From an uncultured Candidatus Cloacimonadota bacterium (GTDB taxonomy: Bacteria > Cloacimonadota > Cloacimonadia > Cloacimonadales > TCS61): a stretch of DNA of 64,000 nt. A program made the translations under genes and the position numbers. The notes under the pieces were generated by a model. That model did not search any database, was not told where the DNA came from, and worked only from the letters and a program-made list of their open reading frames with translations. Below are positions 1-64,000 of the stretch, piece after piece; positions within the stretch are counted from its first letter, which is position 1, and each line of letters starts with the position of its first letter. The stretch spans positions 989-64,988 of the forward strand of contig CAZRXY010000014.1 in assembly GCA_964604155.1 (NCBI GenBank). The letters are read 5' to 3'.

Positions 1-1383
1 AGAATAGTTTTCATAAAACAGGTTATTGATGATCTCTGGCTGGCTCATTGTACGGCAGGCAATAGCGCCGCCACGGTCTGCCACATTATTTCTGAATATG
101 CAGTTTTCGATCCTGATTTTTGAAAAATTATTGATAGATAATGCACCACCCGCCTGGGCTGTATCGCCCGTCGCCTTGGCGTATTCCACAATCGCATAAC
201 GAAAGATAGAGCTGTCCTGATATGCCTTCGTGAAGGGAAATCTTATACCGTTCCAGGCAGAACGATGCGAACCATCAATCCCAAAATCATCTGGATCACT
301 GGAAGTAAACAGCACTCTATTATCTGCTGTGCCCTCTGCCCGGATGCTGCCCTGCACCTCTAATTTATAATAACCGGCAAATTCCACTCTCACCCCGGGA
401 GCTATCACAAGAACTGCATCCGCTATGATTGTGATATCACCGATAACGCGAATAGTGTCTGCCTGCCATAATGTATTATCAGAAATTTCACCAGATACTT
501 CCTCCATCTCTCGAAGTATCTGTTGATAAGAAAAATTTCTCTCGCTTCCGCTTTTGCCATCTATTAGTCGGGCAGGAAAAATCCGGCAGCCATGACCAAT
601 AGCAGGAGAATCCGCTTGAAGACTGAAATCAAGATTAGCAGGATCATCAAATAAAGGGTCTTCACCAATTGTATTATTAAATTCCTGAAATCCGGCAGCC
701 TGCCAGACAAAAGGCTCAAATCAACCATAATCACAGAGGATTGACACATGTCGAAGTAGATCGTAATTGAGATTCTCATCACTAAACCATGACCAGTTAT
801 CATGAAAATCCGGCAAGCCCCCCTGACCACTTACAGCCACATTTATTCCTGTAGGTATCCATTCCATGGAGAAACCTGTAAGATAATTATACTCGTCTCC
901 TGTCTCGATAGAATTCGCAAAAATATTGTGATGTAATTCAATATCAGAACCTGTACCCATAAACCTGAAACAATAATCATCATTATTATAAAAGGTGCAA
1001 TAACTCACGCTCCCCACCGGCTTTGCCAGATACAAGCCGCTCTCACCACGATAATGAATATCGCCATTGATTATTATGCAATCCTGAATATCGAGCCTGT
1101 TATTGCAATAAGATATTGATAGCTCAGCCCCATCAAGATCAAGTATCGCCCCGTTTCCTTCTATGAATACATCTTCACCCTCTCTCCCTTCCAGATGATT
1201 TGTCTGCGGATTAAGGCTTTTGCCTATCCATAATCCGCCGCTATATATCACGCCAGTCTCCAGAACCAGATAGCGATCATAATTTCCCTCAGGCTCAGAC
1301 AAATCATAGGCTTCCTGCAAGCTTACTGCATTCAAACACATATTTATCAGAAATAAAAATATATAATTAAGAGCTTTTTCCAT
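1..1383 (-). CDS. Putative secreted selenoprotein, parallel beta-helix protein; in-frame TGA at 721-723 (codon 221); 3' end runs off the window
   Basis: ATG at 1383 gives a signal-peptide-like MEKALNYIFLFLINMCLNA. After TGA 723-721 the frame stays open for 240 codons to base 1 (FEPFVWQAAGFQEFNNTIGEDPLFDDPANLDFSLQADSPAIGHG...WNGIRF...GGALSI...IENCIFRNNVADRGGAI). SECIS-like hairpin at 691-707. Confidence 0.7.
691..707 (-). promoter_or_regulatory. Candidate bacterial SECIS element
   Basis: UCUGGCA-GGC-UGCCGGA, 7-bp stem starting 13 nt after the UGA, same spacing and stem length as the selD hairpin. Confidence 0.65.
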
Positions 1384-1760
1384 ATATACCACCTGGCTTT
1401 TTATATATTTCTGCCAATATTTTGTCAAGAACAAAGGAAACCCAAAATTTCCTGCCCGGTTTTGTCTCAGATTTTCACAAAACTGTGGCAATACTTGTCA
1501 CATGGTTATATCGTTAACTCCTTTAAAAAAACTCCCTGCTCGCTGCAATGCCCTCTATGACGCTATCAGAATTTTATTATATTTTTTTTTACGTTTGGTA
1601 CCACTCTTGCTTTATAGTAAATGTTTTTAGTAATACCCCTCACAAAGGGTTGATCGGAGCAATCAATCCTAACTTCGTCGGGCAGGAAAATCTCCCAACC
1701 TTTCCTGCCCTCCCTTTTTATAAGAGCACCAGTTACTTTCCTGTAAAAACCCCGAAAGCA

Positions 1761-3050
1761 TCACTGATTCCAGGCGGCAGCGTATTGTCTTATATTAAAT
1801 TTTCGCTCCAGTCCTTTATCATTCATGTATCTTATTTTACCAAAGACAGCTCTTTCTTTCCAGGGATGATCATGCAGACCGTAACACCAGGCAATGCCGG
1901 CAAAGCTATTTGCATCCCTGCCATCGAGTTCATATTTATTATTCAGATAAATAGTCCTCTCAAAAGCCTCCTGGGGAGATTTTGTCCATTCAATGATTTT
2001 TTTACCCCAATACATCCGCATATAGTTATGCATGAAGCCGGTTTTGAGCATTTCATTTTGTGCCGCATTCCAATAGATATCATGAGTATCAGCCTGTTCA
2101 AGCTGCCTGAGAGTATAAAGGTATTCCCGTTTGTCCTCAGCATGCAGTTTCAGGCTGATTTTAGCCCATCCCGGCACGGCATTTTCATATTTGTCATAAT
2201 CGGGTGTGAACCAGACAAAATTGATTGCCAGTTCTCGCCGAATAATAAGCTGCTCAAGAAAGGCGTTTTTTGCAGCTTCAGGAACCTCTGCCGCCAAAAT
2301 CTGCAGAGAAATATCCAGTGAAGATATCTGACCAAAATGCAGATACGGACTCAGGCATGATCTAATCTCCAGGCTTGGATCATTCGATTTTTCGTGATAG
2401 CCGGCAAGCTTGATATCTATGAATTTTGCCAGCAGTTTTTGAGCCTCTATATAGCCACCTTTGAATGGTAACTGGGATTCAGATGTGAAGCTATCCCGGA
2501 TTTTGTCGAGAGACAGTGATTCCTTTGTCACTAAGGTATGATCTTTACTGCTTACCAGGGGGAAATTCTCTTGCAGCGGCATTAAATAATCATCCAGATA
2601 CCGCTTTATCCTTGGACGCAAGGTGCGGGCACCGATCTCCGCTTTATCGGAGGCGACCGTAACCGGTACAATGGTATCGGTATTTATTATCCTGCTGGGG
2701 CAAGATATGTTTTTAAGAATGGCTTTTCGCCAGCTTCTCTGGATACTCAGCCAGCCCCTGTCCATAATCAGCATTTCCGCCCCGATAGCGAGTCTGGAGA
2801 CTTCTTTTACTATATCTCCTTTTTTTATTATAAAGCCAATACGTTTTTCGGTAAGCCGGGCAAACACTTCTCTGATACCTTGCAGCATAAAGATATAATG
2901 CGCATTTTGTGCTTCCGGAAAATCTGTGAGCACAAAGCAGACCAGCAATGGCAGCCTTTGTTTATTTGCCTGATCTATGGCAAAATTCAGAGCTTGATTA
3001 TATTCGGCTCTCTGAGCCTGCTGCATCCAATATAATATATAGCCTGGCAT
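1761..3050 (-). CDS. phrB: Class II CPD photolyase
   Basis: LYWMQQAQR N-terminus; YLHFGQIS, GFMHNYMRMYWGKKI and DGRDANSFAG motifs. Confidence 0.92.
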   Translation of the reverse strand: MPGYILYWMQQAQRAEYNQALNFAIDQANKQRLPLLVCFVLTDFPEAQNAHYIFMLQGIREVFARLTEKRIGFIIKKGDIVKEVSRLAIGAEMLIMDRGWLSIQRSWRKAILKNISCPSRIINTDTIVPVTVASDKAEIGARTLRPRIKRYLDDYLMPLQENFPLVSSKDHTLVTKESLSLDKIRDSFTSESQLPFKGGYIEAQKLLAKFIDIKLAGYHEKSNDPSLEIRSCLSPYLHFGQISSLDISLQILAAEVPEAAKNAFLEQLIIRRELAINFVWFTPDYDKYENAVPGWAKISLKLHAEDKREYLYTLRQLEQADTHDIYWNAAQNEMLKTGFMHNYMRMYWGKKIIEWTKSPQEAFERTIYLNNKYELDGRDANSFAGIAWCYGLHDHPWKERAVFGKIRYMNDKGLERKFNIRQYAAAWNQ

Positions 3051-3065
3051 GAAAATATCCGCAAT

Positions 3066-6000
3066 TTATCTGATGATCAGCAATTTTTTCTGTTCACAAG
3101 TCTTACCGGAATTCATTCGGTAAAAATACACTCCTGAAGCAACCGCCCGGTTTTGCCGGTCTTTTCCATCCCATCCGGTGAGATGTGAACCGGATGCAAG
3201 GCAATGCGAAACTAATTGGCGGATAAATTGCCCGCGGCTGTTATAGATATTTATCTCAACAAATGCCGGCTGAGCTATGGAAAAGGGAATATTGATCTGA
3301 ATTCTATCATCACTGAAGTAGCCCGGATTAGGGTAGCATTGATGCAATGTAGTTATCGGGCAAAGATCATTATCATCATCTTCTCCCATCAAAGCTGTAA
3401 AAACTATGGCAGCAGAAGGCTCGCCTGTAATAGCATTGGCAGTAAAATTTATTTGCGGCTCAAAAGTGAATTCCTCTGCGTTATATGTCTTTAGCCGCAG
3501 CGTAAGTGGCTGATGCTCCAGATTTCCTCCTATCGTAAAATACCAGAATCCGGATTCTCCCAAATATAAACCCTCCCCGTGACATATTCCCGCATCATCA
3601 AAAAATGCTGCTTCGCAAACAGAAATATCTGCGATGTCATCAATAGATAATTCACCAAGCAGCGTCATATTATTCTCGAATCCAGCTGCCATTTGCCATT
3701 GCCTGTCATTACTAAACGTCCTGCGATCATAAGCTGAGGCTCTTTGCTCTCCATAAATCAATGTATCCGCCTGAGACATTTTTAGTTTGTAGCCCACTCG
3801 CGGCTCTACCATATCCAATTGACCTACCCACCCCCAGTTATCAAACCAGGTGCTTGAAACATGCTGAGCCTTCATCTGGATGGCATTAGGCTCAAGAGGA
3901 ACCATAAAATCTGCAAGAGTATATGCCTCCTGAGGAAGGTGACCTATCCAGTTCCAGTCTGTAGTCAGCGGAACAGGCATATCAAGAGGAGCAGCTTGTC
4001 CCGTTACGGTAAATCCTTCATAAGCTTCTGACATCTTTAAAAGATACATCCTGCCGGCTTCCAGCTCAGATAATTGTCCCACCCAGCCCCAATTTTCAAA
4101 CCAGGTAGTTGAAATATTCTGGCTCTTGATCTGCTCGGCATTGCTCTCCAGCTCCGCCAGAACACTTACAATCTGAGCATCCTCGGGAAGCGTGTTAAAT
4201 GATATCCAGTTCCAGTTCTGAACCAGATCATAACTGGCTGTGAGGCAGATCCCATTAACTATCACGCAAATTGTATCTGTCACGCTGAATTCACCATCAG
4301 AAAGCCATATACTCACAAAATCCGTACCGGAAAAATCTGTAGGTGCTGTCAGCATAACCTGCATTCCATAAATTTCGTAGAGGATTTCTGCAGCCTCTAT
4401 AGTGAGCATAAGTTCATCGCTATCTATATCTCCTCCATAAATGCTGATATCTATCGTGATGCTTTCATTTTGCTCAATTTCAATTTCAGCGGGTAAATCC
4501 AGCCAGGGCGGGTCATTTACCGGTTCCACTATCACCAAGGCTGTATCTTCTGCGGTAGCACGTCCCTGCCCGTCATCTAAGTAAAAAATCAATTCTTCCT
4601 CTCCATACCAGTCAGCTTCGGCATAAAAGGTTACAGACAGGCCATTTATCTCGGTGAAGATAAATTCACACTCACTTATCGATAGCAGAAGCTCATCATT
4701 ATCAATATCATTAATGTATGGAGCAAGATTAATAGTAAGGCTTTCATCTTCCAGAAAGATAAAACTCTCAGGCAAATCTATCTCCGGCGCATCATTCACC
4801 GGCAGCACTTCTATAATGATCATATCTGTTGCTGTAGCTCGCAATTGCTGGTCACTTATGGTTATATTCACCTGCACCGAGCCAAACCAGTTTGCAGCAG
4901 CACTAAAAAATATCTCCAGACCGCTGAAGCTGTGAAATAGATTCTCCTCATTATAATCAACACTGCTTATAATCAGATCATCATTATCTATATCAAAGGC
5001 ATAAGGCGAGATATCAAAATTCAGGCTTTCGTCTTCATTAAATGAAATATATTCCGGCAAATCCAGCACGGGTGGATCATTCACAGGGGTCACTATTATT
5101 ATCACCTCAGCCTGAGCTATTGCCCGTCCCTGCATATCATCTACCGTAAATACCAGAACTTCCTCGCCAAACCAGTTTTCCAAAGCAGTTAAGGTCACAA
5201 TATAATTATCAATCGAAGCAAATACATGTACTCCTCCGGAGACGGAAAGAAACAGCTGATCTCCATCAATATCAAAGATATAATCTGCAAAATCTATAGT
5301 AAGGCTCTCATCTTCGGCAAAAGTAAAACTATCAGGCAATTCTATCTCCGGGTCATCATTCACCGGCGACACTATTATGATCACTTCGTCCTCAGCTATT
5401 GCCCGCCCCTGCATATCATCTACCGTAAATACCAGAACTTCCTCACCAAACCAGTTTTCGTTAGCAGTTAAGGTCACAGCATAATTATCAATCGCAGCAA
5501 ATACATTTACTCCACCGGAGACAGCCAGCACCAACTCATCTCCATCAATATCAAAGATATAATCTGCAAAATCTATAACAAGGCTCTCATCTTCGGCAAA
5601 AGTAAAACTCTCAGGCAATTCTATCTCCGGGCCATCATTCATCGGCGTAACTATTATAATCACTTCGTCCTCAGCAATTGCCCGATCCTGCATATCATCT
5701 ACCGTGAATACCAGAACTTCCTCACCAAACCAGTTTTCCAAAGCAGTTAAGGTCACAGCATAATCATCAATCGCAGCAAATACATTTACTCCACCAGAGA
5801 CGGAAAGCACCAGCTCATCTCCATCAATATCAAAGATATAATCTGCAAAATCTATTGTAAGGCTCTCATCTTCCGCAAAAGTGAAGCTTTCAGGCAGTTC
5901 GATCTCTGGAGGGTCATTTACTGGGGCTACCACTACGGTCACTTCATCCTGAACTATTGCTCGTCTTTGCTGATCACTTATCGTAATCATCACTTGAGTT

Positions 6001-9000
6001 GCTCCAAACCAGTTTTCCGCAGCACTAAGATAGATATCCATTTCACTGAAACTAATATATAGATTTTCTTCATCATAATCAACGCCGATTATTACGAGCT
6101 CATCATTATCGATATCAAAGGCATAAGGAGACAGATTATATATCAGGCTCTCATCTTCATTGAAAAAGATATATTCAGGTAATTCCAGAACCGGAGGATC
6201 ATTAACTGGTAAAACTATGATGATCACTTCATCCTCAGCTATTGCCCGTCCCTGCTGGTCATCTACCGTAAATATCAGAACTTCCTCGCCAAACCAGTTT
6301 TCTGCTGCGGAAAAGCTAACCAAAAAGCCTTCTATCCCTGCAAATACATTTTCGCCTTCTAAAACCGAAAGTTCAAGCTCATCCCCCTCAATGTCATATA
6401 TATAGGGGGCAAAATCTATTGTAAGGCTCTCATCTTCGGCAAAGGTAAAACTCTCGGGTAATTCGATAACCGGAGGATCATTCACGGATGCTACATTGAC
6501 TAATACGCTATCTGTTACATGGATTTCATGTTCAGTATTTAGCAGATGGAAAAACAGCTCTTCGCTACCAAACCAATCGGCAGGTGGCAATATCTCCACA
6601 CTGAAACCCGAGATTGATACTTCCAGATTGTTATTGCCGGAAACCGTCAAATCCAATTCATAACCGGCATTATTCTGGATATAATTAGAAAAATCTCTGA
6701 TGAACAGCGTATCTTCAAAAAACGAGAAATTAGCAGGCAGATTTAATTGAGGCATTTCCAATACTTCAATGATAGTCACTAATATCTGATCCGTATCATA
6801 AAGCTCTCCGTCACTTAGGACAAATTCAAGCGATTCACTACCCGCAGAACCGGAAAATGTCACCAGATAATCTTCTATTTCCACATTGACAAATTCCGGG
6901 ACACTAAGCAGTGTAAGCACCAGATATTCATCATCCACATCACTGCAGAAATTATAAAAATCCACTGTTAGTTCCGTATCTTCATAAAAACTGAATTCAT
7001 CCGGCAAACTGAGCACCGGAGCATCATTCACCGGAATCACTTCTAATAAAACTGCATCAGAGGCTATAGCCCTTGAAGAATTATCTGTTATAGTAATAGT
7101 AACCACTACTGAACCGAACCAATCAGTTGCAGCACTAAAATGCAGCATCATTTCGTTAATTGTTGTATATAAATTAATTTCATCATATTCCACGCTCAAA
7201 ATTTCCAGCTCGTCATTATCAATATCATAAGAATATAGAGATATATCAAATATCAGGTTCTCGTCTTCATTAAATGAAATATATTCCGGCAAATCCAGCA
7301 CGGGTGGATCATTCACAGGGGTCACTATTATTGTCACTTCGTCCTCGGCAATTGCCCTCCCCTGCATATCATCTACCGTAAATACCAGAACTTCCTCGCC
7401 AAACCAGTTTTCGATAGCAGTTAAGGTCACAATATAATTATCAATCGCAGCAAATACATGTACTCCACTGGAGACGGAAAGCACCAGCTCATCTCCATCA
7501 ATATCAAAGATATAATCTGCAAAATCTATAGTTAAGCTCTCATCTTCGGCAAAAGTAAAACTCTCCGGCAATTCTATCTCCGGGTCATCATTCACCGGCG
7601 TTACTATTATTGTCACTTCGTCCTCAGCAATTGCCCGACCCTGCATATCATCTACCGTAAATACCAGAACCTCCTCACCAAACCAGTTTTCCAAAGCAGT
7701 TAAGGTCACAATATAATTATCGATCGCAGCAAATACATTTACTCCGCCGGAGACGGAAAGCACCAGCTCATCTCCATCAATATCAAAGATATAATCTGCA
7801 AAATCTATAACAAGGCTCTCATCTTCGGCAAAAGTAAAACTATCAGGAAGATAAATTTCAGGCGGGTCATTCACACCGATGATATTGATAATAGTAGTCC
7901 CGGTTACCTCAGCACCACCCGCATCCGTGACATGCAGACTTATTTCGGTAGTGCCGAACCAGTTTTCCTGCGGGATCAGGTTAAAACAATAGTTGTCTAT
8001 TATATCATCATCATCTCCATATAACGGCAGGAAATTGGGGGGATAGCCGGCAACCCCGCCAGGTATTGTCTGTACCTCCAAATCTATTGAATAAATGAGA
8101 TTTTCACTTACATCATATATCATGAAATGCAAAGTCTCTATCTCTTCCGTGTAAACCTCAAAATTCGTATAATTAGTACTCCCCCACCTGTAGCCAATCC
8201 CGCGGCATTCATCACCGACAAAAGCCCCTATCACATCATCGCTGTCTATACCTGAGCCATTGATCATAACCCGCCCATAAACCGTCATTGAAAGCGGATA
8301 TTCAACCGGCTGCCAGTTAATCTCGGCTTCTTCCATGGTAATATATTCACTAAGCTGCCACTCAAGCATGACATCATCTCCATCAATATCATAAATTCTG
8401 TCATTTAAATCAAGCACATATTCCGAATTTTCCAGCCAGCTCAATTCCTCAGGTAAATCCAAAAACGGTGGATCATTTACCGGTAGAAATATTACCTCCA
8501 CAGAATCATTCGCGGTAAGTCCGGCTGGGTCATAAACAGTAAATTCCAGCACTTCAGAACCATTCCAATCCACGGGTGCACTAAAAGAAACCATATAACC
8601 GGAAATCTCCGCATTGATGTATTCTCCTGCTACGCTCAATTCCAAAATCAGCTCATCTCCATCTTCATCACTAATATACTGCATGAAATCAATAACAGCG
8701 GTTTCATCTTCATTCAATGTTATGTCCACAGGCAGATCTATCTGAGGTGCATGGTTACCAATAAGCACAATGATATCTAAGACATCCGAAACCGGGCTGT
8801 TGGATTGATCAAATACGTAAAAAGTAACACTTTCTGATCCACTCCATTCCGGTGATGAACTAAATTGTAGATTTTCGTAGATATTCTCATAATCACAATC
8901 TATCTCCAGATATGTGGGAAACCCCACCATCCCACCAGGATTACTGTTAACCTGATTCTCGCAGACCCAGACGCGATTGCTTGACGGGTCCCTGAGCCTG

Positions 9001-9761
9001 AATTGCATAGCCTCTACTACTTCACCCTGAACTGTCATACTGATATAGCTTCTGCCACCAGAAGGCTGCAAAGTGCTTATTCCACGGCATTCATCTTCCA
9101 CAAACACACCCGCCTGATAGCTGAGCGGAGCTGCTTCTCCATCTATCTCCATATAGGCATACACATATGTAAATGAGTTATAAGCTGCCGCTATCCATTC
9201 TTCAGCCATGATCTCTATCATCACCTGCTCATTATCAGTCCAGGATATCCCCAAAAACTCATCATCCTCATCGTAGATAAAGGGCCTGATATCAAAAATA
9301 TAATTCTCTGTATTATGGAATTCTACTGCAGCAGGCAGTGATATCTCCGGCGGTGCATTGGGGGCAATGCCTCCGGTAGCATTTATCTCGATAAAATTCG
9401 GCGGGTAGCCAATATCATGACCGGGCCAGCTCTGCACCGTCTCTTCTGCTTCATATATAATATTTGAACTTGATTCCCAAACCAAAAAATTGATTGTTTC
9501 TATAGATTCACCCTGTATGTTCAGCACGCCATATGACGAATTATTATACACAAATATCGTGGCTATTCCCCGGCATTCTTCCCCCACGAATGCTCCCAGT
9601 AAATCACCCGCGGAAGCACAAAGCCCATTTATCATCACTTCACAATATGCCACCGTACTATTTGTATAGACTACCGGCTGCCAGTCCGGCGTCCTTTCAT
9701 CACCCCAGACAAATATAAGAATACTCAAAATAATCAAAATCAGTAAAATATGTTTTATCAT
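3066..9761 (-). CDS. 2231-aa acidic secreted/surface protein with many cadherin-like (tandem-95-type) Ig repeats and a C-terminal FlgD-Ig/T9SS-like domain
   Basis: Signal peptide; repeated VxPVNDxP-x-LPxxFxFxEDE...DxDGD...ENWFG units; C-terminal YPNP...YNSRGQ...WDGKD...KKLLIIR. Confidence 0.85.
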   Translation of the reverse strand: MIKHILLILIILSILIFVWGDERTPDWQPVVYTNSTVAYCEVMINGLCASAGDLLGAFVGEECRGIATIFVYNNSSYGVLNIQGESIETINFLVWESSSNIIYEAEETVQSWPGHDIGYPPNFIEINATGGIAPNAPPEISLPAAVEFHNTENYIFDIRPFIYDEDDEFLGISWTDNEQVMIEIMAEEWIAAAYNSFTYVYAYMEIDGEAAPLSYQAGVFVEDECRGISTLQPSGGRSYISMTVQGEVVEAMQFRLRDPSSNRVWVCENQVNSNPGGMVGFPTYLEIDCDYENIYENLQFSSSPEWSGSESVTFYVFDQSNSPVSDVLDIIVLIGNHAPQIDLPVDITLNEDETAVIDFMQYISDEDGDELILELSVAGEYINAEISGYMVSFSAPVDWNGSEVLEFTVYDPAGLTANDSVEVIFLPVNDPPFLDLPEELSWLENSEYVLDLNDRIYDIDGDDVMLEWQLSEYITMEEAEINWQPVEYPLSMTVYGRVMINGSGIDSDDVIGAFVGDECRGIGYRWGSTNYTNFEVYTEEIETLHFMIYDVSENLIYSIDLEVQTIPGGVAGYPPNFLPLYGDDDDIIDNYCFNLIPQENWFGTTEISLHVTDAGGAEVTGTTIINIIGVNDPPEIYLPDSFTFAEDESLVIDFADYIFDIDGDELVLSVSGGVNVFAAIDNYIVTLTALENWFGEEVLVFTVDDMQGRAIAEDEVTIIVTPVNDDPEIELPESFTFAEDESLTIDFADYIFDIDGDELVLSVSSGVHVFAAIDNYIVTLTAIENWFGEEVLVFTVDDMQGRAIAEDEVTIIVTPVNDPPVLDLPEYISFNEDENLIFDISLYSYDIDNDELEILSVEYDEINLYTTINEMMLHFSAATDWFGSVVVTITITDNSSRAIASDAVLLEVIPVNDAPVLSLPDEFSFYEDTELTVDFYNFCSDVDDEYLVLTLLSVPEFVNVEIEDYLVTFSGSAGSESLEFVLSDGELYDTDQILVTIIEVLEMPQLNLPANFSFFEDTLFIRDFSNYIQNNAGYELDLTVSGNNNLEVSISGFSVEILPPADWFGSEELFFHLLNTEHEIHVTDSVLVNVASVNDPPVIELPESFTFAEDESLTIDFAPYIYDIEGDELELSVLEGENVFAGIEGFLVSFSAAENWFGEEVLIFTVDDQQGRAIAEDEVIIIVLPVNDPPVLELPEYIFFNEDESLIYNLSPYAFDIDNDELVIIGVDYDEENLYISFSEMDIYLSAAENWFGATQVMITISDQQRRAIVQDEVTVVVAPVNDPPEIELPESFTFAEDESLTIDFADYIFDIDGDELVLSVSGGVNVFAAIDDYAVTLTALENWFGEEVLVFTVDDMQDRAIAEDEVIIIVTPMNDGPEIELPESFTFAEDESLVIDFADYIFDIDGDELVLAVSGGVNVFAAIDNYAVTLTANENWFGEEVLVFTVDDMQGRAIAEDEVIIIVSPVNDDPEIELPDSFTFAEDESLTIDFADYIFDIDGDQLFLSVSGGVHVFASIDNYIVTLTALENWFGEEVLVFTVDDMQGRAIAQAEVIIIVTPVNDPPVLDLPEYISFNEDESLNFDISPYAFDIDNDDLIISSVDYNEENLFHSFSGLEIFFSAAANWFGSVQVNITISDQQLRATATDMIIIEVLPVNDAPEIDLPESFIFLEDESLTINLAPYINDIDNDELLLSISECEFIFTEINGLSVTFYAEADWYGEEELIFYLDDGQGRATAEDTALVIVEPVNDPPWLDLPAEIEIEQNESITIDISIYGGDIDSDELMLTIEAAEILYEIYGMQVMLTAPTDFSGTDFVSIWLSDGEFSVTDTICVIVNGICLTASYDLVQNWNWISFNTLPEDAQIVSVLAELESNAEQIKSQNISTTWFENWGWVGQLSELEAGRMYLLKMSEAYEGFTVTGQAAPLDMPVPLTTDWNWIGHLPQEAYTLADFMVPLEPNAIQMKAQHVSSTWFDNWGWVGQLDMVEPRVGYKLKMSQADTLIYGEQRASAYDRRTFSNDRQWQMAAGFENNMTLLGELSIDDIADISVCEAAFFDDAGICHGEGLYLGESGFWYFTIGGNLEHQPLTLRLKTYNAEEFTFEPQINFTANAITGEPSAAIVFTALMGEDDDNDLCPITTLHQCYPNPGYFSDDRIQINIPFSIAQPAFVEINIYNSRGQFIRQLVSHCLASGSHLTGWDGKDRQNRAVASGVYFYRMNSGKTCEQKKLLIIR
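5076..7865. repeat. Near-identical 279-bp (93-codon) intragenic repeats
   Basis: Units at 5076-5354, 5355-5633, 5634-5912, 7308-7586, 7587-7865, plus a more diverged copy near 6198-6476. Confidence 0.9.
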
Positions 9762-10039
9762 TACTACCCCCTACACTTTCTTCTTTTTCCTGCTATCTTC
9801 TTTTCCCTTAACTCTCCTTCAGGTCAAGGTTTTTCATATCCCACCGGTATCATCCCATTTATTCATCTGAAAAAAAAATCACCCAAATAACCAATCAACA
9901 AATTTCAGCCAATTACCTGCTTTTATCCAATTCATCTCTTCCTCCCCCTGATAGAAAGCCTTTTATTACTGCTATAAAACACTTTAGACCACTCTTAACC
10001 GCTTTTCGTACCATTATAATATCCTTTGCACTGCATTAC

Positions 10040-10442
10040 TGCATATTCTTCTCAGAAAAGCCACAAAAGTCCACCCAGGTTGAGCCACCCCTCCGCTAAA
10101 TGGAGCCACCCATTCCTTGATGAGAGTCAACTAGCAAATTTTATTGTTAAACACATAATTTATTGACTTAAAATAATAGTAAACAAAACTGATCCAGTTC
10201 AGTGAAACGGAAGTAGGTTCTGCTGGAGAGCAACCTGCCAGGGATAGCTGAATACAAAATGGGTGGAGTGCGATCAATTTGTCGTACTCCCTTTTTTTAT
10301 ATACTCATTTTGGTAATGCCTTAAAAAAACTCAAAAATGTTCTTTTACATGTGGTTCTGGTTAGAATATTTAGTGGCTCTATATTAGCGGAGGGGTGGCT
10401 CAACTTGGAAATACAGGTAGCTCTATTTCATAATATTATTCA
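10040..10442. mobile_element. Non-autonomous IS21-like element (MITE), 403 bp, no transposase
   Basis: TG...CA ends (TGCATATTCTT / reverse complement TGAATAATATT); inverted GTTGAGCCACCCCTCCGCTAA core at about 10079-10099 and 10384-10404; several GAGCCAC-like sub-repeats per end, as in IS21 ends; no target-site duplication seen. Confidence 0.6.
10191..10298 (+). ncRNA. Candidate structured small RNA inside the IS21-like element, unassigned
   Basis: TTGACT at 10163; nested stems GUUCAGU/GCUGAAU, GUAGGU/ACCUGC, UGCU-GGAG-AGCA; terminator GGAGUGCGA...UCGUACUCC followed by a U tract (10265-10298). Confidence 0.45.
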
Positions 10443-10648
10443 TGTTGTCAAGGTCAACCATTCGCAATGGTGACGACCAATAACTTCATAAGTTCAATAT
10501 TGCGAACTAACAAAAAAATTTCGGGGGTATGCCTGAATAAATCTTCTTATTGACACTATGGGACAGGTTATTTTTTTGTATCTTACATTCTGGAGACGGT
10601 GAAAAAAAAGAAAGTAGTATTATATATAGAGCGAAGTGAGGAAAAAGC

Positions 10649-11455
10649 ATGAAAAACCCGATAGGTATCTTTGATTCAGGAGTAGGCGGTCTTACAGTGT
10701 ACCGCGAGATACGGCGGCGTTTTCCCCATGAAGATATAGTATATTTTGGAGATACCGCCAGAGTGCCCTACGGTCCTAAATCGGCAGAAACCATCATCCA
10801 GTATTCCATCCAGAATGCGCGGTTTTTAATGCAGTGCCGGGCAAAGATCATAGTGGTAGCATGCAACACTGCTTCTTCGGTAGCTCTTAATACATTGCAG
10901 CAGCTCCTGCCGGTACCGGTGATAGGAGTTATCGAGCCGGGTGCCAGAACGGCAGTGGAGATCACAAAAACCGGGAAAATAGGGATCATCGGTACTTATG
11001 CCACTGTGAAGAGTAATGCCTATCAACTAGCGATCAAGGGAATCAATCCCGCTTTAGATGTAGTGGCACGAGCCTGTCCCCTGTTTGTTCCTTTAGTGGA
11101 AGAAGGCTGGGAAGATCATCCGGTCACGCATCAGATATCCAAAGAGTATCTCAGTGAATTTATGGAAGATAATTATGACACGATGATTCTGGGTTGCACG
11201 CATTACCCGATACTAAAGAGAACATTGAGCTCTGTAACCGGTGGTAAAATAAATTTGATAGACAGTGCCGAAGTGATAGCTTCCAGCCTGCAAAATGAGC
11301 TGCCGGAGAAGGAAACTGCCGGCACAGGACATAATTATTTTTATGTTTCAGATAATATTGAGCAGTTCAGGAAAATCGGTTCCCAGATAATCTCAGGCGA
11401 TCTGCAAAATCTGCATAAGGCAACTCTGGGTGAATCATGGTATATAAATTTATAA
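10649..11455 (+). CDS. murI: Glutamate racemase
   Basis: FDSGVGG, PYG, VACNTAS and LGCTHYP motifs. Confidence 0.97.
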   Translation: MKNPIGIFDSGVGGLTVYREIRRRFPHEDIVYFGDTARVPYGPKSAETIIQYSIQNARFLMQCRAKIIVVACNTASSVALNTLQQLLPVPVIGVIEPGARTAVEITKTGKIGIIGTYATVKSNAYQLAIKGINPALDVVARACPLFVPLVEEGWEDHPVTHQISKEYLSEFMEDNYDTMILGCTHYPILKRTLSSVTGGKINLIDSAEVIASSLQNELPEKETAGTGHNYFYVSDNIEQFRKIGSQIISGDLQNLHKATLGESWYINL

Positions 11456-11472
11456 ATACAGGAGAATTATGA

Positions 11473-13107
<1,635 letters not shown>

Positions 13108-13141
13108 TAGCTGAAGCTTTTTATACCCGTTATGCACTCGA

Positions 13142-13879
13142 TTATTTTCGCAGGCTTGCCTTGGAAAACATGGCATCGGGGATAGCGGCATCCGGTTCTA
13201 TACTGTCAATTTTCAAGAGAGTGCCTTCACCTTTGGTATTCAGTACGTCTTTGTAAAAAATTTCATAAGGATAATAACGGTTCTGGATTTTTCTGATATC
13301 CGAGAGTTCTACTCTTTTCAGAAGAGTACCGCTTTCACCATATAGCTCTTCTTTGAGCGGGAGATAAATCTGCTTATCTACCCAGATCTGGCGCTGGTAG
13401 TAGGCAACATCTTTATCTTTGGCTGTAAGTAGCAGGATCAGGCAATCCTTGTCCTGATAAGTTTCCTCTCCAGTGATCCTGCCATCATATTTTTCTACGT
13501 AGATCATCTCCTCCATAAAGTCTTCATAGGAAAGGTCTGAGCCATTAACGGATTGCCGGAGCAGGTGACCGGACATCTGGATGATCCTATCGCTGTTTTT
13601 ATCGTATATCCATAATTTATCCTCGAGTTTGAGCATTTTATTACCTGCTTCGCGGGGCGGAGAAAGATATTCTGTGAAAGAATCCTGCGAACCGCGGGAA
13701 TATGATCTGGTGCCTATCTCCCTGGTGCCGCGACTGCCTTTTATGATCATTCTGGCTTCTATTATCTGGCTGTCGCTATAAAGATTAGCATCGAGCTTTT
13801 TTAAAACGTCCAAAGCTTCATCAGCTATGAGAATGCCGGTGAGCAAAAGCATGACAAAGATCAAAATTATCATTTTCAT
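13142..13879 (-). CDS. Outer-membrane lipoprotein-sorting (LolA-like) protein
   Basis: Signal peptide; SP-x-REAG-x-KML, GSDLSYED and FSKASL motifs; last gene of the ABC operon. Confidence 0.8.
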   Translation of the reverse strand: MKMIILIFVMLLLTGILIADEALDVLKKLDANLYSDSQIIEARMIIKGSRGTREIGTRSYSRGSQDSFTEYLSPPREAGNKMLKLEDKLWIYDKNSDRIIQMSGHLLRQSVNGSDLSYEDFMEEMIYVEKYDGRITGEETYQDKDCLILLLTAKDKDVAYYQRQIWVDKQIYLPLKEELYGESGTLLKRVELSDIRKIQNRYYPYEIFYKDVLNTKGEGTLLKIDSIEPDAAIPDAMFSKASLRK

Positions 13880-13888
13880 CTGCAACTC

Positions 13889-15160
13889 CTAATTTTCTAA
13901 TTCTTTAAATAGAGAGGCTGTATTTCTTCTGAATATCGCTGTGCCGGCAAAGGCTGCTCCCAGAATAGTGGCAAAAAATCCAGGAATAAAGCCAATCACA
14001 TAGCTGAACCAATTAACTTCTGCCGAGATATCCGGGGTGAGAATTATGGTGGCATTTGCCAGATAATGGCTCATGTCAAAGGGATGTGATTCCAAATAAT
14101 AGCCGGCTGCCACCCCACCAATAGTACCAATCACCGAGCCAATAAAGCCAATAACAATGGCTTCCAGAATTAAGCTGCCATAGATATGAAATGCTTTTTC
14201 TCCTATAGCCAATCGCAAACCCATCTCGCCATAACGCCTGATGCCGTTTATTAAACCCAGATTCCATAATACCAGACCCATAATGAAGACAAAGAAGATA
14301 ATAATGACAAATGAGGCACTTCGCAACCATAATAAAGTGGATTCCATATCTCCCTGGATGTGAACCGGCAGCATGGTAAGTGAAAATTCATCTTCCGGAT
14401 TAGTGTAATCTCTCCCAAAATCTGCTGAGATTCTTATAGCATCATCCCAGTGGTAATCATCGTCTTTGTACATTCCCAGAATTTCACCAGCACCATCTTC
14501 CATATCAAGCAGCAATCTTGCCTGGCTGATATCCATGAGAATCATTCCTCTATCAAGGGCAGGTATGCCGAATTCCACGACGGCAGAAACACTGTAATTA
14601 CCTATTGCCATACCTCCATATATGGTTGATGTTATCAGGCTCACCTCGTCGCCAAGATAAATTCCGAGTTTTTTGTATAAACCGGTGCTGAGAATAATCT
14701 CATTCCCTCCTACGGGCAGATTGCCGAGGCGGACGGCATCTTTGAGATTAAGAAGCTCATGCTCCTGTGAATCTCCCAGTAAATCTACCGCCATCACGGC
14801 ACTTTCGCCCTGGATAAGGGTTTCTCCATCTTCATCCGGAACATCTACCAGTCCCGCAAACTGAACTCGTGGCAGCCAATAAAGATGAGGATAATCTTTA
14901 TTGAGATTATCAAGAAGTTCCTCAGCATCAAGCAGACAGAGCTCGTAGGGCTTTTGATCAAGTTCTTCAGCATAGGCAGAAGTGACTACCTTTAGATGCC
15001 CGGTATCAAATCTGGCACTGCTATCTATGGCTATTTTTTCGTAACCTCTTATGAATGAGTAATATAAGGAAGTCACGAGCACTCCGGTGGCGATGATGAT
15101 TATGGGGAGCAGGCTGCGAGTTTTATCACGCAGGATACCTTTAAGTATAAATTTAAACAT
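13889..15160 (-). CDS. ABC transporter permease, FtsX/LolE-like
   Basis: N-terminal TM helix, periplasmic domain, RRYGEMGLRLAIG, C-terminal TM helices; start moved to the ATG at 15160. Confidence 0.85.
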   Translation of the reverse strand: MFKFILKGILRDKTRSLLPIIIIATGVLVTSLYYSFIRGYEKIAIDSSARFDTGHLKVVTSAYAEELDQKPYELCLLDAEELLDNLNKDYPHLYWLPRVQFAGLVDVPDEDGETLIQGESAVMAVDLLGDSQEHELLNLKDAVRLGNLPVGGNEIILSTGLYKKLGIYLGDEVSLITSTIYGGMAIGNYSVSAVVEFGIPALDRGMILMDISQARLLLDMEDGAGEILGMYKDDDYHWDDAIRISADFGRDYTNPEDEFSLTMLPVHIQGDMESTLLWLRSASFVIIIFFVFIMGLVLWNLGLINGIRRYGEMGLRLAIGEKAFHIYGSLILEAIVIGFIGSVIGTIGGVAAGYYLESHPFDMSHYLANATIILTPDISAEVNWFSYVIGFIPGFFATILGAAFAGTAIFRRNTASLFKELEN

Positions 15161-16325
15161 TCCTGCCTCCTCTGGTGATCTTTCCCCGCAGAGCATCAAC
15201 GGGTAGCAGCCTGGAGATCGTTCTCACGGGGAGATAGCTCACAAAAGTGATAATGATCATTACGATGATAATCGTTATAATAGCCAGGCTAAAGGTGTAA
15301 TGCGGATACATGGCATTAAGGAAGCCATCCATACCGTAACTATCCATCATCTCGGGAAGCTGAAAGCCGGTTTTTTGAAACCAGAGGAGCAGCGGCGTGC
15401 CCCACACGGCACCCAAAGCAACAGCCAGAACTCCAGAAAGGATACCTTCGAGCGTGAATATCCACATGATCTGACCACGCCGCATACCCAGAGCCATCAT
15501 CATACCCACTTCTTTTCTCCGCTTGAATAAGGCTAATACCTGAGTATCGAAAACGGCAATCATAGCCAGAAACAAGAGAATGATATAGATAAAAACACCA
15601 CCGGCTAATTCTGTGGCTAATATTGCCCGGAATTCTGCCAGTAAGTCATCCTGGGTCTTAAAGATAAAATTTTGAGAAGAGATGCTCACAGGCTGTGAGA
15701 TAGAAAAATAATTAACTTCATCATTGAGATGAAGCATTTGCCGTAATTGCTGAATTCCCAGCCAGACCTGATTTTGGTCTATAGATTGCACGGTAGTCTG
15801 AAAAATGTGCACAATATCAAATTCACCCGCATCAAAGGCACCATCAGCGTCACGCCAGCGAAGCATTAATTTATCTCCCACCTGCAAGTCATGTTTTTTT
15901 GCAGTACGTGAGCCCAGCATCATTTTGTTTACACCAGGCTCATACTTAAGCATCCGGGTAGGTAATTCCAGAAATTCCTGTTCTTCTTCTACACCTTTGA
16001 GCATGATATTTTTCATCCTGCCCTGGGGATAGATTACACCCTGGTCAACGATGAATTCCACAGCCATCCCGTCTGGTACTTCATCCGGCAGAGGTGCTCT
16101 GCTTTTTTCAAAACTAAATGGGTCGTAGGGGTCATAATCAGCGTGCCAATACTGTCCCTGCCCGATATGCCATTTGATCATTCCTGTTTCGGCATCTCTC
16201 TGCCAGCCGATGAATAAGCCGTGAAATCCCACAATAGCAACGAGAACTACGGAGATAATAAAGACATTCAGCCAGGAGCGGAAGCCACCACCTGCAATAT
16301 TTCTCCAGGCTAATTTTAATAACAC
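15153..16325 (-). CDS. ABC transporter permease, FtsX/LolE-like
   Basis: KLAWRNI start, RRKEVGMMMALGM, PVDALR end. Confidence 0.87.
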   Translation of the reverse strand: MLLKLAWRNIAGGGFRSWLNVFIISVVLVAIVGFHGLFIGWQRDAETGMIKWHIGQGQYWHADYDPYDPFSFEKSRAPLPDEVPDGMAVEFIVDQGVIYPQGRMKNIMLKGVEEEQEFLELPTRMLKYEPGVNKMMLGSRTAKKHDLQVGDKLMLRWRDADGAFDAGEFDIVHIFQTTVQSIDQNQVWLGIQQLRQMLHLNDEVNYFSISQPVSISSQNFIFKTQDDLLAEFRAILATELAGGVFIYIILLFLAMIAVFDTQVLALFKRRKEVGMMMALGMRRGQIMWIFTLEGILSGVLAVALGAVWGTPLLLWFQKTGFQLPEMMDSYGMDGFLNAMYPHYTFSLAIITIIIVMIIITFVSYLPVRTISRLLPVDALRGKITRGGRNV

Positions 16326-16336
16326 CTTGCTCTCCT

Positions 16337-17068
16337 TCAGACTTTGCCGTCTGCGAAATCTCCGGGAGGTACTTCGCTATTAACCATGATCTCGTCATCT
16401 GCAATAGCACCATCTATAAGCGTGATCTTTCTTTTTAGATACTTGATCACCTTGGCATCATGCGTGCTGAAGATAAAAGTAGTTTGCAGCTTATCATTAA
16501 GATCAAGCATTGTTCTGAGGATGTGGTGCGAGTTTTCTGCATCGAGATTTGCCGTGGGCTCATCTGCCAGAATGATGGGAGGTTTTTTTACAATAGCTCT
16601 GGCAATTGCCACCCGCTGGCATTCGCCGCCAGAAAGCATTGCCGGTCTGCTATTCCTCTTATCCTGCAAACCAAGCCATTCCAGAGCAGAATTAACCATT
16701 AGCTGACGCGTGCCGGCAGGGATTTTGAGAAGTAAAAGCGGAAATTCCACATTTTCATATACGGTATATACGGGCAAAAGATTATAGGTCTGAAATATGA
16801 AGCCGATCTGCTCACTGCGAAGCCTGGCTGAATCTGTGCTGCTTAACGAGCTCACTTCTGTGCCCATCACCATCACCTGCCCTTGGGATTGGACATCTAA
16901 TGAGCCAATGATATTGAGCAGCGTTGTTTTTCCAGAACCACTGGGACCTACAATGCCTGCGAATTCTCCCTTGTCTATCTGCAGGCTGATGCCTTTGAGA
17001 GCAGTGAATTTTCCACCACCCACCGGATAATGCTTGCTCATGTCTTGGATCTCGATAAGTTTTTCCAT
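16337..17068 (-). CDS. ABC transporter ATP-binding protein, LolD-like
   Basis: GPSGSGKT, LSGGECQRVAIARA, ADEPTANLD. Confidence 0.93.
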   Translation of the reverse strand: MEKLIEIQDMSKHYPVGGGKFTALKGISLQIDKGEFAGIVGPSGSGKTTLLNIIGSLDVQSQGQVMVMGTEVSSLSSTDSARLRSEQIGFIFQTYNLLPVYTVYENVEFPLLLLKIPAGTRQLMVNSALEWLGLQDKRNSRPAMLSGGECQRVAIARAIVKKPPIILADEPTANLDAENSHHILRTMLDLNDKLQTTFIFSTHDAKVIKYLKRKITLIDGAIADDEIMVNSEVPPGDFADGKV

Positions 17069-17076
17069 CACTTCCC

Positions 17077-18195
17077 CTAATAATTTATTTGAAGTAATAA
17101 TTCTACAGATTTTTGTGAGGTTGCACCCAGGTATTCCTGCCCGGCTAGATCTGCCTTGGTATAGCTGAGATTAAGATAGATGCTGAGAAAATTATATGCC
17201 ATATTATAGGAGGCATAGTAAAAAGTATTTCCATCTCTGTGATCATAACCCGCCAGGAAAAGGATTTTGTCATAAAGATTAAGCGGGTAATCTGCTCCGA
17301 GCACCGTGATATTTGAAGTTTCAACGGGATTTTGCCAGAAAGAATCCTCCGCTCTGTGATACTGATGCTCTGCCAAGATATGCAACCCGCTGCCCAGATT
17401 TAAAGTGTAATCACTGCCGATTGTATAGAGCTGCCAGTAAAGAGGCAGATATTCCACCTCTTCATAAAGGGAGATGCTGCTTTCCAGCCATAATCCAATT
17501 CCAATATCCCAACGGGCATCTACACCTATTCTTTTTTCATACGAGCTACTATAGACCTTGTGATCTTCATCACGCAGGCTGGAACTTTCCAAGCCGCGAG
17601 TGTGATAACTTAAGCCCAAATCCCCTGCAAGTACTGACAATTGAATTCTACCTCCCATTTCAAGGGATTCTTTGCTGCTGGCAATAAGCTCCTGCCCCTT
17701 TTTACCTGCGTCATTATAGATCACCCAAAACCAGTAATTTACGCTTTCAAGCGTGTAGTAACGCGCCAGCATACTCCATACGCCCTCAGTCTGCCGGCGT
17801 GGATCAAGATTGTTTATCCTGTCGAACCAGGCGAGACTGCGGAGATAAGAAGCGGGACCAAAATTTATCTTCTGCAAACCGAAGCGGATTTCGGACTGCT
17901 CGGTGGAAGAGCGGAGCCAGAAACGATATAGCCTCAGCAGGAAATCCAGGCTGTAATCCTTGTCACTATATTCTGCAATACCACTGGTCATGAGCTTGAT
18001 ATTGCCATCAATCTCTATATTCCCGCTGCGAGCAAGCAATTTCTGCAATGATGGATAGTACTCAAGTTTGAGCCGGGCGGCATCATTTTGTGACCTGGTA
18101 TAATCGGCTGCGAGATAGATATCATGCCAAAGCTGCCAGGCAGAAAGATTAGATATAAAAAGGGCAAAGAGTAAAATGATAAGTAGCTTTTTCAT
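17077..18195 (-). CDS. Secreted, probable outer-membrane beta-barrel protein of the ABC operon
   Basis: Signal peptide, alternating aromatic strands, C-terminal Tyr. Confidence 0.6.
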   Translation of the reverse strand: MKKLLIILLFALFISNLSAWQLWHDIYLAADYTRSQNDAARLKLEYYPSLQKLLARSGNIEIDGNIKLMTSGIAEYSDKDYSLDFLLRLYRFWLRSSTEQSEIRFGLQKINFGPASYLRSLAWFDRINNLDPRRQTEGVWSMLARYYTLESVNYWFWVIYNDAGKKGQELIASSKESLEMGGRIQLSVLAGDLGLSYHTRGLESSSLRDEDHKVYSSSYEKRIGVDARWDIGIGLWLESSISLYEEVEYLPLYWQLYTIGSDYTLNLGSGLHILAEHQYHRAEDSFWQNPVETSNITVLGADYPLNLYDKILFLAGYDHRDGNTFYYASYNMAYNFLSIYLNLSYTKADLAGQEYLGATSQKSVELLLQINY

Positions 18196-18776
18196 CTTGG
18201 TCTTATGCCATCTAAGATTATATTCAATACTGCCACGATTAAAGAAGCAATATCTGGATAATACTTCTGCAGATCAGGATCATTTATAAAATATTCCAGC
18301 TTGATGGATAATTCATACAGGAAACCGGGAGCATAATCACTATTAAGCCTGCCGCCTGACTGCTCTTTTTTAAAGATAGCTATAGTTTCTGCGGCTAGTT
18401 CCTTTCGCATACCCATCAATATCTTTTTATAATCCGGATCATTCATAAGATCATGCAATAGTATATCACCCCATAACTGCGCAATATCAGATTTTAATTT
18501 GATGATTTCACTCCACTTGATCATGAGATTATCATCTTTACGCAAGATGTCCATGGCAGATTGCGCCTGCCTCTGCAAAATAAGCTCCATTATCTGGCTC
18601 TTACTGCTGAAATAGCGATAGAGAGTGGTTCGCGAGATTCCCGCATTCCCGGCAATCTCAGACATGCTCACCCGCCTGATACCAAACCTCCGGAACTGCC
18701 GAAAGGCAATGGCGATAATTCTCTCTTGAACATCTAATCTCGATACTTCATCCACAATAACTCTCCCTACGATCAC
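18192..18776 (-). CDS. TetR/AcrR family regulator
   Basis: FRRFGIRRVSMSEIAGNAGISRTTLYRYFSSK helix-turn-helix; heads the ABC operon. Confidence 0.9.
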   Translation of the reverse strand: MIVGRVIVDEVSRLDVQERIIAIAFRQFRRFGIRRVSMSEIAGNAGISRTTLYRYFSSKSQIMELILQRQAQSAMDILRKDDNLMIKWSEIIKLKSDIAQLWGDILLHDLMNDPDYKKILMGMRKELAAETIAIFKKEQSGGRLNSDYAPGFLYELSIKLEYFINDPDLQKYYPDIASLIVAVLNIILDGIRPR

Positions 18777-18959
18777 TCATCTATTTTTATGGCACACATT
18801 CCTCCTTAAAGGACATATATTGTCAAGTTTATTTTATCTTGTAAACCTGGCATCCCCCTGATTTTTAATTATAAAGTGTACTGGCTCTGACCGCCGGAAT
18901 CGAATCAATTAAAATTTCATTGAAAAAAGTGAGATGTTTACCGATCATTTTATTTAGGT

Positions 18960-18992
18960 AAGCCGTTCCTGTTTTGGGGGCAGGAACGGCTT
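18960..18992. terminator. Stem-loop just downstream of clpB
   Basis: AAGCCGTTCCTG...CAGGAACGGCTT 12-bp inverted repeat; U tract weak on the clpB strand. Confidence 0.6.
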
Positions 18993-19000
18993 TCAGTCTG

Positions 19001-21577
19001 CTATCCGGTTTGGATAATATTTAGTTGGAGATTATCATCAATATTAATAGTCGAGCCGGATTTGGCTTTGTTTTCCAAAAGGAGCAGGGAGAGAGGATTT
19101 TCGAGTCTATGCTGGATCACTCTTTTGAGTGGTCTGGCTCCGAATAGTGGGTCATAGCCTAATTCCGTGATTTCATCGAGAGCTCCATCGGAGAATTTGA
19201 GAGCGATGTTCTGGCGTTTGAGTTTTTCCACGAGATAGCCCAGATGGATTTCTACAATCTGCCTTATCTGCTTTTTTTCCAATCTATGGAAAATGATGAT
19301 CTCATCAAGACGGTTCAGGAATTCTGGTTTAAAGTGCTGCTGCAGGAGCTGCTGTAACTGGGGGCGGATGGGTTCAAGATCGTTTTGTCCCTGGTCATAG
19401 ATCATTTGCGAGCCAATATTGGAAGTCATAATAATCACCGTATTTTTAAAATCTACAGTTCTGCCTTTGCTATCTGTGAGTCTGCCGTCATCAAGGATTT
19501 GAAGCAGGATATTAAAGACATCCTGATGAGCCTTTTCTATTTCATCAAAGAGGATAATACTGTAGGGCTGGCGGCGGATAGATTCTGTGAGATAACCGCC
19601 TTCATCATAGCCCACATAGCCGGGAGGAGCACCCACCAGACGGGAAACGGCATGCTTTTCCATATACTCACTCATATCAATCCTGATGATAGCTTTCTGG
19701 GAATCAAAAAGGTATTCAGCAAGAGCTTTTGCGAGCTCAGTTTTTCCTACTCCGGTGGGACCCATAAAGATAAAAGAACCAATAGGTCTGCTTACATCCG
19801 AGAGACCGCTTCTGCTGCGTCTGATGGCGTTTGAGACAGCAGCAATACCTTCTTTTTGCCCAATAATCCTTTTTGAGAGGACATCTTCCATTTTCACCAG
19901 TTTATCGAGTTCGCTTTGCACGAGTTTAGAGACTGGGATTCCAGTCCATTTAGAGACGATATGGGCAATGTTTTCTTCATCGACCTCTTCTTTGAGCAGG
20001 CGTTCAGATTCGGGGATTTTCTGAATTGTTTCTTTGAGCGCTTCCTGTTCTTTGATCTTTGAAGCTAAGGTGCCATATTTAATCTGGGCAACACGTTCAA
20101 GATTGCCTTCGCGTTCAGCTTTTTCGGAATCTGATTTCAGGTGCTCTATTTCCTGATTGATGCTGCTGAGTCTCTGGTGAAGATTTTTTTCGTGTTCCCA
20201 ACGGGTAGTGAGGAGATTAAGTTTTTCCTTGAGGTGGGCAATTTCTTTTTTAATTATATCCAGCCGCTGTTTACTTAATTCATTATCATCTTTCTCTACC
20301 GAGAATCGTTCAATTTCTAATTGGCGGAGTCTGCGCTCGGTTTCATCGATATCTTCCGGGCGGGAATTAATCTCCATGCGTAAACGGGCACAGGCTTCAT
20401 CAACCAGGTCTATCGCTTTATCCGGCAGAAATCTATCACTGATATACCGATCAGACATAGCTACGGCACTTACCAAGGCACTATCAGTAATTTGAACCCC
20501 ATGATGGACCTCATATTTATCTTTGATACCTCGCAGGATGGAAATGGTATCTGAGAGAGAGGGTTCTTTCACGTGAACAGGCTGGAATCTTCTTTCCAAA
20601 GCAGCATCTTTTTCTATGTACTTGCGATATTCATCCAAAGTAGTAGCACCCACACAATGCAGGGTGCCCCTTGCCAAAGCCGGCTTGAGCATATTGGAAG
20701 CATCAATGGCACCTTCGGCAGCACCTGCCCCGACTACCGTATGGATTTCATCTATGAAAAGTATATAATGACCTTCTGCTTTCTCCACTTCTTTAAGGAC
20801 AGCTTTGAGCCTGTCTTCAAATTCACCCCTGAATTTGGCACCTGCCAGGAGAGAGCCCATATCGAGCTCGAGCACTTCTTTTTCCTTGAGGTTTTCGGGC
20901 ACATCCTGATTGACAATACGGTGGGCAAGCCCTTCCACAATAGCAGTTTTTCCCACTCCGGGCTCACCAATAAGTACCGGATTGTTCTTTCGGCGTCTGG
21001 AAAGAGATTGAATGGTGCGTCTTATCTCCTCATCACGCCCGATCACGGGGTCCAGCCTGCCTTCGGCTGCTAAACGAGTGAGATTACGAGTGTATTTATC
21101 CAGTACCTGATACTTAGCCTCAGGATTATCATCACTCACTCGCTGATTGCCCCTTAGTTCCTTGAGAGCAGCCAATAAATCATTCTTACCCGGCAATATG
21201 CTGCGTAAGTCATTGGACAGCTTACCCTTTTCCACAATAGCAAGAAAGAGGTGCTCTACACTGATATACTCGTCCTGAAGCTGCTTTGACAGCTTTTCTG
21301 CCTGCTGTAATACAGCATTTAGTTCACTACCTATGCCTGTCTGGTAACTGCCGCTCACCTTTGGCATGGATTCCTGCTCTTTTTGGAGGGCAGCCTCAAG
21401 CCTGTTTATATTCACTCCGGATTTTTGCAATAAAGCCCGGATAAAACTATCCTCCATATCAAGCATGGCGGCAAGCAGGTGAATGCTGCGAATCTCCTGA
21501 TCACCATTTTGCTGAGCAATTTGAAGAGAAAGCTCTACAGCCTCTCTTGCCTTGATCGTAAATCTGCTCATATTCAT
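19001..21577 (-). CDS. clpB: ATP-dependent chaperone ClpB
   Basis: Two AAA modules ([16 protein letters not shown]), coiled-coil middle domain, GARPLKR; start moved to ATG 21577 behind a GGAGG. Confidence 0.97.
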
Positions 21578-21603
21578 ACCTTCACCTCCTGCGGGAGAAA
21601 TTA

Positions 21604-21630
21604 TTAGCACTCCCGAACATCTACTGCTAA
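21604..21630. promoter_or_regulatory. CIRCE element (HrcA operator) upstream of clpB
   Basis: TTAGCACTC-N9-TACTGCTAA versus consensus TTAGCACTC-N9-GAGTGCTAA. Confidence 0.85.
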
Positions 21631-21739
21631 AAAATAATTTTTTAATCTGTGATGTCAAGTTAATATTTGACAACCTGAATGAAAATAATTAAATTTGCTC
21701 GCAGTTAATATCGCGATGTAAAACATAATGGAGGTTATG

Positions 21740-23362
21740 ATGAAGCGGGTAGCGTTTTTAATTTTAGTACTGAGCATTAGTTTATTTCTCTGTAGTGAAG
21801 ATGTGGAATTTCACTTGAACATGAATTATCAGATATCTGCGGGCAATTTTGATCCGGCAATTGATTTTGTCGATGTGGCGGGTAATTTTAATGAGTGGGG
21901 AGCAACCCCGATCACGGGGACAGACCCTGACGAAGACGGTATATATACGTTATTAGTGGAGAATTTGGAAATTGGCTTTGTTTGCGAATACAAATTCAGG
22001 ATAAATGGGAGCTGGAATAATTCAGAATTTCCGGGTGGTGGGGCAAACCGCAGCTATACCGTGGTAGCGGGTGAGAACATAGTCGAGCACTGGTATAATG
22101 ACGAGATTCTTCCCAGCATATATGTAGATATCATATTTAATATCATAGATGGAACTCAGAACTATGCGGATATCAAGTTTAAGAGTTCATTTGATGAATG
22201 GGTTTTGCATGCGATGGCAGATGACGGCGAATTTCCTGATGAAGAGGCAGGAGATCATATCTGGAGCGTTCTGGTGCAGGATATACCCGATGGCACTCAT
22301 ACCTGGGGTGCGATAGAAGATGATGGCTCGCAGTGGGGTATTTGGCTGATCGAAGGAGATGATCTGGAATTTTCTGTAGATGATGAGGGTAATGTAAGCG
22401 GACAGACAGTTTACTTTGTTGATCCGGGCTCTACGCAGGATGTTACGGTGACCTTTCAATTAGATGTATCACTAATGCAAAATGTGGGAGAGATCACAGT
22501 AGCGGGAACATTTAATAACTGGAATATCACGCAGTCTATACTGGAAGACCCTGATCAAGATGATATTTATACTATAGACATCCTGATCCCGAGTGGTTCT
22601 CAGCTTAATCAGCAATATAAATACTTGAACGACGGCAGCTATGAAGATATCGATAATCGCTCTTTTATACTGGATGACACAATCGATGAGCAGGTATTGC
22701 CGATAGATTACTTTGATAACCTAAATCCGGCAGATTTTATTGAAGAGAATATGATCCTTACAACATATGTGGATATGGAGGAAACAGAATTTGATTCTGT
22801 GGCAATATGCGGTAATGTTGCGCCACTTGACTGGGATTTTGCCGCTCACAATAATCCTCTTACCTGGCATGAAGGAACGATCTGGACAATAGAGCTGGAA
22901 TTTTTACAGGGTTCATATCGTTATCTTAATTTTAAATTTGCCACTGATGGCGAGGATTTGGAATCCGGCTATAATGAGAATCACACTGTTACGCTTGATG
23001 AGGCATTAGGGCATCAGACAGCCTGGTGTGTGTACGGCGAGATGGGTCCTACTTCCAAAACTGATGATGCAAATCTATCACCAGCATTTTTGAGAATTGT
23101 GAATTATCCCAATCCGTTTAATCCTGAGACAATAATTTCATTTTCAATTCCGGAAAGTATAAATTTCACCGAGGTGGCGATTTATAATGTGAAAGGTCAG
23201 AAAATCAGGACATTGATCAGGGAAAGATTATCTCCGGGGGAACATAAGGTTTTGTGGGATGGAAAAGACAATCTGGATCACCCCTGTGCAACAGGAATAT
23301 ATTTCTGCCTTATTAAAGCAGGTTCACAGATTGATTCACATAAAATGATTTTGATCAAATAA
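21740..23362 (+). CDS. Secreted protein with tandem starch/glycogen-binding-like Ig modules and a FlgD-Ig tail
   Basis: Signal peptide; repeated VAGxFNxW...DPDxDxIYT...YK(F/Y) modules (CBM20/48-like); NYPNPFNPET...YNVKGQ tail; no catalytic domain recognised; start 21737 or 21740. Confidence 0.7.
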   Translation: MKRVAFLILVLSISLFLCSEDVEFHLNMNYQISAGNFDPAIDFVDVAGNFNEWGATPITGTDPDEDGIYTLLVENLEIGFVCEYKFRINGSWNNSEFPGGGANRSYTVVAGENIVEHWYNDEILPSIYVDIIFNIIDGTQNYADIKFKSSFDEWVLHAMADDGEFPDEEAGDHIWSVLVQDIPDGTHTWGAIEDDGSQWGIWLIEGDDLEFSVDDEGNVSGQTVYFVDPGSTQDVTVTFQLDVSLMQNVGEITVAGTFNNWNITQSILEDPDQDDIYTIDILIPSGSQLNQQYKYLNDGSYEDIDNRSFILDDTIDEQVLPIDYFDNLNPADFIEENMILTTYVDMEETEFDSVAICGNVAPLDWDFAAHNNPLTWHEGTIWTIELEFLQGSYRYLNFKFATDGEDLESGYNENHTVTLDEALGHQTAWCVYGEMGPTSKTDDANLSPAFLRIVNYPNPFNPETIISFSIPESINFTEVAIYNVKGQKIRTLIRERLSPGEHKVLWDGKDNLDHPCATGIYFCLIKAGSQIDSHKMILIK

Positions 23363-23374
23363 ATATAATCATTT

Positions 23375-23419
23375 AGCCGCAGATTACCGGCAGAAATCCT
23401 GGTAATCTGCGGCTTTTTT
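23375..23419 (+). terminator. Rho-independent terminator
   Basis: AGCCGCAGATTACC...GGTAATCTGCGGCT followed by a T tract. Confidence 0.85.
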
Positions 23420-23887
23420 ATTAGGATACGCATTGCTTGACCAGGAGATTTCTCAGCAGCTCACCACTTTTCCAATTTGCCGGACTGATAGGTTTTTTGT
23501 AACAATAAAATTACACAGGCTACCCCGGAAAAATTTGATATTACTTTGAAAAGGGCATAACAATAAGAGCCATGTGTGAAACCCGTGGCTATTATAGTAT
23601 CATTCCTGTAGGGTGATTTATGAACCATTAAATAAAAATATTTCGGGGGTATGCAAGAATTTATGATTTCTGCTTGACACGAAAATAGGTGCTATAGTTT
23701 TTAAGAATGCTAAGAAAGTGGCATTGTGCCTGAGAATAAAAAAAAGCCTGGAGGCTGTTTGGAATGCAGTTGGAAAAATAATGCAGAGTTTGCAGGAGTC
23801 CTGTTTACACAGGCAGCATCTATTGAACTGTAATCCATGCTGTGAGATCAAAGATGAAAAATAATAATAATAAAATATGAGGACAAA

Positions 23888-26263
23888 ATGGGAGAAGAAA
23901 AGAAGATAGGGATTTTTCTCTGCCAGTGCGGTGGTAATATTTCCAAGACAATCGATTTAGAGGCAGTTCAGCATCATCTGGAAAACAGGCAAGATGTATC
24001 TGTGGTTCAGATTCACAGTAATATGTGTTCCGGTGCGGGGCAGAAATTGATCATGGAAGAAGTTAAGGAAAAGGGCTTGAATCGCGTAGTGATAGCGTCC
24101 TGTTCGCCTCATTTTCATGAAAAGACCTTTCAAGGCACAATGGAGAAATCTGGGTTAAACCCATTTGTAATGGAGCTGGTTAACCTGCGTGAGCATTGTT
24201 CCTGGCCCTATAAGGACAGGCCTGAAGAAGCTACAAACAAAGCCAAGGATTTGGTAGTGGCGTCTCTTAATAAGGTGCGTGAGGACTACAATTTATCCAA
24301 AAAGAAGATACAGATGGGTAAACGAGTTCTGGTGATAGGTGGAGGAATAGCCGGCATCCAGGCATCACTTGATTTGGCAGCTACCGGGAATCAAGTATAT
24401 CTGGTGGAAAAAGAGCCTACGATTGGTGGCAAGATGGCAATACTCACTAAGACTTTTCCCACGGAAGATTGTTCTGCCTGCATCATATCTCCCAAGATGG
24501 CAGCGGCTCAGGATGATCCAAATATCACATTATTAACAAATACTGAAATAGTGAGCACGGTGGGTCACAGACTGCATTTTGAGATCACAGTAGAAAAGAA
24601 GCCACGTTATATAAACCCGGAGATAGATATGGATCAATGCCTGATCTGCGAAAAATGCGTGCAGGAATGCCCGGTGAGTGCACCTAATAAATGGGAGCAA
24701 GGAATAATGGACCGCAAAGCTATCTATATTCCTGCGGCTCTGGCAATTCCTTTCAGATATTTGATAGATGAATCAGTTTGCCTGCATTTTGTGGACGGCT
24801 CTTGTAACATATGCGAAACGGTATGCCCGCAACAGGTAATAGATTTTTCGCAGAAGCCGGAAAAAATCCAATTCACAGTCGATAATATCATTGTAGCTAC
24901 AGGATATGACACGATCGAGCCTTCAGAGAAGCCCATGTTCGGCTATGACAAGCTGAAAAACGTGGTGACAGGGCTGGAAATGGAAAGAATAGTTGACCAC
25001 ATTACAGAGACCCCGCCACCGCGGGAAGTGGGCAATAGAGTAGCATTTATCCAGTGCGTGGGTTCGCGTGATGAGCAAACCGGCAGAGAATACTGCTCCA
25101 GAGTTTGCTGTATGTATGCTGTAAAGCTGGCATCACTTTTGAAGCAGGCAAAGCCTGAGAAGGATATCTATATTTTCTACACCGATATCAGAGCCTATGG
25201 CAAGGGATTTGAGGAGTACTATAAACGGGCTCAGCAATTAGGTATAAAATTTATTCGTGGTAAAGTAGCAGAATTGCGAGGCGTGGCAGAAAGTGATAAG
25301 GTGCTATTGAAAGCAGAAGACACATTGTCACGTCAATTAATAGAAAGTGAATTTGATTTAGTAGTTCTTTCCACAGGGCTAAAACCCAATGATTCTACGG
25401 AAAAAATTGTGAATTTCCTAAAATTAACAAAAAGCTCGGACGGATTTTTACAGGAAGCACATCCCAAGTTCAAGCCGGTAGACACCAATATAGAAGGTGT
25501 GTTTATCTGTGGTGTAGCACAAGGACCAAAGGATATACCGGATACAGTAGCCCAGGCAAGTGCGGCGGCAGCAAGAGTGATGGTTACATTGGCACAGAAA
25601 GAATTTGATGTAGACCCGCAGCTTGCCTTTGTGAAGGCAGCGTTATGTGATGGATGTGGAAAGTGCATTTCAGCCTGCCCCAAGGATGCGCTGGTAATGA
25701 AAAGCAATAAAGCAGAAGTAGTGGAAGCCCTCTGCGTGGGCTGTGGTGCCTGTTTACCCGTGTGCCCCATGGAAGCCATAGATTTTCATAACAGCTCGAA
25801 CCTGCAGATGTATGCCACCATAGACGGGATACTGGAAGGCAAGCAGGAAGGTGAAACACGGATATTGATATTTGCGGATAATACCTGTACATACAGACTG
25901 GCAGATGCTTTGGGCATTAGAAAAATGAAATATGATATTGATACCAGGATAATCAGAGTGCCCAGTGCGGCGAGGATTTCTTCCAGACTGCTCACCTATT
26001 CCTTCAAAAAAGGGGCAGATCTGGTGATTTTGGGTGATTGTCCTGAAGCCAGTTCACTCTATCCCTGGAGCAAACGTGTTACCGAAAATACGATAAAAGA
26101 AGCAAGTGAGAAATTGCAAAATGCTGGCATCGCCGATGAGCGGATATATTTTTCTGAATTTACAGCCGGAGACTTGCAGAAATTTATGGGATTGGTTAAT
26201 GATTTGGCGGCAAAAGTGAAATCTACCGAGGCAATTAGCCAGGAACAGCGCAGCAGATTATAG
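23888..26263 (+). CDS. hdrA: Heterodisulfide reductase subunit A-like flavoprotein fused to a C-terminal MvhD-like domain
   Basis: CQCGGNI, CSP, REHCSW, GGGIAG, TFPTEDCSAC, CVGSRD...YCSRVCC, HPKFKPVDT, ferredoxin motifs, MvhD-like tail. Confidence 0.92.
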   Translation: MGEEKKIGIFLCQCGGNISKTIDLEAVQHHLENRQDVSVVQIHSNMCSGAGQKLIMEEVKEKGLNRVVIASCSPHFHEKTFQGTMEKSGLNPFVMELVNLREHCSWPYKDRPEEATNKAKDLVVASLNKVREDYNLSKKKIQMGKRVLVIGGGIAGIQASLDLAATGNQVYLVEKEPTIGGKMAILTKTFPTEDCSACIISPKMAAAQDDPNITLLTNTEIVSTVGHRLHFEITVEKKPRYINPEIDMDQCLICEKCVQECPVSAPNKWEQGIMDRKAIYIPAALAIPFRYLIDESVCLHFVDGSCNICETVCPQQVIDFSQKPEKIQFTVDNIIVATGYDTIEPSEKPMFGYDKLKNVVTGLEMERIVDHITETPPPREVGNRVAFIQCVGSRDEQTGREYCSRVCCMYAVKLASLLKQAKPEKDIYIFYTDIRAYGKGFEEYYKRAQQLGIKFIRGKVAELRGVAESDKVLLKAEDTLSRQLIESEFDLVVLSTGLKPNDSTEKIVNFLKLTKSSDGFLQEAHPKFKPVDTNIEGVFICGVAQGPKDIPDTVAQASAAAARVMVTLAQKEFDVDPQLAFVKAALCDGCGKCISACPKDALVMKSNKAEVVEALCVGCGACLPVCPMEAIDFHNSSNLQMYATIDGILEGKQEGETRILIFADNTCTYRLADALGIRKMKYDIDTRIIRVPSAARISSRLLTYSFKKGADLVILGDCPEASSLYPWSKRVTENTIKEASEKLQNAGIADERIYFSEFTAGDLQKFMGLVNDLAAKVKSTEAISQEQRSRL

Positions 26264-26276
26264 TGAGGATAAAAAT

Positions 26277-26681
26277 ATGGCAAAGAAGATAGTTTTTGAT
26301 GAAAAGACCCTGGCATTTCAACGCAGGATTGAGGACCTAAGTGGTCAGAATACTGCCTTATGCGATCAATGTGGCACCTGTACAGGCGGCTGTCCCTTTA
26401 TTGAAGAAATGGATATCACACCATCACAATTAATGCGCCAGGTGATGATGGGGCAGGAAGATGTTCTCCAGTGCGATACGCTTTGGATTTGTGCCACCTG
26501 TAATACCTGCACAGTCCGCTGTCCGCGCAAACTTGATGTTTCTAAAATAGCAGAAGCGTTGCGACAGGTGAAATTGCGAGACGAGATAAATAATCTTGAT
26601 TTAAATAATCTTTCTAAAGAAGAATTACGGGAGCTTCCGCAGATTGCTCTGATAGCGGCAATAAGAAAATTGAGTTCATAG
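26277..26681 (+). CDS. hdrC: Heterodisulfide reductase subunit C-like
   Basis: CDQCGTCTGGCP and WICATCNTCTVRCP. Confidence 0.9.
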   Translation: MAKKIVFDEKTLAFQRRIEDLSGQNTALCDQCGTCTGGCPFIEEMDITPSQLMRQVMMGQEDVLQCDTLWICATCNTCTVRCPRKLDVSKIAEALRQVKLRDEINNLDLNNLSKEELRELPQIALIAAIRKLSS

Positions 26682-26738
26682 CGGTTTGATAAAACCTGTT
26701 TTTTTATGAAAGTTAATAATATATAAGGAGAGATAAAA

Positions 26739-27638
26739 GTGAAAATACCATATTTTCCTGGTTGTTCATTAAAAACCTATGGTAGCGGATTTGAAAAATC
26801 AGCCATTGTTTCAGGTAAATTTCTCGATATAGAATTTGTGGAGCTTACCCGCTGGAACTGCTGCGGAGTGGTATCCTCTCTCACCAGCGATGATCTGATG
26901 CATCATCTGGCACCGGTGCGGAATATGATCCGCGCTCTGGAGATGCAGGACGAAGGGCTGGTGGATACCGGCAAAAAGCTGCTGACGCTATGCTCTATGT
27001 GCCTGAATACCCTAAAGCGATCAAACCTGAAAGTGCAGCAGAATCCTGAAGACCTTGGCACTATAAATGATTTTATGTATAAAGAAGATAAGAAATATGA
27101 TGGCAGTGTGGACATAGTACATTTTCTGGAAGTTTTAAAGGAATACGGTTTTGAAAATATTACGGAAAAAGTGAAATTGCCCCTGGAAGGATTGCGTGTA
27201 GCACCGTATTATGGCTGTATGCTGATCCGCCCGAAGGAAGTGGGAATAGATGATGCAGAAGAACCGGTAATCATGGAAGATTTTATAAAATCATTATCGG
27301 CAGAACCCATCAACTGGCATTCTCGCAAAACCTGCTGTGGCAGCTATCTTACTGTGAGTAAGAAAGATCTGGTAATGAAACTAAATCGGCGGATACTGGA
27401 AGATGCCTCCGCACATGGAGCCGATGTGATTATAACAAGCTGCCCCCTGTGTGCTCATAACCTTGACAGTTTCCAAGAAGAAATAATCACACTTGACCCC
27501 GGATTCAAGGCTGTGCCTGTTTTGTACTTTACTCAATTATTAGAAATAGCTCTCTCAGGCGAAGCAACTAATCTCGATTTTAAGAATCATAAAGTAGACC
27601 CACTTGGTGTTATTAATGAAAAAATATTTAAAAAATAA
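26739..27638 (+). CDS. hdrB: Heterodisulfide reductase subunit B-like
   Basis: Two CCG domains: YFPGC/WNCCG/CSMC and YYGC/TCCG/CPLC. Confidence 0.92.
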   Translation: MKIPYFPGCSLKTYGSGFEKSAIVSGKFLDIEFVELTRWNCCGVVSSLTSDDLMHHLAPVRNMIRALEMQDEGLVDTGKKLLTLCSMCLNTLKRSNLKVQQNPEDLGTINDFMYKEDKKYDGSVDIVHFLEVLKEYGFENITEKVKLPLEGLRVAPYYGCMLIRPKEVGIDDAEEPVIMEDFIKSLSAEPINWHSRKTCCGSYLTVSKKDLVMKLNRRILEDASAHGADVIITSCPLCAHNLDSFQEEIITLDPGFKAVPVLYFTQLLEIALSGEATNLDFKNHKVDPLGVINEKIFKK

Positions 27639-27676
27639 AAAACTATTACTTATTTAGTGTAAGGAGGTTATCTACA

Positions 27677-28363
27677 ATGGCAGTGGAGCAAAAGATGGTT
27701 ACCGTTTACATAATGGGAGAATCCTACCAGGTGCCGGAAGGATCAACGATTATCATGGCATGGGAATATGCCGGATTTCAATTAAAAAAGGGACTTGGTT
27801 GCCGGGAAGGATTTTGCGGAGCCTGTGCCACGGTCTATCGTGAAAAAGGCGATTACAAATTGCGCGGTGGACTTGCCTGTCAGACTGTGGTTACAGAAGG
27901 AATGTCACTTGTGCAGGTGCCATTTGTACCCGCTGAGAGACCTAAATATGACCTGGCAGAGCTGGAACCGGGGATAGACACTTTTAAAGAACTTTTCCCC
28001 ACCATATTCCGTTGCGTTGCCTGCAATACCTGTTCCAAAGCCTGTCCTCAGGATATTAAGGTGATGGATTACATTCAAGAACTCAAGCGTGGCGATATTG
28101 CTGCGGCAGCTTCCACCTCATTTGACTGTATCCGCTGTGGGCTATGTGCCCTGAGATGTCCGGCAGATATTGTGCAATTTAATGCAGCGACCCTGGCACA
28201 GAGGCTATATGGCAAGTACCTGGCAAAGCCGAGTCCCGAGCTTGCTCAGCGATTAAAGGAAATAGCCGAAGGCAGGTTTGATGAAGAAATAGAAGAATTG
28301 AATAATATGGGTCATGATGATCTAGTGAAAAGGTATTATTCAAGAGAAATAAAGATAAAATAA
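27677..28363 (+). CDS. Fe-S subunit of a fumarate reductase/succinate dehydrogenase (2Fe-2S plus two 4Fe-4S motifs)
   Basis: GCREGFCGAC...LAC; CVACNTCSKACP; CIRCGLCALRCP. Confidence 0.85.
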   Translation: MAVEQKMVTVYIMGESYQVPEGSTIIMAWEYAGFQLKKGLGCREGFCGACATVYREKGDYKLRGGLACQTVVTEGMSLVQVPFVPAERPKYDLAELEPGIDTFKELFPTIFRCVACNTCSKACPQDIKVMDYIQELKRGDIAAAASTSFDCIRCGLCALRCPADIVQFNAATLAQRLYGKYLAKPSPELAQRLKEIAEGRFDEEIEELNNMGHDDLVKRYYSREIKIK

Positions 28364-28377
28364 GCGGGAGGCAATAG

Positions 28378-30048
28378 ATGTATCCAGAATATATGATGGA
28401 ATCGATACATAAGGTGGAGGCAACTCGTGCCAAAAGACTTGCAATTGCCAAAAAACAAGGCAAGCAGGTGTTTCCAGCGATGACAGAACAGGAACGCGAA
28501 AAGGTGCTGAACACTTATCACCCGGATTACAAAACTGATGCCTTGAAAGAATTGCGGTTAGGACCAAATAAAGGCGAAAAGATCACCAATGAAGTTGTAG
28601 ATATAATGGAATCTTATCCTCGCAACAGAACATCAGATTTTGATCTATCCAAAATAGATTATGAAACTGATGTACTCGTGATAGGCGCTGGTTCTGCCGG
28701 AATGTCTGCTGCCATAGAAGCAGATAAACTGGGCGTAAATACATTACTGGTAACCAAACTAAGACTGGGTGATTCCAATTCCATGATGGCACAGGGTGGT
28801 ATTCAAGCCGCAGACCAATCCGATGACAGCCCCACTCACCACTACCTCGATGTTATTGGCGGGGGTCACTTTGATAATAAGCGAGACTTAGTGGAAGCAT
28901 TAGTAATGGATGGACCAAAATCAATCAAGTGGCTGGAAGAACTGGGAGTAATGTTTGATAAGAATCCTGATGGCTCTATGATGGTGAAACCCGGTGGTGG
29001 CACTTCTCGTAACAGAATGCACTCCACGCGGGACTATACTGGTGCCGGAATTTGCCGCGTACTGAGAGACGAGATATACAGCAATTCCAAAAACCTCCGA
29101 TATCTGGAATACACCTCAGCTACGGAATTGCTCAAGGATGATAAAGGACAGGTGGCAGGCGCCGTTTTATATCATATAGAGCTCAAGGAATATTTTATTG
29201 TTAAAGCCAAGACTGTGATAATCGCTACGGGTGGCTTTGGCAGACTTCACATACGCGGTTTTGAGACTACCAATCATTACGGAGCTACGGGTGACGGATT
29301 AGTTTTGGGTTACCGGGCCGGCGCTAATCTACTATTTATGGATTCTGTACAATATCATCCTACAGGAGCCGTATTCCCTGAACAGATCGTGGGCTTTTTA
29401 TGCACCGAAAAGATCAGGTCTATAGGGGCACAGCCGGTAAATAAGGATGGAGAACTTTTTGTCTATCCCTTAGAACCCCGCGATGTGGAGGCTTCTGCCT
29501 TTATTAAGGAGTGTGAAGAAGGTAGAGGCGTAACCACACCCTCTGGCTTGAAAGGTATCTGGCTCGATAGCCCCTTGATTGACCAGATTTCCGGTGAAGG
29601 TACTATTGAAAAAACCTTGCCGGCTATGCTGAGGCAATATCAAAGATTCGATATCGATATTCGCAAATATCCCATGCTGGTGTATCCCACTTTGCATTAT
29701 CAAAATGGCGGACTGGAAATAAATGCTAATGCTGAGACAAGTGTGCCCGGGTTATACGTCGTAGGCGAAGCATCAGGCGGCATTCACGGTAGAAACCGGT
29801 TGATGGGAAATTCGCAGCTCGATATAATAGTCTTTGGCAGAAGAGCAGGAATTCATGCCGCAGAAAAAGTGAAAAATGGCTTAGAACTGGGAAAACTTAC
29901 CCTGCAGCACGTAGATGAATATGCTAAAGAAGTAGAAAAACTGGGAATCGATAAAAAAAGAGTATCACCCATGATCTTACCAGATTACATCCCAGACCAT
30001 GTGAAAGCTAAGCAGATGACCTCGGAATATCTGGGGACTATATATTGA
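28378..30048 (+). CDS. Fumarate reductase/succinate dehydrogenase flavoprotein, soluble type
   Basis: GAGSAG, AQGGI, ATGG, TGDG, QYHPTG, PRD, HYQNGG, HGRNRLMGNS. Confidence 0.88.
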   Translation: MYPEYMMESIHKVEATRAKRLAIAKKQGKQVFPAMTEQEREKVLNTYHPDYKTDALKELRLGPNKGEKITNEVVDIMESYPRNRTSDFDLSKIDYETDVLVIGAGSAGMSAAIEADKLGVNTLLVTKLRLGDSNSMMAQGGIQAADQSDDSPTHHYLDVIGGGHFDNKRDLVEALVMDGPKSIKWLEELGVMFDKNPDGSMMVKPGGGTSRNRMHSTRDYTGAGICRVLRDEIYSNSKNLRYLEYTSATELLKDDKGQVAGAVLYHIELKEYFIVKAKTVIIATGGFGRLHIRGFETTNHYGATGDGLVLGYRAGANLLFMDSVQYHPTGAVFPEQIVGFLCTEKIRSIGAQPVNKDGELFVYPLEPRDVEASAFIKECEEGRGVTTPSGLKGIWLDSPLIDQISGEGTIEKTLPAMLRQYQRFDIDIRKYPMLVYPTLHYQNGGLEINANAETSVPGLYVVGEASGGIHGRNRLMGNSQLDIIVFGRRAGIHAAEKVKNGLELGKLTLQHVDEYAKEVEKLGIDKKRVSPMILPDYIPDHVKAKQMTSEYLGTIY

Positions 30049-30058
30049 TTGATTAAAC

Positions 30059-30090
30059 AAAAAAGCGACCGCATGCGGTCGCTTTTTTTT
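30059..30090. terminator. Bidirectional terminator between the convergent operons
   Basis: A tract, GCGACCGC-AT-GCGGTCGC palindrome, T tract. Confidence 0.88.
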
Positions 30091-30095
30091 GCATA

Positions 30096-30923
30096 TTATT
30101 CCTTCTTATCCTTCTCCACAGCAAGGCTTTTCAGATACTTAAAGGTCTTATCAATCATGTTAAAGCCCTTATATGCCTCTCCGATATGAAAATTGATATT
30201 CAGCTCCCTGGAATTGGATATATCTTTGGGCGCTGCAATACCATAAGAATAGAGCATCTCCTGATCATTAAAAATATCATCAAGTTTCTTCTGTGCCGCT
30301 TTATGCTTGTGATCAAGCTCGACAACCTGCTTCAGATGCTTTATTGCCTCAGACAAATTAAGGCTGTCCAGATAAGTGAGGGCAAGCTGGAAATGCACCG
30401 AGACTATGGAATCATCTTCCTCTAATATTAGCTTAAACTTTGTAATAGCTTTCTCGTAATCCCCAATAGTTTTATAGGCAATTGCCAAATCGTAGCAGCC
30501 CACCGTGTTATGAGGCATCTTATGACGTAACATTTCAAACATCTCTATACTCTTTGGTATCCTGCCGGTGTGAAAATATGCCAGTCCTATCCAGTAATAT
30601 GCCATATCAAGCTGGCAACCGTCTTCTACCAGACCTTTTAGTATCTTGATACATTGAGAAAATTTGGTGGCACGGAAATATGCTATGCCCAGGCGATAAC
30701 TATCTAATTTGTTATCAGGATTTTTTTTTAATTGCAATTCAAAGTGCTTTATAGATTCTCCCACATCGCCCTTGATGTAGTAAACCTCACCAAGAATTGA
30801 ATACACATCCTTATAATCAGCGTCAATCGTCAGGATTTTCTTGTATAATGCTATAGCATCATCAAGCAGTCCCCTTCTTTTAAGCTCCTCGGCTTTATGA
30901 AAAAGTTCTTTGCAATCATTCAT
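30096..30923 (-). CDS. Tetratricopeptide repeat protein
   Basis: About six 34-aa LGxxY...A/S...F repeats. Confidence 0.85.
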   Translation of the reverse strand: MNDCKELFHKAEELKRRGLLDDAIALYKKILTIDADYKDVYSILGEVYYIKGDVGESIKHFELQLKKNPDNKLDSYRLGIAYFRATKFSQCIKILKGLVEDGCQLDMAYYWIGLAYFHTGRIPKSIEMFEMLRHKMPHNTVGCYDLAIAYKTIGDYEKAITKFKLILEEDDSIVSVHFQLALTYLDSLNLSEAIKHLKQVVELDHKHKAAQKKLDDIFNDQEMLYSYGIAAPKDISNSRELNINFHIGEAYKGFNMIDKTFKYLKSLAVEKDKKE

Positions 30924-30926
30924 CAA

Positions 30927-32387
30927 TTATTTACCCCCTCGTATTTCATTGACAGCCCAATCTCTGGCTTCCTGCAAAAATTCTTCAGGAATATCGCCAA
31001 TAAAGCCATTCTCGACCATTGAATCCGTGAGCTTACGGGCATAATCAATTTCTGCTTTTGCTAAATTGAAAACCTCATCCCAACTGAGGGTATTACGGGC
31101 AACACCATCTTTGATCGCCTGCATAGCTACGTCTGCAGCTTCATGGGCAAAAATATCCGGCTCATCCATCTTTGGAATAATGTCATCAGGACTGATACCA
31201 CGCTTTTCGGCATACGAAGCCAGCGAATAGGAGGCGGCAATTGCCATATTATCCGTGATCTTGGCTGCTCTCACCAACAATGCACCCTTGAGTATACCCG
31301 GAAAACCGATTGAATTATTCACCTGATTAGGAAAATCTCCTCTGCCGGTAGCGACAATAAAAGCTCCAGCTTCCCTGGCGGCGTAAGGATATATTTCCGG
31401 CACCGGATTAGCACATACAAATACTATAGCCTTGTCTGCCATGCTTTTTATCCAAGATTGCTTCACGGTATCCGGTCCCGGCTTAGATAAAGCTATCAAT
31501 ACATCTGCTCCTCTCATGGCTTCTTCTATGGTGGCAATTCTATGAGGATTAGTTTGTTTACAAAGGTCCCATTTGCGGTAAAATTCGGGCTTGGATTCCA
31601 CATCCTGCCTGCCGCTATGCAAAGAACCCCTGGAATCAAACATGATCAGATTATGCGGGTCTGCCCCAGCTTTTATTATTATACGGGCTATAGTGGTATT
31701 AGAAGCCCCCGCCCCTATCATCACTATTTTGGCATCTTCCATCTTCTTCTCTGCCAGCTTGAGAGCATTGATCAAGCCTGCCAGGGTTACCGAAGCTGTA
31801 CCCTGAGCATCATCATGCCAAACCGGGATTATGCACTCTTCTCGAAGTGTATCCAGCACCTTATAGCAATTAGGCTGAGAAATATCCTCCAGATTGACTG
31901 CACCAAAACTTGGTGCTGCCATTTTGACGAATTCGATGATATTATCAGGATCTTTTTCGCCGGCAGCATTCGTGCTGTCCACGCAAAGCGCCACTGCGTC
32001 CACTCCACCCAGATACTTCATTAAATACGCCTTTCCTTCCATCACACCCAAACCACCCGGAGGTGTGCAGTCTCCATCTCCCAAAACCCTCGTGGAATCA
32101 CTCACCACAGCCACAAGATTGCTGCGGTTTGATAATTCGTATGATGCCAGATTATCATCACGTATGGTAGTGGAAACCAGAGAGACTCCCGGCGTGTACC
32201 ACACATTGAACCAGTTAAAGCCGGGTACAGGTACTTTGGGAACTGTTTGAATCTTTCCCCTGTAATACTTGTGCGAAAGAAGTGCCGTTTTTTTCAGGAA
32301 CAACGTCTTTGCCCGAGCTAATTCCTCCTGAGTAAATTCTTCCGGAAATATGTCGTTTATATTCGACAAATCGAGCTTCACCTTCAT
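30927..32387 (-). CDS. NAD(P)-dependent malic enzyme
   Basis: YTPGV, VMEGKA, NLEDI, HDDAQGTA, GAGAS, ANPVPEI, TGRGDFPNQVNN; start moved to ATG 32387. Confidence 0.93.
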   Translation of the reverse strand: MKVKLDLSNINDIFPEEFTQEELARAKTLFLKKTALLSHKYYRGKIQTVPKVPVPGFNWFNVWYTPGVSLVSTTIRDDNLASYELSNRSNLVAVVSDSTRVLGDGDCTPPGGLGVMEGKAYLMKYLGGVDAVALCVDSTNAAGEKDPDNIIEFVKMAAPSFGAVNLEDISQPNCYKVLDTLREECIIPVWHDDAQGTASVTLAGLINALKLAEKKMEDAKIVMIGAGASNTTIARIIIKAGADPHNLIMFDSRGSLHSGRQDVESKPEFYRKWDLCKQTNPHRIATIEEAMRGADVLIALSKPGPDTVKQSWIKSMADKAIVFVCANPVPEIYPYAAREAGAFIVATGRGDFPNQVNNSIGFPGILKGALLVRAAKITDNMAIAASYSLASYAEKRGISPDDIIPKMDEPDIFAHEAADVAMQAIKDGVARNTLSWDEVFNLAKAEIDYARKLTDSMVENGFIGDIPEEFLQEARDWAVNEIRGGK

Positions 32388-32422
32388 TATGATCCTCCGT
32401 TTATATTTATCTTTTTTATCTT

Positions 32423-32974
32423 CTATTCTAATATCTGGAATCTTTTTACTCCTTCCAGATAAAGATCTCCGCCATAACAATCATTCACTACGATCAGCGG
32501 CATTTCTCTCACAACAAGTCTGCGGACAGCTTCGGGACCTAATTCGGGAAAGGCGATCACTTCTGCGGAAATTATTGTTTTTGCCAGAAGGGCTGCCGCT
32601 CCGCCGGTAGCTCCAAAATATACTCCGGGATAATCCTGCAAACCCTGAATAACTTCCTGAGAACGATTTCCCTTTCCGATCATTCCTCTCATTCCCACCT
32701 TGAGCAAATCAACTACAAATGGATCCATGCGATAGCTGGTTGTAGGTCCTGCGGCACCTATCACCTGATCCGGTTTTGCCGGAGATGGTCCCACATAAAA
32801 AATCACGCTCCCCTCAGGATCAAAGGGTAGTGGTTCTCCTGCTTTCAAAAGGTCCACAAGTTTTTGATGGGCTGCATCGCGAGCCGTGTATATAACTCCG
32901 CTTAATGATACCTGATCACCAATCTTAAGTTTTTTAACGTCTTCAAGCCTTAAAGGTGAATTTAATTTTATCAT
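32423..32974 (-). CDS. Fe-S fumarate hydratase, beta subunit
   Basis: TARDAAH, GPTTSYRMD, MIGKG, GGAAAL. Confidence 0.93.
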   Translation of the reverse strand: MIKLNSPLRLEDVKKLKIGDQVSLSGVIYTARDAAHQKLVDLLKAGEPLPFDPEGSVIFYVGPSPAKPDQVIGAAGPTTSYRMDPFVVDLLKVGMRGMIGKGNRSQEVIQGLQDYPGVYFGATGGAAALLAKTIISAEVIAFPELGPEAVRRLVVREMPLIVVNDCYGGDLYLEGVKRFQILE

Positions 32975-32985
32975 CTTCCATTACC

Positions 32986-33831
32986 TCACAGTATATAAGT
33001 CTTTTCTCTATTGGCATGACACTGAATATTCACAGCTACAGGATAAGTAGCGATATGACGGGGAAATACCTCTATAAACAGATCCAGAGCAGTCATCCTG
33101 CCACCCAGACCGGCAGGTCCTATCCCAAGTTTATTTACATCCTCCAGCCAGTCCATTTCATATTGGGCTATCTGAGGATCAGAATTGCGAACACCAATCC
33201 CTCGCAGCAAAGCTTTTTTTGCCAGATATGCTACATAATCAAAAGTTCCGCCAACTCCCACTCCAATAAATATCGGCGGACAGGGATTCCCACCTGCGAT
33301 CTTTACAGTTTCTATCACAAATTCTCTGATGCCTTTCACTCCATCAGCAGGTTTCATCATCTTTATGCGGCTCATGTTCTCTGAACCTCCCCCTTTTGGC
33401 ATAATAGTGATCTTCACCTTGTCACCACCTGTTATATCTGTGTGTAAAATCGCAGGAGTGTTATCCTGAGTATTTTGTGGATTGGTGATGGGGTCTTTCA
33501 CTATTGATTTTCGCAGATAACCTTCTGTGTATCCCTGCGCCACTCCCCTATCCACTGCTTCCTTGAGTAAGCCTCCCGTGAATGCCACTTCCTGACCTAT
33601 CTCCATAAATACTACAGTGAAACCGGTATCCTGGCAAATCGGTGTCATCTCTGCTTGCGCAATTCTTATGTTTTCAAGAAGCTGGTCAAATACTGCCTTG
33701 CCTACCTCAGATTCCTCTTTTTCGCGGGACTTTAAAAAGCACTCTACCAAAGATTCATTGGCTACCGTACTTGCTTCAATACATAGCGATCTGATGATCT
33801 TTGTGATCTCGCCTACATCAATTATCCTCAT
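32986..33831 (-). CDS. Fe-S fumarate hydratase, alpha subunit
   Basis: PICQDTG, KGGGSEN, GNPCPP, GPAGLGG, CHANR. Confidence 0.93.
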   Translation of the reverse strand: MRIIDVGEITKIIRSLCIEASTVANESLVECFLKSREKEESEVGKAVFDQLLENIRIAQAEMTPICQDTGFTVVFMEIGQEVAFTGGLLKEAVDRGVAQGYTEGYLRKSIVKDPITNPQNTQDNTPAILHTDITGGDKVKITIMPKGGGSENMSRIKMMKPADGVKGIREFVIETVKIAGGNPCPPIFIGVGVGGTFDYVAYLAKKALLRGIGVRNSDPQIAQYEMDWLEDVNKLGIGPAGLGGRMTALDLFIEVFPRHIATYPVAVNIQCHANREKTYIL

Positions 33832-33848
33832 AACAAAATCTCCTTATC

Positions 33849-34733
33849 CTATAAAATATTGATTTTTTTTAGCACTTCCGCCAAGGTTTCTCCTATCTTT
33901 GCCGGAGATAGAGCTACTGTAACATTGGCATCCCGCAAACACTGAATCTTTTCCTGAGCCGTTCCCCTGCTGCCGGCTATAATCGCACCGGCATGACCCA
34001 TCCGCTTGCCTTTGGGCGCAGTTCTTCCTGCTATGAAGGCTACTACAGGTTTGGTGATATTCTCTTTTATGTATCCCGCAGCCTGAATCTCCAAATCTCC
34101 TCCTATCTCACCTATCATCACTATTGCCTCGGTCTCCGAATCCTGCTCAAATAAATGCAGGATGTCTCTGAAATCTGTGCCAATTAGCGGGTCACCACCT
34201 ATCCCCACGGCAGTGGATATCCCAAAACCAGATTTAACAATCTGGTTGGCAGCTTCATAAGTGAGAGTGCCCGATTTTGAGATCAGTCCCACTTTACCCT
34301 TTTTAAAAATATTACCCGGCATAATTCCCATTTTGCATTCATCTGCCGTAATGATGCCCGGGCAATTAGGACCTATCAATACGCTGCCATTTGCCTTAGC
34401 ATATTTCTTGGCATAAATGATCTCTTTTACCGGAATCCCTTCAGTGATACAGACGATAATGGCTATGCCCGCATCGACCGCTTCCATTATGGCATCTGCC
34501 GCAAATCCAGGTGGCACAAATATCAATGAAGCCTCTGCCGCTGTGGCTCTCACCGCTTCCTGAACAGTATCAAAAACCGGCTTGCCCAAATGAGAGGTTC
34601 CACCTTTACCCGGGGTGACACCAGCTACTATTTTTGTGCCATACTCAAGACAGTTTGCTGAATGGAAAGTGCCTTCCTTGCCTGTGATGCCCTGTACTAT
34701 TACCCGCGTATCTTTATTTACCAGAATGCTCAT
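33849..34733 (-). CDS. sucD: Succinyl-CoA synthetase alpha subunit
   Basis: [33 protein letters not shown]. Confidence 0.97.
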
Positions 34734-35906
34734 CTAAATTTCTCCTTTGGCTGCCATAACTGCCTTTCTTGCCCCAGACTGCAAATCTTCAGCAATGATT
34801 ATGGTTTTGATTTTTGCCTTCTGTAATAATTGGGCAGCTTCTTCTGCATTAGTGCCATCCAGCCTCACAACCACCGGCTGCTCGATACCGATCTTCTGAG
34901 TGGCTTCCAGTATCCCCCCGGCTATACGATCACATCGCACAATCCCTCCAAAGATATTTACAAGTATGGCTTTCACATTCTTATCCCGCAAAATGATCTC
35001 AAATCCCCTTGCCACCGTCTCTGCACTGGCATTGCCACCTACATCCAGAAAATTTGCCGGCTCCCCACCCTCAAGCTTGATGATATCCATGGTGGACATT
35101 GCCAGTCCCGCTCCATTTACTATGCAGCCCACATTGCCCTCCAGCTTGATATAGCTTAAGCCATATCTTGATGCCTCCAGCTCTGCAGCCTCTTCTTCTT
35201 CTTCATCTCGCAACTCGCCAATCTCCGGATGTCTGAATAGCGCATTATCATCAAAATTCAGCTTGGCGTCCAAGGCAATAAAATCGTCATCTGCCATAAG
35301 TACCAGAGGATTGATCTCAATCAAGCTGGCATCCGTCTGCTGATAAACATTAAATAGAGCAGATATAAATCTACTGAAATTTTTCATTTGAACCGGGGTG
35401 AGCCGAAGCCCGAATCCCAGTTTTCTCAAATGGAAATTCCGTAACCCCGTAATAGGATCTATGGAAACTTTAATGATTTTTTCCGGTGAATTTTCCGCAA
35501 CTTCCTCAATATCTATTCCTCCCTCAGTGGATGCCATTATCACCGGCATCTCCAGCCGCCTGTCCAAAGCTATACCCAGATAGTATTCCTTGACGATGTC
35601 CACAGGCACCTGGATATAAAGCTTATTAACTCTTTTACCCGCTGACCCGGTTTGATTGGTCACCAGTACTTTCCCCAGCATTTCAGATGCAATTTTCGCC
35701 ACCTCGTCCAGCGAAGAAGCAAATTTTACACCACCGGCTTTTCCCCTGCCTCCCGCATGAATTTGCGCCTTCACTACCCAATTCTCGCCACCCAATTCCT
35801 TCGCCTTCTGAACAGCTTCAGATGACGAATCTGCCATGTGACCCCGTGTAACATTTACACTATAAGTCTGTAATAATTTCTTCGCTTGATATTCATGAAT
35901 ATTCAT
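34734..35906 (-). CDS. sucC: Succinyl-CoA synthetase beta subunit
   Basis: [41 protein letters not shown]. Confidence 0.97.
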
Positions 35907-35995
35907 TTTCTTTCCTTCTTTGAACTACTAATATCAATTTTAGAATTTTTTTGTATCAGTCAAGAATAAATTTCACTTAAACTGAAATATTATCC

Positions 35996-37093
35996 TTATA
36001 CTGTTATGTCTCTCACATATTCACCAATTGCCAGGCTGCACGTTAAACCCGGTGATTCTATGCCGCTAAGATTGATGAATCCGGGCAAACCCAGATCAAA
36101 CTCCTGCTTTATATGAAAATCTCTGAATTTTTCACCCTCGCCCTGCAGCTTTGCCCTTATTCCAGTGTCGTCAGCATGAAGAATTTCCACCTCTATCTTC
36201 AGATATTTTGATATGGCATCTATGAATTCCTTTCTGTGATCATCGGTCATACTGTAATCCAGCTTGTCTGTATAATAGGCATTAGGACCAAATCTAATTT
36301 CACCAGCCAGATTGAGAGTTAAATGTATTCCCAGATAACTGCCCGATGGATCAGGCAAAGGATATATCAGCCTGTCTATCTCAAATTTTTGAGTGGTTTT
36401 ATAATATTCCCCTTTGCACCAATGCAATTTAAGTCCCGCCGCCTCGGTATCTACACCCAATAGATTCAGCAATTGCTCGCTGTGCAAACCAGAACAATTT
36501 ATCAACCTCTCCACTAATAGCTCTTCTCCATCATCTAGCTGCACCAAATATCCTTCTTCAGTAAATTTTATATCTATCACCTCACGACTGAACATAATAA
36601 AGCCACCTCTGTTTTCAAATTCCTGCTTTAGTGACTTCATATAGGCGTGGGTATCCATGATCCCGGTTCCGGGTACATTCAAAGCCATAACCGCCTTCAC
36701 CTCAGGGATAATTCTCCGGCATTCTTCCGCCCCAATAATGCTAAGGTCCTCTACCCCACTTGCCAAGCCATTTTTATAAAGCTGATAAAGTGCCGGCAGC
36801 TCTTCTTTACTAGTAGCCACCACAAGCTTGCCACATCTTCTGTGAGATATTTTATGATCCGATAAATAATTATATAATAATTTCCTGCCCTTTGTACACA
36901 ATCTTGCTTTTAAACTACCAGGAGTATAATATATACCAGAATGGATCACTTCGCTATTTCTGCTGCTCGTGTGCCTGCCAAAACTATCTTCCTTTTCTAT
37001 TATCACTATATCATCAGCTATATCCAGTAATTTGCAGCCAACTGACAGCCCAATCACTCCGGCACCTATTACAAGGATTCTCACTCTCTCCAT
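35996..37093 (-). CDS. FAD-dependent oxidoreductase, L-2-hydroxyglutarate oxidase-like
   Basis: GAGVIG, TSSRNSEVIHSGIYY, KGEYY, LGIHLT, IESPGLT. Confidence 0.85.
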   Translation of the reverse strand: MERVRILVIGAGVIGLSVGCKLLDIADDIVIIEKEDSFGRHTSSRNSEVIHSGIYYTPGSLKARLCTKGRKLLYNYLSDHKISHRRCGKLVVATSKEELPALYQLYKNGLASGVEDLSIIGAEECRRIIPEVKAVMALNVPGTGIMDTHAYMKSLKQEFENRGGFIMFSREVIDIKFTEEGYLVQLDDGEELLVERLINCSGLHSEQLLNLLGVDTEAAGLKLHWCKGEYYKTTQKFEIDRLIYPLPDPSGSYLGIHLTLNLAGEIRFGPNAYYTDKLDYSMTDDHRKEFIDAISKYLKIEVEILHADDTGIRAKLQGEGEKFRDFHIKQEFDLGLPGFINLSGIESPGLTCSLAIGEYVRDITV

Positions 37094-37094
37094 C

Positions 37095-38087
37095 TCAATT
37101 CTCAGATAATACCTCAGGGTTTACCAGAACCGGCGGCATCTGCCCATCCAGGCAAGCTCGGGCACACTCCATCACCAGCTCTGCCATGCGAATACGGGTT
37201 TCCAGCGTGCCACTGCCCACATGAGGCAGAATAACTGCATTATCTAAAACCCTTAATTCCATTGGTACTTGTGGCTCGTTGTAATACACATCCAGCCCGG
37301 CAGCCGCAATCTGATTTTGCTGCAATGCCTTTATTAGTGCCATTTCATTGATTACCTTGCCTCGTGAAGTATTTATCAGAATTGCATTTTTCTTCATTTG
37401 TGCCAACTGGGGATCATCGATAAGATGATGCGTATCTTCATTATAGGGCACATGGAGCGATATAAAATCGCTGTCTTTGAGTAAGTCCGCCAGAGTACAA
37501 AATTCGGCAGATAGTTTCTGTTCCATATATTCGTCTTTACTTCTATTATAGTACTTTAGTCTCATGCCAAAACCCAGGGCTCTTCTTGCTACCGCTTTGC
37601 CAATCCTGCCGGCGCCCACGATTCCAAGAGTCTTGCCATAGATATCGTGCCCCAGCATCAGACAAGGTGCCCAACCCGTAAATTTTCCTGATCTGGTATA
37701 GCGATCTGCTTCCACGATTCGCCTCGCTACACAAAATATCAGTGCCCAGGCCAGGTCTGCTGTAGTCTCAGTTAATACGTCTGGTGTATTGCATACCGGT
37801 ATTCTTGCTCTGGTGGCTGCCTCTATATCTATATTATTATAGCCCACTGCATAATTACATATCCCCTTCAGGTTCGGGTTCAAGTTAATCAGTTCTCTAT
37901 CTATAGTATCTGCCAGCATTGTGATTATCAGATCGCAATGCTTTATTCCTTCCCTGATCTCGTCCGGATATAGATTCCTCGGCAAATCATTGCAGTGTAT
38001 CTCGTAAATCTCTTCCAATTTATTCATCACAGCTTCAGGTAACCGCCGTGTTATAAAAACTTTTGATTTCATCTTTCTTATCCTCAT
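37095..38087 (-). CDS. D-2-hydroxyacid dehydrogenase (glyoxylate reductase/D-glycerate dehydrogenase type)
   Basis: VGYNNID, NTPDVLTETTAD, GAGRIG, NTSRG, PHVGSGT. Confidence 0.9.
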   Translation of the reverse strand: MRIRKMKSKVFITRRLPEAVMNKLEEIYEIHCNDLPRNLYPDEIREGIKHCDLIITMLADTIDRELINLNPNLKGICNYAVGYNNIDIEAATRARIPVCNTPDVLTETTADLAWALIFCVARRIVEADRYTRSGKFTGWAPCLMLGHDIYGKTLGIVGAGRIGKAVARRALGFGMRLKYYNRSKDEYMEQKLSAEFCTLADLLKDSDFISLHVPYNEDTHHLIDDPQLAQMKKNAILINTSRGKVINEMALIKALQQNQIAAAGLDVYYNEPQVPMELRVLDNAVILPHVGSGTLETRIRMAELVMECARACLDGQMPPVLVNPEVLSEN

Positions 38088-39475
38088 CTTAAATTCTTTA
38101 TAAATTCATCTTTACCCATTATCATCATTCCTGCGCAAGGCAAACTTTTTCTCACTAATTTATCTATCCTCTCGGAAACCTCCCTGATCTCCCACTGGGC
38201 ATGGCTATCAGACCGTAATCTGGAAAAGTGATAAAGTTCTCGTAAATTTGATTGGAACAGCACCGGCATCCGATGCGAATTTGTCAAAATATAGCTGCCC
38301 AATCCCTGTTTCTTTTCCTCCATCTGATAAAAGAGCTTTTCCACTCTTCGCATCAATGGCTCTATGATCTCTCTGCCACCGATTTTCTCCAGTAAGGGAG
38401 GTATCACATAGCCATATCCTGGATGATAGCCAGTCCTTAATATGGTTGACATCCTGTGCCTTTTTAATTGGCCAAAACAGGATGAAGAAACTAATAAAGA
38501 AAAGGTGAAAGCTACCAGCTCAAATGACCGAGGCACTCTGTGCCAAGGTTGCATGTGCTCAAATATTGAACGAAATATTTTGTGTTTTTCAGATTCAGAA
38601 AGCTTTTTCACTTCCTCAAAAATTGTACCCACATCCCCCCCGCTACACTCAAACATCAGACCGGCAAGTATCCAGTTATCTGCTTCAGGTGTTATTTGCA
38701 GTAATCGCGTTTCAGTATTAAATTTATGGTCTGTCCTCTCGGGCAAAGCATATTTTATGCCCCGCTCAAATTCCTCACACTCTGTATAGCGAACCAGCGA
38801 AGGCGCAATTTTTACAGCTTCATAACGCAACCCGGTCTTTAGTTCCTGAGCCTCCTGCAAAGGGCTTCTATCTAAACGCTGCAAAAGTCTTTCCAGTGAT
38901 CTGGCATTGATCGTCATGCCAAACTGCGTCTCAGTAGCTAAAGAAAGCACATATCTGGCATCTTCTTTTGCCTTGCCACGTAATTCCCGCATTCCTCCCA
39001 CAAAGCCCTCACGTTTAAGATGATCTCTGCCCCGCTCATAAAGCATTCTATAGACCCTGTTCTGATCAGCTATTAGATCGCAAAATCCCTGCTCCAGATC
39101 ACTGCCGCATAGCTCCCCGGGTAACACAAAATCCCCATCCAGCGTAACATAACGCTGCGATTTCTCCGTAAATGATGCCAGCCGCGAACGCTGCACTTCC
39201 TCTACAAGTAAACGCGATATTCCCGTGATATCAAAATTGAATACTGCATGCTCAGCCACTGAGGCGTGACCCATTTCAAATATTATATTTTCATTGGAAG
39301 ACCGCGATCGTGCCACATCTTCCAACGCCTCCATTCGTAATTCACCCACACTTTTACTGCTGCGTGATATCCGGGCATAAGCTGCTGAAATCGTTTCCGG
39401 CGTAGCTCTTTTCTGATCCGGTAATTTTTGTATCTCTGTATAATCCAGATTGTATCCAGCTATCTCTATCTTCAT
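38084..39475 (-). CDS. thyX: FAD-dependent thymidylate synthase, long two-domain form
   Basis: GHASVAEH, RSRLASFTEKSQRY, second domain RHR, HAQWEIR. Confidence 0.85.
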   Translation of the reverse strand: MKIEIAGYNLDYTEIQKLPDQKRATPETISAAYARISRSSKSVGELRMEALEDVARSRSSNENIIFEMGHASVAEHAVFNFDITGISRLLVEEVQRSRLASFTEKSQRYVTLDGDFVLPGELCGSDLEQGFCDLIADQNRVYRMLYERGRDHLKREGFVGGMRELRGKAKEDARYVLSLATETQFGMTINARSLERLLQRLDRSPLQEAQELKTGLRYEAVKIAPSLVRYTECEEFERGIKYALPERTDHKFNTETRLLQITPEADNWILAGLMFECSGGDVGTIFEEVKKLSESEKHKIFRSIFEHMQPWHRVPRSFELVAFTFSLLVSSSCFGQLKRHRMSTILRTGYHPGYGYVIPPLLEKIGGREIIEPLMRRVEKLFYQMEEKKQGLGSYILTNSHRMPVLFQSNLRELYHFSRLRSDSHAQWEIREVSERIDKLVRKSLPCAGMMIMGKDEFIKNLR

Positions 39476-40287
39476 TTCTCTATCAGTCTGTCCATAATAT
39501 CTAATTGCTGGTTAACAATTTCTATACTGCTGGATGCACCAATTCTATTGGCTCCCGCCTTTACCATTGCCCTGGCTGCCTCCTCCGTGCGGATGCCTCC
39601 CGCAGCCTTAACCCCCAGCTTGGGTCCCACTACTTTACGCATCAATTTCACATCTGCCAAAACTGCCCCGCCGCTAGAAAAACCTGTAGAAGTTTTCACA
39701 AAATCTGCACCTGCCTTTTTTGCCAGCAGGCAGGCTATGATCTTTTCTTCTTCCGTGAGCAGGCACGCCTCTATTATCACCTTTAATAGTACCTTATGCT
39801 GCATACAAGTATCACTCACAATCGCAATATCCTGATACACTAAATCGTAATTGCCCGATTTTAGCTGTCCAATATTAATAACCATATCAATTTCTCTAGC
39901 TCCGTGTTCTATTGCCAGCCGGGTTTCAAAGGCTTTCATCACAGTGCTGTTTGCCCCCAAGGGAAAACCTGTCACACAACAAATAGTGATATCATTGAAT
40001 CTGCTATGGGCAAAATCTATCCAGCAGGGATTTAAACAAACACTGGCAAAATGATAATCTCGGGTTTCTTCGCAGACTTTTATAATATCTGATTCATCTG
40101 CCTCGGGCTTTAGCACTGTGTGATCTATCAAACCATTAAGCCTCCCCCCCGCATCACTTTTCAGATCAGGCATCTTGCTTCTGTCTATCACGCTTTCTAT
40201 GCTTATTCTATGTGCTCCGCCCGAACGCGTTGGAATTTCTTCCTCTATCCCGAATATTTTCCTGGCTATTCTTTCAATTTTATCCAT
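39472..40287 (-). CDS. deoC: Deoxyribose-phosphate aldolase
   Basis: IDHTVLKP, GFPLGA, EIDMVINIG, KTSTGF, KAAGGIR, RIGASS. Confidence 0.95.
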   Translation of the reverse strand: MDKIERIARKIFGIEEEIPTRSGGAHRISIESVIDRSKMPDLKSDAGGRLNGLIDHTVLKPEADESDIIKVCEETRDYHFASVCLNPCWIDFAHSRFNDITICCVTGFPLGANSTVMKAFETRLAIEHGAREIDMVINIGQLKSGNYDLVYQDIAIVSDTCMQHKVLLKVIIEACLLTEEEKIIACLLAKKAGADFVKTSTGFSSGGAVLADVKLMRKVVGPKLGVKAAGGIRTEEAARAMVKAGANRIGASSSIEIVNQQLDIMDRLIEK

Positions 40288-40326
40288 TTTCACCTCCCGA
40301 ATTAGTAGGGTACGCGGGTAAAAGAA

Positions 40327-41817
40327 CTAACGATTTGCCTTCTTAACCATCATTTTTATGGCGGCTGCCATCCCATCTCCCAGCTTGTCTGCTGTAAAAC
40401 GCCAGCGCCAGTTATGGTCTATTGTCCCAGGAGAATTAAATCTTGCCCTGTTATCCAACCCCAAATAATCCTGAAGCGGTGCCACCGCCAGCACTGCCTT
40501 GGAATCCAACGCAGCTTCTATAAGCTTCCATCCCACTTCCCAATCAGTAAAATTCAAGTAGGAAAGATAACTTCTCACATGGTTCTTCACATGCTCAGGC
40601 AGATTTTGATACCAGCCCACTGTAGTCTCATTATCATGAGTCCCAGTATATACTACGCAGTTCTCCTCGTAGTTATGAGGCAAATAGGGATTATCTTCAC
40701 CTTCACCAAAGGCAAATTGCAGTATCTTCATTCCCGGAAAATTAAAATCATCCCGCAGCTTTTCTACTGCAGGTGTCACAACTCCCAGATCCTCTGCAAT
40801 AATCGGCAATTTCCCCAGCTTCTGCTCAAGAGCATGAAATAACTTGTGGCTTGGTCCCGGTTGCCACTCGCCATACTGTGCAGTCTTAGCTCCATACGGA
40901 ACTGACCAGTAATGCTCAAATCCTAAAAAATGATCTATCCTGATGATATCCACAAATTTTAGTAAATTATGAAACCTCTCCAGCCACCATTCAAAATTCT
41001 CATTCTCATGTTCTAACCAGTTATAGAGCGGATTTCCCCATAACTGACCCGTCTCACTGAAATCATCCGGCGGACAACCCGCTACATGGATGGGCACTAA
41101 TTGAGCATCAAGCTCATAATAAGCCGGCTTAGACCACACATCCGCCGAATCAAGCGAGGGATATATGGGTATATCACCAATGATCATTATACCATTTTCA
41201 TTGGCATATTGCTTTAGTTTCTGCCATTGACTAAAAAATGTGTATTGCAGAAATTTGTGATATAAAATCTCTTCTGAAAGTTCCTTTTTTGCCTTAGCCA
41301 GGGATTCCGCCTCCCTTTCACGTAAACCCGGCTCCCAATCCTGCCAGGAACTGCCACCATTTGCATTCTTTATCGCCATAAATAAGGCATAATCTTCTAA
41401 CCACTTCTCTTCCTGATTTTCAAATTTATGAAATGATTGCGGTATCTTCCTACAGAAATTTCCGTATGCTATACGGAATATTTTTTCCTTATAAGCATGC
41501 ACCGCAGGAAAATCTACAAATTCCTCAATGAATAGCGGCACATCCTCTATATCTGACTTCTTGAGAAGCCTGCTTTTCACAAACAGTTCCAAATCTATAA
41601 ATAAAGAATTACCCGCAAACGACGAATACATGGCGTAGGGCGAATCTGCATATCCTGTAGGCCCTATAGGACATATCTGCCAGACCTTCTGTCCTGATTT
41701 CACCAGAAAATCTATGAAATCATACGCTTCCTTGCCTAATCCGCCTATCCCATATCTTCCAGGCAGAGAGGTTATATGAAGCAGTATCCCGCTACAACGC
41801 TCAAATTTTTCAGACAT
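40327..41817 (-). CDS. malQ: 4-alpha-glucanotransferase (GH77)
   Basis: GILLHITSLP, GCPPDDFSETGQLWGNP, RIDHF, AEDLG, YTGTHDN. Confidence 0.96.
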   Translation of the reverse strand: MSEKFERCSGILLHITSLPGRYGIGGLGKEAYDFIDFLVKSGQKVWQICPIGPTGYADSPYAMYSSFAGNSLFIDLELFVKSRLLKKSDIEDVPLFIEEFVDFPAVHAYKEKIFRIAYGNFCRKIPQSFHKFENQEEKWLEDYALFMAIKNANGGSSWQDWEPGLREREAESLAKAKKELSEEILYHKFLQYTFFSQWQKLKQYANENGIMIIGDIPIYPSLDSADVWSKPAYYELDAQLVPIHVAGCPPDDFSETGQLWGNPLYNWLEHENENFEWWLERFHNLLKFVDIIRIDHFLGFEHYWSVPYGAKTAQYGEWQPGPSHKLFHALEQKLGKLPIIAEDLGVVTPAVEKLRDDFNFPGMKILQFAFGEGEDNPYLPHNYEENCVVYTGTHDNETTVGWYQNLPEHVKNHVRSYLSYLNFTDWEVGWKLIEAALDSKAVLAVAPLQDYLGLDNRARFNSPGTIDHNWRWRFTADKLGDGMAAAIKMMVKKANR

Positions 41818-41973
41818 ATTTTCTCCTTATCTGCACCTTTTTATCACTTCCCATACTACCAGGGCAAATCTACTGCTTTACGGTTGCAGATTTACAGGCT
41901 ACCATTTTTTTGTAAATAAATAACTCTTTTTATTGACTGATTATCAATATCTCTCATCTAGTTATTCGAGGTT

Positions 41974-43065
41974 ATGTATATGAAAAATAGTCTGATCGAA
42001 ATAAAGGAGATCCTTATCTCCGATAATTCAGCCCACAATCTGATTGTGGGTTTTGATGGATTCATTGATGAGATCATTCACGTAGTGAATACTCGCTTTG
42101 ATGATAATAACTATACCCGTCTTGAGAATATTACCGATCTGGCACAAAAAATCTTGCTGGCTGCCGGACTGAGTACAAATATTGAACTTGTAACCAAAAT
42201 GACCAAAATCGGTGGAAATGGCGTTATCATGGCAAATGCTCTCGCTGCTGCTAACCAAAATGTCCATTATATCGGGGCAATTGGCTCCCCCGATATTCAT
42301 CCAGTTTTCTATGAATTCGCTCATAAATGCCAATCCATTACTTCTCTCTGCCAACCCGGACATACCGATGCCCTCGAATTTTTTGACGGTAAACTTATGC
42401 TGGGAAAACTCGCCTCTCTCTCTGAAATTAACTGGCAAAATCTGGTTGATAAAATGGGAATAGATAACCTCGGAAACCTCGTTAACGACTGCCGACTGAT
42501 TGCTCTCACAAATTGGACTATGCTTTCGGGTATGAATAGCCTTATCATTGGCTTTAGCGAACTGCTGGATAAATCCTCTGCCCATCCCTATATCTACATC
42601 GATCTGGCTGATCCCGCTAAACGTGATCATGATGATATTATGGAAGTGCTTTCACTCATCTCGCAGCTTGCCCAAAACTCAAAAGTGATTTTGGGTATGA
42701 ATGAAAAGGAATCTGCCCTGATTGCCAATTATCTTGCCATCTCAGAAAACGATATCGTTAAACGCGCTGAGGCTGTTAGAAGTCAACTTGACCTCCATAT
42801 CGCCGTCATTCATCCTGTGAAAGGTGCTGCCGCAGCAAGTGCCTCCCAAAAACTCTGGGTAGATGGCCCATATACCCTGTCTCCCCTTATCTCCACCGGC
42901 GCCGGTGATAATTTTAATGCCGGCTTCTGCCTGGGATTGCTCCTTGATATGTCTTTGCAAAACGCCCTCTATTGCGGAGTGTACACTTCAGGATACTACG
43001 TGCGAAACGCCACCTCACCTACCCACACCCAATTAATTGACTGGTTCACAGAAATTACTTCCTGA
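41974..43065 (+). CDS. PfkB family carbohydrate kinase-like protein
   Basis: GGNG near the N-terminus; STGAGDNFNAGF signature. Confidence 0.8.
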   Translation: MYMKNSLIEIKEILISDNSAHNLIVGFDGFIDEIIHVVNTRFDDNNYTRLENITDLAQKILLAAGLSTNIELVTKMTKIGGNGVIMANALAAANQNVHYIGAIGSPDIHPVFYEFAHKCQSITSLCQPGHTDALEFFDGKLMLGKLASLSEINWQNLVDKMGIDNLGNLVNDCRLIALTNWTMLSGMNSLIIGFSELLDKSSAHPYIYIDLADPAKRDHDDIMEVLSLISQLAQNSKVILGMNEKESALIANYLAISENDIVKRAEAVRSQLDLHIAVIHPVKGAAAASASQKLWVDGPYTLSPLISTGAGDNFNAGFCLGLLLDMSLQNALYCGVYTSGYYVRNATSPTHTQLIDWFTEITS

Positions 43066-43253
43066 TTTTTTCGCACCACCACCACACACCTCTCTCCTAA
43101 AACAAATAATAGCTCCCTTTCACCGGATAATGGATATTTTGCAGGAAACCCGGGCTAATAGAATATGAGGGCAGATAATTAAATTTGTATAATATTTATG
43201 AAATATGTTTGTGTTATGTGTAATATGCTGCGCCACGAGTTGTCAAATCGTGG

Positions 43254-43288
43254 TCACCCATCACCAATCACCAATCACCAATCACCAA
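43254..43288. repeat. Heptamer tandem repeat, five TCACC(A/C)A units
   Basis: Directly visible, 3 bp past the stop codon of the C10 peptidase. Confidence 0.9.
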
Positions 43289-43291
43289 TAA

Positions 43292-45253
43292 TTACTTGAG
43301 CAAAACCATCTTGCCACTGGATGTTAGACGACCGGATTTCAGCATATAGTAATAAATTCCACTGCTCACAACCCGGTTTGCGGTATCGGTACCATCCCAG
43401 AGAAATCTCTGCTCACCCGCTGAATAATTGCCCGCAGCCAGCTCTTTTATCATCTGTCCCTTAAGGTTATAAATCCCTAAAGATATTAACGCTGGTTTAT
43501 TGAGTTCAAATACTATCTCCGTCTCCGGATTGAAAGGATTTGGATAATTCCCTATCACTCTGATATCACTTGCTGCTATTTCACCGTGGTCGTTATCCGT
43601 GAGAACTACTGTGATCACCACTTCATCCGGCTCCGAAAAGAATGTGCCATCTGATACTACCAGAGAGAAAATATACTCGGTCTCTTCTGTCACCAGCGGA
43701 GCAATGAATTCCGGATTAGCAATATTTATATTTGATAGCTCAATACCGGCAGGTGCTGTCCAGATATAGCTCAGCAGATCACCATTGATATCGTATGATC
43801 CCGAACCATCTAGAACCACAGTAGCTCCACTCAGCACATCGAGATCATCTCCCGCATCCGCAACCGGTGGCGTGGGTACTGCAATATTTACCGTTATCAT
43901 TTCACTCATCTCTGATTCGCCTGTCACAAATAGAGCTGTTATCCAGAATATATAAGTACCCAAATCTAAATTATTGATCATCAAACCCGTTTCATCAGGT
44001 CCGGTAGTAGCTTCCAGTAAACCGTTACTATAAACATTAAACCCCTGCAAACTGCGATTAAGGTCATCATGATCCCAGGAAAGCAGGACATCATCCCCAT
44101 TCATCACTACTGCCATAACGTCATAAGGAGCAGAGAGACTTTCATAAGGATAAAGGCTAAAAACTCCACCCTGATCATTATTGAAACTGGAACCAGAGGG
44201 ATTGATATTTGACAGGTAAAAATAGCCATTGCCCCAGCCTGACCAGCCAAAATTAAAATGAAAATAACTCTCTCCCTGGTAGCCATCAAGATTGAAAGCA
44301 TGACCATAGCTAGCGCCCACACCACTATAGATCAAGGGACGTCCTGCATCAAGGTCATCTCTGATATAGGTCTCATAAGCATTAATAGAATAACTTGATT
44401 TTGCCCGGAAGGTCGCACTCGGATGATAATCAAAATTGGCGATCATAGCATTTCTGGCACTGTGATTTCCATATCCCACCTGAGCTCCTGAACCACCTGA
44501 ACCGTAATTCATCTCAACTGCCACTCCACATGCCCATTGCAGCTCCTTGGTCTCATAAGTGGCATAAGTGTTTTGCATATTGCTGTAATCAAATTCTGTA
44601 TTAGAAAAATCACAGGATATCGTGCCATATTGACTATGATTATATGTATGTGACCCCGTTCCTACTGCCGGGTGTCCCCAATAATACATCACCTGAGCCA
44701 TAGAAACCGCCACGCACCCCGAATACACAAAAGGATTGTTCTGCCCGGGACCATAGGGACAATGCTGATTCCAGGGCGAATCCTGATTCCAGTTGCAGCT
44801 CAATAATGGCGTTACATCTCGCAGCTCTCGCTCAGACCGAAATTCTTCCGCAGACTGCATCAACCTCCGCCAGTCTCGCTCTGCCCGCTCTCCTGCCGCC
44901 AGATCTCGCTCCCGGATTTCACGCATTTGCCATTGCCATTCATAAAACCAGTCATTCATCTGTACCGGAGCCATATCTGCGTCATAACATTTTTCAAAAC
45001 TGTATGCCAAAACAGGTATTGCCCTGTCATCGGCAGAAACTATCACAAACCCGCCTTCACTAATATTAAAGATATAAAAATCTGCCTCGTCTTCCCCAAT
45101 CTCATACATATCAGTCCACTCTACTCTATCTAAGCCAGACCGCTCATTGATAATATTCCCAGCCACTAATAACGCCTCTTCCAGCGCAACCTGTGCGGAA
45201 AATAAAAGCCCTGCCCAAATTGTCATCGCCAAAATTGCTACTAATTTCTTCAT
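43292..45253 (-). CDS. Secreted C10 (streptopain-like) cysteine peptidase with FN3/PKD-like and FlgD-Ig domains
   Basis: Propeptide GFVIVSADD; WNQ, SGCVAV (Cys), GHAF (His), HFNFGWSG; NYPNPFNP tail. Confidence 0.9.
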   Translation of the reverse strand: MKKLVAILAMTIWAGLLFSAQVALEEALLVAGNIINERSGLDRVEWTDMYEIGEDEADFYIFNISEGGFVIVSADDRAIPVLAYSFEKCYDADMAPVQMNDWFYEWQWQMREIRERDLAAGERAERDWRRLMQSAEEFRSERELRDVTPLLSCNWNQDSPWNQHCPYGPGQNNPFVYSGCVAVSMAQVMYYWGHPAVGTGSHTYNHSQYGTISCDFSNTEFDYSNMQNTYATYETKELQWACGVAVEMNYGSGGSGAQVGYGNHSARNAMIANFDYHPSATFRAKSSYSINAYETYIRDDLDAGRPLIYSGVGASYGHAFNLDGYQGESYFHFNFGWSGWGNGYFYLSNINPSGSSFNNDQGGVFSLYPYESLSAPYDVMAVVMNGDDVLLSWDHDDLNRSLQGFNVYSNGLLEATTGPDETGLMINNLDLGTYIFWITALFVTGESEMSEMITVNIAVPTPPVADAGDDLDVLSGATVVLDGSGSYDINGDLLSYIWTAPAGIELSNINIANPEFIAPLVTEETEYIFSLVVSDGTFFSEPDEVVITVVLTDNDHGEIAASDIRVIGNYPNPFNPETEIVFELNKPALISLGIYNLKGQMIKELAAGNYSAGEQRFLWDGTDTANRVVSSGIYYYMLKSGRLTSSGKMVLLK

Positions 45254-45535
45254 CTATTACTCCATTTACCTTTTGCAGGAAAACTTCTGAACACCCTGCC
45301 TGCTGTCAATCATAAAATTCCTCCGGCAAAATTACCTGAAGATAAAATGATGAAATTTATTATAAATAATGGCGTTAATTCTTTTGATTGGAATAGATTT
45401 TGCATAGCCTATTTTTCGGACAGCCTGATTATCATCAAAGAGTAGCCGGATATATAGCATCAGAGAAAATAGAGGTGGATTAAAAGAATAGATTTATAAA
45501 AAATATTGTTACCTAATCTAATATTGGAGGCATGG

Positions 45536-48500
45536 ATGAGAAAGTATGTATTTAGCATTTTGTTAATAATTTTGGTTTGGGGCTTGGATGGCTCCTGGCA
45601 TTCTGTCAACCAGATTGGCAGTGTGCAATTTAATTGTAACCAAATGGAGCGGGGGGACACTGAAATAATATTCAGTCTTGATGGATTTGAACTGGAATCT
45701 AAGCACTATAGCGGCAGGGAGTATCACAGAATAAGCCATCCTGAGGGCACTCATTTTCTGGAGGCGGGAATGCCTGATCTCCCCTATTTCACTACAACCA
45801 TTGCAATCCCTGTTGAGGGAGTAGTCTCTCTTGAATATGAAGTTTTGGCAAGTGAACTGTTATCCGATATTACAATATATCCGCTTGAAGAGTTGGCATT
45901 GGAGCATGAGGAAAGACAGGACAGATTTTTTATAAATAGCGAGTATTACGAATATGGCAATCGTTTTCCCGAAGATAGTGTGATATTAAAGGGTCCTGCC
46001 GTGATGCGTGATTTGAGGGTGGTAACCCTGAGTTTTTGCCCCTTTATTTATAACGCCGCAAGTGGTGAACTCGAGATTGCCGGCGAGATACGGGCAAGAG
46101 TGCAGGTAGAGGGAACTGGTGGTGAAAACACTACCCGGAATCGGGGTACAATTTCCCGTGCCTATGAGCCCATATACCGAAGTATGGTCATAAATTATGC
46201 TGATTTTATTGGTCGCCCGCAGTATCAGCAGCCCACTATTATTTTTGTGATCAAAGATATGGCAGATGCACTTGAGGCTCTGGAATATCTCACAGACTGG
46301 AAGCGGTCTAAAGGTTTTAATGTGGTAGTGGCAACTACTGCCGAAACGGGCACTACTAATCAATCTATCAAAAACTATCTGCAAAATGCTTATGATAACT
46401 GGGAAAACCCGCCGGATTATGTGTGCTTTTGCGGCGATGCCAATGGCTCATATTCCATACCAACCTGGGGATATGGAGATCATGCCTATGCTCAGCTCGA
46501 TGGCAATGACCTTTTGGAAGATGTGATTATTGGAAGATTGTCTTTCCAAAGCGTAAATACATTTCAATTGCTCATCTCCAAGATACTTAATTATGAAAAA
46601 GAACCCTTTATGGATGATACAAACTGGTATGAGCAGGCACTACTTGCAGGCGATACAAGTATTTCGGGTCCTTCAATGAGGTTCACCTGTCAATCAATAA
46701 AAGACTTGATGATGGATTTCCCCGGCAGTTTTGCTAGTGATGATAATTTTACTGAGATATACTCAGGAAGTTTCCCTTCGCTGATAAATTCTGCCATAAA
46801 TAGCGGGGTGAGCTATATGGTTTACCGTGGCTGGCTGGGAATGAGCGGCTGGAGCCCCGGTGGTCAAACCAATGGCTTTAAGCTGCCCTTTGCCACACTA
46901 CTAACCTGCGGCACCGGCAGTTGGACCAGTGGTACATCAGATAGTGAACAATTTGTGCAGATGGGCACTATTTCAAATCCCACCGGAGCTATCGGTTGCG
47001 TGGGAATGGCAACTGCCGGCACGCATTCCTGCTTTAATAACGCCCTCACAATGGGTATCTATGGTGGAATTTTTCTCGATAATCTTTATACTATGGGAGC
47101 TGCTACCACTCGCGGTAAGTATTACCTCTATGAGACCTTTCCGCAAGACCCGGGAGGATATGTGGAATCTTATCATAGCTGGGCAAATCTGATGGGCGAC
47201 CCCAGTCTGGAATTATGGACGCGTACCCCTGAAGAGATAAACGTGATATCCACCAGCAATATCCCCACCGGCAGTGGCTTTCTGCCGGTAGCTGTGCGTA
47301 ATTCCGCTAATGCACCCATAGAAGGAGCATGGGTTACTCTTTCTAACGATTCAGGAAGTTTCTTCTCTACGGATTTCACGCCGATACATGGAGAAGTATT
47401 GATAGACCTTTCCGGCAGCGACGCAGGCGAATATAATCTGGTGGTTACTTCACATGGCTTTATCCCATATCTGGGTAATCTTGTTATCGGAGATTCCGAT
47501 CAATATGTGGATATCCAAAGCGTGCTCTATGACGATTCGTCAAGCGGTAATGGCGATGGTATTTTAAATCCCGGCGAAACTGTAACAATAATTCCGGCAC
47601 TTACAAATTTCGGTTCGCAGCTGGTAACTGATATAAGCGTGATTCCCTCCCTCTCACACAGCTATATGAATTTCACGCCAACGGTTCTGCAATTTGGCGA
47701 TATCGCTGCAGGAGAAACTGCTGAACCTGCCGCAGGAATTGAGCTCACTATTTTACCTTCAGCCCTCGGGGGTATGCAGGGACTACTGCAATTGCAGGTC
47801 AGCGATGGCGAGGGAAACACCTGGGAAAACTGGCATTATCTCAATATTGAGGGCGTAAATTTATATGCAGTCGATTATGAAGTAATTGGAAATGAAATCC
47901 TGGAACCGGGAATTTCCTCTGAAATTTATATTACTTTAGAGAATATAGGGTCTTTAGCTGCCACAGATATCACGGCAGAACTGCATTGCCTTAATCCACG
48001 TCTTATAATTACTGACAGTCTGGGAACCTTTAGCACAATCCCTCCCGGAGGTAGTGCAAATAATAGCAGCAATACCTTTGAACTCACTCCTTCTGTTACA
48101 GTAATTCCAGGCTCACAATTGCAGGTTGAAGCTCATCTGAGCAATCCTTCCGGCTATTTTCAGATTGCTACTTTCACCATTTTGGTAGGTGTTGTAGAGG
48201 TTACAGACCCACTAGGTCCCGATGAATACGGCTACTGGTGCTATGATGACGGAGACCTGGGTTATGATAATTGCCCCACGTATGAATGGATAGAAATTGA
48301 TCCCGCTCACGCTGGAAATGGCACTATCATACCGCTTAACGATGGGGGAGATACCGGAGATAGCGAAATTATCTCACTGCCCGATGAATTTACTTTCACC
48401 TTTTATGGCACCCAGTACACCGAGATCACAGTCTGTTCAAATGGCTGGATTTCTCCCGGCGCCTATGAAGGAGCAAATTTTATGAATCATCCACTGCCGG

Positions 48501-50296
48501 GACCTGAAGGTCCCAGCCCTATGATTGCTGTGTTCTGGGATGACCTTAATGTGAATTCCGGTAATGTCTGCTATTACTATAATGATATAGATCACTTCTT
48601 TGTCGTCTCCTGGTCCGATTGCAATAACGGCGATACCGGCTCCAATGAAACCTTTCAGGTTATTCTCTATGACCCTAATTATCATACGACTATGACTGAA
48701 GACTCGCTTATCAAAATGCAGTATAAAGATATAAATAATAATAATTCTGGCAATTATCCCTCTAATCACGGGCAGTTCTGCACTATCGGCTTGGAAAGCG
48801 AAGCAGCTCAATATGGGATAAATTATACCTTTAATAATACCTATCCTGCTTCCTGCAAAACACTTGAAAATGAAATGGCTCTTCTATTTTCACCACCTCA
48901 GTATCCGGAATTTGGTCCCTACCTGGAAATGGTTTCATATGATTATCTTGCCGGCGATGACGAATTTATCGAAGCTGGAGAATCAGTTAGTCTCTCAATT
49001 CTAATTGGAAATCAGGGTGCCGAAGAGGCAACTGATATCGATATCGAAATATCGATCAATGACCCCTGGTTCACCGTTACTAACGGTGAAGCCTTTATAA
49101 ATGAAATTGAGGCTCTGGGTACTTATGAGCTTATAAATGCCTTCAGCTTTGAAGTAAGCGAGGAAGTGCCGGATAATTATCCTTTTGTGGTAATTATCCA
49201 CATGACTGCTGAAGATGATTTCTGGTCTTCAAGTATCAGCCTCACCGCCCACTGGACTAATGCCTTCCTCGTCGATCAGGACAGCATAGCAGTAGTGCTG
49301 GGGATCAATCATGAAACTGAGCGTATTCTGCACCTCACAAACACCAGCGCCCAATCTGTTAATTACTATCTGCGATTGGATGATGGAGAGGATAATAGCA
49401 GAGATATCAGCGGCTCATTCGTAAGCTGCAATACTGATATGTTTTACCCAGGTACAGAAATGACCTGGCAATTTACCGTTTTTAATAACTCGATTGAAAA
49501 TGAGTGGGTAAATAATGTCTGGCTCACCTTCCCTCCTGGAATTTCTGTCACTGGCGCTACCCATGCTACTGGTGGTTCTGGCGGGTTAATGTTCTGGGAT
49601 GGCACTACAGGAGATAACGTTACGGTTAATTGGAATGGTGAAACTGCTAATGGCTGGGGAGTGCTGCATAATAGCGAATCTGCCATGTGGAATGTGAATG
49701 TGTCTATTGGTGAGAATTTTGCCAGCGATATCCAGATAGACTGGGAAATCGGCGGCGATGGCTATGGCAACGAACCTCATAATGTCTCAGGTGAATTAGA
49801 ATTTAGTTATCCTATTCAATGGATCAGCCTTAATACTTCCTTTGGCACCCTTGCCAGTGGCGATAGTGATGAGATCATCATTTACTACGATACAAATGAT
49901 CTGGAAATTGGTGATTATCACTGCACAATTAAAATCCTCTCAGATAGCTGGTTCGAAAAACTCGTGCAAACACACCTCACTGTAGTCACTGTGGAGCAGA
50001 ATCCAGATGAAATATCCGGCGTCACTCAGCTTTTAGGAAATTTCCCCAACCCCTTTAATCCCAGTACCCGGATAAAATTTGTTCTGGCAGAACAATCTCA
50101 TACAAAGCTGATTATCTATAATATCAAAGGTCAAATAGTTAGAACTCTGCTAAATGATACATTATCCGCCGACGATTATTCCGTCACCTGGAATGGCAGA
50201 AATGATAACGGTATTTCCGTGAGCAGTGGCATTTACTACCTGCAGCTAAATACCCCTTCGCAAAACATGACCCGAAAAATCCTGCTGCTTAAATAA
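45536..50296 (+). CDS. Secreted C25 (gingipain-like) protein with Ig domains and a FlgD-Ig tail
   Basis: G-x-PDLP propeptide, WKRSKG, IGRLS, LTCGTG, NLMGDPS, GPDEYGYWCYD, NFPNPFNP; start moved to ATG 45536. Confidence 0.88.
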   Translation: MRKYVFSILLIILVWGLDGSWHSVNQIGSVQFNCNQMERGDTEIIFSLDGFELESKHYSGREYHRISHPEGTHFLEAGMPDLPYFTTTIAIPVEGVVSLEYEVLASELLSDITIYPLEELALEHEERQDRFFINSEYYEYGNRFPEDSVILKGPAVMRDLRVVTLSFCPFIYNAASGELEIAGEIRARVQVEGTGGENTTRNRGTISRAYEPIYRSMVINYADFIGRPQYQQPTIIFVIKDMADALEALEYLTDWKRSKGFNVVVATTAETGTTNQSIKNYLQNAYDNWENPPDYVCFCGDANGSYSIPTWGYGDHAYAQLDGNDLLEDVIIGRLSFQSVNTFQLLISKILNYEKEPFMDDTNWYEQALLAGDTSISGPSMRFTCQSIKDLMMDFPGSFASDDNFTEIYSGSFPSLINSAINSGVSYMVYRGWLGMSGWSPGGQTNGFKLPFATLLTCGTGSWTSGTSDSEQFVQMGTISNPTGAIGCVGMATAGTHSCFNNALTMGIYGGIFLDNLYTMGAATTRGKYYLYETFPQDPGGYVESYHSWANLMGDPSLELWTRTPEEINVISTSNIPTGSGFLPVAVRNSANAPIEGAWVTLSNDSGSFFSTDFTPIHGEVLIDLSGSDAGEYNLVVTSHGFIPYLGNLVIGDSDQYVDIQSVLYDDSSSGNGDGILNPGETVTIIPALTNFGSQLVTDISVIPSLSHSYMNFTPTVLQFGDIAAGETAEPAAGIELTILPSALGGMQGLLQLQVSDGEGNTWENWHYLNIEGVNLYAVDYEVIGNEILEPGISSEIYITLENIGSLAATDITAELHCLNPRLIITDSLGTFSTIPPGGSANNSSNTFELTPSVTVIPGSQLQVEAHLSNPSGYFQIATFTILVGVVEVTDPLGPDEYGYWCYDDGDLGYDNCPTYEWIEIDPAHAGNGTIIPLNDGGDTGDSEIISLPDEFTFTFYGTQYTEITVCSNGWISPGAYEGANFMNHPLPGPEGPSPMIAVFWDDLNVNSGNVCYYYNDIDHFFVVSWSDCNNGDTGSNETFQVILYDPNYHTTMTEDSLIKMQYKDINNNNSGNYPSNHGQFCTIGLESEAAQYGINYTFNNTYPASCKTLENEMALLFSPPQYPEFGPYLEMVSYDYLAGDDEFIEAGESVSLSILIGNQGAEEATDIDIEISINDPWFTVTNGEAFINEIEALGTYELINAFSFEVSEEVPDNYPFVVIIHMTAEDDFWSSSISLTAHWTNAFLVDQDSIAVVLGINHETERILHLTNTSAQSVNYYLRLDDGEDNSRDISGSFVSCNTDMFYPGTEMTWQFTVFNNSIENEWVNNVWLTFPPGISVTGATHATGGSGGLMFWDGTTGDNVTVNWNGETANGWGVLHNSESAMWNVNVSIGENFASDIQIDWEIGGDGYGNEPHNVSGELEFSYPIQWISLNTSFGTLASGDSDEIIIYYDTNDLEIGDYHCTIKILSDSWFEKLVQTHLTVVTVEQNPDEISGVTQLLGNFPNPFNPSTRIKFVLAEQSHTKLIIYNIKGQIVRTLLNDTLSADDYSVTWNGRNDNGISVSSGIYYLQLNTPSQNMTRKILLLK

Positions 50297-50320
50297 TCTG
50301 CCTTTTTTCTATAATAATTC

Positions 50321-50356
50321 AGGAAAGGTTTCCCCAAAAAACCTTTCCTTTTTTTT
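50321..50356 (+). terminator. Rho-independent terminator
   Basis: AGGAAAGGTT...AACCTTTCCT followed by a T tract. Confidence 0.8.
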
Positions 50357-50696
50357 ATGCTACACAGTATTCAGTGAAAAATACCTGCACCAAACTTAAA
50401 AAAAATCAACAATATCTAATAATTGTGATGATATTCTGGCATGATTTTTTTCAGGCATCCCCCTGTTTTCTAATTAACCGGACTAATAGATTATTCGTAA
50501 TAATAGATTTACACAGGCTACCCGGGAGGAATATTTAATAATCCCCTGAAAAATGTATCATCCCGCGAAAACTCCTTATTCGGCAGGCATTAGCCGGTAA
50601 GAAGCTCATATACCGGCTGACATCAAAAAGTCACCTATCTCTCTATTTATGAATGATCCCCAGAGCTAAAAGCCCCCGGGTTACTCATTTTCTTAT

Positions 50697-50940
50697 CTGG
50701 CATCCCCCCTGTTTTTTGAATTTATCGTTGTTCTAATTAACTGGGAAAAAATGAATTACGTTGTATTATCCTTGGTCGACCATCCCGGAGAGCTAACGCA
50801 CATCCGAGAGGTCTCAATTGGGAAGTATTCAACCATCTAAGTTACCTCGCGGATGTGCGTTAGCTCTCCGCGATGGTGACGACTAATTGTTTACTTGATC
50901 ATTACTTCCACTTTTCAAACTAATTTCGGGGGTATGCCAG
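50697..50940. mobile_element. MITE-like element with CTGGCAT(C/A)CCCC inverted ends and an internal long palindrome
   Basis: Ends CTGGCATCCCCC and GGGGGTATGCCAG; 34-bp arms at 50779-50812 and 50844-50877 (32/34 complementary); the right ~75 bp recur inverted at 52637-52711. Confidence 0.65.
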
Positions 50941-50950
50941 CATTTTATTA

Positions 50951-51032
50951 TCACTTCTCCCTTCTCACTTCTCACTTCTCACTTCTCACTTCTCCCTTCT
51001 CACTTCTCACTTCTCACTTCTCACTTCTCACT
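50951..51032. repeat. Heptamer tandem repeat, eleven TC(A/C)CTTC units plus a partial unit
   Basis: Directly visible; explains the spurious SLLTSHF ORF. Confidence 0.95.
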
Positions 51033-51174
51033 GAGATAGACCTCATCCCCTACTGGATGATTTATGAGCCATCCACCACAAATTTCAAAGGATATGCCAG
51101 TGATTTTTTTTTAATATTGACAATTTTTTACCTTAGCCCAGCATTGAACGCATAAAAAGTTAGGAGGAATTGGA

Positions 51175-52329
51175 ATGAAAAAGATTATTTTATTATGTAT
51201 CCTTATCGCTCTATCGATTGCGGTGTTTGCACAGAGTCCAAGGTTGATTAGTATGGGAAGTGTCTATGGTTATATCGATGATGACTATGACATATTTACT
51301 TACCCCGCAACAATTAATTCTTACGCAAAAAATGTATATGGATATCTGGGATCATCATGTTCTGATGAATATTCATATAATTTCGGTTTTAATTGCTTGT
51401 TATCGAAATTTGTCCTTGGCGTATATTTCAATAAACCATTGCCCAGTATGGCACTTAATAACTATGTCGAGCAAAGTTATGCAATGCTCGATAAAAGATT
51501 CCAGATGTTTCTGGGTCTAAATGAAAATATCGCTGCTACTTTTTCTCTGGCAATGGATAGTTATACCGCACCTTCAAGAGCTAATGAAGATACAGAGAAT
51601 GCCATGGCATTAGGCTTTGGAATTGGCTACTCTACAGATAAATTTGATCTTGGTGCAAACATTCTACTGCCTTCATATTCCACTGAAGACTATTTTATAG
51701 ATAATAATTCTATCGAACAGAAAGAATCTAAATCGCTTATCGATATAGCCGGCAGAATGCTTTTAACAGAATACAACAGCAGAGAAATCATCGGAAAAGT
51801 TAATCTGCATACTGGCTCATCCACCTTCGATGACGGTGTGAATAACACAAATGATATTGAAAGTAGTTATATGGCTTTCGATCTCGGATTTGCCGGCTTG
51901 CTCAATATCGATGATGACAATTTGCTGGTTATTGGCATCACTCCCTTTGGTTTGCATAACGCAAAAACCGAATCTGGTACTCAGGATTATACGGAAACCT
52001 CCACTACTAATACTATTATGCTGCCCGCCTTTAATATTGGTTTAGAATCAAAAATTTGTAAATGGCTCGTTGTCCGTAGCGGAATTATTCAAAATTACTT
52101 GATGGTCACCGAAACAGATGAATACGTAGATGATAATGGCAAAATGGAAGAGACCATAAAATACAAGGACAGCCACTTTGATTTCAAAATGGGTATGGGT
52201 ATGTTCTTTAAAAATTTCACTCTCGATTTTGTCTTTAACGAACGATTCCTCCATAATGGACCAAACTTCATTACAGGTGCCGTTACTGAAAATGTTATCG
52301 GCAAATTGATGCTCAAATATAGCTTCTAA
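51175..52329 (+). CDS. Probable outer-membrane beta-barrel protein
   Basis: AGGAGG RBS, signal peptide, amphipathic strands, GPNFITG motif, C-terminal YSF. Confidence 0.7.
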   Translation: MKKIILLCILIALSIAVFAQSPRLISMGSVYGYIDDDYDIFTYPATINSYAKNVYGYLGSSCSDEYSYNFGFNCLLSKFVLGVYFNKPLPSMALNNYVEQSYAMLDKRFQMFLGLNENIAATFSLAMDSYTAPSRANEDTENAMALGFGIGYSTDKFDLGANILLPSYSTEDYFIDNNSIEQKESKSLIDIAGRMLLTEYNSREIIGKVNLHTGSSTFDDGVNNTNDIESSYMAFDLGFAGLLNIDDDNLLVIGITPFGLHNAKTESGTQDYTETSTTNTIMLPAFNIGLESKICKWLVVRSGIIQNYLMVTETDEYVDDNGKMEETIKYKDSHFDFKMGMGMFFKNFTLDFVFNERFLHNGPNFITGAVTENVIGKLMLKYSF

Positions 52330-52384
52330 TTAATAATTATCGCTTTGCGCCAGTCAGACCGGAAGGCGCAAGGCGTTGCTATCC

Positions 52385-52418
52385 GTCCTCAATTGCTCCG
52401 CGATTGAGGACTTTTTTT
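52385..52418 (+). terminator. Rho-independent terminator
   Basis: GTCCTCAAT...ATTGAGGAC followed by a T tract. Confidence 0.85.
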
Positions 52419-52504
52419 ATCCGCTTAACCAGCAAATGATATTTCTTGAAAATCAAAAATTATATATATATAAAAAATGTCAATCCAGTCACTTGTAAAA
52501 AAAA

Positions 52505-52581
52505 TGGTCGGGATGAGAGGATTTGAACCTCCGACCTCGCGGTCCCGAACCGAGCGCGCTACCGAACTGCGCTACATCCCG
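52505..52581 (-). tRNA. tRNA-Pro (anticodon CGG)
   Basis: 77-nt cloverleaf CGGGATG...CATCCCG-A-CCA, T loop TTCAAAT, anticodon loop TT-CGG-GA, one U-C mismatch in the anticodon stem. Confidence 0.95.
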
Positions 52582-52636
52582 ACGTACTGGAATGAAATTT
52601 TGCCTGCCCTGTTTTCTGTCAAGCAATATCAATGCC

Positions 52637-53545
52637 CTGGCATACCCCCAAAATTAGTTCGAAAAGTGGAAATAATGATCAAGCAAACAATTTATCGTCA
52701 ACATCCCGGAGTCCTATAGACCATCATGGATGTAACTTAGCTGATTTGTTAGCTTCCAGATAAAACCTCCCAAATGTTCGAAGATCTCCGGGATGGTTGA
52801 CCCACAATAATACAACTATATTCATTTTTTCCCAGCTATCAGCCAATGCAGACGTGTTTCATCTTTATCAATCAATAAGCATTATTGAATATGCTCACTT
52901 CACATCACTCTTCACCCATCACACATCACTATTCTCAATTATATCCCCTCTGCGCCCCCTGTCTGCCTTGTCGAACATTGTTCGTAGTATGGTGGTTCAT
53001 AATCTTCTCTTTTTTTTACAACCACTGAAGGCATGGAATAGCGCTGAAAATGTAAGAAAATTAAAATACTTGTAGATCATCATTCTTATTCCTCTTTTCT
53101 TACTTCTGTGTAATTCTGTGATTTCTGTGGTTCATAATCTTCTCTTTTTTACAACCGCTGAAAGCTCTGAATGACACTGAAAATGTAAGACAAGAAATAA
53201 TGCCACTCATTTTATTACTCATTCCTTTTTTTCTGTGCTTCTCTCCGTTCGTGTCGTTCGTGCTGTTCGCCTGCCATGTCGAACCTTGTTCGTAGTTGGT
53301 AGTTCATAATCTTCTCTTTTTTTTAATTAACTTGGTTGATAGCTAATCGGTAATAATGTAAAAAACGCATGCTAAACCGGGTGAAGAGGCGAAGGAGAGG
53401 GAGGACGGATACTGAGTATAAAACTCCCCGAGCTAAAGGCACGGGGCTACTCATTCAAAATTAAACATCCAAAATTCAAAATTATCCCATCATCCTTGCA
53501 GGGTGTTTTGAAACAGAGATAAGAAAAATTCCGGGGGCATACCAG
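52637..53545. repeat. Composite repeat island bounded by CTGGCATACCCCC and GGGGGCATACCAG
   Basis: Contains a degenerate palindrome (about 52695-52802), three GTTCATAATCTTCTCTTTTTT copies (52995, 53130, 53302) and an IS200/IS605-end-like hairpin (53424-53456). Confidence 0.6.
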
Positions 53546-53618
53546 TGATATTGAGAACTGAGTTGACAAAAAAAGGGAAGATATTTATTTTCCCAGGCAT
53601 CCTGACAGGAGGTGTTTC

Positions 53619-54659
53619 ATGGAAATAGTGCCAATGACCCACTATGTGAAAGCTGCGGGCTGAGCAGCCAAGTTAAGCCCGGGGGACCTGGGCAGAGTGA
53701 TGCAGGGTTTGCAATTGCCGGTGAATGATGATTTGTTATTAGGAGTAGGAAGTAGTGATGATGCCGGAATATACAAGCTTACTCCTGAGCTGGCACTTGT
53801 GCAGACTCTCGATTTTATCACACCTGTAGTGGATGATCCTTATATATTTGGTCAGATTGCCGCTGCTAACAGTCTAAGTGATGTCTGGGCGATGGGCGGC
53901 GTAGTTCGCACTGCTTTAAATATAGTGGCTTATGATAATTGTCATCTCACGTTAGATCATCTGAAAGAGATACTGGCTGGTGGTGCGGATAAGATCAGGG
54001 AAGCCGGCGGAGTGATGATGGGCGGTCACACTATTGCTGACCCGGAGATGAAATATGGATTATGCGTCACAGGCACAGTGCATCCGGAAAAATATATCCG
54101 CAATAATACTACTCAGCCAGGAGACGTAATAATTCTCACCAAGCCTTTGGGTATGGGCGTGATCACCACTTCTATCAAAGGCGAGATGACCGATGAAGCT
54201 ACTATAAAAGAAGCTGTCTTTTATATGTCTTATCTTAATAAATATGCTGCTGAAGCAGCAATTCGTATTGGGGTGCACGCCATGACGGATGTTACGGGAT
54301 TTGGCTTATTGGGGCATCTTAATGAAATGACCAATCAGCAAACTTCCATAGAGCTTGAATATAATAATATACCCATTATAGAAGCTGCTCATGAGCTGGC
54401 TTCCTATGGTCTCTTCCCTGCCGGAACCTATTCCAATGAGGGTTATTATCAAGATTATTGCCAGATAGATGAGAACTTGCAAAATGACGATAAAATGTTG
54501 CTTTATGATCCGCAGACCTCTGGTGGTCTACTTCTGAGCGTAGCAGAAAACAAGGCAGAACTTCTTATGCGGGAGCTACGGGAAACCGGAATTTCACGGG
54601 CAGCAGTTATCGGCTGTGTGTCACCTAAAAAACATTGCAATATTATAATCAGGAGATGA
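53619..54659 (+). CDS. selD: Selenide, water dikinase with selenocysteine at codon 15 (TGA 53661-53663)
   Basis: AGGAGG RBS, then MEIVPMTHYVKAAG-U-AAKLSP in frame with the tracked ORF; DDAG, QTLDFITP, ANSLSD, GGHT, TDVTGFGL, DPQTSGGLL. Confidence 0.95.
53677..53693 (+). promoter_or_regulatory. SECIS element of selD
   Basis: GCCCGGG-GGA-CCUGGGC, starting 13 nt after the UGA. Confidence 0.8.
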
Positions 54660-54661
54660 TC

Positions 54662-56800
54662 ATGAAAGCCTGCCGCTTTGGTAATCCCCTTTCTTCTGGG
54701 GCTGTTATAGAAAAGCCTACAAAATTTCTCTCAAAATTTGATGCTTCAGGCATCAGACAAAGCAAAAATTCTACTTCGATCTCTTTTAGTTACAGACTTT
54801 CCAATAATGATGTAGTTTTTGGACTGGGTGAACAGATGGGAGGCATCAATAAACGCGGCAGAAAATATATCACCTATAATACGGATGTAACCGAGCATAC
54901 TCCGGAAAAACTATCTCTATATGGTTCGCACCCTTTTCTTATCGTTCATGGGAAAAAGGATTGGGGGATATTTCTGGATTATCCCGGCGAAATCTTATTT
55001 GATCTAGGATTTTCGCATAAAGACCTGCTAATGATCACCGTGCAGTCTCATGATTTTGATCTCTTTTACTGGTGTGACCTCACCTGGCAGGAAATAGTTA
55101 CGGAATACATCACGCTCACCGGAGGTGTTTACATCCCGCCTAAGTGGGCATTTGGATATCAACAGAGCCGCTGGAGCTATCCTGATGCAGATAGCGTTAG
55201 AGAAATTGCCGATAAATTCCGCCAGCTTGGTATCCCCTGTGATGCAATTTACCTCGATATAGATTATATGCAGGATTATAAGGTATTTTCAATCAATAAA
55301 GAGCGTTTCCCCAAATTCAGCGAATTTGTGAAGGAACTGAAAGATAAAGGTTTTCATCTCGTGCCCATAATTGACCCGGGCGTAAAAATTGAACCCGAAT
55401 ATAAGGTCTTCGATGAAGGGTTCAAAAATAAATATTTCTGTACGGACGAAGCAGGAGAGTTTTACAAGGCAGCGGTTTGGCCCGGTCTCACTCATCTTCC
55501 TGATTTCTCTGCGAAAGCTGTCCGCACCTGGTGGGGCGGGCTTTATGATCAATTGATCACTCAGGGAATTGAAGGCTTCTGGAATGATATGAATGAGCCT
55601 TCCATCTTCTTCTCAGAGCCACGCAGTAAGGTTATTTACGAAAAATTGCATCAAGCTGCCAAAAGTGATAAACTAATTGAGCTGGATTTGAGCTCACTTC
55701 GGGGAGAACTCACTCGATTGCATAACAGCAGAGATGATTATAAAGCCATCTATCAGCACCCGGAAAAGAATTGCAGGATATGCCATGACAATATTCACAA
55801 TCTTTATGGTGCTCAAATGACCCTGGCATTTTCTGACCATGTGCAGGAAAAATATCCTGAGAAAAGGTTTTTAATCTTCAGTCGCTCCAGCTATAGCGGC
55901 TCACAGCGTTATGCCGGCATCTGGTACGGAGATAATAAAAGCTGGTGGCAACACCTGGAAATGAATATCAAAATGCTGATCAATTGTAATCTTGGCGGCT
56001 ATTTTTATAGTGGAGCAGATATTGGCGGATTCGGAGATAACTGCCGGTCTGAACTTCTCGTCCGCTGGCTGCAACTTGGCGTATTCAGTCCGCTTTTCCG
56101 CAATCACTCGGCTATCTATACCCGCAACCAGGAGCCCTGGGCATTTGATGATGATACTCTCATAAATTCTCGCAATATTATCCGCCTGCGTTATGCCTTT
56201 ATGCCCTGGCTGTATTCGCAGTTTTTAGAATTTGCCGGTATGAATATCCCGCTAATCCGCTCATTATACTGGGATTATAATACACCCCGTGCTCTGCAAA
56301 CCGAAGATCAATTCTGCTTTGGCGAAAGCTGCCTCATTGCACCTGTATATAAACCAAACAGCACCGGCAGATTCGTGTACCTGCCGGAAGACCGCTGGCT
56401 TATCTGGAAAGCTCGTACCTGGGAAGAACGCAATCTGGAAATCATAGAAGCCGGAGATCACTATCTAAATTGCCCATTAGACAGACAATTGATCTTTTTC
56501 CGTGAAAATTCACTTTTTGCTCTGCAGGAACCGGAAGATTTCGTGGATCAGCGTAAACCCGATACCTTGATCATTATCGGATTAGTTACCCGCCAGGCAC
56601 AACTCAAATTAATGGTAGATAGCGGTAAATATCCCGCCTTCTCAGGCATGTCTGTTCTGGAAATTTCTGTCAATTTTATTGATAACTGCTTTGAAATCGA
56701 GACCCATACAATAAAAAAAGAGACTCTGCCCTGGAAACATCTGGTTTTTGAGCTCTATGATACCGAGGGTAAACTGGCGATCAGCCATAGAAAAATATAA
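54662..56800 (+). CDS. GH31 alpha-glucosidase
   Basis: PPKWAFGYQQSRWSY, YLDIDYM, WNDMNEP, GADIGGF, FRNHS. Confidence 0.93.
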   Translation: MKACRFGNPLSSGAVIEKPTKFLSKFDASGIRQSKNSTSISFSYRLSNNDVVFGLGEQMGGINKRGRKYITYNTDVTEHTPEKLSLYGSHPFLIVHGKKDWGIFLDYPGEILFDLGFSHKDLLMITVQSHDFDLFYWCDLTWQEIVTEYITLTGGVYIPPKWAFGYQQSRWSYPDADSVREIADKFRQLGIPCDAIYLDIDYMQDYKVFSINKERFPKFSEFVKELKDKGFHLVPIIDPGVKIEPEYKVFDEGFKNKYFCTDEAGEFYKAAVWPGLTHLPDFSAKAVRTWWGGLYDQLITQGIEGFWNDMNEPSIFFSEPRSKVIYEKLHQAAKSDKLIELDLSSLRGELTRLHNSRDDYKAIYQHPEKNCRICHDNIHNLYGAQMTLAFSDHVQEKYPEKRFLIFSRSSYSGSQRYAGIWYGDNKSWWQHLEMNIKMLINCNLGGYFYSGADIGGFGDNCRSELLVRWLQLGVFSPLFRNHSAIYTRNQEPWAFDDDTLINSRNIIRLRYAFMPWLYSQFLEFAGMNIPLIRSLYWDYNTPRALQTEDQFCFGESCLIAPVYKPNSTGRFVYLPEDRWLIWKARTWEERNLEIIEAGDHYLNCPLDRQLIFFRENSLFALQEPEDFVDQRKPDTLIIIGLVTRQAQLKLMVDSGKYPAFSGMSVLEISVNFIDNCFEIETHTIKKETLPWKHLVFELYDTEGKLAISHRKI

Positions 56801-56812
56801 ATAAGAGGACTT

Positions 56813-59395
56813 ATGAAAATAACAATTATCATCACTTTTTTGCTTTTTACGACAATAATACTCGCCGCTGATATCGATATAGAACGCATATATCGTTACG
56901 CCGGTGAAAATGCCCCGGAACTTGTAGATTTATTAGAAACTGCCGCACCCGATACGCTGCCCTATTATGAATTTCTTCTAAAAAATAGCTCTGCTTCCGA
57001 CCTGGCAATCCTCACGGCAGATTATCTCAAGCAAAATGTGCATTATGCCCTTTTATCCAGAACACTTAAGTATGCAAAATCCTATGATGACCAGATATTT
57101 AATCACTTTGTATTGCCCCACAGAATGTCTCAAGAGCCCCTCGAAGAATGGCGTCCAGAATTCTATAAAGAACTTTTACCAATGATAGAAGACTATGAAC
57201 ATATAGAAGAAGCTGCCATCATCATCAATATCTGGTGCCTGGAGCAAATGACCTATAAGCCCACCCATGGTCGCGATCAAAGTGCCTTCACCTCTATAAA
57301 ACGCGGTTTTGGCAGATGCGAAGAAATGATGATCATCTATATGTGTGCCGCACGTGCTCTAGGAATTCCCGTGCGAAGCTGCTCTGCCCCATATTGGAAT
57401 TTCACAGATAGCAATCATGCCTGGATTGAGGTGTGGACGCCAACAGGCTGGAAATATCTGGGCGAACCCGCCAGCTCACTCAGCAAAACCTGGTTCACCA
57501 GTACCACGCAGCGTGCCACCCTCATCACCGCTAATGCCTTTGGTAATTATCATCATCATAATACTATTAAGCAAAAAGATAATGTTACTACCCTTTGCTC
57601 AATTGAATTTTATACGGAAAGCTATAAGTGCCGCATTACGGTAATTGATGAAAATAACGAGCCGGTTGCAGATGCTCTTGTCATGCCTATGGCAGTATCA
57701 TTTGGCGGTATCTGGCAAATGACCTCGCTCATTACTGACGAAAATGGCTCCTGCAGTATCCCACTGGGAAAAGGCAGCACCCTTCTGATGGCTGGCAAAG
57801 ACTCCCTGGCTGCCTGGCAAATGCTCACTAATCTGGATGGTGATGACAGAGATATCGTTCTCACGCTCACCCAAAACAGGCAGATCGATGAAGAATTCTT
57901 ATTTCTGTTTCCTCTACCGGGCTCTAATCCGCTTGATAATGAAGAACCCACTTTTTTTGACGAAAAATTTGATCTCATGCGGGAAAATGCCGATCTCAAA
58001 AGGAAAACCAGGCTTGATTCCAGAAAACAAACTGCTGAATTTGCTCGTCTATACGACGCAGTATATCAAAAAAACCCGCCTGATGATGAATATTTTGCCG
58101 AGAGAAAATCCTTTCTTGATAAAGCAGATGAATTGGCAGATAATACCCCTCACTTTTTGCAGGTGCTAAATAAACAAGATAGTGCCAAAAACTGGATCAT
58201 CATGGAGATGATAAAAACCTGGGATATCAAAGACCTTTGTGAATTGCCGGATTCCACCGCAATAGCAGATATCTGTGATATTTTTTCGGCAAACCGCTAC
58301 CGCTTTGCCGCCTCAGACAGCCTGTTTTCTGCCGGATGCATCGCCCGTACCTGGAGATCAGCAAGCCCCGTTCAAAACGCCTGGCAAAAAAATTTCTATC
58401 AATATATACTGCCATATTTTGCAGATGAGGCAGAAACTACCTTACATAACCTTAATAACTGGATAGAGCAAAGTACTGTAATCGAAGAAGATTTCCCCTG
58501 GAATTATTATTCCTCTCCACTCACTCCACCAGAAATCCTGAATCTGCAGATTATTCCCGAATTCTACAGGACAAAACTGCTGAATTCTGCCCTGAAACTC
58601 GCAGGTATCCCCGTCCGCTGGCAAGGACAATTAGAGTATCATAACGGCTTAGAATGGCTGGCAGCAACCTCTACAGCAACAGAGAATACACCCGAAAGTG
58701 AACTAAAAGAATTCAGCCTGGTGATCACCGTGGATGGCGAGAATGTGCTGGCAGAACCTTACGGAAATTTCCTGATTGCCAGTCTGGAAAATGATGGCTA
58801 CCTCTACCCCACCTGGTTCGATGGCGAAAATGATTCCCTTGCCTATAAAGGTAAATACCGTAAAACTGCTGATGAAGTTATTCATATCCAAGCCGCAATC
58901 CGTAATGGTAATGGCGATGCCCGCGTAATCATCAAACCCATTTTGGATGATGACCAGCAGATAGCCATCGATCTCCTTACACCTCGCGAATACCTTGATA
59001 TCAGCCTCGATTGGAAGCCTGATGTTCTGGAAAATATTATAGATATCTCCGGTTCCCAGCCCTTTGAAGGTAAAAAAATTATCATGATCCGCTCTAAAGA
59101 TGACAGCGAACCACAAAATCATACTACTCGCTTCCTCAGCGAAAAAATTGATAAATTTGCCGAACTCAATGCCCGGCTCTATATATATTCCGAAAACCGC
59201 TCTATGCGCGATCTGCAAAATGATGAACGATTGCAAACCGCTTATCTCCTACGCGGCAAGCCAATCTTATCCGATATAATAGCCGCAGAAAATTATCCCG
59301 CTCTCTTCATACTAGACGAAAATAATGCCCTCATTTTCTCTACTACCGGCTATAATATGGGTATCGCAGACCTTATTATCAGAAAGCTGAAGTAA
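56813..59395 (+). CDS. Secreted transglutaminase-like domain protein
   Basis: Signal peptide; VLPHRMSQE, GRCEE, NHAWIEVW. Confidence 0.8.
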   Translation: MKITIIITFLLFTTIILAADIDIERIYRYAGENAPELVDLLETAAPDTLPYYEFLLKNSSASDLAILTADYLKQNVHYALLSRTLKYAKSYDDQIFNHFVLPHRMSQEPLEEWRPEFYKELLPMIEDYEHIEEAAIIINIWCLEQMTYKPTHGRDQSAFTSIKRGFGRCEEMMIIYMCAARALGIPVRSCSAPYWNFTDSNHAWIEVWTPTGWKYLGEPASSLSKTWFTSTTQRATLITANAFGNYHHHNTIKQKDNVTTLCSIEFYTESYKCRITVIDENNEPVADALVMPMAVSFGGIWQMTSLITDENGSCSIPLGKGSTLLMAGKDSLAAWQMLTNLDGDDRDIVLTLTQNRQIDEEFLFLFPLPGSNPLDNEEPTFFDEKFDLMRENADLKRKTRLDSRKQTAEFARLYDAVYQKNPPDDEYFAERKSFLDKADELADNTPHFLQVLNKQDSAKNWIIMEMIKTWDIKDLCELPDSTAIADICDIFSANRYRFAASDSLFSAGCIARTWRSASPVQNAWQKNFYQYILPYFADEAETTLHNLNNWIEQSTVIEEDFPWNYYSSPLTPPEILNLQIIPEFYRTKLLNSALKLAGIPVRWQGQLEYHNGLEWLAATSTATENTPESELKEFSLVITVDGENVLAEPYGNFLIASLENDGYLYPTWFDGENDSLAYKGKYRKTADEVIHIQAAIRNGNGDARVIIKPILDDDQQIAIDLLTPREYLDISLDWKPDVLENIIDISGSQPFEGKKIIMIRSKDDSEPQNHTTRFLSEKIDKFAELNARLYIYSENRSMRDLQNDERLQTAYLLRGKPILSDIIAAENYPALFILDENNALIFSTTGYNMGIADLIIRKLK

Positions 59396-59421
59396 TTTTC
59401 CTGCAGAAATGATTTATAACT

Positions 59422-60315
59422 ATGAATAAAAATCGCCTCAATGGCATTATCATGGGCAGCATTGCCTACCTGATGTGGGGATTTCTCCCCCTGTACTGGA
59501 AACTTATCATTAATGTCCGCCCTCTGGAAATACTTGCTCACCGCATTGTCTGGAGCCTGGGATTCATCCTCCTCATTCTGGCAATCAAACGTGACGCAAA
59601 GTGGCTGCATATTATCAAAAAAAATCCCAAACTTCTTCTGCTCTATCTTGCCAGTGCCATTTTAGTAAGCGTTAACTGGTTCACCTATATCTGGGCAGTT
59701 AATAACGCCCATACGGTTGATGCCAGCCTGGGATATTTTATCAACCCGCTCTTCACTGTTTTCCTCGGTACAGTATTTCTCCGCGAAAAACTTGTCACTG
59801 CTGAAATTATTGCCGTTATTCTCGCTCTTATCGGCGTAGTATTCCTCTCTGTTTATTACGGCTCGCTGCCCTGGGTTGCTATTGTGCTCACTATCTCTTT
59901 CGGGCTCTATGGCTTGATCAAAAAACAGGGACCTCTCGATGGTATCCAAAGTCTGGGTCTGGAAACCATGATCATCTTCATCCCCACTTTGATCTTCCTT
60001 ATTCACCTTGATACAAATAGCAATGCCGCCTTTATCCACTCCGGCATAAAAACTACCCTCCTGCTCTTTGCTGCCGGCACTATCACTGCCACTCCACTTC
60101 TACTCTTTGGTCAAGCTGCCCGAAAAATACCCCTCTCCACTCTCGGCTTCCTGCAATATCTTGCCCCCACCTTCCAATTCCTCATCGGAGTCTTCATCTT
60201 CCACGAAGCATTCCAATTCCCCAAGCTTATTGGCTTCGCCATTATCTGGATCGCACTCATCATCTTCACCTTCACCCGCTTCTCAAGACATAATATTACC
60301 CAATATTCTAAGTAA
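59422..60315 (+). CDS. rarD: RarD/EamA family transporter
   Basis: WGFLPLYW, HRIVWS, SLGYFINP, GFLQYLAPT. Confidence 0.92.
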   Translation: MNKNRLNGIIMGSIAYLMWGFLPLYWKLIINVRPLEILAHRIVWSLGFILLILAIKRDAKWLHIIKKNPKLLLLYLASAILVSVNWFTYIWAVNNAHTVDASLGYFINPLFTVFLGTVFLREKLVTAEIIAVILALIGVVFLSVYYGSLPWVAIVLTISFGLYGLIKKQGPLDGIQSLGLETMIIFIPTLIFLIHLDTNSNAAFIHSGIKTTLLLFAAGTITATPLLLFGQAARKIPLSTLGFLQYLAPTFQFLIGVFIFHEAFQFPKLIGFAIIWIALIIFTFTRFSRHNITQYSK

Positions 60316-60381
60316 TGCCTTGAACGATCAATATACATCTGATACTGAGATAATTGAAGAATTGCAGAATTTATAATATTC

Positions 60382-61080
60382 TCACTGTGTTTCCTGATAT
60401 CTCTTGATCAGCATTTCAATTGCTTTTATATCAATCTGCTTGTGAAGAAGATATTCTTCACCTGCAAACAGCTTGGGAGTTTTATATTGCGCTAAAATAC
60501 TAATATTATGATTATTGCATAAGGAATTATTAACAAGCTTACCATTTTCTGTGTTGATATCATATTTATTTATGGTTATATTGGGATTTGTTTCTTCAAT
60601 GTACATTAAGGCTTCATTTGCTGAAATATGAAGAGTATCTTTTTCATCATAAATATAATCAATACTTAGCACAATATTTTCCTGATCATGAGTATTTTCC
60701 CGGACATCATAAAGCAGGGGCACGCAGCAGCCTCCTGCCTGGGCGTATTCTTTAACGACCCGCCGTAATTTGTCATAGATATCTAAGCCGGTAACTAGCT
60801 GATTACCTATAAGCACGGCAGGATAATCGATTGTGCCGAATTCTTTTATCAATTCCTGCAATAGCGTTTGAGCATCATTTTCATAAGTGTAATATTGAGT
60901 TGCGTCCAGATAATACTTCTCTTCAAGCTCCGGAAGAACAAAATTGAATAGATCATCGCAGAGCGGACAATCATCCTCGATAAAGAGCAGCATCTGGATT
61001 TGGATTTCCCCGTATTCAGTATCTGATCCGATGACAAAGAGATGAAAAATACAAAAAAGCAGGATCAATACTAATTTCAT
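60382..61080 (-). CDS. Secreted thioredoxin/glutaredoxin-fold protein
   Basis: Signal peptide, CPLC motif, second similar domain lacking CxxC. Confidence 0.6.
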   Translation of the reverse strand: MKLVLILLFCIFHLFVIGSDTEYGEIQIQMLLFIEDDCPLCDDLFNFVLPELEEKYYLDATQYYTYENDAQTLLQELIKEFGTIDYPAVLIGNQLVTGLDIYDKLRRVVKEYAQAGGCCVPLLYDVRENTHDQENIVLSIDYIYDEKDTLHISANEALMYIEETNPNITINKYDINTENGKLVNNSLCNNHNISILAQYKTPKLFAGEEYLLHKQIDIKAIEMLIKRYQETQ

Positions 61081-61081
61081 A

Positions 61082-61180
61082 TCAGCCTCCTAAAGTGCTG
61101 AAAATTAAAACAATTCCGATAGAAAATAAAAGAACTGCCATCAGAATTTTCGTCAGTCCGGTTTTTTGGGCTACCCATTC
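61082..61180 (-). pseudogene. Possible C-terminal remnant of a membrane protein gene
   Basis: 32 open codons EWVAQKTGLTKILMAVLLFSIGIVLIFSTLGG with no 5' start codon; stop lies 1 nt before the next ATG. Confidence 0.35.
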
Positions 61181-61192
61181 TCAGATATTTAC

Positions 61193-62296
61193 TCATTTCG
61201 CAAAGATATTTTGCGTTCTCAAGCAGACTTTTACCAGCAATAGCATCACCGGCACTTCGATGAGCACGCCCACCACCGTGGCAAGTGAAGCGCCGGAAGA
61301 AAGCCCAAAAAGCATGGTGGAAGTAGCAATGGCAACTTCAAAATGATTGGAAGCCCCTATCATCGCAGCCGGAGCGGCAAATTCATAAGATAGCTTTAAT
61401 AATTTTGCAGCAATGTAACCAATTGTGAAAATTAGTATCGTTTGAATAAAGAGCGGAATTGCTATCCATAATATTGTGAGAGGCTGCTCCAGTATCACTT
61501 CACCCTTAAAAGAAAAGAGCAGAACCAGTGTAACTAAAAGAGCAATTATAGAAACTGTACCGAGGTGCGGAATAAACTTCCGCTCAAAATAATCCCTGCC
61601 TTTTCTGGCAATTATCCATTTTCGCGAAAAATATCCCGTCACCAGCGGCAAGGCTACATAGATCAATACAGATAAAATAATAGTCTGCCAGGGAATGGGC
61701 ATATTGTTTTCACCCAGCAAAAAGCCGCCTAATGGAGCATATAACAGAAGCATCGTTAGCGAATTGATTGCCACCATCACCAGCGTAAGCCCCATATTAC
61801 CTTTACTCAGCCAGCTCCAGACCAGCACCATCGCCGTGCAGGGCGCTATCCCCAATAGTATCGCCCCAGATATATAGCTGCGATACAATTCCACTTCCTG
61901 CCCCGTTTTCACTATTTCTGTTCCACTGATAAAACCTGATTTATAGAAAAGCGTGAGAAAAAAAGTGGCTATAAAGAACATCGTAAACGGCTTGATCAAC
62001 CAGTTTATCACTAAGGTGAGAACCACGGGTTTCGGCGTTTTACCGGCTTTTATCACTTCGCCAAAATCAATCTTGACCATGATGGGGTACATCATGAAAA
62101 AAAGACATATCGCTATCGGTATGGAAATCTGATAAAAAGAAAAATTATCCAGAGCTACAGCGATCTGCGGAGCATTTTTGCCCAGAACGATCCCTACTGC
62201 TATGCAGAGCATAACCCATACTGTCAAATAACGCTCAAATACGCTCATCTTCTTTTCCGTCACCTTTTTTTCGGCAACTTCACAAAACTTGCTCAC
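61193..62296 (-). CDS. acr3: Acr3 family arsenite efflux transporter
   Basis: [46 protein letters not shown]. Confidence 0.95.
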
Positions 62297-62381
62297 AATC
62301 CCTCCTTGATATTTTCTGCTGCCACACTTTTCTCGCAGCCGCCACAGCCTGTCTCTCGCCTGCCTGTCATTAGCACCCCTG

Positions 62382-62693
62382 TCAGCAGATGATCAAGGCA
62401 TCCTTAGTTTTTTTGATTTTATACCTTCCCAGATAGGTTAGGATGAATTCCTGCTCAGAAGAACCAGCCAAAAATTCCTTCTGGATATAGTATTCACAAC
62501 CTTCTGCTGTGAATCGATAATAATCTCCAATATCACACTCGGGCATCATCTTATCTGGTGAAACCAACCGACCGGATGGTATTTTCACGGCATTTCATCA
62601 GCCTTTTATCTGATAAAATTTTCCAATTGAGATCACCCCGCCATGACTGAGCAGGTAACGCAGGAATTCTCTGTTCTCTACCCGTAATTCCAT
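62382..62693 (-). CDS. Small CC/Se-motif-like (HesB-related) putative selenoprotein with tandem in-frame TGA-TGA (codons 32-33)
   Basis: ATG 62693, 5 nt after the upstream stop: [46 protein letters not shown]...[14 protein letters not shown]; in frame with tracked ORF 62382-62588; hairpin at 62563-62580. Confidence 0.7.
62563..62580 (-). promoter_or_regulatory. Candidate SECIS element
   Basis: ACCAUCC-GGUC-GGUUGGU (one U-U pair), 14 nt after the second UGA; extendable by GUGAA/UUCAC. Confidence 0.6.
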
Positions 62694-62698
62694 GGATT

Positions 62699-62929
62699 CT
62701 AACCGATCAGTTTTTTGATCTTTTCAGGCGAAAGCACTTTGCCAGCTGCTACTACTTTTTCATCAATCACCAGTGCCGGCGTCATCATCACACCATAATC
62801 CATGATATCATTGATATCAGTAACTTTTTCCAGAATTGCCTCTATGCCCAGCTCGTTAACTGCCTGCTGCGCATTAGCTTCCATCTTTTTGCATTTGGGA
62901 CAGCCGGTCCCTAAAATTTTTATTGTCAT
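62699..62929 (-). CDS. Small redox-active disulfide protein (MTH895-like thioredoxin family)
   Basis: IKILGTGCPKC...YGVMMTPALVID. Confidence 0.92.
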   Translation of the reverse strand: MTIKILGTGCPKCKKMEANAQQAVNELGIEAILEKVTDINDIMDYGVMMTPALVIDEKVVAAGKVLSPEKIKKLIG

Positions 62930-62956
62930 CTTTCTTCTCCTTTTTATTATTTTATT

Positions 62957-63658
62957 CTACGCGATCCAGATTAAATAGATGCCACCAAGAATCACCAGCA
63001 CTCCGCAGATTTTCTTGATAACTACGGCACCTTTTGATTTTTCATTCCATTTAAGATAACGCTGAACTACCTCAGTAAAGGTTCCTGCCAGCACTATCAC
63101 AGAACAGTGACCCACCCCGTATAAAAGCACCAGAAGGGCTGCCAGCAAAAAATGTGTGGTCGCCACTTTGAAGGCTACCGTCAGCACTGGTGCCATATAG
63201 GCAAAGGTGCACGGACCAAGAGCAATGCCAAAAAGTAAGCCTAATAGCAAAGCTGCCATTAAACCTTTCTTTTTGAAACCCGGTTGCCCTACACTCCCTG
63301 CAAATGGCAACGGAATGATATCCAGCAAATGCAAACCTACCACAAAAAAGATCACTGCCACCAGATAATTCCCAATAGTGCCCACATCCCCAAGCATTCT
63401 ACCAAGTGCCGCTGTGATTACACCCACAATACCAATTGTGATCAGTATTCCTGTGGAAAATAGAAGCGAAATGGTGAAAGCACGACGCGTGGATATCCTG
63501 CCCTGCTCATTCACAAATCCTACAATGAGAGGAATGCTGGCAAGGTGACAAGGGCTCAATAAGATACTAAGGATACCCCAGACAAAGGACGCCGATAGCG
63601 AGACTAATACAGAACCTTCCATTGCCCGAGTCGCCCAGATAAAAATCGATTCTATCAT
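62957..63658 (-). CDS. ccdA: CcdA/DsbD-type transmembrane electron transfer protein
   Basis: LSPCH and GPCT motifs, six TM helices. Confidence 0.88.
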   Translation of the reverse strand: MIESIFIWATRAMEGSVLVSLSASFVWGILSILLSPCHLASIPLIVGFVNEQGRISTRRAFTISLLFSTGILITIGIVGVITAALGRMLGDVGTIGNYLVAVIFFVVGLHLLDIIPLPFAGSVGQPGFKKKGLMAALLLGLLFGIALGPCTFAYMAPVLTVAFKVATTHFLLAALLVLLYGVGHCSVIVLAGTFTEVVQRYLKWNEKSKGAVVIKKICGVLVILGGIYLIWIA

Positions 63659-64000
63659 AATTCCGCTCCGGTTTCCTTTATCTTAGCTATGATGTCTTCT
63701 TTGGAAAGAAAGCCTTCATGACGCCAGTACTGCTTGCCAGCCTGATCAAAGAAGATTTGCGTAGGGATAACGCGCACCTGGTATTCATTACCAAGATCAC
63801 GATAATCTGCAATTTCCAGTATAAGTATATTTGCTTTGCCTTCTAATTCTTCTTCCAATTCAGCAAATATTGGCTTCATCATTTTGCAGGGGATGCAGTT
63901 ATCCGCCCCTAAATCAAGTACCGTAGGTAAACCGTTCCCCAGAACCTTCGTCAGCGGATTCTGGGGACGCGATGCTTTCTGCTCAGCTACCCAGGCTTCA
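63655..64000 (-). CDS. Thioredoxin family protein, 5' end outside the window
   Basis: Frame open from the window edge: ...LPTVLDLGADNCIPCKMMKP...IPTQIFFD...RHEGF. Confidence 0.88.
   Translation of the reverse strand, partial: EAWVAEQKASRPQNPLTKVLGNGLPTVLDLGADNCIPCKMMKPIFAELEEELEGKANILILEIADYRDLGNEYQVRVIPTQIFFDQAGKQYWRHEGFLSKEDIIAKIKETGAEL

Follow-up and report, generated by a model that had tools for sequence, protein, structure and literature searches.

The 64,000-nucleotide stretch of Cloacimonadota DNA analyzed here (the window) raises a question of decoding: does an in-frame TGA close a protein of 220 residues, or does it encode selenocysteine (Sec) within a much longer one? The frame runs on the minus strand from an ATG at window position 1383, and its single in-frame TGA is codon 221 (723-721). 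The residues before it are HVSILCDYG, and with Sec at the TGA the motif reads C-D-Y-G-U. The first-pass annotation had claimed that the open reading frame ends at this TGA yet stays free of stops downstream, and we indeed found 240 open codons up to the window edge (minus strand, position 1). On the contig past the window, the frame extends to 481 codons beyond the TGA and stops at TAA-TAG-TAG, giving a total of 702 codons. The features discussed below are as follows.

1324..1383, minus strand: putative Sec/SPI signal peptide, residues 1-20, assigned by eye as a hydrophobic N-terminus before the conserved SL[QK]E at 21
577..1323, minus strand: predicted beta-helix 1 with its C-terminal cap, residues 21-269, spanning the TGA (AlphaFold2 pLDDT 90.5, pTM 0.89)
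721..750, minus strand: H212-x4-C217-D-Y-G-U221 motif, with the TGA at 723-721 and the Cys codon at 735-733; the His is 99% conserved
690..708, minus strand: bSECIS-like hairpin, 8 bp, loop GGC at +21..+23, judged by consensus rules and controls
508..576, minus strand: variable linker, residues ~270-292, 23-85 aa across loci, pLDDT under 50
1..507, minus strand: start of predicted beta-helix 2, residues 293-461, which extends past the window edge as far as roughly residue 603 (choice-of-anchor Q)
Outside the window on contig C14, minus strand: T9SS/FlgD-like tail, residues 618-702 (Pfam/NCBIfam), which together with the remainder of helix 2 occupies C14:266-988
53619..54710, plus strand: selD, whose own in-frame TGA is at 53661-53663 and whose hairpin has the same register; it serves as an internal control and belongs to the Sec machinery

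The reading frame and its relatives

The segment DPLFDDPANLDFSLQADSPAIG, which had been described as a closing cap lying upstream of the first in-frame start, corresponds to residues 242-263. Downstream of the TGA, no ATG, GTG or TTG occurs in frame before the ATG at window 507 (M293), in keeping with that description. A public contig with a depth of 31 is identical across the whole gene and may itself be the source of the present DNA; RNA contigs from runs X5 and X6 contain small 3' pieces of the gene, none of which covers the TGA. A promoter and terminator scan returned nothing above chance. Elsewhere in the window are a photolyase-like gene (1761-3050), named from reading its sequence, and a neighboring 2231-aa repeat protein (3066-9761, minus strand) in which 'QGRAIAEDEV' units recur and whose C-terminal tail is similar.

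We surveyed 61 related genomes, 27 of which carry the gene. Twenty-five of the 27 loci extend as far as the motif (19 Cys/TGA, five TGA/TGA and one Cys/Cys), one stops at a contig edge, and one holds just residues 1-110. Scans of GTDB contigs (141 loci, best 80 kept) and metagenomes (151 loci, best 80 kept) extended the set to 148 distinct loci after removal of duplicates: 121 C-x3-U, 26 U-x3-U and one C-x3-C. The corresponding codon pairs are TGC/TGA (77), TGT/TGA (44), TGA/TGA (26) and TGT/TGC (1), with no TGG, TAA or TAG at either motif position among these loci. Five loci missed by the motif pattern (three C/U, one U/U and one truncated) were left out of this count. In locus L028 (G016:C208), residues 1-110 alone are joined straight to the C-terminal anchor and tail, which would reflect either an internal deletion removing the Sec motif or a misassembly.

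The check proposed in the first-pass annotation, inspection of the aligned codon in homologues, thus gave TGA or Cys in 148/148 loci, with no stop of another kind and no sense codon other than Cys. Two of the alternatives that it had named fared poorly: the halves share one frame throughout the loci compared, and the TGA is kept across the 148 loci, unlike a private nonsense mutation. The pattern that it predicted, TGC in Sec-negative genomes, was not seen; Cys forms are very rare, and the sole Cys-form genome has selA, selB, selC and selD. Because the loci were the best 80 of 141 and the best 80 of 151, distant Cys forms may be missed.

Exchange between Sec and Cys occurs at both motif positions. 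Position 2 retains Sec in 147/148 loci, and at position 1 a quick tree built with both positions masked gives at least 17 Cys/Sec changes, 8 of which are forced by strong branches. The Cys/Cys locus L016 is a long branch on this tree. Among protein records, P0125 and P0126 are both full-length Cys/Cys proteins, P0126 being a second such case. The sequence past the UGA also behaves as coding: Pro224 is invariant while all four Pro codons are used (142 loci), and in the 26 loci with TGA at position 1 the same conserved residues continue after that TGA.

Judged from these homologues, the gene family is widespread, reaching well beyond Cloacimonadota. Titles of the best 80 of 141 GTDB loci name Cloacimonadota, Eisenbacteria, Planctomycetota, Fibrobacteraceae, Gemmatimonadetes, Acidobacteriota, Bacteroidia and Armatimonadota, and the nearest named records among them are from Cloacimonadota at 75-80% identity. 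The gene is present in 5/251 Planctomycetota genomes. The same 80 loci revealed only local synteny among close kin and no conserved redox partner gene near the gene.

Decoding of the UGA

The hairpin 3' of the UGA, GUCUGGCA[GGC]UGCCGGAU, has 7 bp starting 13 nt past the UGA, or 8 bp counting an outer G-U pair, and places its GGC loop at +21..+23. The selD hairpin in the same window, GCCCGGG[GGA]CCUGGGC, has its loop likewise at +21, which bears out the match between the two that had been noticed earlier. According to the part of PMC13188914 that sets out the rules for bSECIS elements, these have a 4-16 bp stem, a 3-9 nt loop with G in the first two places, a distance of 16-37 nt from the UGA and an MFE of -7.5 or lower. 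The present hairpin satisfies all of these, with 8 bp, a GGC loop, 20 nt spacing and -14.1 kcal/mol over 44 nt. Folding z-scores for the hairpin alone are only modestly better than chance (-0.98 over 60 nt, -1.42 over 44 nt and -2.45 over 28 nt); its weight comes from conservation and position.

For comparison across loci we used a rule of at least 5 bp and a G-led loop at +19..+21, with a register fixed after inspection of the data. By this rule, 58/87 TGA loci, which are related to one another, have the hairpin, and 29/87 have no 5-bp hairpin in the chosen register. The same rule is satisfied by 14.6% of synonymous shuffles (maximum 23% in 200) and by 4.3% of 18,176 other codons. Two stem registers of opposite polarity occur, TGG...GCC in 64 loci and G(T/C)C...GGC in 23, the latter shifted by one base. 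Within the genome, 16/538 TGAs closing long ORFs pass, among them those of FdhA, OS_HP2 and SelD; when all TGAs of the genome are ranked, the present gene heads the list, ahead of FdhA (2nd), OS_HP2 (4th) and SelD (6th). The Cys/Cys genome (G025) keeps the hairpin. In Sec-x3-Sec members this hairpin is spaced 33 nt from one UGA and 21 nt from the other; both distances fall within the consensus range, so that it could serve both.

The genome carries selA, selB, selC (tRNA-Sec) and selD. Three related carriers without a selA match all have tRNA-Sec, and two of them have selB; among 50 further carrier genomes, selA is found in 48, and tRNA-Sec with selB in the remaining 2. This co-occurrence is weak evidence, consistent with Sec insertion, because the selA baseline is high (185/251 Planctomycetota and 49/61 relatives, or 74-80%). 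The Cys/Cys genome G025 (loci L016 and L030) keeps selA, selB, selC and selD, and its SelD has no TGA. At L029 (G008:C50), a SelD match lies inside a 736-codon open frame, which suggests a SelD fusion. Genome-wide recoding of TGA was rejected on the tRNA complement, in which the sole UCA-anticodon tRNA is tRNA-Sec, and on the 538 long ORFs that end at TGA.

The same facts bear on the possibility that the TGA is a true stop followed by a separate downstream gene, a Trp codon, or a nonsense or assembly error. Of 321 database proteins returned, we examined the best 120, and 119 of these terminate at one or the other motif position (106 at C-x-x-x and 13 just before the first motif position), as true stops would have it; their names, where given, are hypothetical or beta-helix. 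Gene callers, however, give such ends at any TGA. A stop would also leave the predicted domain cap after the TGA with no start codon before M293, and it sits poorly with Cys/Cys forms that run whole and with the conserved residues that follow a position-1 TGA in 26 loci. In favor of Trp, two full-length database records carry W at both motif positions. These entries, seen as protein records alone, are probably code-4 gene calls; P0003 also carries W where its relatives end, which fits such a call. A search for the DNA behind the W/W protein P0004 returned no match. No TGG occurs in 148 loci, and the lone UCA-anticodon tRNA and the TGA-ended ORFs argue against Trp as well. We regard this whole group of explanations as very improbable. 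The combined codon and hairpin patterns make it almost certain that the in-frame UGA encodes selenocysteine, and we would expect, with the same assurance, that SelB, bound to the hairpin at +21, inserts Sec there.

Predicted fold and probable export of the protein

The modeled protein is a right-handed parallel, pectin-lyase-like beta-helix. This agrees with the earlier proposal of a beta-helix bearing a Cys-x3-Sec motif, which the model and 121 C/U loci support and which can now be extended to 702 residues, two beta-helices and a sorting tail. Pfam Beta_helix (PF13229) matches the whole protein above its cut-off at 38.6 bits. The two-domain model has a pTM of 0.86 and a disordered linker; both structure models read U as C. 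Domains 1 and 2 have no detectable repeat relationship with each other. Arg directly precedes domain 2 in 105/118 parsed loci, possibly as the cleavage site of an Arg-specific protease.

Among structural matches to the beta-helix 1 model, the PL6 alginate lyase 7dmk is the best (Z 14.6, rmsd 3.4, 189 aligned), followed by glycosidases, pectate lyases and tailspikes, with NosD (7o0y) at Z 11.0 and adhesins also present. These right-handed parallel beta-helices, including 7dmk, pectate lyases and NosD, share with the present protein the fold (Z 10-14.6) and Pfam Beta_helix; they differ in identity (7-18%), and the titles listed name no selenoprotein. The sequence search of the PDB gave one match, confined to the generic cap, and a Foldseek search of the PDB with beta-helix 1 gave nothing at E 0.001 or better. 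In the ESM Atlas we found only generic beta-helix clusters, whose neighbors carry NosD/Beta_helix families.

Conserved residues are R110/R112/R140, D136, S185, H212, K403 and K505; residue 110 is His in the present protein. In the predicted model, the motif follows the last strand of a ladder ending in R112, M142 and S185. The C217-U221 distance and the groove register are estimated from these strand positions, and we infer that the Cys/Sec pair would sit at the groove end beside the conserved R112, D136, R140, S185 and H212. A second C-x3-C, on the first coil at residues 89-93 (window 1105-1119, minus strand), occurs in most homologues (C89 78%, C93 92%); the present protein has Ser at 89.

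The C-terminal tail scores above curated cut-offs (TIGR04183, 29.2 bits versus 23), and genes for SprA and PorV are found in the genome. PMC11285876 states that T9SS may be present in Cloacimonadota. The protein shares its tail with T9SS type A cargo (Por_Secre_tail, FlgD_ig, choice-of-anchor Q); in contrast to such cargo, its export would hinge on recoding, since the tail is encoded downstream of the UGA and only a chain translated through that codon could be exported. In Planctomycetota the T9SS tail gives way to dockerin-like or other ends. The signal peptide and C-terminal tail probably direct the protein to the cell surface or into the medium, and it is likewise probable that the whole chain, which alone carries the sorting tail, would leave by a type IX-like route.

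Five other TGA-containing genes of this genome, three of them candidates and two controls, are listed here by locus.

L199:177-2276 (contig C96), minus strand: 700-aa protein with a signal peptide, a TGA at 243 in YCVGU (CxxU) and a hairpin loop at +21
L200:240-2465 (contig C128), plus strand: 742-aa protein with a signal peptide, a TGA at 38 in ICFGU and a hairpin at +22
L201:227-3277 (contig C145), minus strand: 1017-aa protein with a signal peptide, a TGA at 62 in UPGC (UxxC) and an 8-bp hairpin at +18
L202:216-1283 (contig C105), minus strand: OS_HP2/DUF1573 (NF041425, 100.3 bits), known selenoprotein control
L203:181-2883 (contig C112), plus strand: formate dehydrogenase alpha (FdhA), named from its motif CARLUH, known selenoprotein control

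The first candidate, which matches no selenoprotein model, carries a T9SS tail along with choice-of-anchor J and D domains. The second combines PKD-like and beta-helix parts with a T9SS tail, and the third, thioredoxin-like by motif, has an anchor J domain and a T9SS tail. These three candidate exported CxxU/UxxC proteins would support extracellular thiol chemistry as a theme.

Possible functions and relation to known selenoproteins

Our main reading, to which we assign a probability of roughly 0.55, is that this is one gene whose UGA is read as Sec, encoding a 702-residue exported protein of two beta-helices with a Cys/Sec redox centre. Cys217 and Sec221 would cycle outside the cell between a selenylsulfide (or diselenide) and the selenol/thiol, and would carry out thiol-disulfide or sulfur exchange with an anionic substrate that R110/R112/R140, D136, S185 and H212 hold on the beta-helix groove; these two steps, taken jointly, we consider somewhat better than an even bet. 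That position 1 alternates freely between Cys and Sec whereas position 2 stays Sec would suit, by analogy with known CxxU enzymes, an attacking Sec and a resolving partner. None of the structural neighbors is a thiol-redox enzyme; most are glycan lyases, hydrolases, tailspikes and adhesins.

That company invites the view that the selenoprotein is instead a glycan-acting enzyme or adhesin, with Arg/Lys grooves that bind anionic polysaccharide and Sec as a nucleophile or as part of a Se-S clasp on the last coil. The ranking of PL6 7dmk and then of glycosidases, pectate lyases and tailspikes, the conservation of R112, D136, R140, K403 and K505, and the dockerin-like tails of some Planctomycetota members all speak for it. 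Set against these are the low identity to such proteins and the empty Foldseek result, the lack of clustered sugar-use genes nearby (80 loci), and the near-fixation of Sec at position 2, where Cys would suffice for a structural clasp; on balance we think it unlikely. Slightly less likely still is a selenoprotein that uses Cys/Sec at the cell surface to bind soft metals or metalloids (Cu(I), Hg, As) and so scavenges or chaperones them. Sco proteins bind Cu by means of a Cys-x3-Cys pair and a His, His212 is 99% conserved, and NosD, a beta-helix of a copper maturation system, appears both among the structural matches and in the families of the ESM Atlas neighbors. The NosD model nevertheless scores below its curated cut-off (PF05048, 14.8 bits versus 23.6), and the 80 loci have no shared neighbors beyond close kin, nor are metal transport or resistance genes conserved near the gene in those loci. 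His212 and Cys217 would, moreover, stand at opposite ends of one predicted strand, too distant to share a single metal unless the loop folds back.

We compared the protein of our main reading with available portions of PMC13188914, PMC13326102, PMC12013277, PMC13745706, PMC1557815 and PMC11285876. The catalogue of 119 prokaryotic selenoprotein families in Table 1 of PMC13188914 has no beta-helix, CxxxU or T9SS entry, and a term search of the accessible text of PMC12013277 gave no matches. The beta-helix fold, C/U-x3-U spacing and T9SS-type tail are peculiar to the present family relative to those 119. With the bacterial SelB/bSECIS CxxU/UxxC selenoproteins covered there, it shares a UGA aligned with Cys, a consensus hairpin, Sec machinery and database truncation. 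No selenoprotein model in Pfam or NCBIfam matches the whole protein, and NCBIfam has no match for the N-domain. No published description of the family was found in the literature searched, mostly open-access papers, and searching selenoprotein, selenocysteine and type IX secretion jointly retrieved no papers. The suggestion that this is not a described selenoprotein family therefore stands, and a new family, with a fold, motif and destination absent from the catalogue compared, is well supported by the sequence evidence.

The same Cys-x3-Sec spacing occurs in trypanosomatid SelK, a eukaryotic protein that we liken to ours by spacing alone. SelK is a small membrane protein. Its CxxxU has been called a putative redox centre in PMC1557815. 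As a tentative extension, the present family may form a new selenoenzyme class with a Cys-x3-Sec or Sec-x3-Sec site on a pectin-lyase-like groove, exported only upon selenium-allowed read-through and carrying out selenium-catalysed chemistry on an extracellular anionic or sulfur substrate. It would then be one member of a secreted selenoproteome so far unrecognised in uncultured bacteria.

PMC13188914 states that Cys homologues are usually much more numerous than Sec forms. Their near-absence here is the opposite of that pattern and may be the reason that searches based on Sec/Cys homology overlooked the family. Re-annotation would be needed, given that 119 of the best 120 database proteins (321 returned) end at a motif position and the family is thereby cut in two. 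The natural Cys/Sec, Sec/Sec and Cys/Cys versions offer a clean test case for why Sec is retained, and the Sec/Sec versions probe whether one hairpin decodes two UGAs four codons apart. If true, the present reading would add a fold, a motif and a T9SS-type export location to the bacterial selenoproteins.

Follow-up and report, generated by a model that had tools for sequence, protein, structure and literature searches.

In the window, the 64,000-nucleotide stretch of DNA from an uncultured, anaerobic Candidatus Cloacimonadota bacterium that was analysed, five genes form an operon that is a variant of a published gene cluster, set apart by a cluster-less HdrA-MvhD fusion. We favor, at somewhat less than an even chance, a reading in which a soluble flavoprotein/FeS pair would reduce fumarate, fed from ferredoxin by HdrA, HdrC, and HdrB without bifurcation. 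The linkage between Hdr and "TfrAB" and the idea of bifurcation are not new; both have been published, for tubeworm symbionts and Ca. Celaenobacter.

The operon lies on the + strand and encodes hdrA (the HdrA::MvhD fusion, 791 aa; 23888..26263, with the cluster-less MvhD/FlxD domain, residues 652-791, at 25841..26260), hdrC (134 aa with two [4Fe-4S] motifs; 26277..26681; TIGR03290, E 2e-20), hdrB (an HdrB-like CCG protein of 299 aa; 26739..27638), a FrdB/TfrB-like FeS subunit (228 aa; 27677..28363; Pfam Fer2 + Fer4), and a FrdA/TfrA-like flavoprotein (556 aa; 28378..30048). The intergenic gaps are 13, 57, 38, and 14 bp, in keeping with the single tight run described in the sequence-only reading. 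As also described there, the run converges on TCA genes on the − strand: sucC (succinate-CoA ligase beta; 34734..35906; NF001913), sucD (alpha; 33849..34733; NF004230), class I fumarase alpha (32986..33831; NF004885) and beta (32423..32974; NF005310), all four above cut-off, malic enzyme (30927..32387; 486 aa from the ATG at 32387; PF00390 + PF03949), and a TPR protein gene (30096..30926; Pfam TPR). Homologues of the TPR protein adjoin the cluster in many loci, making it a recurring member. The hdr operon begins behind an intrinsic-terminator-like hairpin at the end of the upstream gene (23375..23414, + strand; 16-pair stem and T-run, −29 kcal/mol by folding). A second, bidirectional hairpin of this kind lies between the convergent operons (30059..30090, both strands; 13 pairs with A- and T-runs, folding at −18.3 kcal/mol on one strand and −18.8 on the other); it is absent from the terminator-scan listing and was found by reading the sequence and folding. 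Hence, the hdr-frd run and the facing TCA operon are separate transcription units at this locus. Of 35 other loci with both sets, 30 have the TCA genes running in the same direction as the flavoprotein gene, and four of the five convergent ones are close relatives of the window's locus.

The hdrA product matches HdrA in the PDB at E 3e-188, and its score against NCBIfam HdrA2 is 849.7 bits, below the cut-off of 1100. In the alignment, the FAD domain, the ferredoxin domains, and the cluster cysteines are all retained, and K413 and E366, which would correspond to the bifurcation pair K409/E356, are invariant. The predicted model (pLDDT 83) has 5odc_A as its top Foldseek match. The C-terminus is a FlpD/MvhD domain (PF02662, residues 659-778, E 5.5e-24) with D664, C667, S693, C718, and S723 at the five MvhD cysteine positions (alignment to 5odc_D), that is, three of the five cluster cysteines are lost. 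All 15 fused copies have Cys at no more than two of these positions, relative to five in a typical free MvhD, and the same holds for 89 of 93 database matches to a profile of the fused domain, matches that were chosen by likeness. The domain is predicted to fold (pLDDT 84-96) and is under purifying selection within the genus (dN 0.20-0.22 versus dS 1.3-2.6), roughly threefold weaker than that on the HdrA core; its invariant positions are Y, D, G, K, Y, R, P, S, and D. Metal binding by D664, C667, S693, and C718 is in principle still conceivable. In solved complexes, the [2Fe-2S] cluster of MvhD/ElpC is the step preceding the bifurcating FAD (PMC12350162, PMC6019823). With the [2Fe-2S] ligand set gone from the fused domain and without a donor module in the operon, ordinary bifurcation appears doubtful.

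The best NCBIfam match of the flavoprotein is TfrA, at 330.6 bits far below the cut-off of 718. It carries an N-terminal extension of ~95 residues, and no match to a C-terminal helical domain was found. Alignments to E. coli SdhA/FrdA place N134 at the flavinylation His position, and this residue is Asn in 90 of 90 homologues, all of which also retain the catalytic residues H327, T343, E344, R368, H440, and R474. Elsewhere, noncovalent FAD accompanies undetectable succinate oxidation, as seen with Wolinella methylmenaquinol:fumarate reductase (MFR) and with mutants of E. coli and yeast (PMC2680327). Because Asn replaces the flavinylation His throughout while the catalytic residues are kept, the flavoprotein likely favors fumarate reduction over succinate oxidation. 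The FeS subunit has one [2Fe-2S] and two full [4Fe-4S] motifs (12 Cys) and no CCG domain, and its C-terminal part resembles HdrC (hhalign 95.6%). In HdrC, eight Cys are invariant in 45 aligned rows, as are ten in the HdrB-like protein, which scores 146.2 bits as HdrB and 140.7 as SdhE, both below cut-off. For all five proteins, the 19-residue hydropathy mean stays at or below 1.64, and the first 45 residues contain no RRxF motif.

The source genome is 90.6% complete, and within it neither Sdh_cyt nor NiFe hydrogenase found a match, in keeping with the earlier statement that the run has no membrane anchor and no hydrogenase. The accompanying statement that Flx genes are missing was wrong twice over: HdrA bears the FlpD/MvhD domain, and a separate flx-hdr cluster on contig C34 encodes three UGA-containing MvhD, four HdrA-like genes, FlxCBA, and HdrC. 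No HdrB was found in that cluster, and the window's HdrB is the only CCG-family (PF02754) match in this 90.6% complete genome. Possible ferredoxin sources are four POR-family enzymes, with PFOR among the genome's enzymes and kor on a contig other than the window's. Rnf, an Nqr-like gene set, an NADH-dependent FeFe hydrogenase, and formate dehydrogenase are also present, together with methylmalonyl-CoA mutase, epimerase, carboxyltransferase, and a decarboxylase of the Na+-pumping type, which is typical of propionate formation. For quinone synthesis, MqnA/D had no match in the genome; the sole UbiA-family protein was rejected as MenA, being a geranylgeranylglyceryl-phosphate-type transferase beside GGGP synthase.

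The hdr and frd genes are co-conserved. The flavoprotein (FrdA') occurs in 23 of 61 related genomes, and all 23 also have HdrA, HdrB, and SucC. Each of the latter three is found in an identical set of 26 genomes and is missing from the other 35 (the 61 include close kin, so the counts are not independent). Across 80 flavoprotein-family loci, 62 have an hdr gene within the fetched DNA and 34 have hdrA, hdrB, and hdrC together; the linkage exceeds chance. Many of the 18 loci without hdr are short contigs, but about five to seven of the 18 have long flanks that lack it. Moreover, the cluster-less HdrA marks one lineage, often in place of the Mvh-hydrogenase version: where the variant lies on the frdA' contig, MvhA had no match in seven of nine genomes; of the 11 frdA' genomes that lack the variant, 10 have a close MvhA. 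Collectively, co-conservation, the missing anchor, and a flavoprotein that is not NadB support the earlier proposal of a cytoplasmic, anchor-less unit joining the fumarate/succinate couple to Hdr.

We infer the direction, the donor, a physical complex, and the pathway from the observed genes, motifs, residue states, gene order, and co-occurrence. Ferredoxin would reduce the ferredoxin domains of HdrA, and electrons would pass through the HdrA FAD, the HA4 cluster, and HdrC to HdrB, with the cluster-less MvhD domain acting as a structural cap. From HdrB they would reach the FeS subunit, by direct contact or via a putative thiol/disulfide carrier, and then the noncovalent FAD, where fumarate would be converted to succinate. 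Together with malic enzyme, fumarase, and SucCD, the unit would form a reductive C4 branch serving as an electron sink in amino-acid/sugar fermentation, and succinate could proceed via the mutase, epimerase, and Na+-pumping decarboxylase to propionate. The variant probably runs on ferredoxin and not on electrons split from H2 or NADH. Ferredoxin as donor is supported by HdrA2B2C2, which reduces heterodisulfide with it (PMC5296606), by the NCBIfam models named ferredoxin:CoB-CoM heterodisulfide reductase HdrA, which span the fused domain too, and by the POR-family enzymes. Independence from MvhD is suggested by G007 (96% complete) and G019 (97%), in which the variant is the sole HdrA and sole FlpD-family match and FlxA had no match (both are incomplete assemblies, and the survey scored 20 HdrA candidates per genome); in G007, korDABC sit directly upstream of the variant. 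However, electrons going straight from ferredoxin to fumarate would lose ~90-100 kJ/mol by textbook potentials, a waste in a cell that has Rnf. The retention of K413, E366, and all HdrA clusters also weakens the non-bifurcating reading, as does the presence of another HdrA in 12 of 14 variant-bearing genomes and a close FlxA in nine. A further point against it is that the modules can separate: the variant HdrA-C-B occurs without frd at L127, L128, L129, and L146, and fes-frdA' without hdr at L006, L008, L016, and L030. No thiol carrier for the unit was identified, which likewise counts against it.

The main rival, less likely though a serious contender, is that the cluster-less HdrA forms a mixed dimer with a canonical HdrA-MvhD-donor arm encoded away from the operon (here on C34) and bifurcates, NAD(P)H electrons being split at its FAD to ferredoxin and, via HdrC/HdrB, to fumarate. 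Solved dimers have a crossed arrangement, with the FAD of one HdrA protomer supplied by the [2Fe-2S] cluster of the other side (PMC12350162), and such pairing would match a C34 cluster without HdrB in a genome whose only CCG match is in the window. The route is energetically better and agrees with the retained K413/E366; the variant adjoins a canonical hdrA-mvhD-mvhGA set at L007, L028, L130, and L148 and an HdrA-GltD fusion at L146, and a C34-type module abuts fes-frdA' in G014, G015, and G032. This co-occurrence is, however, unspecific, as Flx-HdrA clusters lacking HdrB are found in variant-free genomes too, and of 12 variant-free Hdr genomes eight have several HdrA; in G007 and G019, a second HdrA, an intact MvhD, and FlxA were not found. 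Improbable, in turn, is a reading in which NAD(P)H or some other hydride-donating cofactor reduces the HdrA FAD directly, with bifurcation to fumarate and ferredoxin, and the MvhD domain, as remodelled, helps to bind the donor or a partner. Purifying selection on the domain, its invariant positions, and the interaction of HdrA2 with F420H2 would fit, but HdrA2 retains its [2Fe-2S] cluster and NAD could not replace F420 (PMC5296606), Pfam shows no added nucleotide-binding domain in HdrA, and selection is weaker on the domain than on the core.

The sequence-only reading had leaned toward confurcating succinate oxidation as a quinone-free solution to the hard step of syntrophic propionate oxidation. 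The genome does encode the mutase, epimerase, carboxyltransferase, SucCD, fumarase, malic enzyme, PFOR, NADH-dependent FeFe hydrogenase, and formate dehydrogenase; succinate dehydrogenase has been described as a step that Cloacimonadota lack (PMC8892533), and for marine members a preprint describes Hdr together with an mmc-like cluster (10.1101/2025.11.11.687785). Nevertheless, the flavinylation His is missing from all 90 homologues, confurcation needs an exit via the MvhD cluster that the fused domain has lost, the decarboxylase is of the Na+-pumping type, and the unit does not track the mutase (50 of 61 relatives have the mutase and only 23 the unit, while G007, G020, and G021 have the unit and no mutase match). 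This role is quite improbable; of the wider claim, the Hdr-linked soluble unit stands, ordinary bifurcation is in doubt, and succinate oxidation for syntrophy is not supported. A slim chance falls to a membrane-attached quinol:fumarate reductase like Type E complex II, built of flavoprotein, FeS, and CCG proteins with HdrA-C supplying it or apart. The nearly equal SdhE and HdrB scores, the Nqr-like set, and the two [4Fe-4S] motifs with noncovalent FAD, as in Wolinella MFR (PMC2680327), point that way; against it stand the unmatched MqnA/D and the rejected MenA in the 90.6% complete genome, and hdrB follows hdrA and hdrC, not frd, when the unit splits. L-aspartate oxidase, the identity that the sequence-only reading had set against its own, is rejected as highly improbable: noncovalent FAD and a NadB match of 266 bits would suit it, but the score falls short of the 452.75 cut-off, G206 occupies the position of the NadB Glu (Gly in 89 and Ala in one of 90 homologues), and a separate NadB above cut-off lies on contig C99.

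Among known systems, the methanogen thiol:fumarate reductase TfrAB is said, after Heim's work of 1998, to be soluble, with its CCG part fused to the FeS subunit. The window's unit resembles it in its flavoprotein's best match, solubility, FeS partner, and the presence of a CCG domain, and differs in the low score, the separate HdrB, and the addition of HdrA and HdrC. HdrA2B2C2 of Methanosarcina acetivorans shares an HdrA-MvhD fusion of ~790 aa (HdrA2 being the best NCBIfam match) and accepts ferredoxin (Yan 2017, PMC5296606); in contrast, its MvhD domain has the [2Fe-2S] cluster and it uses F420H2, and the end acceptor of the window's unit is likely fumarate. Type E SdhABE and Wolinella MFR share noncovalent FAD, a second [4Fe-4S], and a 10-Cys CCG protein, but the Wolinella enzyme, which as described reduces fumarate only, is periplasmic, Tat-exported, quinol-dependent, and without HdrA/HdrC (PMC2680327), whereas a quinone pathway was not found in the window's genome.

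Also close are the published clusters. In Ca. Celaenobacter, of the same phylum as judged by nearest matches, "TFR", Hdr, fumarase, and succinyl-CoA synthetase are likewise clustered, in an Mvh-Hdr-TFR-OGOR-fumarase-SCS arrangement read as reductive TCA (Williams et al. 2021, PMC8542988). That cluster includes OGOR and a hydrogenase of group 3c. The window differs in its cluster-less HdrA fusion and in TCA genes that face the operon; kor is on a different contig, and NiFe hydrogenase was not found in the genome. In tubeworm symbionts and Chromatiaceae, a flxABCD-hdrABC-korABCD-tfrAB cluster is proposed to bifurcate NADH electrons to fumarate and ferredoxin (Rubin-Blum 2019, PMC6315080; Mitchell 2024, PMC11636981), and expression of tfrAB departed from the pattern of the rest of the cluster (Mitchell et al., PMC11636981). 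That cluster has a free five-Cys MvhD/FlxD, Flx, Kor, and a nearby ATP citrate lyase, none of which is in the window's operon. The two share the flavoprotein family, the FeS partner, and the Hdr linkage, and the window's flavoprotein is 58% identical to that of the Escarpia symbiont locus L057.

The hdr-frd run starts with hdrA (23888-26263, plus strand) and continues on the same strand, with gaps of 13-57 bp, through hdrC, hdrB, the gene for an FeS subunit (fes) and the gene for an FrdA/TfrA-like flavoprotein (frdA'), ending at 30048. A minus-strand run with sucC, sucD, the genes for two fumarase subunits, malic enzyme and a TPR gene converges on it. A hairpin of 13 pairs, with A- and T-runs, lies between the two and folds equally on both strands, and hence the hdr-frd and TCA runs are most likely transcribed separately. 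In 35 other loci that carry both sets, the sets are co-directional in 30 and convergent in five, four of which are close relatives of the window locus. This points to an inversion within this lineage as the origin of the convergent gene order. The nearest loci are from Cloacimonadota, with identities up to 88%. The anatomy given in the sequence-only reading holds, with two corrections. In one metatranscriptome, 6% of the words were present; seven short contigs (97-100% alike, depth 2-4) fall inside the gene runs and one upstream, all of which may stem from DNA in the library rather than from transcripts. A promoter scan was uninformative, with 46 sites vs 37 +/- 6 in shuffles. The TPR gene (30096-30926) recurs with the cluster, at 37-69% identity, in loci from Cloacimonadota and Marinimicrobia, and its product is possibly an assembly or regulatory factor. 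Before sucC, and on its strand, are genes for an L-2-hydroxyglutarate-oxidase-like flavoprotein and a glyoxylate-reductase-like dehydrogenase (35996-38087); the former is kept before sucC in two related genomes (G002 and G003) and the latter in G003. At 38084-39475 lies the gene for a 463-aa ThyX-family protein that contains two Thy1 stretches.

The sequence-only reading saw no Flx genes in this run. However, HdrA ends in an MvhD/FlxD domain (PF02662, residues 659-778) that was overlooked, and an flx set is also present on another contig (C34). The fused domain has a good predicted fold (pLDDT 84-96) and can be aligned to solved MvhD. Three of the five MvhD cysteines are substituted (D664, S693, and S723) and two remain, while free MvhD typically has five. 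All 15 fused copies in the examined loci have at most two Cys at these positions, and three have none. The same limit of two is seen in 89 of 93 domain-profile database matches, which were chosen by likeness to this variant; their named sources are Cloacimonadota, Marinimicrobia, WOR-3, KSB1, Deltaproteobacteria, Caldisericia, Coprothermobacterota, Eisenbacteria, and Thermoplasmata. Purifying selection on the fused domain is roughly threefold weaker than on the HdrA core. In solved methanogen complexes, the [2Fe-2S] cluster of MvhD or ElpC is described as immediately preceding the bifurcating FAD in the electron path and feeding the opposite HdrA protomer (PMC12350162, PMC6019823). Given the loss of the ligands for this cluster, the usual entry of electrons from H2 or NADH into the cluster-less variant is likely closed. 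Methanogen HdrA1 is described as being without the MvhD extension (PMC6019823), unlike the NCBIfam models named ferredoxin:CoB-CoM heterodisulfide reductase HdrA, which run across the fused domain; a search for a link between HdrA1 and the cluster-less domain returned two unnamed proteins.

The remainder of the Hdr module is conserved. K413, E366 and the cluster Cys of HdrA are invariant in 25 rows, and K413/E366 would, judging from spacing, correspond to K409/E356. HdrB, the sole CCG protein matched in the genome, has 10 Cys in two five-Cys CCG motifs that are invariant in 45 rows; in the window protein, Met takes the place of the His that follows the YYGC motif in methanogen HdrB. A quick 56-row tree puts the HdrB partners of the variant on one branch (SH-aLRT 96) with 15 labelled rows and two for which HdrA lies off the contig.

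The best NCBIfam match of the flavoprotein is methanogen TfrA, at 330.6 bits and a cut-off of 718, and matches to the SdhA/FrdA and NadB models are all below their cut-offs. Alignment to E. coli SdhA and FrdA shows that the dicarboxylate site is retained and that the position of the flavinylation His is N134. Among 90 homologues drawn from the fetched loci, including a few near-duplicates, this position is Asn in all 90, and the six dicarboxylate positions (His/Thr/Glu/Arg/His/Arg) are invariant. Wolinella MFR with non-covalent FAD, as well as E. coli and yeast His mutants, are reported not to oxidize succinate, and putting the His back did not restore this activity (PMC2680327). The absence of the His, the kept catalytic site and this precedent lead us to read the flavoprotein, from its sequence, as a putative fumarate reductase. 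Assignment as the L-aspartate oxidase NadB is rejected: in addition to the score below the model cut-off, the position of the specificity Glu, which we take to be E121 in E. coli, is Gly in 89 and Ala in one of the 90 homologues. A separate NadB, above the cut-off and with the Glu, is encoded on contig C99 of the same genome.

In the FeS subunit (228 aa), a single [2Fe-2S] motif is accompanied by two full [4Fe-4S] motifs, and a CCG domain is absent. The earlier statement that the system lacks a membrane anchor was confirmed for the operon, and PF01127, the one anchor family searched, has no match in the genome assembly (2.94 Mb, 153 contigs, 90.6% complete). Genome searches also gave no match to MqnA/D and no MenA-like protein, the single UbiA-family protein being a lipid prenyltransferase. 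A motif scan of the genome ORFs (menB, menD, citrate synthase, ackA, pta, and others), with short motifs too crude for absence to be concluded, gave almost no matches. A GGGP synthase gene adjoins that for a DGGGP-synthase-like prenyltransferase (L113, contig C121, 692-2277), an archaeal-type ether lipid pair in a bacterium.

The five genes are co-conserved, as a synteny survey shows. In 31 variant loci (the window counted, some near-duplicates), the order hdrA-C-B-fes-frdA' is direct in 19, and a canonical Mvh-Hdr set is interposed in two; two more lie beside an Mvh-Hdr set with frd not in view, four are without frd and four are too short. More broadly, 80 flavoprotein-family loci from many phyla include the FeS gene in 76, any hdr gene in 62, hdrA, hdrB and hdrC together in 34, flx in 22, mvhA/G in 14, and kor in 23. 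HdrA, HdrB, and SucC mark the same 26 of 61 related genomes, and the flavoprotein is found in 23, all inside those 26; these genomes are kin and the counts are not independent. The variant domain occurs in 14 of the 61, together with the flavoprotein in 12 and on the same contig in nine. Seven of these nine have no MvhA match, while a close MvhA is present in 10 of 11 flavoprotein genomes without the variant. The hdr-frd link is strong but not obligatory. Several Mvh-type loci (L026-L028, L119-L122, and L126) carry, after frdA', a gene for a GlcD-like FAD oxidoreductase that has a divergent MvhD of its own.

The general idea of an Hdr-linked soluble fumarate reductase is already known as a published proposal. 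Rubin-Blum 2019 (PMC6315080) describes tfrAB interleaved with flx-hdr and kor and proposes direct electron shuttling; Mitchell 2024 (PMC11636981) reports co-expression support for the cluster, with tfrAB deviating; Williams 2021 (PMC8542988) describes an Mvh-Hdr-TFR-OGOR-fumarase-SCS cluster in Cloacimonadota; a 2026 survey (PMC13147460), which also mentions the NADH-dependent FrdABCDE of Hydrogenobacter, restates the Hdr-TfrAB proposal; and a 2025 preprint (10.1101/2025.11.11.687785) describes Hdr following an mmc-like cluster in marine representatives. The window flavoprotein is 58% identical to that of an Escarpia symbiont locus (L057) and has the same FeS partner, and hdrABC is co-located in both the window and the published clusters (Rubin-Blum 2019; Williams 2021). 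The published clusters, however, contain a donor module (Flx or MvhAGD) and korABCD, whereas the window operon has neither: Kor is on contig C27 and Flx on C34. Compared with bifurcating MvhD/FlxD-HdrABC, which couples ferredoxin reduction to that of a high-potential acceptor, the window has the Lys/Glu pair, the cluster Cys and the 10-Cys HdrB but not the [2Fe-2S] ligand set. HdrA2 (type Ia, Methanosarcina acetivorans) shares the C-terminal MvhD fusion, but the window HdrA scores 849.7 bits against a model cut-off of 1100 and has lost the [2Fe-2S] ligands of the fused domain. Methanogen TfrAB uses CoM-SH/CoB-SH as donors, and its TfrB combines FeS and CCG in a single chain, whereas the window CCG is on a separate HdrB, and the flavoprotein falls below the TfrA cut-off. 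Relative to complex II (SQR/QFR types A-D), the dicarboxylate site is kept but neither the flavinylation His nor a transmembrane anchor was found. Type E SQOR/MFR has a 10-Cys CCG subunit and a second [4Fe-4S] in common with the window, but the window CCG protein scores 140.7 bits against an SdhE cut-off of 500, and the quinone pathway (MqnA/D, MenA-like) has no match. The literature searched, with the subscription literature mostly outside it, yielded neither an enzyme study of the system nor a description of a fumarate reductase accompanied by a cluster-less HdrA-MvhD. The donor-less, cluster-less unit is a real, conserved and apparently new form of the published system, with a predicted function.

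Elsewhere, the genome encodes Rnf, an Nqr-like set, four POR-family enzymes, an NADH-dependent FeFe hydrogenase and a formate dehydrogenase. The Nqr-like genes (B/C/D/E/F-like) are at L114 (contig C45, 1160-5050), and no menaquinone pathway gene was found in the genome. The hdr-frd run has no hydrogenase genes, as already noted from the sequence, and the genome search gave no NiFe hydrogenase match. AclA and AclB queries for ATP citrate lyase matched only SucD and SucC. An ATP-independent citrate lyase (citF and fused citD-citE) is encoded at L110 (contig C22, 1052-9218) in a cluster that also includes two genes of the aconitase/homoaconitase family and one of the isocitrate-dehydrogenase family; CitF occurs in 31 of the 61 relatives. 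The ATP citrate lyase that one paper assigns to these bacteria may be this cluster. The C34 cluster (L107) lacks HdrB; it comprises FlxCBA and HdrC along with four HdrA-like genes and three MvhD. Its three mvhD/flxD genes (6831, 12591, and 16130) have an in-frame UGA in place of a Cys codon in the GGCHPGDCHY motif, as does mvhD in G021, G041, and G020. A tRNA-Sec is present, and these genes probably encode selenocysteine MvhD. Upstream (L107, 921-6753) are a DsrE-like gene and genes for a YedE/TsuA-like transporter, three rhodaneses and TusA; like sulfur genes are described upstream of the hdr cluster in Ca. Stygibacter (Williams 2021, PMC8542988), which points to a sulfur relay at this cluster.

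As the MvhD entry is probably closed, the simplest working path would lead from ferredoxin to fumarate. Electrons would pass from ferredoxin to the HdrA FAD and on through HdrC, HdrB and the FeS subunit to fumarate, the step from HdrB to the FeS subunit being direct or via a thiol. HdrA2B2C2 is reported to be able to run on ferredoxin (PMC5296606). That the variant is independent of MvhD is supported by two near-complete genomes, G007 and G019: no other HdrA or FlpD-family protein was matched in either, nor any FlxA, and in G007 korDABC lead directly into the variant. On the other hand, direct flow from ferredoxin to fumarate would waste free energy in view of the redox potentials, the bifurcation residues are kept, and a second HdrA is present in 12 of the 14 variant genomes. 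For these reasons the main rival is a mixed dimer, with the FAD of the variant receiving its electrons from a canonical HdrA-MvhD-donor arm. Consistent with such a dimer are the C34 cluster, which lacks HdrB, and loci L007, L028, L130, L146, and L148; HdrB-less clusters, however, are also found in genomes without the variant. It is possible, albeit improbable, that the Hdr acceptor half is modular. The variant HdrA, lacking mid-potential electron intake of its own, would then be linked to a thiol-free soluble fumarate reductase and form mixed dimers with a donor half that can be exchanged (Mvh hydrogenase, Flx with selenocysteine MvhD, or HdrA-GltD), bifurcating to fumarate and ferredoxin with a donor half and acting as a plain ferredoxin:fumarate oxidoreductase without one.

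The sequence-only reading leaned towards succinate oxidation in propionate syntrophy, and the genome does encode the methylmalonyl-CoA pathway looked for: a mutase with MeaB and, following korDABC, epimerase, carboxyltransferase, biotin carrier and the Na+-pumping decarboxylase beta subunit. Succinate oxidation by the five-gene unit is nevertheless unlikely. The flavin argument (no flavinylation His) is against it, and oxidation by confurcation would need the MvhD exit that has been lost. Moreover, the mutase is found in 50 of the 61 genomes vs 23 for the five-gene unit, three carriers of which have no mutase match. The evidence thus argues against these genes being the missing succinate dehydrogenase of propionate-oxidising Cloacimonadota.

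In tubeworm symbionts, as in many anaerobes not yet cultured, Hdr-linked soluble fumarate reductase has been proposed to drive flux through the reductive TCA cycle. The five-gene form in the window is the smallest found in this analysis and therefore a practical construct for asking whether fumarate replaces heterodisulfide as the high-potential acceptor; it is also suited to asking if a thiol carrier is required. Since a whole lineage dropped the MvhD cluster, the variant probes the purpose of that cluster. A DsrE-family gene with a conserved Cys lies directly upstream of cluster-less hdrA in L012 (4618-4980), L009 (4823-5182), and L130 (8929-9285); its product was considered as a candidate thiol carrier and not adopted, as it adjoins the variant hdrA in only these three loci.
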